DNA of 54,864 nt, counting the filler, from Sphacelaria rigidula (lineage: Eukaryota): the NCBI GenBank assembly GCA_964200075.2. It is 5 parts of 5 records of this genome, joined end to end, with 100 filler letters (N's around TTAATTAATTAA, not from the genome) between each part and the next. Parts side by side here need not be neighbours in the genome. Positions count along the whole stretch, not along the records: positions 43,974 to 54,864 come from CAXNAA020005724.1; 4 more parts are not named here. One strand, given 5' to 3'. The notes under the pieces are model-generated. The model was given only the letters and a program-made list of their open reading frames with translations, did no database searches and had not been told where the DNA came from. Below, piece after piece: positions 1-54,864 of this stretch. Numbering within the stretch: position 1 is the stretch's first letter; each line of letters opens with the position of its first letter. A program made the position numbers and the translations under genes.

Positions 1-136
1 GAACAACCGTTGCTGCTTTCAACGACGACCTGACTCAAAATTTCGTGCAACAAATGGCCCAAAATACCCCCCCTATCGTAGGATGACTCTTACACTTACC
101 AGTTAAAACTGGATAATTCGCAGCGGAGCCGCCTCG

Positions 137-179
137 CGACTCCGCCAGCGTCGCCTGGTAAGGCAACGCGGTGGAGTCG
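137..179. other. GC-rich stem-loop, function unknown
   Basis: cgactccgccagcgtcgcct-ggta-aggcaacgcggtggagtcg; arms pair over ~18 bp allowing G:T and one bulge. Confidence 0.5.
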
Positions 180-577
180 ACTTAATGCGCCCCCCCGGCT
201 GGTGAGGGGGGCCCGCTGGAGGCGCCACCGGAGGCAAGAAAATCACGCCATTTGGCTTCACATATCTTCATAATCGCGGTAAATTCTAGGTTGCCTAGCG
301 CCAGCATTTGGAGCACGTAATCAGTGCACAAAAGTAGATATGCATGGGAAAAAAAACATGTCTCTGAACTTTACGACGTGACTTCAATAAACGAAGCGGT
401 GAGACAAAAGTGCACCATAAATAGCGTCTAGATACATGCGCTGTGCGGTGATGTCGTCGCCTTTGTAGCTGCATTCCCACGGTCATTCTAATATGACAAT
501 ACTTCGGAAATATATATATGAGTATGACACATATTTACACGTAACTCTTTGAAGTATGATACATATGTCGGATAAAA

Positions 578-672
578 TAACTGGTTCAAGTGGTTACCGA
601 ACCGGTCAGTTAACCAGTTGTACCAGTTGATTGTAGCTGACCAGTTAAACTGGCAGCCAGTTCACAACTCTA
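578..672. repeat. CCAGTT/AACTGG-rich block, probable end of a non-autonomous DNA transposon
   Basis: Clustered ccagtt/aactgg motifs ending in cacaactcta; 185-260 also resembles the reverse complement of 46540-46610, which lies beside similar motifs. Confidence 0.35.
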
Positions 673-809
673 CACCAATGTGTTATCCCGTAGGTGCTGC
701 AAACAGACTCCGTTGAGAGCTTAGTCCTTTTGATTCACCTCAGCTTCTTCCACTTCCCGGTTTTTCCTGCCGTCTGCTCCTCCACATTTTTTTACGGTCA
801 CTACGACAA

Positions 810-3800
810 TGCCTCACCTGATAAACTCACCGTCTGATGACCGCATCGGAGTTTTCCGCCATTGGTAGTTAGGCACGATCCAGCCCCATGTTGCCGGTAC
901 CTCGGACTCAGTCTCGCCGCCATTGCGGTAAAACAGCAAGTGACGACACCCAGTCACCGCCCGATAATGGCATAGGAGTTGCTGCTGAACGGCGCCTGGT
1001 CCTGTTGCCGCACGCAAGTAGGAAGGAACGACCCAGCCCAACATTGCCGGTACCCCGGGGCCCGATTTCGCCGCCATTGGGGTTGAATAACGAATGAAGA
1101 CATCCAGTCACCGTCCGATGGTGGCATCGGAGTTGCTGCCCACCGGCGCCTGGTCCGGTTGCTGCACGCAAGTAGGATGGCAAAATCATGCCCCATGTTG
1201 CCGGTACCCCGGAGCCCGGTCTCGCCGCCGTGGTGGTAAAATAACAAATGGAAACATCCAGTCACCGTCCGACAATGGCATCAGAGTTGCTCCCGACCGG
1301 CGCCTGGTCCGGTTGCTGCATGCAAGTAGGAAGGCAGGATTCAGCCCCATGTCGCTGGTACCCTGGGGCCCGGTCTCGCCGCCATTGCGGTTAAATAGCG
1401 AATGGAAATAAATGAAACCAGGCAGTCACCGCCATAATGACATAGGAGTTTCTGCTGACCGGCGTCTATGTTTGCCGCACGAACGTGGATAGGCACGACC
1501 CAGCCCAACAGTGCCGGTACCCTGGGGCCCGGTCTCGCCGCCATTGCGGTGTAATGAAAAATGGAGATATCCAGTGACTGTCCGATGATGGTATCGGAGT
1601 TGCTGCCAACAGGTGTCAAGTCCTGTTGCTGTACGAACGTAGGAAGGAACGTACAGCCCAACACTGCCGGTACTCCGGGGCCCGGTCTCGCCGCCATTGC
1701 GGCAAAATAGCAAATGTAAACATCCAGTGACTGTCCGATGATGGCATCGGAGTTGCTGCCAACCGGTGCCTGATTCTGTTGCTGCACGAACGTAGATAGG
1801 CACGATCAAGCCCCATGTTGCCGGTGCCCCGGAGTCCGGTCTCGCCGCCATTGCGGTATAATGACAAATGGAAACATCCAGGTAACGTCCGATGATGGCA
1901 TCGGAGTTGCTGCCAACAGGTGTCTGGTCCTCTTGCTGCACGCAAGTAGATAGGCACAATCCAGTCCCATGTTGCCGGTATTCCGGGTTCCGGTCCCGCC
2001 GTCATTGCGGTATAATGACGGATGGAAACAACCAGACACCGTCCGACAAGGACATCAAAATTGCTGCCGACAGGTGTCTGCAATCCCGTTGCCCGGACGA
2101 ACGTAGATACGCACGACCCAGCCCCATGTTGCCGGTACCCCGGGGGCTGGTCTCGCCGCCCTTGCGGGAAAATAGGAAATGGAAACATCTAGTCACCGTC
2201 AGATAATGGCATCGGAGTTGCAGCCAACGGGTGTCTGCAGTCCCGTTGCCCGGACGAACGTAGATACGCACGACCCAGCCCCATGTTGCCGGTACCCCGG
2301 GGGCTGGTCTCGCCGCCATTGCGGTAAAAAAAGAAGTGGTAACATCCAGTCACCGTCCCATGGTGGCATCGGAGTTGCTGCCAACAGGTGTCTGGTCCTG
2401 TTGCTGCACGAACGTAGATACGCACGACCGAGCTCAACATCGCCGTTACCCCGAGACCCGGTGTCGCCGCCATTGCGGTATAATAGCAAATAAAAACATC
2501 CAGTCACCGTTCGATGATGGTATCGGAGTTGCTGCCAACAGGGTTCTGGTCCTGTTGTCACATGAACATAGATACGCACGACCGAGCTCAACATCGCCGT
2601 TACCCCGAGACCCGGTCTCGCCGCCATTACGGTATAATAGCAAATGAAAACATCCAGTCACCGTTCGATGATGGTATCGGAGTTGCTGCCAACAGGGTTC
2701 TGGTCCTGTTGCTACATGAACATAGATACGCACGACCGAGCCCAACATTGCCGTTACCCCGAGGCCCGGTCTCGCCGCCATTGCGGTATAATAGCAAATG
2801 AAAACATCCAATCACCGTCAGCGGATGGCATCGAAGTTGCAGCCGACCGGTGTCTGCAGCCCCGTTGCCCGGACGAACGTAGATATGCACGACCCAGCCC
2901 CATGCTGCCGGTACCCGGGGGCTGGTCTCGCCGCCATTGCGGTAGAATGACGGATGAAAACAACTAGACACCGTCCGATAAGGACTTCAGAATTTCTGCC
3001 GACAGGTGTCTGCAGCCCCGTTGCCCGGACGAACGTAGATACGCACGACCCAGCCCAACATTGCCGGCACCCCGGAGCTGGTGTCGCCGCCACTGCGGTA
3101 AAATAGGAAATGAAAGATTTCCAGTCACCGTCAGATGATGGTATTGGAGTTGCTGCCAACGGGTGTATGGTCCTGTTGCTGCACGAACTTAGATACGCAC
3201 GACCCAGCCCCATGTTGCCGGTACCCCGGGGGCTGGTCCCGCCGCCATTGCGGTAAAAAAATAAATTGGAACATCCAGTCACCGTCCGATGATGGCATCG
3301 GAGTTGCTGCCAACAGGTGTCTGGTCCTCTTGCTGCACGAACGTAGATAGGCACGATCAAGCTCGACATTGCCGGTACTCCGGGGCCCGGTCCGGCCGCC
3401 ATTGCGGTAAAACAACAAATGAAACATCCAGTCACCCTCCGATGGTGACATCGGAGTTGCTGTCGACGGGCGTCTGGTCCCGTTTGCTGCACGGATGTAG
3501 ATATGGATGACTCAGCCGAACAATACCGGTATCCCGGGGCCCGATCTCGCTGCCATTGCGGTAAAGTAACAAATGAAAACATCCAGTCATCGTTCGATGG
3601 TGGCATCGGAGTTGCCGCTAACCGGCGTCAGGTCCTGTTGCCGCACGAACGTAGATAGGCACGATCCAGCCCCATACTGCTGGTACTTCAAGACCAGGTC
3701 TCGCCGCCATGGTGGTGAAATAACAAGTGGAAACAAGATCAAGCTCAACATTGCCGGTACTTAGAGGCCCGGTCTCGCCGCCATTGCGGTAAAACAACAA

Positions 3801-6800
3801 ATAAGAGACATCCAGTCACCGTCTGTGAATGACATCGGGGTTGCTGCCGACCGACGTACGGTCCTGTTGCTGCACAATCGTAGGACGGCACGATCAAGCC
3901 AAACCTCGCAGGTACCCCGCGGCCCGGTCTCGCCGCCATTGCGGCGAAATAACAAATGAAAGACGTCCAGTCACCCTCCGATGGTGGCATCGGAGTTGCT
4001 GTCAACTGGCGTCTGGTCCCATTTGCTGCACGAAAGTAGATATGGACGACCCAGCCGAACATTGCCAGTATCCCAGGGTCCGATCTCGCCGTCATTGCAG
4101 TAAAATAACAACATGAAAACATCCAGTCACCGTGAGAGTGTGGCATGGGAGTTGCTGCTAACCGGGGCCCGGTCCTGTTGCTGCACTCACGTAGATAGGC
4201 AAGATCAAGCCGCATGTTGCCGTTACGCCGGGGCCTGGTCTCGCCGTCATTGCAGTAAAATAACAACATGAAAACATCCAGTCACCGTGAGAGTGTGGCA
4301 TCAGAGTTGCTGCTAACCGGCGCCCGGTCCTGTTGCTGCACTCACGTAGATAGGCACGATCCACCCGCATGTTGCCGTTACGCCGGGGCCTGGTCTCGCC
4401 GCCATTGCGGTAAAATATCAGATGAAAACATCCAGTCACCGTCCGATGGTGGCATCAGAGTTCCTCCTAGCCGGGGTCTGGTCCTGTTGCTGCACGAACG
4501 TAGATACGCACGATCATGCCGCATGTTGCCGGTACCCCGGAGCCCGGTCTAGCCCCCATAGCGGTAAAATAACAAGTGGAAACAAGTCAAACCAGACAGT
4601 CACCGTCTGTGAATGACATCGGAGTTGCTGCCGACCGGCATACGATCCTGTTGCTGTACGACCGTAGATACGCACGATCAAGCCCAACATCGCCGGTACC
4701 TCGCAGCCCGATCTCGCCGCCATTGCGGCGAAATGACAAATGAAAACATCCAGTCACCGTTCGATGGTGGCATCGGAGTTGCTGCCAACAGGTGTATGGT
4801 CCCGTTGCCCGGAAGAACGTAGATATGCACGACGCAGCTCGATATTGCCGGTACTCCGAGACCCGATGTCGCCGCCCCTGCGGTGAAACAACAAATGAAA
4901 CGAAACAGTCACCGTCCCATGGTGGCATCAGAGTTGCTTACACCAGCGCCCGGTCCTGTTGCTGCACGAACGTAGATAGGCACGATCAAGCCGTATGTTG
5001 CCGGTACGCCGGGGCTCGGACTCGCCGATATTTGCGGTAAAATGACAAATGGAAACGATTCCAACCAGGCAGTCACCGTCCGATGGTGGCATCAGAGTTG
5101 CTGCCGACCTGCGTCGTGTCTGGTCCCGTTTGCTGCATGAACGTAGATAGGCACGATCATGCCGCATGTTGCCGGTACGCCGGAGCCCGGTCTCGCCGCC
5201 ATGACGGTAAAATAACAAAATGTAACAAGTTCAGCCCGAGATTCACCATCCGATGATGGCACCGGAGTTGCTGCCAACCGGCGTCTGGTCCCGTTTGCTG
5301 CATGATCGTAGATTGGCACGATCATGCCATATGTTGCTGGTACCCCGGAGCCCGGTCTAGCCGCCATTGCGGCAAAACAACAAGTGGAAACAAGTCAAAC
5401 CAGACAGTCACCGTCTGTGACTGACATCGGAGTTGCTGCCGACCGGCGCCTGATTATGTTGTTGCACGAACGTAGATACGCACGATCAAGCCTAACATCG
5501 CCGATACCCCGCGGCCCGGTCTCGCCGCCATTGCGGCGAAATAACAAAGGAAAACATCCAGTCACCGTTCGATGAGGGAATCGGAGTTGCTGCCAACAGG
5601 GTTCTGGTCCCGTTGCCCGGACGAACGTAGATATGCACGACGCAGCTCGACATTGCCGGTACTCCGAGGCCCGGTGTCGCCGCCACTGCGTTGAGACAAC
5701 AGAAAACGATAACCAATCACCGTTCGATGGTGGCATCGGAGTTCCTGTCAACCGGCGCCCGGCCTTGTTGCTGCACGAACGTAGATAGGCACGATCAAGC
5801 GGCACGTTGCCGGTAAGCCGGGGCTCGGACTCGCCGCCATTGCGGTAAAATAACAAATGGAAATGAATGCAACCATGCAGTCACCGTCCGATGGTGGCAT
5901 CGAAGTTGCTGCCAACCTGCGTCTGGTCCTGTTGCTGCATGAACGTTGAGAGGCACGATCATGCCGCATGTTGCCAGTACCCCGGTGCCCGATCTAGCCG
6001 CCATGACAGTAAAAAAACAACATTAAACAAGTTCAACCCGAGAGTCACCATCCGATGATGGCATCGGAGTTGCTGCCAACTTTCGTCTGGTCTCGTTTGC
6101 TGCACGATCGTAGATGGGCACGATCATGCCGCATGTAGACGGGACGACGGGGCTCGGTCTCATAGCCATTGCGGTATAATATAAACAGAAGACATCTAGT
6201 CACCGTGCGAATGTGGCATCAGAGTTGCCGCCGACCTGCGTCTGGTCCTGTTGCTGCACCGACGTAAATAGGCACGTTCACGCCGCATGTTGCCGGTACT
6301 CCGAGGCCCGGTCTAGCCGCCATGGCGGTGAAACAACAAGGGGAAACAAATCAAAGCGGACAATCACCGTCTGTGAATGACATCGGAGTTGCTGCCGACC
6401 GGCGCCAGATTCTGTTGTTGCACGACCGTAGATAGGCACGATCACTCCCCACATCGCCGGTACCCCGCGGCCCGGTCTCGCCGCCATTGCCGCGAAATGA
6501 CAAATAGAAGCATCCAGTGACCGTTCGATGGTGGCATCGGGGTTGCTGCCAACAGGTGTATGGTCCTGTTGCCCGGACGAACGGAGATATGCACGACCAA
6601 GCTCGACATTGCCAGTACTCCGAGACCCGGTGTCGCCGCTACTGCGGTAAAGCAAAAAAAGAAGACAGTCACCGTTCGATGGTGGCATCGGAGTTGCTGC
6701 CAACAGATGTATGGTCCCGTTGCCCGGACGAACGGAGATATGCACGACCAAGCTCGACATTGTCGGTACTCCGAGACCCGGTGTCGCCGCCACTGCGGTT

Positions 6801-9800
6801 AAACAACAAATGAAACGAAACAGTCACCGTTCGATGGTGGCATCGGAGTTGCTGCCGACAGGTGTATGGTCCCCTTGCCCAGACGAACGAAGATAGGCAC
6901 GACACGCTCGACATTGCCGGTACTCCGAGACCCGGTGTCGCCGTCACTGCGGCGAAACGACAAGAAGAAAAAGCAATCACCGTTCGATGGTGGCATCGGA
7001 GTTGCTGCCGACAGGTGTATGGTCCCGTTGCGCGGACGAATGTAGATATGCACGACGCAGCTCGACATTGTCGGTACTCCGAGACCCGGTGTCGCCGCCA
7101 CTGCGGTGAAAGGACAAATGAAACATCCAGTCACCGTCCCATCGTGGGATCAAAGTTGGTGTCAACCAGCGCCCGGTCCTGTTGCTGAACGAACGTAGAT
7201 AGGCACGATCATGCCCGACATCGCCGGTATCCCGCATCCCGGTCTCGCCGCCATTGCCGCAAAATGACATATGGAAGCATCCGGTGACACGCGATGGTGG
7301 CATCGGAGTTGCTGCCAACAGGTATATGGTTCCGTTGCCCGGACGAACGGAGATATGCACGACGCAGCTCGACATTGCCGGTACTCCAAGACCTGGTGTC
7401 GCCGCCACTGCGGTGAAACGACAAATGAAACATCCAGTCACCGTCCCATCGTGGCATCAAGGTTGATGTCAACCAGCGCCCGGTTCCGTTGCTGCACGAA
7501 CGTAGATAAGCACGATCACGCCCGACATCGCCGGTACCCCGCATCCCGGTCTCGCCGCCATTGCAGCAAAATGACAAATGAAAGCATCCAGTGACACGCG
7601 ATGGTGGCATCGGAGTTACTGCCAACAGGTGTACGGTCCCGTTGCCCGGACGAACATAGATAGGCACGACGCAGCTCGACATTGCCGGTACTCCGAGACC
7701 CGGTGTCGCCGCCACTACGGCAAAATGACGATAAAAGACAACCTGTCACCGATCAATGGTGGCATCGGAGTTGCTGCCGACAGATGTACGGTTCCGTTGC
7801 CCAGACGAACGTAGATAGGCACGACGCAGCTCGACATTGCCGGTACTCCGAGACCCGGTGTCGCCGCCATTGCGGAAAAAAAACGGAGAAAACAGTCACC
7901 GTTCGATGGTGGCATCGGAGTTGCTGCCGACAGGTGTGTGGTCTCGTTGCCCGGACGAACGTAGATATGCACGACGCAGCTCGACATTGCCGGTACTTCG
8001 AGACCCGGTGTCGCCGTCACTGCGGTGAAACAACAAATGAAGTATCCAGTCACCGTCTTATCGTGGCATCGGAGCTGCTGCCAACAGGTGTATGGTCCCG
8101 TCGCCCGGACGAACGAAGATATGCACGACGCAGCTCGACATTGCTGGTACTCCACAATCCGGTGTCGCTGCCATTGCGGTGAAACAACAAATGAAACATC
8201 CAGTCACCGTCACATCGTGGAATCAAAGATGCTGTCAACCAGTGTCCGGTTTTGTTGCTGCACGAACGTAAATAAGCATGATCACGCCCGACATCGCCGG
8301 TACCCCGCATCCTGGTATCGCCGCCATTGCCGCAAAATGACGAATGAAATCATCCAGTGACCGTTCGATGGTGGCATCGGAGTTGCTGCCGACAGGTGTA
8401 TGGTCCCATTGCCCAGACAAATGTAGATATGCACGACGCAGCTCGACATTGCTGGTACTCCGAGACCCGGTGTCGCCGCCATTGCGGTAATGAGACTAGA
8501 ACAAAAGTCGCCGTTCGATGGAAGAACGGAAGTTGCTGCCGACAGGTGTATGGTCCCGTTGCCCGGACGAACGGAGATATGCACGACGCAGCTCGACATT
8601 GCCGGTACTCCAAGACCCGGTGTCGCCGGCACCGCGGTAAAACAACAAATGAAACACCCAGTCACCGTCCCATCGTGGCATCAAAGTCGCTGTCAACCAG
8701 CGCCCGGTTTTATTGCTGCACGAACGTAGGTAGGCACGATCCACCCGTATGTCGCCAATACGCCGGGGCTCGGTCTCACCGCGATTGCGGTAAAACAACA
8801 AATGGAAACGAACTCAACCAGGCAGTCACCGTCCGATGGTGGCATCAGAGTTGCTGCCGACCTGCGTCTGGTCCTGTTGCTGCACGAACGTGGATGGGCA
8901 CGGTCACGCCGCATATTGCCGGTACTCCGAGGCCCGGTCTAGCCGCCATGGCGGTGAAACAACAAGTGGAAACAAGTCAAACCAGACAGTTACCGTCTGT
9001 GAATGGCATCGGAGTTGCTGCCGACCGGCGCCTGATTCTGTTGCTGCACGAACGTAGATGGGCACGATCACTCCCCACATCGCCGGTACCCCGCATCCCG
9101 GTCTCGTCGCCATTGCCGCGAAATGACAAATGAAAACATCCAGTCACCATTCGATGGTGGCATCGGAGTTGCTGCCAACAGGTGTATGGTCCTGTTGCAC
9201 GGACGAACGTAGATATGCACGACGCAGCTCGACATTGCCGGTACTCCAAGACCCCGTGTAGCCGCCACTGCTGCGATATGACAAAAAACACAAACGAGTC
9301 ATCGTTCGATGTTGGCATCGGAGTTGCTGCAGACAGATGTATGGTCCCGTTGCCCAGACAAACGTAGATATGCACGACGCAGCCCGACATCGCCGGTACT
9401 CCGAGACCCGGCGTCGCCGCCATTGCGGTTATGAGACAAAAACAAAAGCTACCGTTCGATGGTGACATCGGAGTTGCTGCCGACAGGTGTATGGTCCCGT
9501 TGCCCGGACGAACGTAGATAGGCACGAGGCAGCTCGACATTGCCGGTACTCCAAGACCCGGTGTCGCCGTCACTGCGGTAAAACAACAAATGAAACATCC
9601 AGTCACCGTCCGAACGTCGAATCGAAGTCGCTGTCAACCTGCGCACGGTCCTGTTGCTGCACGAACGTAGATAGGCACGATTCAGCCGCATGTCGCCAAC
9701 ACGCCGGGGCTCGGTCTCACCGCGATTACGGTAAAATAACATATGGAAACGAATCACCGTCCGATGGTGGCATCAGAGTTGCTGCCGACCTGCGTCTGGT

Positions 9801-10894
9801 CCTGTTACTGCACGAACGAGAATGGGCACGTTCACGCCGCATATTGCCGGTACTCGGAGGCCCGGTCTGGCCGCCATGGCAGTAAAACAACAAGTGGAAA
9901 GAATCAAACCAGACAGTCACCGTCTGTGAATGACATCGGAGGTGCTGCCGACCGGCGCCTGATCATGTTGTTACACGAAAGTAGTTACGCACGATCGAGC
10001 CCAAAATCGCCGGTACCCCGCATCCCTGCTTCGCCGCCATTGCCGCATATCACGGATGAAAACATCCCGTCACCATTCGATGGTTGCACCGGAGTTGCTG
10101 CCAACAGGTGTATGGTCCAGTCGCCCGGACAAACGGAGATATGCACGACGGAGCTCGACATTGCCTGTACTCCGAGACCCGGTGTCGCCGCCACTGAGCG
10201 AAATAACAAAAAAAGACAATCAGTCACCGTTCGATGATGGCATCGGAGTTGCTGCCGACAGGTATATTGTCCCGTTGCCCGGACGAACGGAGATATGCAC
10301 GACGCAGCTCGACATTGCCGGTACTCCGAGACCCGGTGTCGCCGCCACTGCGGTGAAACAACAAATGAAACATCCAGTCGCCGTCCCATCGTGGCATCAA
10401 AGTCGCTGTCAACCAGCGCCCGGTCCTGTTGCTGCACGAACGTAGATAGGCACGATCCACCCGCATGTCGCCGGTACGCCGGGGCTCGGTCTCCCCGCGA
10501 TTGCGGTAAAACAACAAATGGAAACGAACTCAACCAGGCAGTCACCGTCCGATGGTGGCATCAGAGTTGCTGCCGACCTGCGTCTGGTCCTGTTGCTGCA
10601 CGAACGTAGATGGGCACGGTCACGCCGCATATTGCCGGTACTCCGAGGCCCGATCTAGCCGCCATGGCGGTGAAACAGCATGTGGAAACAAATCAAACCA
10701 GACAGTCACCGTCTGGGAATGACATCGGAGTTGCTGCCTACCGGCGCCTGATTCTGTTGCTGCACGAACGTAGATAGGCACGATCACTCCCCACATCGCC
10801 GGTACCCCGCATCCCGGTCTCGCCGCCATTGCCGCGAAATGACAAATGAAAGCATCCAGTGACCGTTCGATGGTGGCATCGGAGTTGCTGCCGA
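810..10894. repeat. ~154-bp tandem satellite array (~65 monomers), cut by contig end
   Basis: Motif catccagtcaccgt..gatggtggcatcggagttgctgcc recurs at ~1101, 1256, 1721, 1875, 2343, 2497, 2651, 2805 ... 10853, spacing mostly 152-156 bp, some ~165-167 bp. Confidence 0.97.
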
Positions 10895-10994
10895 NNNNNN
10901 NNNNNNNNNNNNNNNNNNNNNNNNNNNNNNNNNNNNNNTTAATTAATTAANNNNNNNNNNNNNNNNNNNNNNNNNNNNNNNNNNNNNNNNNNNN
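10895..10994. other. Artificial contig spacer
   Basis: 44 N + TTAATTAATTAA + 44 N = 100 bp; linker has stops in all six frames. Confidence 0.98.
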
Positions 10995-11029
10995 GGGAGG
11001 GGGGGAGGCGGGCGGGGGGGGGTGGCCCG

Positions 11030-11260
11030 GGCTACTCATGATCCTGCTTGCTGTAGTCATAAGATCGTTGGCCTCGCATTCCTACAAACTTGGGAGGGAG
11101 GACACCGGGTTTTTGCCGAACCAGGCTCGCAATCACCAAGCGCGAAGCGCCGTGATGTTTTCGGCGAGTCGCACGAGTGGTGACCTGCATGCTTGCTTAG
11201 ACTAATTATCGTGCAAATGGATGACAGCCTCCATTAAGCTGCTTCGTTTTCTGGTATCGC
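11030..11260 (-). mobile_element. Dispersed repeat family G (G/C-tract-associated retroposon-like), long copy
   Basis: tactcatgatc...caccaagcgcgaagcgccgtgatg...ggatgacagcctcca matches 28750-28990, 36060-36270 and revcomp 27780-27995; abuts G-rich tract 10995-11025; strand inferred. Confidence 0.75.
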
Positions 11261-12326
11261 GACTTTCAGAGACAGCCACGACTTACACCAAGTCGTGGGT
11301 GTTTCACCATTTATCAGGGGCGGGGGTCACTTCTTCTAGCGAACGTACGCTTCCAAGGTGCATAAAGTTACTCTTCGTCAACTGGTACAGCTTTCACTGA
11401 AAATCCCCCACCCCCAGGCGTTTGATTGATCCTTTTCATGAGAGGTCAGCCAAGGTGCACAGTGATTTCTGCTTTGCCCACGTTGTACAAGGATGTAATT
11501 CATGGACCAAAGGTGGCTGTGGAGTTGTGAGAAAAGCGGGAGAAGCCTGTTATGAAAGAAGGAGGAAAACATGAGTCGCAATGATCTTCACACTAGCCCA
11601 AACGATCAAAAATCGATCATACGAATGACGACATGGTAGCACACACGTGCCGTTTACAGGACACTTGGATGATTGAGAACCTGGTACACCTTCCCAAGTA
11701 GTTATTCATGCTTTCCATCATCGCGCTGGTGATTTGCGCCGTATGTAACTTGTGCTGTGTGTGTCTGAAGCTAAGCGTGACCGCGAGCTTGGCCGTGCTT
11801 GTAGATATCTGCAGAATAAATGGCAGCGTCCACCACCGTGTTCCCTTCATAGCCTTCGTAGCTACACGCATACCGATTCATACATGTCAGCTACTCGTCC
11901 ACCAGCAAGTGAAGAGTCAAATCTAGTTCACAATGAGCGCGGTACAGTGACTCACACCGCTGTTCCAGCAAAACGCAGTACTGCCAGCATCTACAACGAG
12001 CATGGGTACTCCTGCGCACGTCCCAGCACGCGGCTATTCTTCGGCAGCTAAACAGATACTGTATTCTAGTTTTCGCCGACTCGAGATACACCGCTAGCGT
12101 ATGTTCAATTCTCACATGGCTGTCTTGTTTCATTTGTGTAGCGGTCCTCATACTCTCGTTACACCATGGTTTGTCATGCACTCATTCTTTTAGTGCCAAG
12201 CATAGTTGGCATAAAACTAACCCCAATGGCATTGCTGTACAGTAGCCAAGCCCCCCCCGATCCCCCCCCCCCTCCCCGCCTTTCTCCACCTGAAAACGAA
12301 CACATCGAAACAAATAAATCAAACAG

Positions 12327-13821
12327 GTACCGCCGGAGTGGCAATCCTCCGCGTTCTCCCAGCACACGGCGTCGTGGGGTTGCGCGCACCTCATGACGCC
12401 GGCGCTGATCGCATGGACGGGGGACAACCCAGACGCGATCTTCACGCTGTCAACTGTTGCAATGGTTATCGCGGCAATGATCGTAGGATTCACGTTCGTC
12501 GACACCCGACCCGAGGGCTTGCGATCTCACCGCATGCGGGACATCGCGGTGGAGTACCTGAAAGAGGGTGCAAGACACCTCGCCGAGGTGGGCAAGAAGA
12601 TGAGCGGCGTAGATCTGGCGGACTATTTCAACAGCGGGCGGGAAAAGGATCCTCCAGCGTCGCCCTTCCACAATCACAATGCCGTTTCTTCCCCCCCACC
12701 TTCGATGGCGACGACGGGAACGCTTACGAGAATGTCTTCCTGCTTCTCTCGAGATAGCAGCGCCAAGAGTATCGCAAGGGAGGATAGCGAAGTGTGCCCG
12801 GAACCTTTGAGCGGCGGCGGGGGTGAGCTGCCGAGGGGCGAGAGTGGTAATAGGGGCGGAGGAGATTTTAAAGGAGCAGCCGACGGGTTGCGTCTTCGTA
12901 GCGTTGCGAGAGGGAGAGGAGGGGGGCGACCGTTATCATCTGGAGGTCGGGGGGTCTCGAATGGACACACTTCGTCATCATCGTTGCCGATCGGGGACAC
13001 GAACCGCACGGGCAGGAAGATATCGGGGGGTGACGGGTCGGCAAGAGAAGAAAGCTGCACGTCCTTGGAAGGCGCGGCGGCAACGATGACGGCAGCGGGA
13101 GGTGGAGATGCTGCGATCGTCGTAGGGGAACGAGTGGGGGGAACGATGGATGAAAATGCCGACGCTAATGGGGAGAAGGGGGGGGGGGAGAAGAAAGAGA
13201 CCGTCGCCGTTAAGCACGGTGTCGACGAGGGCGTTGGTAGACGTGTTCAAGCACATGATGACGGAGCGATTGATTGTGGTGACGTTCGTGCTGAAGGCAA
13301 CACAGCCCGCGCAGGACCTGGCCCCCCTGGTGGCGCTCAAGTTCTCGGGGGGCGCCTCCGTGCTGGCGGGAATCATGAGCTCTCGGTCGCTGTGCCGAGC
13401 GCTGGTTCCCATGACACCTCTGATCCCGTGGCTGGTGCGGCTGGCCGGGGGCTCGTCGAGCCAGGGCGCGACGGCGCGCATGGGCGGAGATCGAGCCGTG
13501 GCCGCGTGCATGTGTGTGTTGATGGCGGGGCTCGTGGCGGCGGTCCCCGCGGTGGGCTCGCTGCAGCACTTGCATCAGTTGATGTTTATAAAGGGGTTGT
13601 GCTCCATCGTGAGGGACTCGACGGCCGCGGCGGTCATGGCGGGCGTGGCCGGCACGTCGAGTGTCGGGGCGTTCTTCGGGTGGCAACACTGCATCAAGGG
13701 TATTCAGGGCACGGTGTCGACATTTCTGACGGGGTGGCTGTCCGGGTATTCGATCTCCATGCCGTACTACGTCGTGGCAATATGCGACTTGTTGTACGCG
13801 TTCACGTACTTGTTCATCTGA
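12327..13821 (+). CDS. MFS transporter (TetA/DHA1-like), C-terminal exon (TM5-TM12), apparent frameshift in a G11 run
   Basis: Phase-0 acceptor aaacag|G at 12326/12327; VPPEWQSSAFSQHTASWGCAHLMTPALIAW...IFTLSTVAMVIAAMIVGFTF, long low-complexity loop, then +1 frame (ORF 13150-13821) with further hydrophobic helices incl. GAFFGWQHCIKGIQGTVSTFLTGWLSG and PYYVVAICDLLYAF. Confidence 0.8.
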
Positions 13822-14435
13822 TTGTTGGAGATTGTGAGAAGGAGACGGATCCCGGGATTATACTCACACATTGTCTGTCCTACACATTTCGCGGTGTTTT
13901 GTATCTCCTCCACGCTTTATGTAAAAGGGCGATGAACCCTCGACACATATCGTGGGAGCCGTCCCCTTCTATACGGTAGTATCAATATCACTCCCTTCCC
14001 TTCAAGAGCCTCCTCCGTGCGGTTCTGGACGAGAAGAGGTTTGTAGAGGAAGGTTTTTTGTCTGCCAGGCGGGAGTATATTTTTGCCCCCCTTTTGCACA
14101 TGTATGTTGCGTGTGTTGGCTCCCCAAGTATGCTATCCCCCGAGAACACTTGTAACGAGTTTGTGGATTCTGCTTGCTGGTCGCCCACCACTCTTTCTTA
14201 GGGTTCTTGTTAACCCTTAAAACCGCTGTACCCCCGCAAGTGCACTGAGATGGAGTATGTCACACGTGGGGTTCAGAGCAGCTCTGTTCTCACCGCACAA
14301 AACACGTTTTTTCAGAATCATGTGGATGCTGACTATACAAGGAACAGTCCCGGAGAACCCCTGGCCGGTTTTGACCGTGCAGTCAATAGCGTAGAGAGTC
14401 AGTGTGTGCACGGTATGTCTCCGCCGGATACAACG

Positions 14436-14861
14436 CAGTAGAGTTTGCCGGCGTTGGGCTACAAATATTTATCGTTGATATTACTTGATTTGAGTGTGTA
14501 CAACGAGGATCGGGGCTTTAGTAGGGCTGACAGTCCCGTGTGCTCCTCGCGTGCGCAGAACGCGTTTTCGTTGAAATCGGGGCCACAGGCGCCGATTTGG
14601 GGTCTACCAAGGCCGCACCTTTCCTAGGGAATGTATGTACCGCCCTTGCCCGTGGGTTCTCGGTATGCGTTGGGTTGGGTTTAAGGGTTGGGGTAGCGAT
14701 ACTTGTAAAATTATGTCCGATTTCAACGAAAACGCGTTTTGCGCACGCGAGGAGCACACGGGACTGTCAGCTCTTCTACAACTCGGCTTCTCGTTGTAAA
14801 CACTCAAATCAAGTAATATAAACCATGAACGTTTGTAGCCCAACACCGGTAAACTCGACTG
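14436..14861. mobile_element. Foldback MITE, 426 bp, ~145-bp TIRs, telomere-like core
   Basis: 14436-14580 (cagtagagtttgccggcgttgggctacaaa...gttgaaatcgg) is the reverse complement of 14717-14861; core ttgggttgggtttaagggttggggtag; no clear TSD. Confidence 0.9.
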
Positions 14862-15305
14862 GGTAAACTACCCGAACATGATTAAAAATTTTAACGCTCC
14901 TTGGGGAGGGAGGGACACTCCTTGCTTGCGCCTGGATTATTGGTAATGAACGAGTAGTGGTCCAGAATTTTCCAGCTAACAACGGAGCCCCTGATAATGA
15001 AGTCAATCAATGCACACCATTCGTTGGAAGTTGGGAAAACTCGGAATCCACTCTAGGCTGTTTGGGCTTGGGACGATACGTTCTGCATAATATATTAGTA
15101 TTTTTGTTCATTTTTATGAATCATAAATTACTGTTTGTTGGGATACGGTTTTATTTTTGGTTGGGGTTGGATTATTATTTTTTTATTGGATGGTTATTTT
15201 TTGGAAAAGAGGGAACACAATCATTAGCAGTTGGTTGGTTGGTTGGTTAGTGAATTTTATTTATTGGACAAAGGGAAGACAATATATGACGATGTGTATA
15301 CTGTA

Positions 15306-15825
15306 CGAGCTGGGCCATCAGTAGATCTCGCATTTGCTCTTCATATCACTGTGGGGACCACTGCATAGAAGCGAGAAATTTCCACAGTGTTGGGCGAGGA
15401 ATAGTCTTTTCACCATGATATTATAGCTCGTGCGCTTCACGAACAACAGAAGAAGATCTCGAGTTCAAATCCCGGATCCCACCAAAATGATGGGTGCCAA
15501 AAAAGTTGGTGATACTCTCTGAAGTAAAATTCAAACCTCACGGTAAATCTCCTGCGGCGAATGATTTTTGGGCGGGTGTCCCAGCACACTTTGAGAATAT
15601 GTGAATGAAAAGGCAAATGCCCAATAACCGCTAGCGGGTATAACAGGGAGGCGTACAAGTAGTAGCTCTAACTTTCTGTTCTTTTTCTCCGCACCTTCTT
15701 TGATGATGTTGCGCGTGTTAATGATAAAAATATCGTATCAAAATTTCAGCGCATAAAAAACTCTTCGAATTACAAATCGTCTGGCCCGGAAACGTTCCAA
15801 AATCATTGTCAGCTGGCCCAGCTCG
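15306..15825. mobile_element. Tc1/mariner-type non-autonomous element
   Basis: TIR cgagctgggcca / tggcccagctcg; TA on left, TC on right; same termini as 23372-24238. Confidence 0.7.
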
Positions 15826-16488
15826 TCGTACAAAAGAGTTTATCGTGGTGTCATCCTATAGTTGGTACGTTTTGTAGCCGTGGCTCGAACGACCAACGGG
15901 ACCGTACATGTTGAAAATATCGAAAATCCAACACATGCGGCGGTCACAATTTGCTTCATGTGAGAACTCCCAAGTTATTGATTCAAATACAAGAGACATC
16001 GTACTCCTCTTCATATCCTATATATAGTAGCAGTAGTCCCACGAGCTACTAGAGGGAACCCGCCTGCGTTCATTTTTCAATCTGCGCAGGCTGGGAAGAA
16101 ACCCCTGCCCACTGCCCACCACGTATCTACCGTGTGAGCCTGCTCCAATACCCCAATCTCTCATGCCCTGGGGAATCAGCACAACTGTATAGGCATCATC
16201 TGCTGTAGCTTTACTTCCGCCGAGACGGAGGCTGGGAGAGCGGTGCACTCACCTGTCCCTCGTGTTTCTTCTTTGGTACTCTATTTTACTATATAAGTGT
16301 ACAGTACTGTTGCTACTGCTGTACCGTAACACTTGGTGTTGTGCGGTGTCGTGAACTCTGTTTCCAGATACAAAGGCTATTTGTTGTACATAAGGCAGCA
16401 ACGGCGAGGACAGTCGAGTTTTCGTTACAGAGTGGGACAGGGGACGCAATTCTAAAGTAAAGCCGTAAGCACTGCTGTTCCCACTTAC

Positions 16489-17253
16489 ATGGCGAGAGAA
16501 CCGGCACCGTTGCACAGGGCGACTGCAGTTGTCATGACACATCAAAGCAAGAGCCTACGGAGACGGCTCGCGGGGTGGGCAGGGATTGAGGACAGACCTC
16601 CCCTGGGGCAAGAGTCTTGGTGGTTTCCGGATGACCGAAGACCATCGGGGCACCTTCCAAGTCGAGGTTCGGAATCAGACGTTGGGTCGACCCTGAGTAG
16701 ATGCAATTCGGATTCGACGCACGGAGTAGGAGGTGGGGGCAATGGGGGAGAAGATTTCAATTCTAGCAGGCATGAGCATGGGCAGGAACAGCGGTCGTCG
16801 TTACGGGAGCACAGGCGGAGCCGGAAGCGAGATTGGTTCAAGGTGCTTCTCGCAGCTCGCAATCTGGCTACCGTTGTGTATGCGGTGAGTTATACGACGA
16901 GCCTGCCGGTTCTACCTTTTATGGTAAATCGCGTAATAAACCCGCAGGAGTCTACCGGGCCGGGAGACCCGGGGTCAGAGGGAGTGCGAGAAGCATGGAG
17001 GGGAATGGCGTACGGCCTTGTCATGTCGGGGTATCATCTCACAAAGATGATATCTGCGCCGTGGATTGGGTACTTGAGCGATCGGGTCGGGCGGCGGCAG
17101 GCGCTGGTTGCGACACTGTTGGGAGGAGCCTTGTCTTTTTTTGTGACAAAGATTTGGGGGCAGTTCAGCATACAAGGGCTGATTTTGTGCCGGCTATTGA
17201 TGGGATGCTTTGCGGCGAACGGTGCGCTCATGCACGCGTACATCAGAGATACG
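16489..17253 (+). CDS. MFS transporter (TetA/DHA1-like), N-terminal exon (TM1-TM4)
   Basis: LPVLPF in TM1, MFS motif A GYLSDRVGRR, RLLMG in TM4, ends AYIRDT at phase-0 donor ACG|gtgaga (17253/17254); start codon uncertain. Confidence 0.85.
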
Positions 17254-20200
17254 GTGAGAGCTAGCTCGTGTTTTATGTTGTAGCTTTCGTTTTTCTGTTT
17301 CTGTTGTTGCAGTAATGGTTTTTTTTGCCGGAACATGTTGTCATTTTGTGTGTGTTCCGCTCATTTTTTTAAACATCAAGCTTGATGTAGACGACGCCCA
17401 CGTGGGTGTGTGTTGTGTGTGCCTCTTGACCGCTGGTGCTGTTGATGATACTGCTGCAACAGCAAAGCGTGTTGCGCTGGGCCCCCTCCTAGTCGACAAG
17501 CAAGGCAGTGATGATACCCTACGGCATCGCCGTGTTTTAACCCACGCTGGTAGAATTTGCTGCGTGCTTGTTCGACACTTTCCCAACCCACTTGATTCGA
17601 TCCAGCGCTCAGCATTTGCTCTCCTACGGGAACAAACTGGTCGTAATACTTGATACTGCACTTTGCACCCTGCTGTATCAGAGGTGTCCATAGAACAATA
17701 GAGACGGGATACAGACAACAGTATTACGGTACACTATTGTAGCCGTAGTTTACTGTTGTCCTTGTGGCAAGCAAACAGCCAGGCTGCAGTACGAGAGAGA
17801 TTATTTGCAGATTTTCGTCTAGGCGCTTTCGAGAAGTACGGTGTCACCCCCCCCTTTTTTTCCGCCAACCTGGATCATGTGACGCATGGGGGGCGAGGTG
17901 TCGAAGGGATGGACCAATGAGGACACGTCGTTCCCTTTCCGAAAGATGCATAAACATCTCAAATCCGCTCCGCTGCAAGACCGCAGCAACGGTAGTAATT
18001 TGGCGGTTTCTTGTCCAAAGCTCTAAACGTACAAACACTACTGTATCATGAGAGTCCTTCCGTCACAGCACTACAGTAGTGTGATCTCCGGACGTGCAGC
18101 TGAGTCCCCACCTTTTACCTTACACCACCGCCTTGCTTCCTACACCACCTCTACACCTGAAGTCCTGACAAGTACCCGTCAGAGTTACCGTAATTAGCTA
18201 CAGTAGTGCAGCCTAGCCTATGTGTCGGTTGACTCTGTTCTCGTTTCTTCTCCAAGTTGCGTTTTCTCAATTTTTCTCGAGTTCCCTTCAAACTGAGTAT
18301 TTCCGCTTGCCTGTTGCTGCGGCAGGGGTACGAGTACTGAGATTCGAATTTGTTAAGAGCCTCTATCTCATCCAAGAAAAGGCTCATGAAATACGTGAGG
18401 GCACGCCACGATTACCATTCCAATGGGCTACGTCGGGATATCCCGAATTAATTTGAAAATGGGGATGTGCTGACTCGCGTTCATGTGTAGCTCCTAACTT
18501 CAAGAGCCCCTGAACGTGAAAAATCTAAAAATCTGAGCTCACAAATGTTCCAACCCTTACCGTAGCATGACTCGTTTACTTACCTTGCGCATGTCTGGCT
18601 AACGACCACGGCTGGATTCGTCTGGGGGTTAGTTTATTTACCACAATCAATCAATCGAGACGATGAATACGTACACATACCACGAGGCGGCACCGTAAAA
18701 TCATCGGCACTACTGCTACTTTTTTTTTTTTTTTTTCTTGAAGGAAGTAGAAAACCTGACCCAACACTTACCCCGCTTGAAAATAGACGGTTTCGCGGCA
18801 GTCCCTGTGTATTCGAATGGTCGTACAAATGTGTTGAGAACACGTGTCAACTTCGCGCAGTGCATGCTCCGCCCTACTCTCAAGAGCTTTGGTCCTTCAA
18901 AAGGTACTACAGTCAGTCGTGATCGACAAAACAAGAAGGGTTAAGGCTGCAGCGCGCCGTGCTTGCCGCCGTTAACCGTGCGCCATGATTCGTGAGCCGA
19001 GGCAGCACGTGAAATGATAGCCGCTGCGTAGATTTGTAAAGGGCGATTTCATGAAGTACGGGGATATCCCCCGCCATTTTCTTCTCCCGCCTCTTTTGCA
19101 CCCTGTGACGCGTCGGCAGGGGGGACGTGTGGGGGAGTCGTCGAAGGGATGATAGATCAATGAGTACACGTTATCCCGCTCCCGGAAGAACTTCTCCGAA
19201 ATACGCGAGGGGCCGCCAACACACCTTTTTCAGCGTTCTTTCTGTAAACAACTTTTGGGCGTTTTTTTTTTTGCGTCAGAGATGATGGTCACATTTCGTA
19301 AATCATTTTTGAATAGGGATTGATTGCCCCCACAACAACCGGTTTCGAGTCTTGCTGAGAACCAGTTTTGTCCAGATCGAAACCCAGATATGCACACCGG
19401 TTCAGAAATGCGGCGGTTCTGAAAGTGTTCGTTGATCCAACATCTCTGTACCGCTACAAACAATACGCAACAAGGCGACGCCAACCTACATACCGAGGCT
19501 CGTAAAAACACGCACGGACACCCACCACTCGCGCGCATTAGCTCTAAAAAGCGCTAGCTCTTGGTCACCTACAGACGGTAGTCTCTGCTTGACGTAAATC
19601 CGTCCAGTAGGAGATGAAAGATGACTGCGTGCGTGTCAAATTACAATCGAAAATGTGTCGCTGCTGAACGTATGTGTGCGTGTGCTGTTCGCGCGGTTTA
19701 GGCTTTTGCTAAAATTTTGCGCATAACCTCTTGTGTTTTTCTTTGAAACATATGTTTCTGGAGATTTCAGCATAACGAAGATGTGAGGGCTAAGTTTTAC
19801 GCATAACTTGGCGCATATAGCACTCCAACGAGATTATGCACCCCATGCCCAGTAGCTAGTACCTGCCCACGGGTTCTCCATGTGGCGTGGCTCGTCGAGT
19901 CATGGCGTTTGTGTCCGTAATTTGTTTTTTTGAAGTTTGTTGCGGGTCTCATACCGGTTATTATTGTGCTGTATGCAAACTACGTTATGTTCATGTGAAA
20001 CTGATGGAAAAACAAGTGTGTCGTATTTCACATCAGACGCACGCTTTTGCTTTTTTTGCGTTTTTTTTGTCCATGCTGGAGGGTACATTCCATGAGGGGT
20101 GCCGTCCGAAACCGCCTCAAGAAGAACGCGAAAAATGCGCCGAAGTAGCGCATATTTCACCAGAATATGCATAAATGACGCATATCTTTACCTTCGAGCA

Positions 20201-20508
20201 GTAAAAACAATGAAATGGAAAGCATGTTGAAAAAAAAAGCGCATAGGAAGTAAAAGCCCAGCGCGGTTCACACAAATCATTGTTTCTTCTGGGGACCTGG
20301 GAGGTTTTTAGCCTGGCCAGGTGGTGTATGCTTCTTTGCTTTGTACTCTCCTTCATTTTTGATTTGTTATCGAGTTTCACCGATTGCGTCAGCTGAAACC
20401 ACGGTTGGGTTTGTAGCCTACACGACGTATGTTACAGCGCATGCCTTGATGCACGGCATTCAATCAAATAAACTCATCGATGTGAGCTGGGCCAGCCTAA
20501 AAACGCTG

Positions 20509-20794
20509 CAGTAGACCTGAGGAAATGTACGTCAACAATGATTGGTACTCGATTTTGCTTGATTTCAGACTCAAGAAAGTTATGAGAAAATTCATGGTCT
20601 GGGGCAGGTGAGCAGTGGTGAGCAGTAGACCCAGCTCGTGCAGAACGTGTTTTGGTCCAAAATCGGCTGAAAGGCGTCGATTCGAGCTCTGGTAACGCAC
20701 ACTTTGGTCGGGGTTAGGGTTAACGTTAGCGTTAGGGTTGGCGGCATCTCCATAGTACCAACCATTGTTCACGTACATTTCCTCAGGTCGCCTT
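20509..20794. mobile_element. hAT-type MITE (286 bp) with telomere-like core, nested in a mariner-type left end
   Basis: TIRs cagtagacctgaggaaatgtacgtcaacaatgattggtact / agtaccaaccattgttcacgtacatttcctcaggtcgcctt; perfect 8-bp TSD aaacgctg (20501-20508, 20795-20802); core ggggttagggttaacgttagcgttagggttgg. Confidence 0.85.
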
Positions 20795-20893
20795 AAACGC
20801 TGTGCAGACAGCAGGGCTGCATACTGGTCCAGCAGCCAGCCAGATTACTGGATCCTGCCAGTACCTTGGGTCCATGGCCAAACGTCACCGGAG

Positions 20894-21140
20894 CACTAGA
20901 GTTCACTACTTGATAACTGGGGAACTTTCCCGGAATTTTGTTACATGATTTGAGTGTGACCACCAATATTCGAATTTTTGGTGGGGCTGACAGTCCCAAG
21001 TGGTACTAACGTACGCAGAACGCGTTTTTGTCTAAACCGGCACTACCAACGCCACGCCTTTTCTGGGAAACACTGCCCCCCCCCCCCCTCCGCTCGAGGC
21101 TTCTCGGTATGCCTTGGGTTAGGGTAAGGGGTAGGGCCCT
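20894..21140. mobile_element. One-armed relative of the 14436-14861 MITE
   Basis: Shares in order tgatttgagtgtg, gggctgacagtccc, cgcagaacgcgtttt, ttctcggtatgc and core ttgggttagggtaaggggtag; second arm not seen. Confidence 0.65.
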
Positions 21141-21888
21141 TCTTATCGAAGGATATTTTTCCCTTTTTCGCAGTCCCCTTTTTGAAAAACGACCGCTGAT
21201 TGATCGCTGCGGCACCATTCTCCCAAAACCGTGTCCAGAGGTCCCCTCTCGGGGGGGGGGGGGAATTCAGGAAGTTAAAGAAACACTTCCTGAAATATAT
21301 ATTCTTTTATTTTCCGACACCTCGATGTAGGCTTCGGTTCCGTATGCGCGTTTTTTTCTTGAAATTGAGCTTTTTATTTTTTCACCAGTTTTTAGCTTTT
21401 CAAAGTCCCATTTTAAGCTGTTGTAGCGCAATTTTGACGCGCTTCATGCGCCTTATTCTTGTCCTTGTTGTGGCGTTGTGGCAGTATCCCCTCGTGAGGC
21501 GTGCCTTCTAGCATGAAGACAAGACAAGTTGGGCATTCGAAGTTTTGATGCTTCTTTTAGTTGAGAAATGCTTTGTTTTTTTGCGTTTTTTTTGTAGCTT
21601 CGCGCGACAAAGGCTTTGAAGTCCGCACCTCAATCACCTCAACCTCTTTCGGCTGACACCTGTACTGTGGACTCCTCCACCGCTGCCATCACTTTTTATC
21701 ATTTCTCACTGCGGCTGCTGTTGTACTATAGCTGTACGCTGTACTCTGTATAAATGTACAAGTCTCGAGCAGGTTTTTGAAAACAACACAGTACGACGTA
21801 TATAGGGCATATAGAGAAATATTTCAAGGGTCGGACAAATAATGATTCGTCTGGAAACTACTTGGTTCTAGTATGATGAGTCGACTCG

Positions 21889-21988
21889 NNNNNNNNNNNN
21901 NNNNNNNNNNNNNNNNNNNNNNNNNNNNNNNNTTAATTAATTAANNNNNNNNNNNNNNNNNNNNNNNNNNNNNNNNNNNNNNNNNNNN
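21889..21988. other. Artificial contig spacer
   Basis: N44-TTAATTAATTAA-N44. Confidence 0.98.
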
Positions 21989-22874
21989 GAAAGCACTGTT
22001 TTAGGCTTGAGCCTCATCTCGAAGTTAAACCTCAATTCGCACAATTTGTTGTTAGCAGGAGATTGTTCTTCATCATTTCGTTTTACTTTGGCACTTGACG
22101 TTCCTTTGACAGCGGTGCTTGCCTCACCTTTCATCGCGAGAAGGGTTCGGCGGTCCCTTTCCCTCGTCGACCGTGAAGTAGAACGTGTGTTGACATCGTC
22201 GCTCTCCTCTGTCAGACGTTATGTGAGAAAAAATCCCCGACAGTTTTTCCCGTGAATGAGGACCTAAGCGATCAGAAATCCGTGGGCAAAAAATAAAAAA
22301 TAAACGCGGGGATATATATTTATACAAACATCATATATATATATATATATATGTTGAAGATGTCATAGACTGGTCGGACCTGTGCCGACCAGAACACACG
22401 CTCCATCCCGAGCTACTTAGGTTTAGTATGCGACAGCTATAATCTTTTCATCGCGTCTTTCTCGAGACGGGAAGCAAACCGGCCTGTGGCCCTTCGCAGC
22501 CCTCCGCACACACACGAGACCTAGTCAGCGTAGCGGCGGATTTGCTCAATTTGCCACAGCGGATCCGAAAAGCCCCAGAGCGTTATAGGGAACGCGCTTT
22601 TGAGCACATTTTGGCGGTTCGGTGCAGAGATCTGCAAAGTGCTGCCGCCTCTGCGGCACGCGTTACGGAAATAGCCCGCCGCCACACTGACTAGTTTTGG
22701 TGTGTGGGGAGCGCACGAATCAATCCGCAGCCCTGTCCTCGGCTTCGTTGCCGAGAAAACTGCGGTGAAAGATTCACACAACAACACGAGCAGCAGTTTC
22801 TGTCCTCCTGGTGTTGTAACCCTGTGAACAGGTGAACAGCAACGTCAGTCACAGGTTTGTTGTAGATTTCACTA

Positions 22875-23134
22875 TTACAGTAGTACATTTTGTATGAGCG
22901 TGGTCATCGTTTCGAGGTAACGCGTGCACTTGTGATCGATACTGACTGGCTTTCGTAGGTTTCATTTCTTCGGGGTACAACTGACTGAAGAGATGGTCGG
23001 TCTATTTTCCCAATATAAAGTGCCCAAAATCGGACCCCAGTCGCGGGCATACTAGTGTGACTGCACCGAGATTCGAACCGACGTCCCAACCGTCATGAGG
23101 TTTTGAGGTCATCAACTGAGCCACCGGGGCGATC
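22875..23134 (-). mobile_element. tRNA-derived SINE
   Basis: Minus strand gatcgccccggTGGCTCAGTTGAtg (A box) ... GGTTCGAATC (B box), followed by non-tRNA body; related head at 45914-45977; 3' boundary approximate. Confidence 0.7.
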
Positions 23135-23371
23135 GATATTGACTAGCAAAAAGTCATATTTTCGGCTGTTTGTTAAACGACAGTCGACGCGGTGCGGTAG
23201 AGTGAGAGCTGGTCATCATCCGATCTGCGACACCAATATGCACGGCGTGTACGGGGTAAAAATAGGCTGATCCCTAGAGACCCTAGAGAGAAAAGGGGGG
23301 GGGGGGGGGTTGGAAGTGCGGCAAAGAAAAGTGTTTTCATCATAGGCTTCAGACTAAAACAATTACACCTA

Positions 23372-24238
23372 CGAGCTGGGCCAGCCTAAAAACGGATTTA
23401 AGCTCTAAAAAAAGCAATTTCTCTTCGACGCAGACGACTTGGGCCGTGATCCGCATATCGTATCAATCGTCTAATCAAGGGGAAGGTGCCCATCTGCTCA
23501 AAAGTTTGGGCCCATATTTTCTCGTCATTTATCCCCATGTCTAGTAATTCCTATACCTAAGGGAGATAGCGTCAATACCCTGCCAATACTAAAATCTCTA
23601 TGAAACTCCCGATCGATGCATTTAGCGAATGGCGATGAATTTTGGTGTGGAAAACCACAAAAGAGTGCCGATTAAAAAAAATAAAAAGCCTTCATTTTTT
23701 TTTTCAATAGAGGTTAGAGCGTTTTTGTGAAAAAATGGTCTTCACCATAGTAGAACGCCTTAAACCAGTCAAAAAAATTGAAAAAAATCAACCTGGCCCA
23801 TTCTTTCTTGTTGAATATGCCTTAGAGAGCGCCCATACCAAATTTCATTACACGAAAACCAAACGTGGGCCGGTGAGTGGCCTGTGAAATACTATTTCGA
23901 ATTTCTACCGATCCGGCTTTTGATAGGCCCATGCTCTTTTATACATTTAGAGTTGGACCCTGAAATTTGGTATGAACAGTGCATATGGCATGAAAAAAAG
24001 AATACTGAAGTACCAAAAGTGTTTTTTTTTCTCCATGAGTTAAGGGCAATAAGCGGTTTTCAGGTATCAGTAGAATGCCCCTAACCCATGAAAAAAAATA
24101 AAAACACTTTGGGTACTTCAGTAATTTTTTTTTTATGCCCTATGCACTGTCCGTGCCAAATTTCAGGGTCCAACTCTAAATGTATAAAAGAGCATGGGCC
24201 TGCAAACTTCAAATCCACCTCTAGGCTGGCCCAGCTCG
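23372..24238. mobile_element. Tc1/mariner-type non-autonomous element (867 bp)
   Basis: Perfect 17-bp TIR cgagctgggccagccta / taggctggcccagctcg with TA on both sides; no transposase ORF. Confidence 0.85.
23925..24201. repeat. ~117-bp inverted repeat inside the mariner-type element
   Basis: 23925-24042 vs 24082-24201; opposite-strand ORFs share GPCSFIHLELDPEIW. Confidence 0.9.
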
Positions 24239-24671
24239 TACCACCTTCGTCATGTTTCCCAACGACGGTCCTGTTTTTGTACAAATTATCACGCAATTAA
24301 TTGGAGAAATACACGCCACAAACACTGCTTTCGCTCAAAATTCTCCAGGCATATCAATTGGGGATGTGTGTCGCTCATAACGCCGAGTACAGACCCACTA
24401 AATACAAGAGGCTTTGATGGACAAGCTAGCACAACAGATTTGGGGCTGATACCCTTCGTCTCCATATACTTCAAGATAAAACAAGCCTGCTTTAACTATT
24501 CCACCACCGTCACAAGCCGTGGGCAACTCCCGCCGTCCTCATCTCCGCGGAAGCGACAAAGCCTGCTCGCACACCGTGAGGGCCGAAAGGTGGCTAATGA
24601 AATCAGAGACAATAGCATACGCTCTCTCCGTGTTCACCTCCCTCGGAAAAGCCGGAGCCTACGCTCACCGA

Positions 24672-27203
24672 TCATCGTCTTCGAATGACTTGATAGCAGG
24701 GCTGTAAATTACCACCACATTCGGGGCCACACGGCCAGTCTCCATTCCCTTCGGAAGCAAGAGCCTGCGTGAATTGTGCATCGAACGCCTTGATGATCGA
24801 GTTGTAGGTTATGACGTCTGGGGTGACACCCTCCATCTTCATCTCGCTCAACAGTGATACCGTCATGTCACACAGTCCAGCGAAGCTGCATGCCGCGATG
24901 ACCGAGTTGTACGTGACTACATTCGGGGCGATACCTTCGACCTTCATCTCCCCCAGAAGGGAGCAGGCCTTCTGCTTTTGTCCGCCGTTCCCGCATGCCG
25001 TGATGGCCGCGTTGTAGGATATCACATCTGGGGAGATACCCTCGCTTTTCATCTCTCTCAAGAGCGACAGAGCCTGCCCCCATTGTCCGCCGTTCCCGCA
25101 TGCCGTGATGGCCGCGTTGTAGGATATCACATCTGGGGAGATACCCTCGCTTTTCATCTCTCTCAAGAGCGACAGAGCCTGCCCCCATTGTCCGCCGTTC
25201 CCGCATGCCGTGATGGCCGCGTTGTAGGATATCACATCTGGGGAGATACCCTCGCTTTTTATCTCTCTCAAGAGCGACAGAGCCTGCCCCCATTGTCTGC
25301 CGCTCCCGCATGCCATGATGGCCGCGTTGTAGGATATCACATCTGGGGAGATACCCTCGTTTTTCATCTCTCTCAAGAGCGACAGAGCCTGCCTCCATTG
25401 TCCGCCGTTCCCGCATGCCGTGATGGCCGCGTTGTAGATTCTGACGTCGAGGCTCATACCCTGATCCTGCACCTCCTGCAGAAGCGACAAAGCCTGCTCC
25501 CATTGTCCACCGCATGCCTGTATAGCCAAGGTGTAGGTTGCGACATCAGGGGTGATACCTTCCCCTTGCATCTTCTGGAGAAGTAACAGAGCCTGCTCGA
25601 GCTGTCTACCGTTGCTGCATGCCGCGATGGCCTTGTTATAAGTTACTATACTAGGGGCGATACCCTTGGTCTTCATCTCCTGCAAAATCGACAAAGCCTG
25701 CCCCCACTGTCCACCGTCCCCGCATGCCGTGATAGCCGTGGTGTAGGTAATGGCGTCAGGCATAATCCGCTCCCTCTGCATGTTCCTCAAGAGCAACAGA
25801 GCCTGTTCCCAGTTGCCACCGTCCCCACATGCCTTGATGGCCGCGGTGTACACTATGACATCAAGGGCGATACCTTCGGTCTTCATCTCCTGCAAAATCG
25901 ACAAAGCCACTTTCCATCGTCCACCGCATGCCGTGATGGCCGAGCTGTAGCTCATGATACTCGGGGCGATGCCCTCGCTCTTCATTTCCCTGAAGAGTAA
26001 CAACGCCTGCTTGAACTGTCCAGCATCCCCGCATGCCTTGATGGCCGAGTTGTACGTCACGACATTATTGAGGGGCTTCATCTCTTGAAAAAGGAGCAAA
26101 GCCTCCTGCCAGTTTCCGCCGTCCCCGCATGCCTTGATGACCGCGTTGTAGCTTATGACGTTAGGGGCGATACCCACAGTCTTCATCTCCCGCAGAAGTG
26201 ACACCGCCAGCTCCCATTGTCCCCCGCATGCCACGATGACCGAGGTATAGGTGATGACATCCGGGGTGATTCCCTCACTCTTCATCTCCCTGAATAGTGC
26301 CATAGCCTGGTCGAGCTGTCCACCGTACCCGCATACGTTGATAGCCGAATTGTATGTGATCTTATTCGGTGCGACATCTTCAGCCTTCATGTCTCTCAAG
26401 AGGGACAAAGCCTCTGTCCATTGGCCCTTGCATGCCTTGATGGCCAAGTTGTAGGTTATCACACCGGGATCGACACCCTCCGCTTTCATCTGCTTGAAGA
26501 GCAGCAACGCCTGCCCGAGCTGTCCGCCGTCGCCGCAAGCTTTGATGGCCGAGCCGTAGCATCTATCATTCGGACGCAGTCCTCCCACCTCCCGCATGTG
26601 CTTCAGCAGGGCCACAGCTTCCTTCCAACTGCCGGATTTGGCAGCAACCACGTGTAGGGTAACACCGTACATTCTTTCATTCACGACTAACCGCGAGTCA
26701 TCGCGAGCCAGAGCTTCCGCCAAGATCGCTCTTACCGTGTTCCAATCTCGCCGAAACCCCGACCGCTTTATTCGATCCAAGTAGGCGTCCTGGATAGCTC
26801 GGAAGCTGCCAGATGGCCACTGGCCATTTCCCCGACCACCGCCTCCTTCGCGCCGGCCTTGTCCATAACCGCCCCGACCTCGATCGCCTCCCGAACCATC
26901 GCCAAATGACCGTCGTCCGTTTTCCCTGCCGCTCCCTCGCGGCCCGTCTTGCCAGATACGATCTTCCTCCCGACTGCTCCCACGTCCTCCCACCACGCCT
27001 GCCTGGGATAACCTACAGCCAACAGATGGTCTATCTGTATGGCTATTCGTGGAGAATATGCCTGCTCGCGACGGCCGGACGCCGACAGCATTCTTCGGTG
27101 CATTCCATGAAGGCGCGACCATAACCCAGGGGTTAGCGGCGACGATAACGCTACCGATAACCATGGTATTCAGCATGCACCTTCTTTTTTTCAGGCGTAA
27201 CAT
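24672..27203 (-). CDS. P-type pentatricopeptide-repeat (PPR) protein, ~18-19 motifs, single exon, probably organelle-targeted
   Basis: Uninterrupted ORF (open to 27311; start placed at ATG 27203) with motifs like VISYNAAITACGNGGQWGQALSLLREMKSEGISPD; N-terminal hydrophobic then R/G-rich segment. Confidence 0.93.
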   Translation of the reverse strand: MLRLKKRRCMLNTMVIGSVIVAANPWVMVAPSWNAPKNAVGVRPSRAGIFSTNSHTDRPSVGCRLSQAGVVGGRGSSREEDRIWQDGPRGSGRENGRRSFGDGSGGDRGRGGYGQGRREGGGGRGNGQWPSGSFRAIQDAYLDRIKRSGFRRDWNTVRAILAEALARDDSRLVVNERMYGVTLHVVAAKSGSWKEAVALLKHMREVGGLRPNDRCYGSAIKACGDGGQLGQALLLFKQMKAEGVDPGVITYNLAIKACKGQWTEALSLLRDMKAEDVAPNKITYNSAINVCGYGGQLDQAMALFREMKSEGITPDVITYTSVIVACGGQWELAVSLLREMKTVGIAPNVISYNAVIKACGDGGNWQEALLLFQEMKPLNNVVTYNSAIKACGDAGQFKQALLLFREMKSEGIAPSIMSYSSAITACGGRWKVALSILQEMKTEGIALDVIVYTAAIKACGDGGNWEQALLLLRNMQRERIMPDAITYTTAITACGDGGQWGQALSILQEMKTKGIAPSIVTYNKAIAACSNGRQLEQALLLLQKMQGEGITPDVATYTLAIQACGGQWEQALSLLQEVQDQGMSLDVRIYNAAITACGNGGQWRQALSLLREMKNEGISPDVISYNAAIMACGSGRQWGQALSLLREIKSEGISPDVISYNAAITACGNGGQWGQALSLLREMKSEGISPDVISYNAAITACGNGGQWGQALSLLREMKSEGISPDVISYNAAITACGNGGQKQKACSLLGEMKVEGIAPNVVTYNSVIAACSFAGLCDMTVSLLSEMKMEGVTPDVITYNSIIKAFDAQFTQALASEGNGDWPCGPECGGNLQPCYQVIRRR
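24979..25438. repeat. Near-identical 105-bp tandem repeats (~4.4 copies) in the PPR CDS
   Basis: Unit restarts at ~24979, 25084, 25189, 25294, 25399 with few differences even at synonymous sites. Confidence 0.95.
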
Positions 27204-27691
27204 GGAAAAACCGGCGAGAGCATGACAGGAGAGGGACAGGAGAGGGTACGGAATTGTGTGAGGAAGGCGGATAGCGGAGAGATCGCAACGTACCACAAGG
27301 AAGTACTGCACGTAATATACTGCTCTTGAGTAGTCGCCAGATTTTCAACGCGCGTACCGACACATTCCTTGCGATTTACGGTATTCGCCAAAACGCTGCA
27401 TCTCTCCTTCTGAAGAAATCAGAAACTAGCTCTTCTGAGTGCCCATTGAACTTGCCATACAGCATACTCCCCCCGCCATTTACAAGGCAATATAGAGCAC
27501 GCAAAAGAACCAACCGCCTTGACGTGGGACAAGGACTTGACGTGGATTAGGCCCTACCTGCCGGAGGAATGGTGATGAAATCAGATTTCCACCGTCGTAA
27601 GTGGAGACACGATCGTATGGCCTCTTCTTTTCGTGCTCCCGAGATTGAGATAATGCGCGTTTTTTGCCTTGATTCCTGGCTACCCCCTCCC

Positions 27692-27756
27692 CATGGTGAA
27701 ACACCCATGAGGCAATGTGACTCGTGGCTCTATCTGGAAGTGGCAACGCCAGAAAT
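27692..27756 (+). mobile_element. Short dispersed repeat, probable A-tailed retroposon 3' end
   Basis: atggtgaaacacccatgaggcaatgt...ggaagtggcaacgccagaaa; also 32853-32881 and revcomp 39549-39625 (with A9 tail). Confidence 0.6.
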
Positions 27757-27779
27757 ATGAAGCAAATCAGTCGAGGCCG

Positions 27780-27995
27780 TCATCCACATGCAAGACAACC
27801 AGTAGGCTTCGTGCCGAAAAATCTTAGCAGGATGCAGGTCACGCTTTATGCGACTCGCCGAACACATCACGGCACTTCGCGCTCGGTGATTGATTGCGAG
27901 CCTGGTCCGGTGGAAACCCCGCGCGCTCCGTCCCTGCTTTGTAGGGTCGCGAGATCAAAGGTCTTGTGACTACGGCATGCAATATCAAAATACAC
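27780..27995 (+). mobile_element. Family G, long copy
   Basis: Reverse complement of the 36060-36270 / 28750-28990 sequence. Confidence 0.7.
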
Positions 27996-28749
27996 CCTCA
28001 TCCCTTTTACCGTCTTCGGGAAGGCTACAGGCCATTTATTTTCCGCCTCATGTGTGAAGCTCTCTTCACCCGGCGTCGGTTGGTTACAGTTGTTCCATGG
28101 TAAAAGGCACTCGTTTCACTGTGACATGGTCGCGGATGCGAATCAACCACATGAAAAGCGCACCATTTGCACGATGATCTTCGGAGAAAAGCCCAGCTTT
28201 TCGATGTATGATTCCAAGGTTGGGTTCTGTAGGGTATAGCGGCTGAAAATTCGGGTATTTACAAATTTGCATATATCTATCAACATATATATATATATAT
28301 CGGAAAATATAATTTCGAACCATACCGGATTGTTTGGAAAAAAGCTCGATACTCGACCACACCATATCGGAATGCTCGGTACACATTTCGATATGGTATA
28401 GTGAGCCCTTCAGGGCGTGTTTAAGTTTCGTTTTTCTTGGGTACGTCCATCATGAGACCACGGCTGGATCTCTGGGGGGTCGGTTAAAGTGCGACACTCA
28501 AAATCATCAAAATCAAGCCAACCCAAATTTCTCACTTCCGGCTATACCCCACGGAACACAAACTCGTAAAAAATTAGCATCGATCGCCCCCCCCTCCCTC
28601 CGCCACGATAGGTTCACATCAGAGAATATATCAGGCAAAGTCTTTTCGGGGGTAGTTCCACAGGTTTGACTCATGTTTCGACCCGTTCTTGGGAAGATCT
28701 AGTGTTGTGCTGTGTGTTCGTGCGCGCGCACCGGGGGAGGGGGGCGGCA

Positions 28750-28990
28750 GGGGTACTCATGATCTTGCATGCCGTAGTCATGAGACCATTGACCTCGCAT
28801 CCCTACACAGCCGGGACGGAGCCCGCCGAGTTTTCGCCGGACTAGGCTCGAAATCGATCACCAAGCGCGAAGCGCCGTGATGTATTCGGCGAGTCATATG
28901 AAGGGTGAGCTACATCCTGCGAAGAGTTTGAGGCCCCAAGCGTACTGATTCATCTTGCACATTTGGATGACAACCTCCAAAGAGTTGCTT
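28750..28990 (-). mobile_element. Family G, long copy
   Basis: gggtactcatgatcttgcatgccgtagtcatgagaccattgacctcgcatccc...; preceded by G-rich tract; may extend toward 29300. Confidence 0.75.
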
Positions 28991-29420
28991 CACGGGCAGC
29001 GACCGGGGAGCGAATTCCGACAACACGCATCCCTTGGGGAATTCCGACAGCTACACCCTTGTCAGGACTTCTGCTTCAAAGACCTCCATTTCGGGGAAGG
29101 GTACGGGTTCTTGGCCGACGGTGTGCAGCAAACGGATGTACCACTGATGCAGAAAGTACCTGAGCTGGGTGTGGCGTATGCCCACCATTGCGAAGCACTG
29201 TACTGCATTGCCGTGCAACCCATCCGGAACATGGGTACATTTCTGCCTGGGAAATTCATCTGGGACCTCAACCTCATCCGGGATTCTTGATCGATTCAAG
29301 CGTCTTTTTTTTCTCATATTTTTTCCCTTCAATCTTCTTGTTTTTCCTTCAAAGAAGGAGGAAGCCTCACTCGACGCTTACCCAGCGAACAGGCTCGGCT
29401 AGACAATTATGGGTCCCTCT

Positions 29421-29680
29421 GTTGTTGTTGTTGTTGTTTTTGTTGTTGTTGTGTCTTCACATTAAAAACCGTTTCGATATCTGCGGACCACTCTGTACTG
29501 GGCATCTGATGAGGACGCCTTCCGTGGTCACAGACTTGACTCCCCCAAGCTAGGGTGACATAAAATAATCAAATAAAGTCGGGCCCAGAAAAATTCACAC
29601 AGACGCGATACAGACGAAATAAAAAAACCAGAGAAAAAAAAAACTCCAAAGGAAGAAAGAACGACGGCCATTGGACCTGG
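29421..29680 (-). mobile_element. RTE-type LINE/SINE 3' end with (CAA)n tail
   Basis: (gtt)n-gtcttcacattaaaa...catctgatg.ggacgccttccgtggtcacag matches LINE 3' end 36272-36370 and 46927-47140. Confidence 0.75.
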
Positions 29681-30587
29681 GATATCCCTGACCGACGTCC
29701 ATATTGGACGAAATCACCGTGAGCGTCGTACAGTACGAGCGCAGATAATACGGGAGTAGTACTGTACTGTCTTGACGGCAGTTTTTGGACACCCCTGTGT
29801 TTGATTTCGGTTCCTTGGAGCCCATCTCCACCACCCACATTCGAAAAAGAGAAGAAGCTGAAAGTCCTGGAGTCCACCTGACGTCTTGGTATCATGACGT
29901 GTACTCAAATTGGTATTCAAATTTGCAACGACGACACCTCCTGACAAGCGACGCCCCCCTCCTCAAGAGTAGCACGAGGGTATCCGTGCACGCCAGATAT
30001 TGTCGGCCATCCGGTAACTTCCCGGAGTTCCGAAGCCAAGTGTTTTTAGGGGGAAAAAACAAGGTTAGATTTACGTTATGACGGATATCCAGCTCCCCAA
30101 CGGGAAAGTCTTAGGCGGACCCCAACAAACTAGTTCAACTTTCGCCTGGGAAAAACGCATCAATTAGTTCTCGAAAAACAACTCGATGGTCGCGAAGATA
30201 CCCACGTTTGAAAAAAATGAGGCTTCCCCCTCACGGTGTATGAAAAATGATTGAAAACGGTGTGGACGCACAACTGTCGTGTATATCCGTTGGAGAGCTC
30301 AAACGAGCGAGGGGAACTTCGCTCGGGGTGAAACCGTTCCCCTGTGGTTCCAGGATCATCATTTTCTCTTGTGTAGTGCTCTCTTCTTGACCATCCCTTA
30401 CACGATGGCAGCGCTGGAAAGTGTCGGCCCCGGGCACCCCTCAGTCCCCCACATCCCAGAGCGCTCGTGCGAGCTGGATTTGTGGGAGGCTCGGGCGAGT
30501 TGGATTTGATATGTTTGGCGAAAATAAGTGCGTACAACCCCTTACAAATAAGTGGATCCCCCCCGATGACACAAAAAGCACACAGAA

Positions 30588-30588
<1 letters not shown>

Positions 30589-30662
<74 letters not shown>

Positions 30663-30674
30663 TGTGTGTGTGTG
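30589..30674. repeat. (TG)n microsatellite
   Basis: ~43 dinucleotides, one interruption. Confidence 0.98.
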
Positions 30675-32549
30675 CGCGCGCGTTGGCAGCGTCTTTTTCG
30701 ATTGCAAACCTTCGGCACCGACACACATTTCACACGACGGACAGCTCATGACCTACGTGAGTATAACTCCTCCCTACTGTACTGTACTGGTCCAGATCAT
30801 GAGCTAGCTCATTTGCCCCCCTCCCCCCCCGTCTTTTCCTTTCCCCCATATTTTCTCCCTACAGCACCGGACGCCGAGCATACGGAATAGCGCAAAGGTG
30901 GCGCTCTGGCTTCTCGGACAGCGCTGTCAAGTGTTTTGTGTTTTGGGACAACAGATCTGAGAGTCGTCTCCGATTTATTGTTTCGGGTAGCTTACGAGCG
31001 GTCCGACAACATAAGTACACCCTGGACGACGACAATGGATTACATTGCCAAAAATAAGTGTACTGCGTACAGTATGGACTATTGCGTCTATTGCAACAGG
31101 CCATACATCCCATACTGTACGCAATACACTTTTTGACAATTTAATCCATCGTCATTGTCCAGGGTGTGGACGGTTGCACGTTTTCAGGCTGCCGTTAGTG
31201 CAGCGACGATGCTGGCATGGCTTGACCCCGGGCACTAGTCAGTAGTCATCTATATATCCCAGAGCGCCCGGGTGAAGTAGATTTGTGAGCAGCCACGTTG
31301 GGTTGAACGTGACAGCTTGGACGGCCATAAATGTTAAACTGGCAAAAAATGTGGATAGGGGCGATGATTTTTTACGATATATGCCCTGGGACCAACTCGT
31401 ATGGAACAGAATCGGTGAGGGTTTTGAACAAATTTGACCCGCAAGAGTTTCAACTGTGGTGAGCGCTCGGGTTTTTGATCAAAACCGGCACCCGATCGTG
31501 AGCATGAGGCAAAGATTGAGGAGCCGCACAGAAACAGGTGCAAGAACTAAAAAATGGAACATGTCATGTTTTGCCCTACTGCAGCAACGCAAATTACAAG
31601 CAAACTCACGCCGTCCGCTCTAACGTGTTGTAGGTGTCACTGTACTACTGTGGTGTGTTCTGGATCTTGCGAAAACGGTTGGGTCTCTGCTGGGCTTGCC
31701 TGAGCTGCTGTACTGTTATTGTGTCCCGCTCTATACAGAACAGTTGTATTCGGTGCGCAGTGCCGTCTTGTCAACGTTGAAAATGTCATGACGTCTTTTG
31801 TTGGGTACATGTGTATGTGTCTTTCGCAACGAGAAAGGCGCGTCGTTCCTGCACTCATCACTCCTGTGTTATAGCTGACACTGTAGTGTGGTACATTCGA
31901 ACCCTGCAAAGATGGTTTGATCTGCGATGGAGATTGCCTGAACTGCTGTACTGTTGAGGACGCGAATCGCTCACGAATCATGTGGGGAACTTTCCCTAAA
32001 AGGTGTCCCGGCTGTTCCTGCTGGACAAATCAAGCTGTAATAGCCGGCCAGAAAAAAAGGATCCGTCCGGTCGGTGCCAAGAGAACCCCAGAAGGCCGAC
32101 TGCGCACATCACCTACACACTGCCCGCAGGTGTGCATTGCTCGCGGCCGTACTGTGTGTACATCATGATTCATTTTTCAAATCAAGGTAATGCCGATGCA
32201 GATTACCCACCCTGGAGGTGACTATAGACAAAGCCGAACCAAAACAAACTGTAAAACACCAGTACAATGCAGTACAAGAGGTGTATGGTACAGTGCAATG
32301 TTGTTCATCATCTCTGCCCTCGTTGCGTTCCTTAACCTTGTCCATGAGTATCACCAACGATCATATTACACCAAACGGTTGGAGAGCGTCAACTCTTTCT
32401 GTCGTCAGCTCTAAATTGGACCCTTGAGCCTCCGCTTGGGTCATTTCGGTCTTGAATTCCTCTTTCAAGCCAAAATCATGCCAACGCACAAGGGATGACT
32501 CACCCTAAAGGTGCTTGTATATAGATGGACAAAGCCGAACAACAAAGCA

Positions 32550-32620
32550 CAGTACAGTACAGTACAGTACAGTACAGTATAGGATAATGCAGTAAAATAC
32601 AGTATGGTACAGTATAGTAG
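32550..32620. repeat. (CAGTA)n microsatellite after a duplicated block
   Basis: cagta repeats follow gacaaagccgaac block also present at 32200-32270. Confidence 0.75.
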
Positions 32621-32881
32621 GGTGTTGTCTTCACTCTTCCCCCCGCTGCATTCCCGCGATGGGGTTGGCGTCGCTTGGCGATGACGCTGTGAAGCACGCC
32701 ACTCACTGCGGAAGCGAGGCAACCAGGTACCGATTTGTTCTGCGCTTGCGTTTTTTTTGCGGTTACCATGATGGTAGTCGAGCTAAATCATATTGTGCGG
32801 CGTGAGAGAACCTCAACTCCGCACAATGGGAAGGATCGTGCTACGTAGTTTTTAGATGGTGAGACACCCATGAGGCAGTGT

Positions 32882-32981
32882 NNNNNNNNNNNNNNNNNNN
32901 NNNNNNNNNNNNNNNNNNNNNNNNNTTAATTAATTAANNNNNNNNNNNNNNNNNNNNNNNNNNNNNNNNNNNNNNNNNNNN
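32882..32981. other. Artificial contig spacer
   Basis: N44-TTAATTAATTAA-N44. Confidence 0.98.
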
Positions 32982-34042
32982 AGCACGGCTTTTGAGTTGA
33001 ACCTCATTTTGTTTTTCAACCCCATTTTCGAGAATCGGCTTTTAAGTGTTGTTGGAGTTCTCAGCTGACGGAGACTGGGCGCATTTCACCCTGCGTCCGG
33101 TATTTGCTCTGTACAACATGTTTGATGACAGTGGGAAAAGTATTCGATGACTCGGATGGATTGTAGCCATGATCTGCCAGATCTATGCTCGCGTTTTTCT
33201 CCATGAACAACGCCCCGATCTTGGAGGTCTTTCATTTTCTCCCAACAGAATATTTCAAATCATCAAGATTTTGGTACAAGTTGTTGTTTTCGTATTATTC
33301 TGGGATACATGTGAACACCATGCAAATGAGATTCTTCGAGACTTTGAATTGTTCGTCGCAGCTGGTGGTTGTTTTAGTCGATCGATACATGCACTTATGT
33401 CGGACAAAAATGCAGGAACGAACGATTCGTCTCTCTTCGTTGTCCCTATGCTTTTGGGATATTACGGCAAGGAGACTCAGCTGTATCCCTGGCGTAATAT
33501 TTGGAAGACGATGCCAGAGACTAGCACTCCCATGTTGGTCGAGCTCGTGAACACTGCCAAAAATACCGACGAATGTTACCGTATTCTCAGTACCCGCGCC
33601 TCCGATATACGGGGTATCTCAGGAATAGTCCGGATTGCCTTTTTTAATCTCAACACTCGGCACCTCAGGATGTAGCGATCGCCGGAAGTACCGACTATTT
33701 GAGGGTACGTGGGTTATCGTCACCTCCAACCCCCCCAAGCAGTACCCCATTCGAACGTATCTACATTCGCAAAAACAGTCACGTGCTATGTTTTGCGCAG
33801 TTTTGGCTCTTCCGCATCAGTATTATTGGTACCTGTCCAGTTTATTTGGCAAAGGACAACACAACCTCACCTCGGAGACAGAAGCTTGAGGTTTCTACCG
33901 TCACTCAAAAGCTGGTCCACGCGTATCACCCAGAATTCACTCGCAACACGGGATTTTACTCATTCAAGGTGGGTTTGTTTTTCAGGATAAACCTTGGTAA
34001 GCTTCGTGTGCATCAACTTAAAAAAAAAATGCGAATGCGCTC

Positions 34043-34252
34043 TCCGGCCGTGATGTGTGGCCTTGCTCATCCTCAAAATAATCCGTCCACAACGTGAAAA
34101 ATCCCCTGTCCACACCGAACGAATTCGACCTCCGTTCATTCCCGTACAACAAAGCTGTGTCTTTTTGTCAGCATCCCCTGTTGACACGGGATTTTACACA
34201 TTGTAATTTTTCTCTTCTTCGAGCATGAGGCAGGCCACAGATCACGGTCGGA
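34043..34252. repeat. Imperfect foldback, ~70-bp arms
   Basis: tccggccgtgatgtgtggccttgctcat...acaacgtgaaaaatcccctgtccaca pairs with tgttgacacgggattttacacattgt...atgaggcaggccacagatcacggtcgga. Confidence 0.75.
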
Positions 34253-34378
34253 TAATAAATTTGCAGTTTGGGGAAAATATGTTGATACTGATGACAGTTC
34301 CCGAGGTTCATGCTCAAAAATCTTTATCCTCAGTTTATCAAATCGCTTGTGCTTTATGCAAATGTTCCTGCTGATTCC

Positions 34379-34535
34379 CGCAAATGTCCATGATGACTCT
34401 TGGAATTAGGCTCTGAAATTTTGCACACGCATACTATGGCATATTCCGAAACTTTCCATGGATGGGGTCGATTCCAAAGGATACGTGCTCAAAATTTCAG
34501 TCTCTAACTCGCAAGAATCGGCGTGAACATTTGCG
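34379..34535. repeat. Imperfect foldback, ~60-bp arms
   Basis: cgcaaatgt...ctgaaattttgcacacgcatactatgg vs ccaaaggatacgtgctcaaaatttcag...acatttgcg. Confidence 0.7.
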
Positions 34536-36059
34536 CTTTTGTGCGATGAAGTGGGTTTGGGACGTGCAAACCTCCTAGCTACCTGCGTTTTGCGCGCAAG
34601 CGTCTTTTTCGGGTAAATTTCACGTCAAAAAGATAGTAACTGCATCAGATTCTGGGCTTGTGCAAGGAAACTATGCACAACTGTTTTCTTGTACTACCTC
34701 GGGACGCAAATTTCTATTTTTCGTTTGGAGGCATCCCGTACAGACTTTCGGGGGTCTTCACACCGGAACCCCCAAAACCCGGCAGTAAAAGAGCGGAGAA
34801 ACACATTTTTTTTCGACAGCACATCTTCCCCAATTCGATCACTAATACTTACCGAGCTGGTGAGTTTGAGGGCGGCTGGGCCTCTTGTGGAACATATATA
34901 GGGGTCACTGTCAGAAGGCTTTCTGTGTCTTTGGTCCATGGTCGAAATCCGACGGCGCCAAAACCCCACATCACCTAAATGCCACGGTTGGGGGAAATAA
35001 ATCAACGACATAGTAATCGTTTCCATATTTTTCCGTTAGATCTCCGAGCTGATGAAGGTCACTACGTCATGAGGCCTAGAAAGATTGCGTAGAAATTGGG
35101 TTGGGAGTTCGCGTTTTCATTTTCAGAAAATGTGAAGCCCCCTAATTCGTCGAGGTATAATTTCGCCCTTAGTGTGCCACCTCTATAGTCTTCAATAAAA
35201 CTCCGGCTAAGTCACGATGGTCAGCATGATACCATATATGCGACAGTTGGGTAGAAATTGCGGGAGGTATTTGCCGAGGACACAATGTTCGGTGATAAGC
35301 GTCAGCCAGATCGCACTGCTGATGTGAGAAGCATCCAAAAATATTACCCCCCCCCCCCCTTCTCCTCTTGCTGAGCTTGCTGGGAGGACGCCTCCAGTAA
35401 AACCAAGCTGCTGTTTATTCAGCGCTTAGCAGTACATTCATCACGAGACGCGATCAGGGAATCGCCGAAACAATGATTTACTTCGAACGGAATTGCTCTG
35501 CAATCCAGTGGAATAGACAGCAAAGTTGCATATTTTGCGCGGACACGGTAATGGGTACGACTGCAGCTCGATCCAATCAAGGAGAGTGGTTAAAACGGCG
35601 TATGTGACCGACACTGAGCGACATCTCGGTAGGATGACCACGATTTACTACGTCAAAACATATCTTCCCTTACCACCGCGCTCTACAGGTCCACCTTGCC
35701 AAGACATGATGACTATTCCGACACTTGACAAAACTTTGCCCCGGGGTTCGATTCCTCCCATGATCGTTCTTGGCCAATATCTTGATCATGAAGTAGCATA
35801 GAAAAGCACACTGGGCCAGGGAAAACGCGGTAGGCCAGAATAAGCACAAAAGACCCTACATAGCAGCATAATCAAATACAGGGATGAAAATCCTGTGGCG
35901 AAACTGGACTTCGATATATCGGCTCAACAGCTTGGACGGACACCGGGATTGAGTTCTGTAAAGGTGTCACAGTAACCACTGAGTCACTCAGTCAGCTCAA
36001 CAGATTGGACGGACACCTTAACACGCCTGGTACAAGAGCAGCCCCGGTTGGGACGGGGG

Positions 36060-36270
36060 GTAGTCATGATCATGCATGCCATAGTCATATGACCACTGAC
36101 CTCGCATCCCTCCAAAGCCGGGACGGAGCACGCCGGGTTTTCGCCGGACTAGGCTCGCACTCAATCACCAAGCGCGGAGCCCGTGGTATGTTCGGCGAGT
36201 CGCATGAAAGGTGAGCTGCATCCTGCTAAGATTTTTCAGCCCGAAGCCCATTGATTATCTTGCACTTGTA
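36060..36270 (-). mobile_element. Family G, long copy, abutting the RTE LINE tail
   Basis: Follows gggggg at 36055-36060; homologous to 28750-28960. Confidence 0.75.
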
Positions 36271-36271
36271 T

Positions 36272-39200
36272 GTTGTTGTTGTCTTCACATTAAAACCCTT
36301 CCGATATCTGCGCGGGACATTCGTACTGGACATCTGATGCGGACGCCTTCCGCGGTCACAGGCTAGCTACCCATAATAAGGTATGAGGAAATCAAACGAA
36401 ACAAAAAAAGCAAAATAGATCTAGGTGAAAACTCACAAAACGCGATACAAGCAAAAACAGGAAAAATATAATAAAAAGAAGAAAGACAATACATATGGCT
36501 AACCTCAGAAGATCCGGTGCCGCAGGTGGCCATTCGGACTTCAGGGGGTGGCACCCAGCTTTCCAACACGACGCGCCAGGCCAAGTTGAAATGAACATAG
36601 GGTCCGACTACGGGCGAGACTCAAGGCCCCAAATACCACCAACCAAAGAACTAAGAATCGCAAGGTTCCATTTTCCGGCCTCTCGAGGGACAGCCATACG
36701 TACAAGCATACTAGGTGTATCAAGACAAGCACTGCATGACATAACGACACCCCTCATCGGGGGGTTCACTCCCCACCCCCCCTTTTTGTGGACCGTCGTC
36801 AATGCTGTTCTACGTGGGCTTCGTCGGTCTCCCGCCGAATCGCACGCAGTCGGCTGGCCTCCTCTTTATTTCTGTGCCATGAGGTCATGAACCTCTCCGC
36901 TCCCTGCAGCACTCCCGCGTGCCACGGCAACCCCCCCTCCTTATTCGCTGCTGAGGTCCATAGGGTGCGGTCAATTCCGAATGTCTGGCGGTTGTCGTCC
37001 GTAGAGCCATCTGTGGCTCCGAAAGCTTGGAGATCGTCCCTCAGGCACTTCAGCCAGTTTTGCCTCGGGCACCCTGGTCCTGGATCCTTCTCCCGACGAG
37101 TGTTCCGAATAATATTCGCCTCGGTAATCGTCCGTCCGGTTGTCTAGCCAGGGCTCCCACGAACAGCAGTCGTCGTTGCCGGACGATGACTTCGGGACGT
37201 TGGCACCCGGCCTTCTTGAGGGTCTGTGCATACAACAACTGTCGGTATGTGCCGCGCACTCGGCGGTACCCAATGACTCGTAGGAGGAGCCGGTAGTGCA
37301 CCTTTCGAAGAAAATCGTAGTGTTCGCGGCGCGGGGCCCACGTCATGCATCCGTATAGTAGGGCCTCCATCGCCTCCGCTTTAAGCAGTCGAACCTTGGG
37401 TCTCCGTGGTGCTTTCGGTCGGTCAAAGAGCTCCCGGGAGAACTTCCTCATGCACGCCCACGCTGCTCTGCTTCGATTGTTGATTTCTCGCTTGAGTTCG
37501 CCCTCTTCGTTGACTTTTCTGGGCGTATTTCTGGCCCGATGCTTCGATGATCAGCGGTGGGAGAGATGGTGTTGGTGACTCCCCCTTCTTCGGTGCTTGC
37601 CTCGGCACTCGCATGAAGAGACTCTCTGTCTTGTTCTCCGATACGGTCAGTCCAAAGGCCCTAAATCCATTCACTATGATGGTCATCAAATTCGCTAGTC
37701 CGTCGGGGGATCTCGAGATGACGACGGCATCGTCGGCATACAGCATTCCCCACACCGCTCTGCGTACACGTTCCAGCGGTGTCTCCGCTGTAATACGTGA
37801 GAGGACCGCGTGCTTAGAGGACCGCATCGGAATTTGAACATCCCTATGGTTAGCGTTAGGGTTAGCGTTGGAGTCAGGGTTAGGGGCGTGGTACCTGCAG
37901 GGACTGGCCCGATTGGTTTTGAAAAACATCGATCCTGAGGTATTTTTCACTACGGCGTGGTCCTCTAAGCACGCGATCCTCTCACGCATTACATCTGCCC
38001 CCCTCCCCGTCTCCTCATCGAGATATACCATGTCCTTGATGATGATATCATCCTTGCTGAATCGCACCAGGACTATCTCGAGCACTGCCGCGAAGAAGAT
38101 GTTGAACAACAGGGGAGACAGTACACATTCTTGCCGCAGTCCCTGTGTGCCTTCAAACCACTCCGAGAGCTCTCCGTCGTCCATGCGTACGCGGGTCTGC
38201 TTACCGTCGTGGAGTTGGCAGATAACTGCTAACATCTCATCCGGAATACCAGCTCGGGCCAGCACCTGCCACAGAAGCTCTTGGTCGACCGAGTCATATG
38301 CCTTCTCGAGGTCGAAGAAGTACATGTACAGCGGTATTCTCCGCCGCCGCCTCAGCTCCTAGAGTCCGCGCACTACGAACAACGTGTCGACGGTGGATCG
38401 GTCAGGTCGGAAGCTGCATTGTTCCTCCGGTAATACCCCGTGCGTTTTGCAGTAGTCGCTGAGGCGGTTGGCCACTATCTTCAGGAGCACTTTCCCTCCG
38501 TGCGATACCAGATATATCCCCCTGTAGTTATTGCAGTTGGACCGGTCTGATTTCCTGTACAGCCCCTTGATGGTTGCATATTTCCGCTCCTGCGGGACCT
38601 CCCCTCCGTCCCACGCCTCGACGAGAATGGTGTGGAAGCGTTCGATGACGGCGGGCTCGGCGCGGTCGTCGATCTTGAGTAGCTCCACAGGAAGAGAGTC
38701 GCGTCCTGGCACTTTCCAGTTGTGCATGCCCCGGACTGCTCGTCTGGTTTCCTCCAGTGTTGGTGCTGCCCCGAGCGGTGCTGAATCCCCGGTGGTTGAC
38801 GCTGCCGGTCGCTGCTTCATCTCCTCGATGATGGCTGGGTTCAGCGTGGGCGATTTGGCGTTGAGCAGGGTGCGGGAGAATCTTGCCCACCGTTTAATTT
38901 AAGGATGGTAATTATGCTTCTCAGTAAGACGCCATTCTCGTTCTTTATGAACTGCTGCCCCGTAAATTGCCTTCCACCAAGACCCACCGATCTTTTGAGG
39001 TGTTTGTACAGGCCTCTCATGTCGCGGTTCTTGTAGATCGCTTCTAGCCTCGCGGCTCTGAGTGCTTTCCACGATGCTGAGGTTCGGTGATGCTTCATCA
39101 CTTGGCGTGCCTCCCGTCGTTTGGCGAGCGCTGCCCTCACTGTTGCTCTCGTGCCGGTGTTTTCACACCGTTCCGGCATACGTGGTATCCATGCCTCTTT

Positions 39201-39540
39201 CGGAAGTACTGTCTGCGCTGCTTCGAGGATAGCTTCGGTAAATTTCTTCGCGGCCGCCGGTGCGGTGGTGATTGGTTGGTATTTTTGCTCGGCGAGGTTA
39301 TGTAGGAATCTCTCGGTCATGTGCCACCTTGTCATTTCGGTCTGTAGCTGCTGTCGACTGAATTGCCGCTGCTTCGACTTGGTGCGTACTTGGCGGTTGT
39401 GGGCAATGCGGCCACCGTGGTCGACAGTGGCCACAACCATGCTGTGGTCCGAGTCCGCTATAGCCGGGAGTGCGGGTTGGGGGTGTACGACTACGTTGCG
39501 CACTTTACCTCGGTGTACCTGCCGGATAAGCAGCCTACAA
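36272..39540 (-). mobile_element. Decayed, 5'-truncated RTE-clade non-LTR retrotransposon (end of APE endonuclease + reverse transcriptase)
   Basis: DSDHSMVVATV (APE end), [94 protein letters not shown] across frameshifted ORFs; (CAA)n 3' tail. Confidence 0.93.
37789..37993. mobile_element. 205-bp MITE (TGT...ACA, ~35-bp TIR, 5-bp TSD) with telomere-like core, inside the RT
   Basis: tgtaatacgtgagaggaccgcgtgcttagaggacc / ggtcctctaagcacgcgatcctctcacgcattaca; flanks tccgc / tctgc; core ggttagcgttagggttagcgttggagtcagggttagggg. Confidence 0.9.
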
Positions 39541-39548
39541 TGAGTTGC

Positions 39549-39720
39549 TTTTTTTTTCTGGTATCGCCACTTCCACAGACAGCCATGAGTTATACACTGC
39601 CTCATGGGTGTCTCGCCATCTAACACTACGCAGGCGGGAAATGTACTCATGATCATGCATGCCATAGTCAAATGACCACTGATCTCACACCCCTACAAAG
39701 CCGGGACGGTAGCACGCCGT
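39549..39720 (-). mobile_element. A-tailed short repeat (39549-39625) plus short family G copy (39642-39720)
   Basis: Homology to 27692-27756 and 28750-28825 respectively. Confidence 0.6.
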
Positions 39721-39959
39721 GAAGCTCCTTACGGTCTTGGGCAACACTTTCGCATTTGCTTGGAAGAAGAAACGTTCGGTATGAGAGCAGAGAAACTAAC
39801 CAAGGTTTGAGCCACAGCCTCGTTCGGGGGAGGGGAGGGTGGTGGAGTAGAGTTCGTGCCCACCATCATGGTATGAATCCTCCGTTACTCATGGCGCGTG
39901 CCGCAGCATATATTCACCGCCAAATGGGTAGCAAACGATATCACAGGCACCGTAGGTAA

Positions 39960-40285
39960 GATAGGTACCCGGTACCGATATTTGGGACATCTCATACCCT
40001 ACCGATACCAACCCAATCGGTTATTTTCATGCCATAACTACTATACGCAAAATACCACGGTATTTCGATATGACAATACTCACCATACCCGCCCAATCGG
40101 ATATTTTCAAATATCGTACCTGCGATACCTACGATGCCACGATATTTCGAGATTTCAATACCTACAGTACCCGCTCAATCAGGTATTTTCAAAACCTTTA
40201 CCTACGATACCTACGATACCACGGTGTTCCGAGATTTCAATACCTATCCCACCCGCTCAATCAGGTATTTTCAAAACCCATACCT
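39960..40285. repeat. CGATAC/GGTAT-rich degenerate repeat block
   Basis: Many cgatacc motifs; cccgctcaatcaggtattttcaaaacc at ~40170 and ~40252. Confidence 0.65.
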
Positions 40286-43200
40286 TGTGATATGATGTGA
40301 CTGCAGGACGTAGCCATGATCTTGGGCAAATGTGACGTTGAATGATGGACATTTTCATATTCAAATAGCGGAGAATTGGCTGCCCCTTGAATTGACGTCT
40401 ACGGAGAGCATATATTTGAATTCGAAAAAAGGTAGTGACCCAACCATGGCATGAATTGAGGAGCCCGGCTCTTGGATTTTATGGTATGACCTCAGTTTTA
40501 TGTTGATTTAGGGGGCGGCGAAACACATTTGAATAAGCAGCCCCTACAAGCCTCACTCTCGTTTCATTCCGGTTTTGGCTGCGAATCAACGGTTCCCCAT
40601 TGGAGGTATCTACAAACCGCGAGAAAGTGAGTCCCAGAGATAAGAACAGTAGTCGGGCTGCTGTTTTGTCTGGTGTGTTTTATTGATGAAGGCCTAGGCC
40701 TGTTTCGGTTTGTGTTGTATTTGTATTCTGTAGCTGAAGCTGTAGCTGAAGCTCGGATACAATCAATTGTGTGAAACAAAAACGGTGCTACTCTCGTCTG
40801 TAATTGCTTGTTGTCTCTTTGTGTGATATACATGAGAGTGACTGTGGTCAGCCCGCGCTGCTGAGCCGAGTAAACAAACAACGCACACTGAGGTCTGAAC
40901 CTGGAACAATCGTGGTGAACACCATTACACCCTTCTCAAGGTGCTTCACCCCCATCACATCACAGTTGGAGCTCCCGCACTGCCTCTGCTGTACTCTTTT
41001 TTTTAGAATTACGTTGTGTTCGGACTGCCGAGCTGCCGTGTATACTACACTACCACTGTGTGCCTTGCATGCGCATCTCTTTTGTTTGTTCATCGTCTAG
41101 CCGTCTGTAGCTGTTGCTCTGTCATCCATGCCTTGCGATATTAGTTCAAGGGCCTCTGATACACTAGACGCTCGCACCCTGCGCCGACTCCGACGCGAAC
41201 GTACGCTAGCAATAGCACTTGCCCCCCCACCATCCTCACCTGCTCGTCCCAGCTACCTTTCTGTGGCACCCGCCCCAGTAATGATACCCATCTACTCTGT
41301 AGCGGATGCGAGTCACCATGTAGAGTCCAATTTATACCGTGACTCTCCTGCCCCATTACATTTTTTCCACATGAGCTGCCCGTACATTATCAGCTACCAA
41401 CTATATTCTACCACCACCGGCACTGTATCAGCGTGCATCTTTTCGCTACACCCACCCCGCCGCATGTACCGTCGGCCTTTTATTCTTCAGTAGCTAGTGT
41501 TGACCGTCTCTTGCTGTCTCAAAATATGCTCACCGTGCAGCACTTTTTTTGTGCCCAACCTGGATGTTGACTGTACATCATCTGACCCCACCCTGTACTA
41601 TGTATGTGAACCCAACATCCGTGATAACACTACAGTACCACCCTCTTCCCCAGGTCCCGTGTGTGTGAGTTCCAAATGGTCTCGGCGGGCAATATGTTGC
41701 GGACGGTGAGGTACCGTGGTGTGCATACGTCGTTACTGCTGCACTATCTGAACGAAATAATCTATTTTGCATCGTAGATATGAACACGGCGCGGATATAG
41801 CGGGTGTCGGGTGTTCTTCGCGTAATACGAACGAATTGACATCGGTACAGCACCATTGACCCGATCCTCCGCTACCCCACGCGAAGATCATATGTACTGT
41901 AGTGTGCCACCGTGCATTTTTCTGTCTGGTGGTTTGTACGCTGCTGTTGTACTGCACTACATATTTGTATTACGGTTGCGCTTGTACATTTATTGACTGT
42001 TTACTTGCACGATGATACGTCATCGACCCCCGACTCGGCGATTTTCAGCGAACTACGCGGTACTATAACAAGTGTCGCCAGCTGCGCTGGTATTGCCTCT
42101 AGACACACGGCATCCGGTTGTTACTTTTTTTCTCAGCCTCAACGTGTTCTCAAAATATAATTGAGCGGTTTGACGTTGCTGTTCGCTGCATCCCACACGT
42201 CTATTCCTTCGTGGCATGCAGGTTTGTTAATGCGCTGCTGCGCTGGTGACAGACACTGTATGTCGATTGTGACAACCTTCATTTTCTTGTCTCTTGCTGT
42301 TACAATTTATTCCAACACACACACATACGGTTTGTTGTGTGCCTTCGACATCTATATCTATATCTATATATATATTCCCTTTCGTCTGCACCTAATTAAA
42401 AAAGTGATAGACCGCTACATGTGACTGCTGCCGCGATAGCTCCCCCCCGAACCAGCAAAAAAAGTGCGCGGAGTCGATGATCATAAATGCCGTTAGAACT
42501 GGTTTCGTGCTGCACGACGCGACTCTTTTGTATGTTATTGTTGATTTAGTACTGTTACACGCCTCTCATGTGGGCGAAATTGCTGCAAACAATCAACAGT
42601 GGGATTGCAGCCGGTTTGTCGGACGGTCTCCGGTGCACTTTTTGTGGGGGGGCTATCTCGGCATCAGTCATGTGCGGAGTGCGCGGACCTACGTGTCGAT
42701 CAAAAACTGTCGACGAAGCGTAACACTTCTACTTCAAACCCCATTGTCGACCACAGGTCCACAGTTGGGCCCCAACAACCTTCAACAGCAAACCCGCGGC
42801 AATATATATTCTTTCACTCAGTCAGTGCACCATCACCACTTAACGAAATCCTCGTCGGCCAGCGTGGGTTCTCGCTTGTGGTGTGGGTACGCTAGCGTTG
42901 ACCGTTCTGTCATGACGGGTTCCATGGAAGCACAGTCCCGTGCAACATTGCATGGCTTCCAAATGCGCAATGACCAACCCCAGTGTTTTCATACTGGATC
43001 TGATCACCCAGTTGTATTTCTGAGTGGTAGTAATCAATGCCAGTTGGATCCGATCGCCCCGCGGAGTCGGCAGTCGTGTAGCGTAGCGCCTACCGCCTTA
43101 GATGCAGGAACATCTTCTGATACGGTAGCTGTTACCCCTACGACCGTTCATCATAGGATGAAACGTTTACAGAGACTCCCCAGCCCCGAGAAGGACACAG

Positions 43201-43873
43201 GAGTCCAGTCGAACCCGGTAACACATGCGTGCAAAATTCCGCGTGTGCTCGGTCCCCTTTTATTTGGTGAGCGTAATTTTTCGTGCACTGCGCGCACCAG
43301 TGCCGAACCCTTGCTTTCCGTAGCTCAGCGATGGGAAGAAACCCCAAGCGACAGTGCCGACCAAGCGCCACGCGTGTAGCCACGAACGGACTAACCTTGC
43401 CAACTTCCCAAAAGCCCTTGGAACAGCCGGCTCTAGAGTGCGCTACACGCGACACCAGGAGATGGCTCTTCCGGATGACGCTGTAAATAAACCTGTAGTT
43501 GCCGCTGCATCCGCTCACCAAGAAGGTGCCCAGGTGCCGGGCACAGCGGATGAAGGCCTTGTCGTAGAACAGGTCCGTGTTTCCCAGATCCCGAACAGAT
43601 CAGCACCGCCTCCTGCCGACCCCTCGGAATCTATGTTGAAGAATAAAGTAGCGTTGACAACTGTTGGGACAGTAAACCGCTACGCCCTGCATGTATGTCT
43701 CATGGTGCCGGACAAACCCCGGCTGTGCCGTCCAAATTGCAGTCCGATCAGGACTGTTTCTCCCCTGTTTCTCATAGCTTCAAACAATTATTGCAAACAT
43801 CTACATCCACTTCCTTTCCTAGGCGTCGTCCACCCCTGACTCTGTACGAAATCCAACTTTCTTCTACTGCACC

Positions 43874-43973
43874 NNNNNNNNNNNNNNNNNNNNNNNNNNN
43901 NNNNNNNNNNNNNNNNNTTAATTAATTAANNNNNNNNNNNNNNNNNNNNNNNNNNNNNNNNNNNNNNNNNNNN
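43874..43973. other. Artificial contig spacer
   Basis: N44-TTAATTAATTAA-N44. Confidence 0.98.
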
Positions 43974-45913
43974 TCTTTTTTTCTTTTTTCCCCGCCCTGG
44001 GGGGGGGGGGGGGGGGGGGGTCATTCACACTGCCATCTACGGCACACATTAATCCGAAACTGTGACTCTCCAACACATTGTGTTTCTGCTACCAACATGG
44101 ACGACAACAACTGTACACCCTCCAAACAAGAAGAAATAAACGAGAACGGCAGACCAGGCAACTCAATCGCGCATGTACAAAGTACAAACAACGTTCGACA
44201 AACGACGTAGTTGTAATCCGAAGGGGACAGGGCAAAAACGGTAATGGCCACAACAGAAATCCTGATGATCGCACAAGAACAAACGCCGAAAAGACCACCA
44301 ACTTGTGACGGGCCCACGCCGCTCATGCATAAATACCCATGTGACTTTCGTGTCAACAACTCGATGCTTCCACGGGTTCAGACCGTTGATCTGCGCCGTG
44401 ACCTCTCTCGAAATTGCAATTGCACTCGTGCTTCAGTAGTACCACGTCAAGAAAAACATATCTCACACATGTTGGGGCGATGTAACCTAAACAAGGGACA
44501 GGCGGAAACATCTGTGACACCAGCAGCAACACTCGGCGACCCGTCCGCCCGCCTTTTGAAATCCACAGCAGGTACCAAAAGAGGAGATACCACTACTATA
44601 CGTGGAGGCCGTGACCTCTCACGTCTCTAGACATACCTCGAAAACTCCCCCCGACGGAATTAAACTACTCAACCTGTTTGCACGCAGTATATACTCTTCA
44701 GTGCACTACGACGCATCCTGTTTTCACTGTACTTGCACCCAGGTCCCAACGAACGCGTCAAGCGGGGAAAAAAAGGGACTCTAAATAATATATATTTCTT
44801 CTCAACTTTTGTTTTCCCTTCGCAACGCCCGTTCCGCTCGTGCACAAAGAAAAGATAAACACAGCCTTCATCGGAAAAGGCTAGTATTTGAAACCTCAGG
44901 GGCAGAATACGAATAACGAATGTGACCGCGGAGTCGAGCGGGCACGACGGTCTCCACATGCACGGTCCAACTCGGGCGCTCAGCCACTCAGTGCCGTCAC
45001 ACAGATCAACCTCGACGGAAATATACCACGTACTACAGTGAGGGTTCCAATGTAGCGCGGCAGGTCACCCGTATGGCCTGACCCCGCCACGATAAGATCA
45101 AGCACTACACCTGTTGTGCTGAAAATTATTCGACAACAGTACAGCGGATCGACATCGCGACAACCAATTTCGACCGCATTGTGTGTGTGGGGGGGTACGG
45201 TCCTTCCTGAGACTGTACTACGTTGGGACCCTTATGTGATTATGGGACCGCACTGTAATGGGAACCGCGCTGTATAGGAGACCTCAGGGTTTGAGTGAGC
45301 AGAACCTCCACAAACCATCGGTGGGTCTCCGCATCGAGCGGTGGTCTGCACTGCCACTACCCTTCTGCCCCGTACCCCGAGACAAAAGAGCGGACACACG
45401 TACGAACGGGGGATTGAACCATGGTTCGTCGCATGACTCTCGTACCTAACCCTTATCCTGGACGAGGAGAGTAGGGGGCGGTGTGGGGGGGGGGGGGGGG
45501 AAGGACCGCGCTTGGCAGTGTGTCACCATCTATAACCGCGACAAGAAATTACTGAATATTGAGGGTCCAGCGTTGCTGCATGCAAGTTTTGCGACGTTAC
45601 GACGAAAAAGGTACGCTATTACTTTGGGACTCTTTTTCTTCTCCCCCCGTTATTCGATCGAAAAGGGGGTGGTGTACTCATGATTCCGCATGCCTCGCAT
45701 CGCTACTAAGGCGGGACGGGACAAGATCGAATAAAGGGGTCGTGGGAATAGAAGAAAATCTTATTCGAAGAAATGCTTGTGAAGGGCCTTCACCGCGGCG
45801 TCGAGATCCGACTCCTTGACGACGAGCCCCACGTTGACCTTCGATGCGCCCTGGCTGAGCATGAGAACCTGCATGTGGACACATGAACGTGCACGCGAAA
45901 ATATTCATGCACA

Positions 45914-45977
45914 CGCCCCGGTCGATTGATTGGTAACCTAAAAACCTTCTGACGGTCGGGACGTGGATTCGAACCCA
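45914..45977 (+). mobile_element. Degenerate tRNA-SINE head
   Basis: cgccccgg...ttggtaacct.aaaaccttctgacggtcgggacgtggattcgaaccc resembles revcomp of 23070-23131. Confidence 0.55.
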
Positions 45978-46926
45978 TGAAATTCACACGATTTTTTGTT
46001 GTGCGCATCAGGTAATGAACATCTTTATCAAGCAGTTATTCTAGGGTCCAACTCTACGTATTAGATGGCAAATGGGGACCGTTTGAAAACCTGGGTCGGT
46101 CAAATTCGGAACAGTGTTTTGCAGGCCACCTACCCGCCCATGTTGGGGGGTTTGTGTATTGAATTTTGGGTGGGACATCGCAAGGGCAAAATGAACCAAA
46201 AAAAGTTGGTCAGGCTATCATTTTCTGTTTTTTTCACTGGTTTAGGGCGATATAGTATGGAAACGACCATTTCTTCACGAGAACGCCCGAACCTCTCCCA
46301 AAAATAGGATGAAGGCTATTTATTTATTTATGTGGCATACCTTCTCCCCGCATGCTGCCAGCCTTGGCTTGTTTGCATCCTCCTCTCCTCACGGAGAATT
46401 TGCTACTGCAGATTACAGATGAATGATTTTCGAATCGCTCTCGGCTTTGAATGGGATTTGGATGTCATCCAAGACTTTTAGCTCTTCAATGTGGGGGGTC
46501 ACATCATCTACAATTTTCAACATTTTTGAAGGAAAAACAGATCAAATAACGCAATTTTTCTTCCCTCGGGCGGCGCTGAGGTCCCCTCACCAGCCGGGGA
46601 GGGGGCGTTTGCGGCTCGAGGCTCCGCCATTGGCCACTGATGTTTTTCCAATTTATCGGTGGAGCCGATAATCTGGAAAAACATCGATGTACTGGCCGCG
46701 CCAGCGGCCAGTTTGAACTCAACTGGCCAGAGCAGCCAGTTAACAGCCCCATGGAGATGTGATTCGAGATATTCATGAGCCGCGGCATTCATAGATAATG
46801 GTTAATCAACGTCTCCCAATATTTTTCAACGTTGGCCGTTACATACAGTTAACATACCGATTACGCTTTCATGCCAGCCTAGAACTCGTGTAAGGCACCA
46901 ACGCTAAATATTGACCAGCTGCAAAC

Positions 46927-47140
46927 TGTTGTTGTTGTTGTTGTCTTGACATTGAAAAACGTTCCAACTTCTGCGCAGTACTCTCCGTACTGAGCATTTG
47001 AAGCGAACGACTTCCGTGGTCACAGGCTAACTACCCCAAGCTATGGTAAAAATAAAATAATAAAATGAAGTCGGACCCAGAAACAAATCACACAGACGCG
47101 ATACCAGTGAAAAAAATGCGTGAAAACAAGGAAAGAAAGC
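46927..47140 (-). mobile_element. RTE-type 3' end with (CAA)n tail
   Basis: Matches 29440-29660 incl. tcacacagacgcgatac. Confidence 0.7.
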
Positions 47141-48057
47141 AAACTGCGGACGAAATGTTCGGGAAAAATAAATGCGATCATACGCTCGAAAATGCGTGAG
47201 ATGAAGCACTGAAATATTTCCGAGCTATCACACGACTGACGACCTCAACTCCGCTCGGGATATCACAATGTACGTTATGCGGGTCCGCAACGGAAAGTGC
47301 TGCGCATCCGTACATCTGAAGCTCCCTCAGATCGTCAAAAAGTGATTTTGATTCATTTCCCCCCCTCCCTGATTTGTTCGGGATTACCCACCAAGCTTCG
47401 AGGATCACACGAATCATCGCTGGTTCGACTCACCAAATCTACGATCTGAGGGCCTGATTTCACGAAAGAGAGAGAAAAAAATATGACCGCGGGTCGAGAA
47501 AGTCTAGAGGAAAACTCTGCGCTATTCAACGTGCCTGGGGTGGGTGGGCGTATGTACCTGGGGTGCAACGCTAAAACGAAGCCCAAGGATTGACTCGTAC
47601 GGTACGAATCAACTCCACCAAAAGCAAATAAGTTTAAAGACCGATCATTGGTCGTCCCACCTTCGCAACGTTAGCTCTCCCTCACCTCATCCGGTCCCTA
47701 GTATATCGAGCATCGAAGTCGTACTACTGCTGAATAATTGTTCCGACCTTGTTCGGGATCGGCCGAATCAATGAGCCATCTCATCACCACACTCTACTTT
47801 TTTCAGTCTTCATGGAACCATTGATGGAAAAGTGACGATTTACACACTGTCACATATGCGGGCTTTCGTTACCTGGAAAACGTCACTTCGAGTTGGGTGC
47901 ACGAATCTTCAACATTAGTATACTTGAACTGAGAGTGGTGCACCGTTTCGGTGGGCTGCATCAACATTTGCAGAAAAACAACCATGATATCTTGCCCAAG
48001 AAAACGTCAATTGTAAATCGTCATTTTTCTATCAACGGTTCCACACGTCGGACAGAT

Positions 48058-49362
48058 CAGCTCCCTATAGCTCGAGCTAGCTCTTTTTGAGTGTAGCGCC
48101 CTAGTGAGCTATGAGAGCTACATGAGCTACGCATACTTTCCGGTGAGCTATGGGAGCTGTATGCGCTACGCATGTTTGCCCTGGATGAGCTATCAACCGG
48201 TAGCTCATCAGCTCATATTTGCCCTGGGTGAGTTATGAGAGCTGCATGAGCTACGCATGTTTACCCCGGATGAGCTATGAGAGATGCATGAGCTACACAT
48301 GTTTGCCATCGATGAGCTATGAGAGATGCATGAGCTACACATGTTTGCCATCGATGAGCTGTGGGAGATGCATGAGCTACAAATGTTTGCCCTAGATGAC
48401 CTTTGAGAGCTAGGTGAGCTGTGAATCATTGCACGGGATGAGCTGTGAGAGCTATGATAGCTACGATTGCTCATCCCTTCGACCACGAGGGTAAGAGGTC
48501 TCTGAATCGGCATCATTCACACCCGAAAAATAAAGTGAAGTATTCTGATTCATCAAATCGCCAACCCTCGCGGTCAAAGGGCTAACCCCTTGACGGCGAG
48601 CATAAGTCATTTGTTGAATCGGCTCCAATTTCACTTGGAAAATGAATGCATCGCCAGATGGACTCGTACCCTCGCGGCCAACCGATCAAAATATATTTAT
48701 TCATCGGTCGATTATTGTAGACACTGAGCATCAATACTTTTTACAACCATCCGACCAAGCGAGCGAGGACATGTGTTGGCTTCTTTTCTTCCTACCGCGA
48801 AAAGTGAGGCAGAACATCACAACCTTATGACATTTGGTGCCATCCGTTCGAGCAAGAATGTTACATCATAAGCGACACGGGGTTGGCCAGCGGCTAGCTA
48901 GGTATATGACGTGAGAGAGCCGCGACCATGTGTTCCTGGGGTGAGCTACCGGGCGTAGCTCATCCGTTCATGTTTTCCCCGGGTGAGCTACAAGAGCTGC
49001 GTGAGCTACACATGTTTGCCTTAGGTAAGCTATCGAGCGTAGCTCATCCGCATGTGTTTCCCCTGGATGAGCTATGGGAGCTGTATGAGCTACGTACGTT
49101 TGCGATGGGTGAGCGACCAGCCCGTAGCTCATCAGCTCAGCTTCGTCTTGGGTGACCTATGAGAGCTGCATGAACTATGCATGTTCGCCCCGGGTGAGCT
49201 ACCAACCGGTAGCTCATCAGCTCATATTCGCCCTGGGTGAGCTACCAACTCGTAGCTCATCAGCGCACGTTTACCTTGTGTTGAGCTATCGGACGTAGCT
49301 CACATGTACATGTTTGACTACAGGTGAGCTACCACCCGCAGATGAGCTAGCTCATGAGCTGT
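48058..49362. repeat. GAGCT(A)-rich minisatellite (42-bp unit), split by an unrelated insert at ~48475-48890
   Basis: gatgagctatgagagatgcatgagctacacatgtttgccatc at 48269, 48311, 48353; degenerate units on both sides of the insert. Confidence 0.8.
48475..48581. mobile_element. 107-bp piggyBac-like mini-element
   Basis: TIR cccttcgaccacgagggt / accctcgcggtcaaaggg; flanks tcat / ctaa fit TTAA only imperfectly. Confidence 0.5.
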
Positions 49363-49988
49363 CCTACGTGTGAACGGTTGCAGAAGGGTTGGCAACCTAC
49401 CGAGTGATTTTATGATTTTCGAAATACGGAATAAAAAAATTTAGCTGTCCTTCACAAAGGCAACTGGGCGAAAGATGGCGAAAAATATAAAAAATGACGG
49501 CTGCACACCTGGATCCCTTCGTCCCTCATAACCCCAAACACCTCAGCCATCACCTCCGACGACCGGGACACGTTTGCGATGAGGCTGATGATTGACCTGC
49601 ATATACAACGACACACAACAATACTATTGAGCTCCGGAAAGCGACATGATTGATTGATTGTCGCGCATCCGTTGGTCCCCCAGGGACAATCAATCAATCA
49701 TGGTAGACGTACTCAAGAAACAGTCAGGCTTATCACAGGCCAAGCGAATGGAGGGCCTTGCATCACACCAAGCATACCACACGCCGAGGCAGCTTAAGGA
49801 CCGCAGTTTTCGATCCCTTCAGATTGCGGGATCACAAAAATGACATGACAGGTCACACCGACACACATATATCCCCATTCCCCTCCCCGCAACCGCCTTC
49901 TTTGGGGGAAAAAAGTCATGATGCCGTCATGGCGAACTTGAGGTAGGCAAAAATCAAGTAATTCAGCGAGTCAAATTTGATACATACC

Positions 49989-50031
<43 letters not shown>

Positions 50032-50697
50032 ACCCACACACACACACCCAACGCACCACACACANNNNNNNNNNAAAATAAACATGCCGGCATGGGGAAA
50101 TGGAGGGAGGGAAAAAAAAAAGTAATTCCCCGGGCAAAATTTTAAAACACCCCCCCCCCCCCCCCCCCCCCCACTTCCCCTCAACAAAAATGAGAGTGCA
50201 AACTTGAGTGCAAGTTTATATGGACCATACCGTTCACGACGCAATTCGGCATGCCATCTCACCTTTCCCGTTTCTCCGTGACTTCCGCGATATCCCCGAG
50301 TTGCTTCAGGCAACTATGGATCATTTTGCGGGATGATTCCAAGCAGGCGCGGGCGCAGAAGGAGGAAGGTGTAAGGAGGAAGGGGGCAGAGATACCAAGA
50401 GGTAGTTCAGTGGTTCAGGATACGACGGCTTGGCACTTTAAGGTACAGGTAGGTCATCTTCATGGTCGTTAGGGGGTGGGAGGGGAAGCGGGGGGAAATA
50501 CCTCGCACAAGCTGCACTGCGACTTTGCGGCACCGACTCCTCCTCCCTCGAGATACTGTCATTTGGTAATGACCGTGGCTTGTTCTCGTCATTTCTTTCA
50601 TATCTAGAGCCTTACCCTGTGAGAGGACGGAGCGGACGCGCAATTCAGATAACAAAGATACAGTACTCGTACAGAGATACAGGACAAAGATAGAGAG

Positions 50698-50707
50698 ATG
50701 GAGAGGC

Positions 50708-50750
<43 letters not shown>

Positions 50751-50776
50751 AAGAGAGAAAGAGAGAGAGAGAGAGA
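50698..50776. repeat. (GA)n microsatellite
   Basis: Direct reading. Confidence 0.95.
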
Positions 50777-51099
50777 GCATACCGGAAACACCGAAACAGA
50801 GAGTAGAGAACAGACAGACGCACAAGATATATACATGCCTACTATTTTTTCGAAACATCGATATAATACAGTTATCAACCATCATGCCCCGCGAAACCAT
50901 CCTTCGTACAATCGACGATTCTGCTGTGGGAGACGAAACATGCTAACAATGAGAAATATCAGTATACGGAACCCATGTTGTCACGCACCGGACATGACAC
51001 CAGGTCAACTTCGGCGCCTGACATACACCCCATCTATATTGAAACAACGCCTGAATGAACATGACTCTTCATGTTGGCGTGAGTTCACGCCCCCTCACA

Positions 51100-51165
51100 T
51101 GCTTCGTCTCGAAAGGGATGCGTGGTCATTGGTCACACGACTGAGGCAAGCAACAAATGAGTACG
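51100..51165 (+). mobile_element. Family G 66-bp mini-element
   Basis: tgcttcgtctcgaaagggatgcgtgg...aaatgagtacg; flanks ccccctcaca / cccccctctcg (degenerate TSD). Confidence 0.75.
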
Positions 51166-52149
51166 CCCCCCTCTCGTCGAGACCCCCCGCGAGGGGTTCC
51201 TCCTTGCGCGATCTCTCGAAAGACCAAAGCAGAAACAAGAACAAAAGCGGTGCTACATCACCCGAAGAGATTTTCCTTCATAGAAGGAAAACTGCAGTGC
51301 AGTCTTGCTCGTTTTGCCCTGCAAGTTTCAGTTTTTCTTCTTCTCCACGGCTTTTTCGTGCAGCTACAGTACCGATTCGACGTTAACCCTCGGACAGCGG
51401 GAGTAGGCCACCTGTTGAATCGGCATCAATTTCACTTGCAAAAAGTATGCATGGTTAAGATGGATTACGTTCGCGGTCTAAGGGTCGACGTGCAATGCGA
51501 AAACACCAAATGATTCTTACGCCAACCGTTGTCGAAAAAAAAGGTGGATTCGAAACAAGGAAATAATCGAAGAAAGCCGAAGACAAAACGAACTCAGCGA
51601 CAAGGACTCCCACGGTGGATAAAAACAAATTGGTATCAGTGTGCACCGTCATATTCGGATCTTCACAGGGTTTCAGAGTTCACGATCCCAAACGCTCGCC
51701 TCGCGTGCGCAGCACGTGGGTTTGCTCAAATCGGTCGCCACAGACACCGACTTGAGCTGTGAACGCACACCTGGCCTAGGAAATCGCATGAACCGAGTAC
51801 CCAGACGAGAGAAAACATGAGCTCATGACTGAGAATCATATACTGCACACAAATATAAACATATACCTTGAAATGAAATGGTGATTTCTCGACAGACACT
51901 CCTGGAAAGTTTTCTTTTTCATGGTATTCACCTTAGCTGTCCCTCTAGAGCTACAAGATTAGAACCCTGCGACTCTCGAGTTTGGCTCTCCCTTCCTGTT
52001 TGGCCTCGCGTGTTGGGTGGAATAATGGGTCCTGCCTTTAGTAGCCCGAATGGTCGCATCTGACATCGGAAGTGAGACGGCTAGCAGTAGTCCTTTGTCA
52101 TTCCCTTTTTCTCCCTTTTTTTTCTAGTATTTTTTTTTTGTTTTCTCTC

Positions 52150-52325
52150 ATCTCTCTTGTATCGCGTCTATGTGAATTGTTTTCGGGTCCGATTCTTGTA
52201 TGATTTGCCTTCACCCTAGGGTGGAGCAGTTGGCCTGTGACCACGGAAGGCGTCCGCAGCAGATGCCCAGTGCAGGGTACTACGCAGTATCTGAACGGTT
52301 TTTGACGTGAAGACAACAACAACAA
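52150..52325 (+). mobile_element. RTE-type 3' end with (CAA)n tail
   Basis: cctgtgaccacggaaggcgtccgcagcagatgcccagt...gtgaagacaacaacaacaa. Confidence 0.7.
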
Positions 52326-52355
52326 ATCCACATTGCCCCCCCTTCCCCCCCCCCG

Positions 52356-52421
52356 TGCTCCGTCTCGAAAGGGATGCGTGGTCAATGGTCAAACGACCAA
52401 GGCAAGCAACAAATCAGTACG
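52356..52421 (+). mobile_element. Family G 66-bp mini-element
   Basis: tgctccgtctcgaaagggatgcg...aaatcagtacg; flanks C10G / C11G. Confidence 0.8.
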
Positions 52422-54704
52422 CCCCCCCCCCCGCGCATATTCTGACGATAAGAGATTTGGAGACATGGCCTTTGGCGGCAACTAGCGGTGAGGGTATTTT
52501 GTGAACCTTGCTTTGCATATCGTCCGCGTGTTGGAGTGCCACGCCAACAGTATCCACACTACGGCATTCCCGCGACTGCACCAATTCACGTTTCGCCACA
52601 GTATTTTCCACCCCACCAGTTTTCTGATTCCCCACCAATTTCACAACTTCTTGTTGCCCGCTTGACGTCGCGAGACCTTTATTTTCCGTCGCATTGATGA
52701 GGTCGCCTCCTGTGGCAAACAAGATTCGAAATCTAAAAAACTGCCTTTCTAGTCCTTCTGCGTCATTTGACGCCTTACAAGAGGGCTATGGGGGTTTTGA
52801 CTCCCTGGAACGCCTTGCTGTCCTCGTTGGGACGGTTGCAGGACACCTTCGCATTTTCCAGTGGTCGCAGTTTCTTTTTACACTCTTGCTTCTTCTCAGA
52901 GACCATTTTCCGAGAAAAATGCAAGTTTGGCCGAAAACAAAAACGGGAAGACACCCAGGTGTGCTGGAACCGTCCCAACGAGTCCAGCAGGGTATTATTC
53001 CGGGGTGTCAAAACCCCCCCAGTCCTCCTTTAGGGCGTGAAACGACGCAAAAAGTCCAAAAAGACAGGTACAGATTCTGTTTCCAATGTTTACCGGAAGA
53101 AGCGGCCTGAGAGCTGGGAGATTGTTTTATGGGCTCTCTGTTTATGAAGCGTACAGAGTCATCTCATGGCGTCGCAATTGTGGAAAGGTGATTGTTTTCG
53201 ACACACACTCGTAAGTTTTTTGTCGTATCATGTGACAGCATCCATATGTGTGTATGTTTATATATCAGTGTTGCGCCAAAGGAAAAACAAAATCGGGACA
53301 TAATCTGATCACTTTTCCCTTTAGTGCGCACTCCTGCAGCGCACAATACCATATATAGCGACGTGGAACTGTCGACTGTGGTTCGCACAACATAATAGCG
53401 AAGTTTCAGTGCCTCGCAGCGGCTACAGCGCGCGTAGGGCCGTGCGTCATGACCTGCGCAGCTCTACAGACTGTGTGCCTATCGGTACGCTACAGATGCT
53501 CATGGTCCAGAGAGGGTTGCATTATAGACCGGTGTCGGTTTTTCACCCCATCGGCCGCCCAGCCGCGCTAAATGTCCAGGTTTGTGCATCTGCGCGTGAA
53601 CATATGTAGTCACCTATAGTGCGCCAAGTCTGGGCACCTGCATGGCCAATTTGAGAGCGCATGCACGGCATTCCCCACAATCGGTTGGGGCCATGTTGTA
53701 CGGTGTTCCTAACCCCAATCGCGCGGATGCTTTGGACATATGCTACCTGTGTTGTGCCCAACTAGTGTGCAAAGTTTTATGATGGAACACGCAGTCACAG
53801 GCGAGAAATCCACAACCCAAGCTGCACTGAGAAATGGTGGTTTGCCGTAGGGAAGTACTGTACTCAAATAAACATGGCCTACGGTTAGGCCCTGATTACG
53901 CCGCATGTCTTATGCGGTTACGTAGTATTTTGGTACGGGTACCGCCTGTAGACCGTACATTGCATCAGCGTATTATACTGCACTTCATATAGTGGTCATG
54001 ACGGAGTTTTCAAATTTCGAACCCATCAGCTGCGCCGCCAAACATGCATGCAAACAAGTGTGCCATTCTCCAGTGCGACAAAAGCAATTGAGATGCTTCT
54101 TTTTCAAGCGGATTGTACCCTCCATATACTACGCCCTGGGCGCGGTGGTGCGCTGGATAACCACGCGTGGTCGCCACGTATCGTCGTACAGTGGGGCCCG
54201 CAAGGCACCCGTGCCAAGCAACAGCACGCACACCGACAAACGCGGGATATGATCACGTTCTCAGCCTACAACTTGGGCCGACGATCCAGCCTTAAAGATA
54301 GCTTTGCAAGGTATGCCGTATGTTGGGTCGGAGGTCGTCCCTCTAGGGCACGTCGCTCGTGTGAACTACACCTACTTCGCGAATGATCCAAGTTGGTAAT
54401 TTATACAATGATTCTTGTATGCGAGAATCGGCGTACATTTGATTCTTGTTTTTTGGCGCAACACTGATATCAAGTCTTGTGTTTTTGTTCTCATGTTTTC
54501 AGGTCGCCTTTTATGGCGAACAAAATGGACAAGATTTCTATTTCGTCACTTTTTGTCCGGAATTCTTGTCTGGCCACTTCATATTTTGAAAAGAAAAGCT
54601 TACAAAACCACTGTCAAATTTTACTTCTGAGAGGACGAGAAATTGAAGATCCCAGACAAACATTCACATATATATATATATATGAGTCATCCTACGATAG
54701 GGGG

Positions 54705-54770
54705 CATACTCATTTCTTGCTTGCCTTAGTCATTTGACCATTGACCACGCATCCCTTTCGAGACGGAGCA
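54705..54770 (-). mobile_element. Family G 66-bp mini-element with perfect 14-bp TSD
   Basis: cctacgataggggg at 54691-54704 and 54771-54784 flanks catactcatttcttgc...cgagacggagca. Confidence 0.85.
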
Positions 54771-54864
54771 CCTACGATAGGGGGGGGGGGAAATTGGTTG
54801 CACGAAAAACCAGGTTCCTAAGCCTGTCCGACACCCCTCCACCCCTACGTCCACCTGGTGCTTG

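What the first reader, a model, noticed from the sequence alone, without database searches (positions are those of the whole stretch)
51090..54790. 66-bp mobile element with 10-14-bp TSDs starting in a C/G homopolymer
Seen: three copies with the same two ends (51100-51165, 52356-52421, inverted 54705-54770), no TIRs, no A-tail and no Pol III boxes. TSDs: cctacgataggggg (perfect), C10G/C11G, ccccctcaca/cccccctctcg. The C-run always adjoins the ...agta(c/t)g end. An empty target-like site (cccccctatcgtagg) occurs at 68-82. Established: variable 10-15-bp TSDs indicate target-primed reverse transcription. Inference: an unusually small retroposon primed at G-tracts, perhaps via an oligo-C RNA end.
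Basis: partly seen in the sequence, partly recalled or inferred. Interest (0 to 1): 0.75.

Follow-up and report, generated by a model that had tools for sequence, protein, structure and literature searches.

The report
Tail-end fragments of an algal LINE
The 66-base repeat is the extreme tail of a known kind of brown-algal jumping gene that inserts at runs of C, and the one unexplained point is that most recent copies are cut off at almost exactly the same spot.

Summary
The three copies are real, but they are not a stand-alone element. The unit is the last 19 codons, stop codon and 5-nt 3' UTR of a single-ORF endonuclease-RT LINE. It matches the C-terminus of intact 1328-1360-aa proteins at 17-18 of 19 residues for copies 2 and 3, and long RT-bearing copies in this genome end in it. 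A (C)n tail, C-rich TSDs and a ~600-bp partner sharing the 3' end at 83% are already listed for Ectocarpus RTEX-1/2 and RTEX-N1 (PMC12477816 supplement); the same pairing occurs here (53/64). The 'empty site' is a MITE terminal repeat. Not found in print: a sharp 5' truncation hotspot. 44 of 81 sampled copies end 60-70 nt from the 3' end, about 15 times the background rate. These copies are younger than long ones, and in one young lineage only 33 of 543 perfect copies extend ten bases further. The boundary lies at the base of a predicted stem that closes the unit. The partner family shows no hotspot (0 of 14). Most likely a recent burst in trans from short or trimmed RNA; this step is inferred.

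The parts
51100..51165 (+). Copy 1: last 19 codons, stop codon (51158-51160) and 5-nt UTR of the LINE ORF
   Evidence: 14 of 19 residues match the end of P0003
51090..51099 (+). Left C-rich flank of copy 1 (weak TSD, 7 bases shared)
51166..51176 (+). C-run and right flank of copy 1
52356..52421 (+). Copy 2 (stop codon mutated to TCA)
   Evidence: 18 of 19 residues match
52345..52355 (+). Left TSD of copy 2 (C10G)
52422..52433 (+). Right TSD or C-tail of copy 2 (C11G)
54705..54770 (-). Copy 3 (T-variant lineage), inserted in a MITE terminal repeat
   Evidence: 18 of 19 residues match
54691..54704 (-). TSD at the 3' side of copy 3 (C5 plus 9 bases), part of the MITE terminal repeat that begins near 54684
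54771..54790 (-). TSD at the 5' side of copy 3 (14 bp, within a C11 run)
67..89 (+). Uninterrupted MITE-like terminal repeat, a paralogous empty site for copy 3
27693..27995 (+). Non-autonomous partner family B (RTEX-N1-like), sharing the 3' ~70 nt
28753..28992 (-). Family B copy
36059..36272 (-). Family B copy
39640..39715 (-). Family B copy, short
11034..11325 (-). Family B copy, diverged

Best explanation
The unit is the 3' terminus of a brown-algal RTEX-type LINE with one ORF (APE endonuclease, RT, C-terminal CCHC motif). Shown, about 0.95: its identity, the C-run at the 3' end, C-started TSDs, and a non-autonomous partner family that shares the same end. From established LINE biology: the ORF protein nicks the G-rich strand of a C/G run, the C-rich RNA end anneals there and primes reverse transcription, and a second nick 7-20 bp away gives the TSD. 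The shared ~66-70 nt is the RNA element that the protein recognises (stringent 3' recognition; inferred from its sharing with family B). Shown: most young copies stop at -60 to -70. Inferred, about 0.5 among the explanations for the hotspot: these copies come from a recent burst in trans from a few non-coding source loci. Their RNA is short or is trimmed 5'-to-3' down to the protein-bound, folded 3' domain, whose predicted closing stem begins at G(-67), so the RT runs off the template end there.
For: Unit translation against the last 19 aa of intact proteins P0003/4/5: 17-18 of 19 for copies 2 and 3, 13-14 for copy 1. Of 20 stretches picked for upstream LINE similarity, 14 show the unit or its start at the expected place; the other 6 gave no match there. 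RVT_1 and Exo_endo_phos domains lie upstream in such copies, and the L107 frame runs into the unit across one stop. Family B shares 53 of 64 aligned bases and reaches about 570 nt, as listed for RTEX-N1 in PMC12477816. Hotspot: stops per base at risk are 16/3008 at 22-59, 44/543 at 60-70, 9/858 at 71-120 and 8/1458 at 121-294. Genome-wide, 2342 copies are perfect from -66 and 457 also hold 7 more LINE bases. Youth: 1.0 mismatch per 39 nt in 44 short copies against 3.9 in 10 copies over 150 nt, p=6e-5. The T-variant is in 17 of 44 short copies against 23 of 171 long ones, p=4e-4. In that lineage 33 of 543 reach -76. Of 30 examined, 26 end by about -130, at about 5% per base, and the 4 longer ones are more diverged. 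The 67-nt RNA plus tail folds with a closing stem from -67 at p=0.97. Extra junction bases of 1-7 nt occur in 12 of 28 TSD copies.
Against: Family B has the same potential closing stem but 0 of 14 copies that reach it stop there, so the stem alone is not enough. In 130-nt context the stem's 5' strand prefers an upstream partner (p=0.85-0.88). The unit's fold is not better than shuffles (z -0.3 to -1.4 on the sense strand), and no two-sided compensatory change was seen by eye between A and B. Young long copies may be collapsed in this fragmented assembly: 12 of 93 copies were cut by an edge or gap and 7 more edge hits were not fetched, which could inflate the age contrast. Copies of 71-150 nt are not significantly older than short ones (p=0.07). 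Counting the 4 long T copies lowers the stop rate to 2% per base. No RNA end was observed. RTEX membership rests on matching features, not on a sequence comparison.
Confidence: 0.8

Rival explanations
1. Hotspot by RT stalling on full-length LINE RNA. A hairpin formed only in the LINE context (bases -79 to -74 pairing with -66 to -61) stops the RT or folds the cDNA back, so all short copies are ordinary truncations of autonomous RNA.
For: The hairpin is predicted at p=0.85-0.88 in 130-nt context. Ends spread over -60 to -68, which is its 3' arm. Family B lacks the 5' arm and lacks the hotspot.
Against: It is a 6-bp hairpin, and the RT crosses the first 60 nt with 0.5% loss per base. Old long copies carry the same hairpin, yet among copies with 3 or more mismatches there are 3 short and 12 long. 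The stop rate stays high beyond it in the young lineage.
Confidence: 0.25
2. An independent 66/67-nt mini-SINE: one truncated copy landed behind an external promoter and is transcribed from G(-67) or T(-66).
For: Sharp boundary, young age, enrichment of one variant, and extra junction bases as expected from RT run-off.
Against: Both C and T variants are common among short copies (27 and 17 of 44), so at least two sources are needed. Young T-lineage copies with shared private changes extend to -120/-130 with their own TSDs, so the source RNA holds more than 66 nt. No exact Pol III box.
Confidence: 0.15
3. Site-specific cleavage at -67, by an RNase P-like enzyme reading the closing stem and C-rich overhang as a tRNA acceptor arm, or by self-cleavage.
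For: The boundary coincides with the first base of a 6-bp closing stem followed by a C-rich overhang.
Against: No Rfam family at these coordinates at E up to 5 and no tRNA call. No cut in family B. Ends are spread over about 9 bases.
Confidence: 0.07
4. The boundary is an assembly or sampling artefact.
For: Fragmented assembly (27214 contigs); 3 of 8 edge-cut copies break at exactly -66; the sample comes from the longest contigs.
Against: Short copies carry locus-specific TSDs (28 of 74 against 1.2% in controls). Whole-genome counts agree. Contigs of 4 of 4 public runs from two studies list loose 5' ends at the same base (one run may be the source sample).
Confidence: 0.03

Closest known systems
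RTEX-1_Ec32 / RTEX-2_Ec32 (Ectocarpus RTE-X LINEs; PMC12477816, supplementary table MOESM3)
   Same: Single EN-RT ORF, (C)n 3' end, C-rich TSD, thousands of mostly truncated copies, brown alga. The closest named relatives of the RT are Ectocarpus sp. CCAP 1310/34 proteins at up to 51-59% identity.
   Different: No fixed 66-bp truncation class is mentioned in the parts read. The consensus FASTA files could not be read, so family identity was not tested by sequence.
RTEX-N1_Ec32 and RTEX-N2_Ec32 (non-autonomous, 607/604 and 188 bp)
   Same: Listed as sharing a 60-bp 3' end with the LINE at 83%. Family B here shares 53 of 64 bases (83%) and reaches about 570 nt.
   Different: These have their own 5' heads. 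The 66-bp unit has none; it is pure LINE coding sequence.
Stringent-type LINE/SINE pairs with a shared structured 3' tail (review PMC3747384, passages)
   Same: A short 3' sequence shared by LINE and partner, predicted to fold.
   Different: There the element lies in a 3' UTR and LINEs are described as truncated at various positions (100-1000 bp). Here it overlaps the last 19 codons, the UTR is 5 nt, and truncation piles up at one place.
Tailless retropseudogenes (mentioned in PMC3747384, passage)
   Same: Very short retroposed RNA fragments with preferred ends.
   Different: Those derive from tRNA or SINE RNA and lack tails. These derive from the LINE's own end and have C-runs.

Membership tests
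Non-LTR retrotransposon (LINE) 3' fragment | Continuous with an upstream RT-encoding ORF | tested here: met
Non-LTR retrotransposon (LINE) 3' fragment | Fixed 3' end, variable 5' truncation, variable-length TSD | tested here: met
   exact TSD in 28 of 74 short copies, 7-20 bp
RTEX-1/2_Ec32-type RTE-X LINE | Single ORF with APE endonuclease and RT | tested here: met
   P0003 and P0005 carry PF03372 and PF00078 in 1360 and 1328 aa; both domains found in broken copies of this genome; no intact ORF among 20 stretches
RTEX-1/2_Ec32-type RTE-X LINE | (C)n 3' end and C-rich TSD | tested here: met
RTEX-1/2_Ec32-type RTE-X LINE | Non-autonomous partner sharing about 60 bp of 3' end at about 83% | tested here: met
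RTEX-1/2_Ec32-type RTE-X LINE | RT groups with the RTEX clade, or sequence identity to the Ec32 consensus | not testable with these tools
   consensus FASTA files unreadable; no Repbase here. The RT is only 33% identical to the window's other LINE
SINE (Pol III type) | Internal A and B boxes or a tRNA/5S/7SL-derived head | tested here: not met
   no exact box; one-mismatch hits only; no tRNA or Rfam hit
SINE (Pol III type) | Own transcript with a defined 5' end | not testable with these tools
   only contigs were available, which cannot show RNA ends
MITE / DNA transposon | Terminal inverted repeats and fixed-length TSD | tested here: not met
Self-cleaving ribozyme retroelement (hammerhead, HDV-like) | Match to a ribozyme model; conserved catalytic core | tested here: not met
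   no Rfam hit at the copies; the GAAA loop is replaced in family B

The most novel reading that the evidence does not exclude
The LINE's own 66/67-nt recognition domain has become a promoter-less mini-retroposon. It is trimmed out of longer RNAs (dead LINE fragments or host introns that hold earlier copies) down to the base of its closing stem, refolds into the closed form once the competing upstream strand is gone, and is copied in trans. Short copies then seed more short copies, giving a recent burst of thousands of insertions near the lower size limit for retroposons.
Probability: 0.3. Interest if true: 0.7.

Novelty: new variant of a known kind. Interest (0 to 1): 0.42.

Why it matters
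As a family it is ordinary: RTEX LINEs with C-tails are annotated in Ectocarpus. The hotspot matters for two reasons. It marks, from genomic copies alone, the minimal RNA element that this LINE's protein needs, and that element overlaps the last codons of the protein. It also gives a clean natural case for asking whether LINE 5' truncation comes from RNA decay or from RT failure. If short copies propagate themselves, they would show a route from LINE fragment to SINE-like element without gaining a promoter. Length filters in repeat annotation would miss copies this short.

Tried and rejected
Rfam scan of the whole window at E up to 5: 11 weak hits, none on the copies. ARAGORN: no gene. Hammerhead or HDV-like reading: rejected as above. 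G-quadruplex block upstream of -66: none in the minimum-energy fold of 4 long copies with quadruplexes allowed. Splice-acceptor origin: the LINE reads GG before the boundary in most long copies; AG occurs before 11 of 55 short copies, several of them inside the TSD; not pursued. One single 66-nt master: disfavoured. 5' transduction from short donors: extra junction bases differ between copies and several repeat the unit's own first bases. RNA evidence: no RNA holder listed; the four runs laid were contigs only. A search for a more distant RTEX family in this genome returned 150 matches at 35-46% identity; the 20 fetched were all the same family, so no deeper covariation test was possible. The metagenome scan gave 2 loci, both long copies, too few to test the hotspot elsewhere. 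Two of my own results were corrected. The apparent piles at -100 and -113/-118 came from a reference copy that was itself truncated (redone). An early 0 of 30 for the T-variant in long copies became 23 of 171 genome-wide. Earlier findings of the scan: nothing returned.

Full report
Observation. The window is five contigs joined by N spacers. The three copies lie at the stated coordinates and are 59-61 of 66 identical. Copy 3 has a perfect 14-bp TSD, copy 2 has C10G/C11G, and copy 1 shares only 7 flank bases. There are no terminal inverted repeats, no A-tail and no exact Pol III box. Rfam and ARAGORN give nothing on the copies. A 21-base pattern from the 3' end has 3557 exact hits in the 244-Mb genome and its reversed control has 0.

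The 'empty site'. The 19-mer at 71-89 has 1565 exact hits, often as inverted pairs 230-350 bp apart. The 20 loci fetched show it as the end of a repeat, preceded by a C-run. It is a MITE-like terminal repeat. Copy 3 sits inside one, as do several other copies of the unit and of family B, so 68-82 is a paralogous empty site.

Identity. Many copies share sequence upstream of the unit. That sequence reads as the end of an ORF with a CCHC-like motif and runs in frame into the unit, which supplies 19 codons, a stop and 5 further bases. I fetched 20 stretches chosen for similarity 870-1560 bp upstream; 14 show the unit or its start at the expected place, followed by C-rich sequence where the contig continues. 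Pieces of these copies hit RVT_1 and Exo_endo_phos. A protein search with one RT piece returned 13 proteins. The best, P0003 and P0005, are intact 1360- and 1328-aa APE-RT proteins, and their last 19 residues match copies 2 and 3 at 17-18 positions. The named relatives are Ectocarpus proteins, so the host is taken to be a brown alga (inference). Two metagenome loci show the same end with an open frame.

What is known. From PMC12477816 I saw passages, section 5 part 1, part 1 of 3 of supplementary table MOESM3 and rows of others. It lists RTEX-1 and RTEX-2 of Ectocarpus as single EN-RT ORFs with (C)n 3' ends and C-rich TSDs, and RTEX-N1 (about 600 bp) as sharing a 60-bp 3' end at 83%. Here a second family, B, has 2909 exact 3' hits, reaches about 570 nt and shares 53 of 64 aligned bases with the unit. 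The consensus FASTA files and one large table could not be read; they may already show the short class, and the family label is by features only. PMC4421812 (passages) reports a young RTEX-1 in Saccharina. PMC3747384 (passages) describes stringent recognition of shared structured 3' ends and truncation at various positions.

Target and tail. In 93 copies ascertained only by the 3' 21-mer (93 of the first 100 listed; 7 contig-edge hits not fetched), 87 have C next and 76 have at least 7 C in 10. Among 74 short copies (44 from that sample and 30 from 40 further loci), 28 have an exact C-started TSD of 7-20 bp, against 1.2% of mismatched pairs. In 13 of 28 the TSD starts right at the 3' end and in 15 extra C-rich bases precede it. 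This fits nicking in a G-run and priming on a C-rich RNA end, by analogy with A-tail/T-run priming in L1 (established for L1, inferred here).

The hotspot. Of the 93 copies, 4 have an N gap and 8 reach a contig edge. Of the 81 left, 16 end before -60, 44 end at -60 to -70 (22 at -66/-67) and 21 go further. Stops per base at risk are 0.0053, 0.081, 0.0105 and 0.0055 for 22-59, 60-70, 71-120 and 121-294. Whole-genome counts agree: 457 of 2342 copies perfect from -66 hold 7 more LINE bases. In contigs of 4 public runs from two studies, the listed loose 5' ends include the same base in all 4 (59, 59, 398 and 59 records; 1159 further rows not shown; one run may be the source sample). Family B has no such pile-up: 14 of 30 copies reach the equivalent base and all 14 continue.

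Age and source. Short copies average 1.0 mismatch in 39 nt, copies of 71-150 nt 3.0 (p=0.07) and copies over 150 nt 3.9 (p=6e-5). A T-variant at unit position 39 is in 17 of 44 short copies and 23 of 171 long ones. In that lineage 33 of 543 perfect copies reach -76. Of 30 examined, 26 end by about -130 (one at a contig edge), at about 5% per base; the 4 longer ones differ at 4-7 of 34 upstream bases, where the 6 young ones long enough to compare differ at 0-2. The longest young copies share private changes and belong to a subfamily with a 21-nt duplication. So the recent source holds at least 130 nt of LINE sequence but yields almost only short products. Caveat: young full-length copies may be collapsed in this assembly.

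Mechanism of the hotspot. The 67-nt RNA with its tail folds as a three-way junction closed by a 6-bp stem from -67 (p=0.97), while in 130-nt context that strand pairs upstream instead. The fold is not stronger than shuffles, so this is a prediction only. My odds: trimmed or short source RNA copied in trans 0.5, RT stalling at the LINE-specific hairpin 0.25, a dedicated 67-nt transcript 0.15, site-specific cleavage 0.07, artefact 0.03. The absence of a hotspot in family B counts against trimming unless B's own folded or modified 5' part protects it. The age contrast counts against stalling.

Novelty. The family, C-tail and C-rich target are known kinds. I did not find the fixed short class in print: two searches on truncation hotspots returned 0 papers, and searches returned nothing on it by title or abstract. 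The library lacks most subscription papers and Repbase Reports. Verdict: 3' end of an RTEX-type LINE, with an unexplained and testable truncation hotspot; interest 0.42.

Noticed in passing
window 52228-52326 (+); also 29440-29533 (-), 36290-36368 (-), near 46989-47050: 3' ends of another LINE-like family ending in (CAA)n, like RTE-1/2_Ec32 in PMC12477816. Copy 2 lies just downstream of one.
   Followed up: no
window 37050-39692 (-): Broken LINE with RT pieces (RVT_1), only 33% identical to the RTEX RT over 107 aa; probably the (CAA)n family.
   Followed up: partly
window 820-10894: Long tandem array of about 154/164-bp units filling most of the first contig.
   Followed up: no
window 1-89 and 54684-54864: MITE-like family with C/G-run terminal repeats, 1565 exact 19-mer hits; its C-runs are frequent targets of the LINE and of family B.
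   Followed up: partly
window 24672-27344 (-): 890-aa open frame with about 35-aa repeats, by eye a pentatricopeptide-repeat protein; not scanned.
   Followed up: no
window 12318-13979 and 16456-17283 (+): Exons that look like a major-facilitator transporter by eye; not scanned.
   Followed up: no
window 48104-49190: Array of about 42-bp tandem units in two blocks.
   Followed up: no
window 52741-53067, 14433-14864, 23925-24201: Inverted-repeat pairs of 70-148 bp, probably further MITEs.
   Followed up: no
L005, L006, L013, L061, L107, L114, L130, L186: Copies of the unit and of family B insert into each other's C-tails and form mixed clusters.
   Followed up: partly
L027, L065, L108, L208, L280: A LINE subfamily with an in-frame 21-nt duplication about 130 nt from the 3' end; the young T-lineage derives from it.
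   Followed up: partly
P0006, P0007, P0012 C-termini: Similarity among distant family proteins rises again in the last 16-20 residues, starting at the codon where the 66-bp unit begins, which hints that the RNA element is old (by eye).
   Followed up: no
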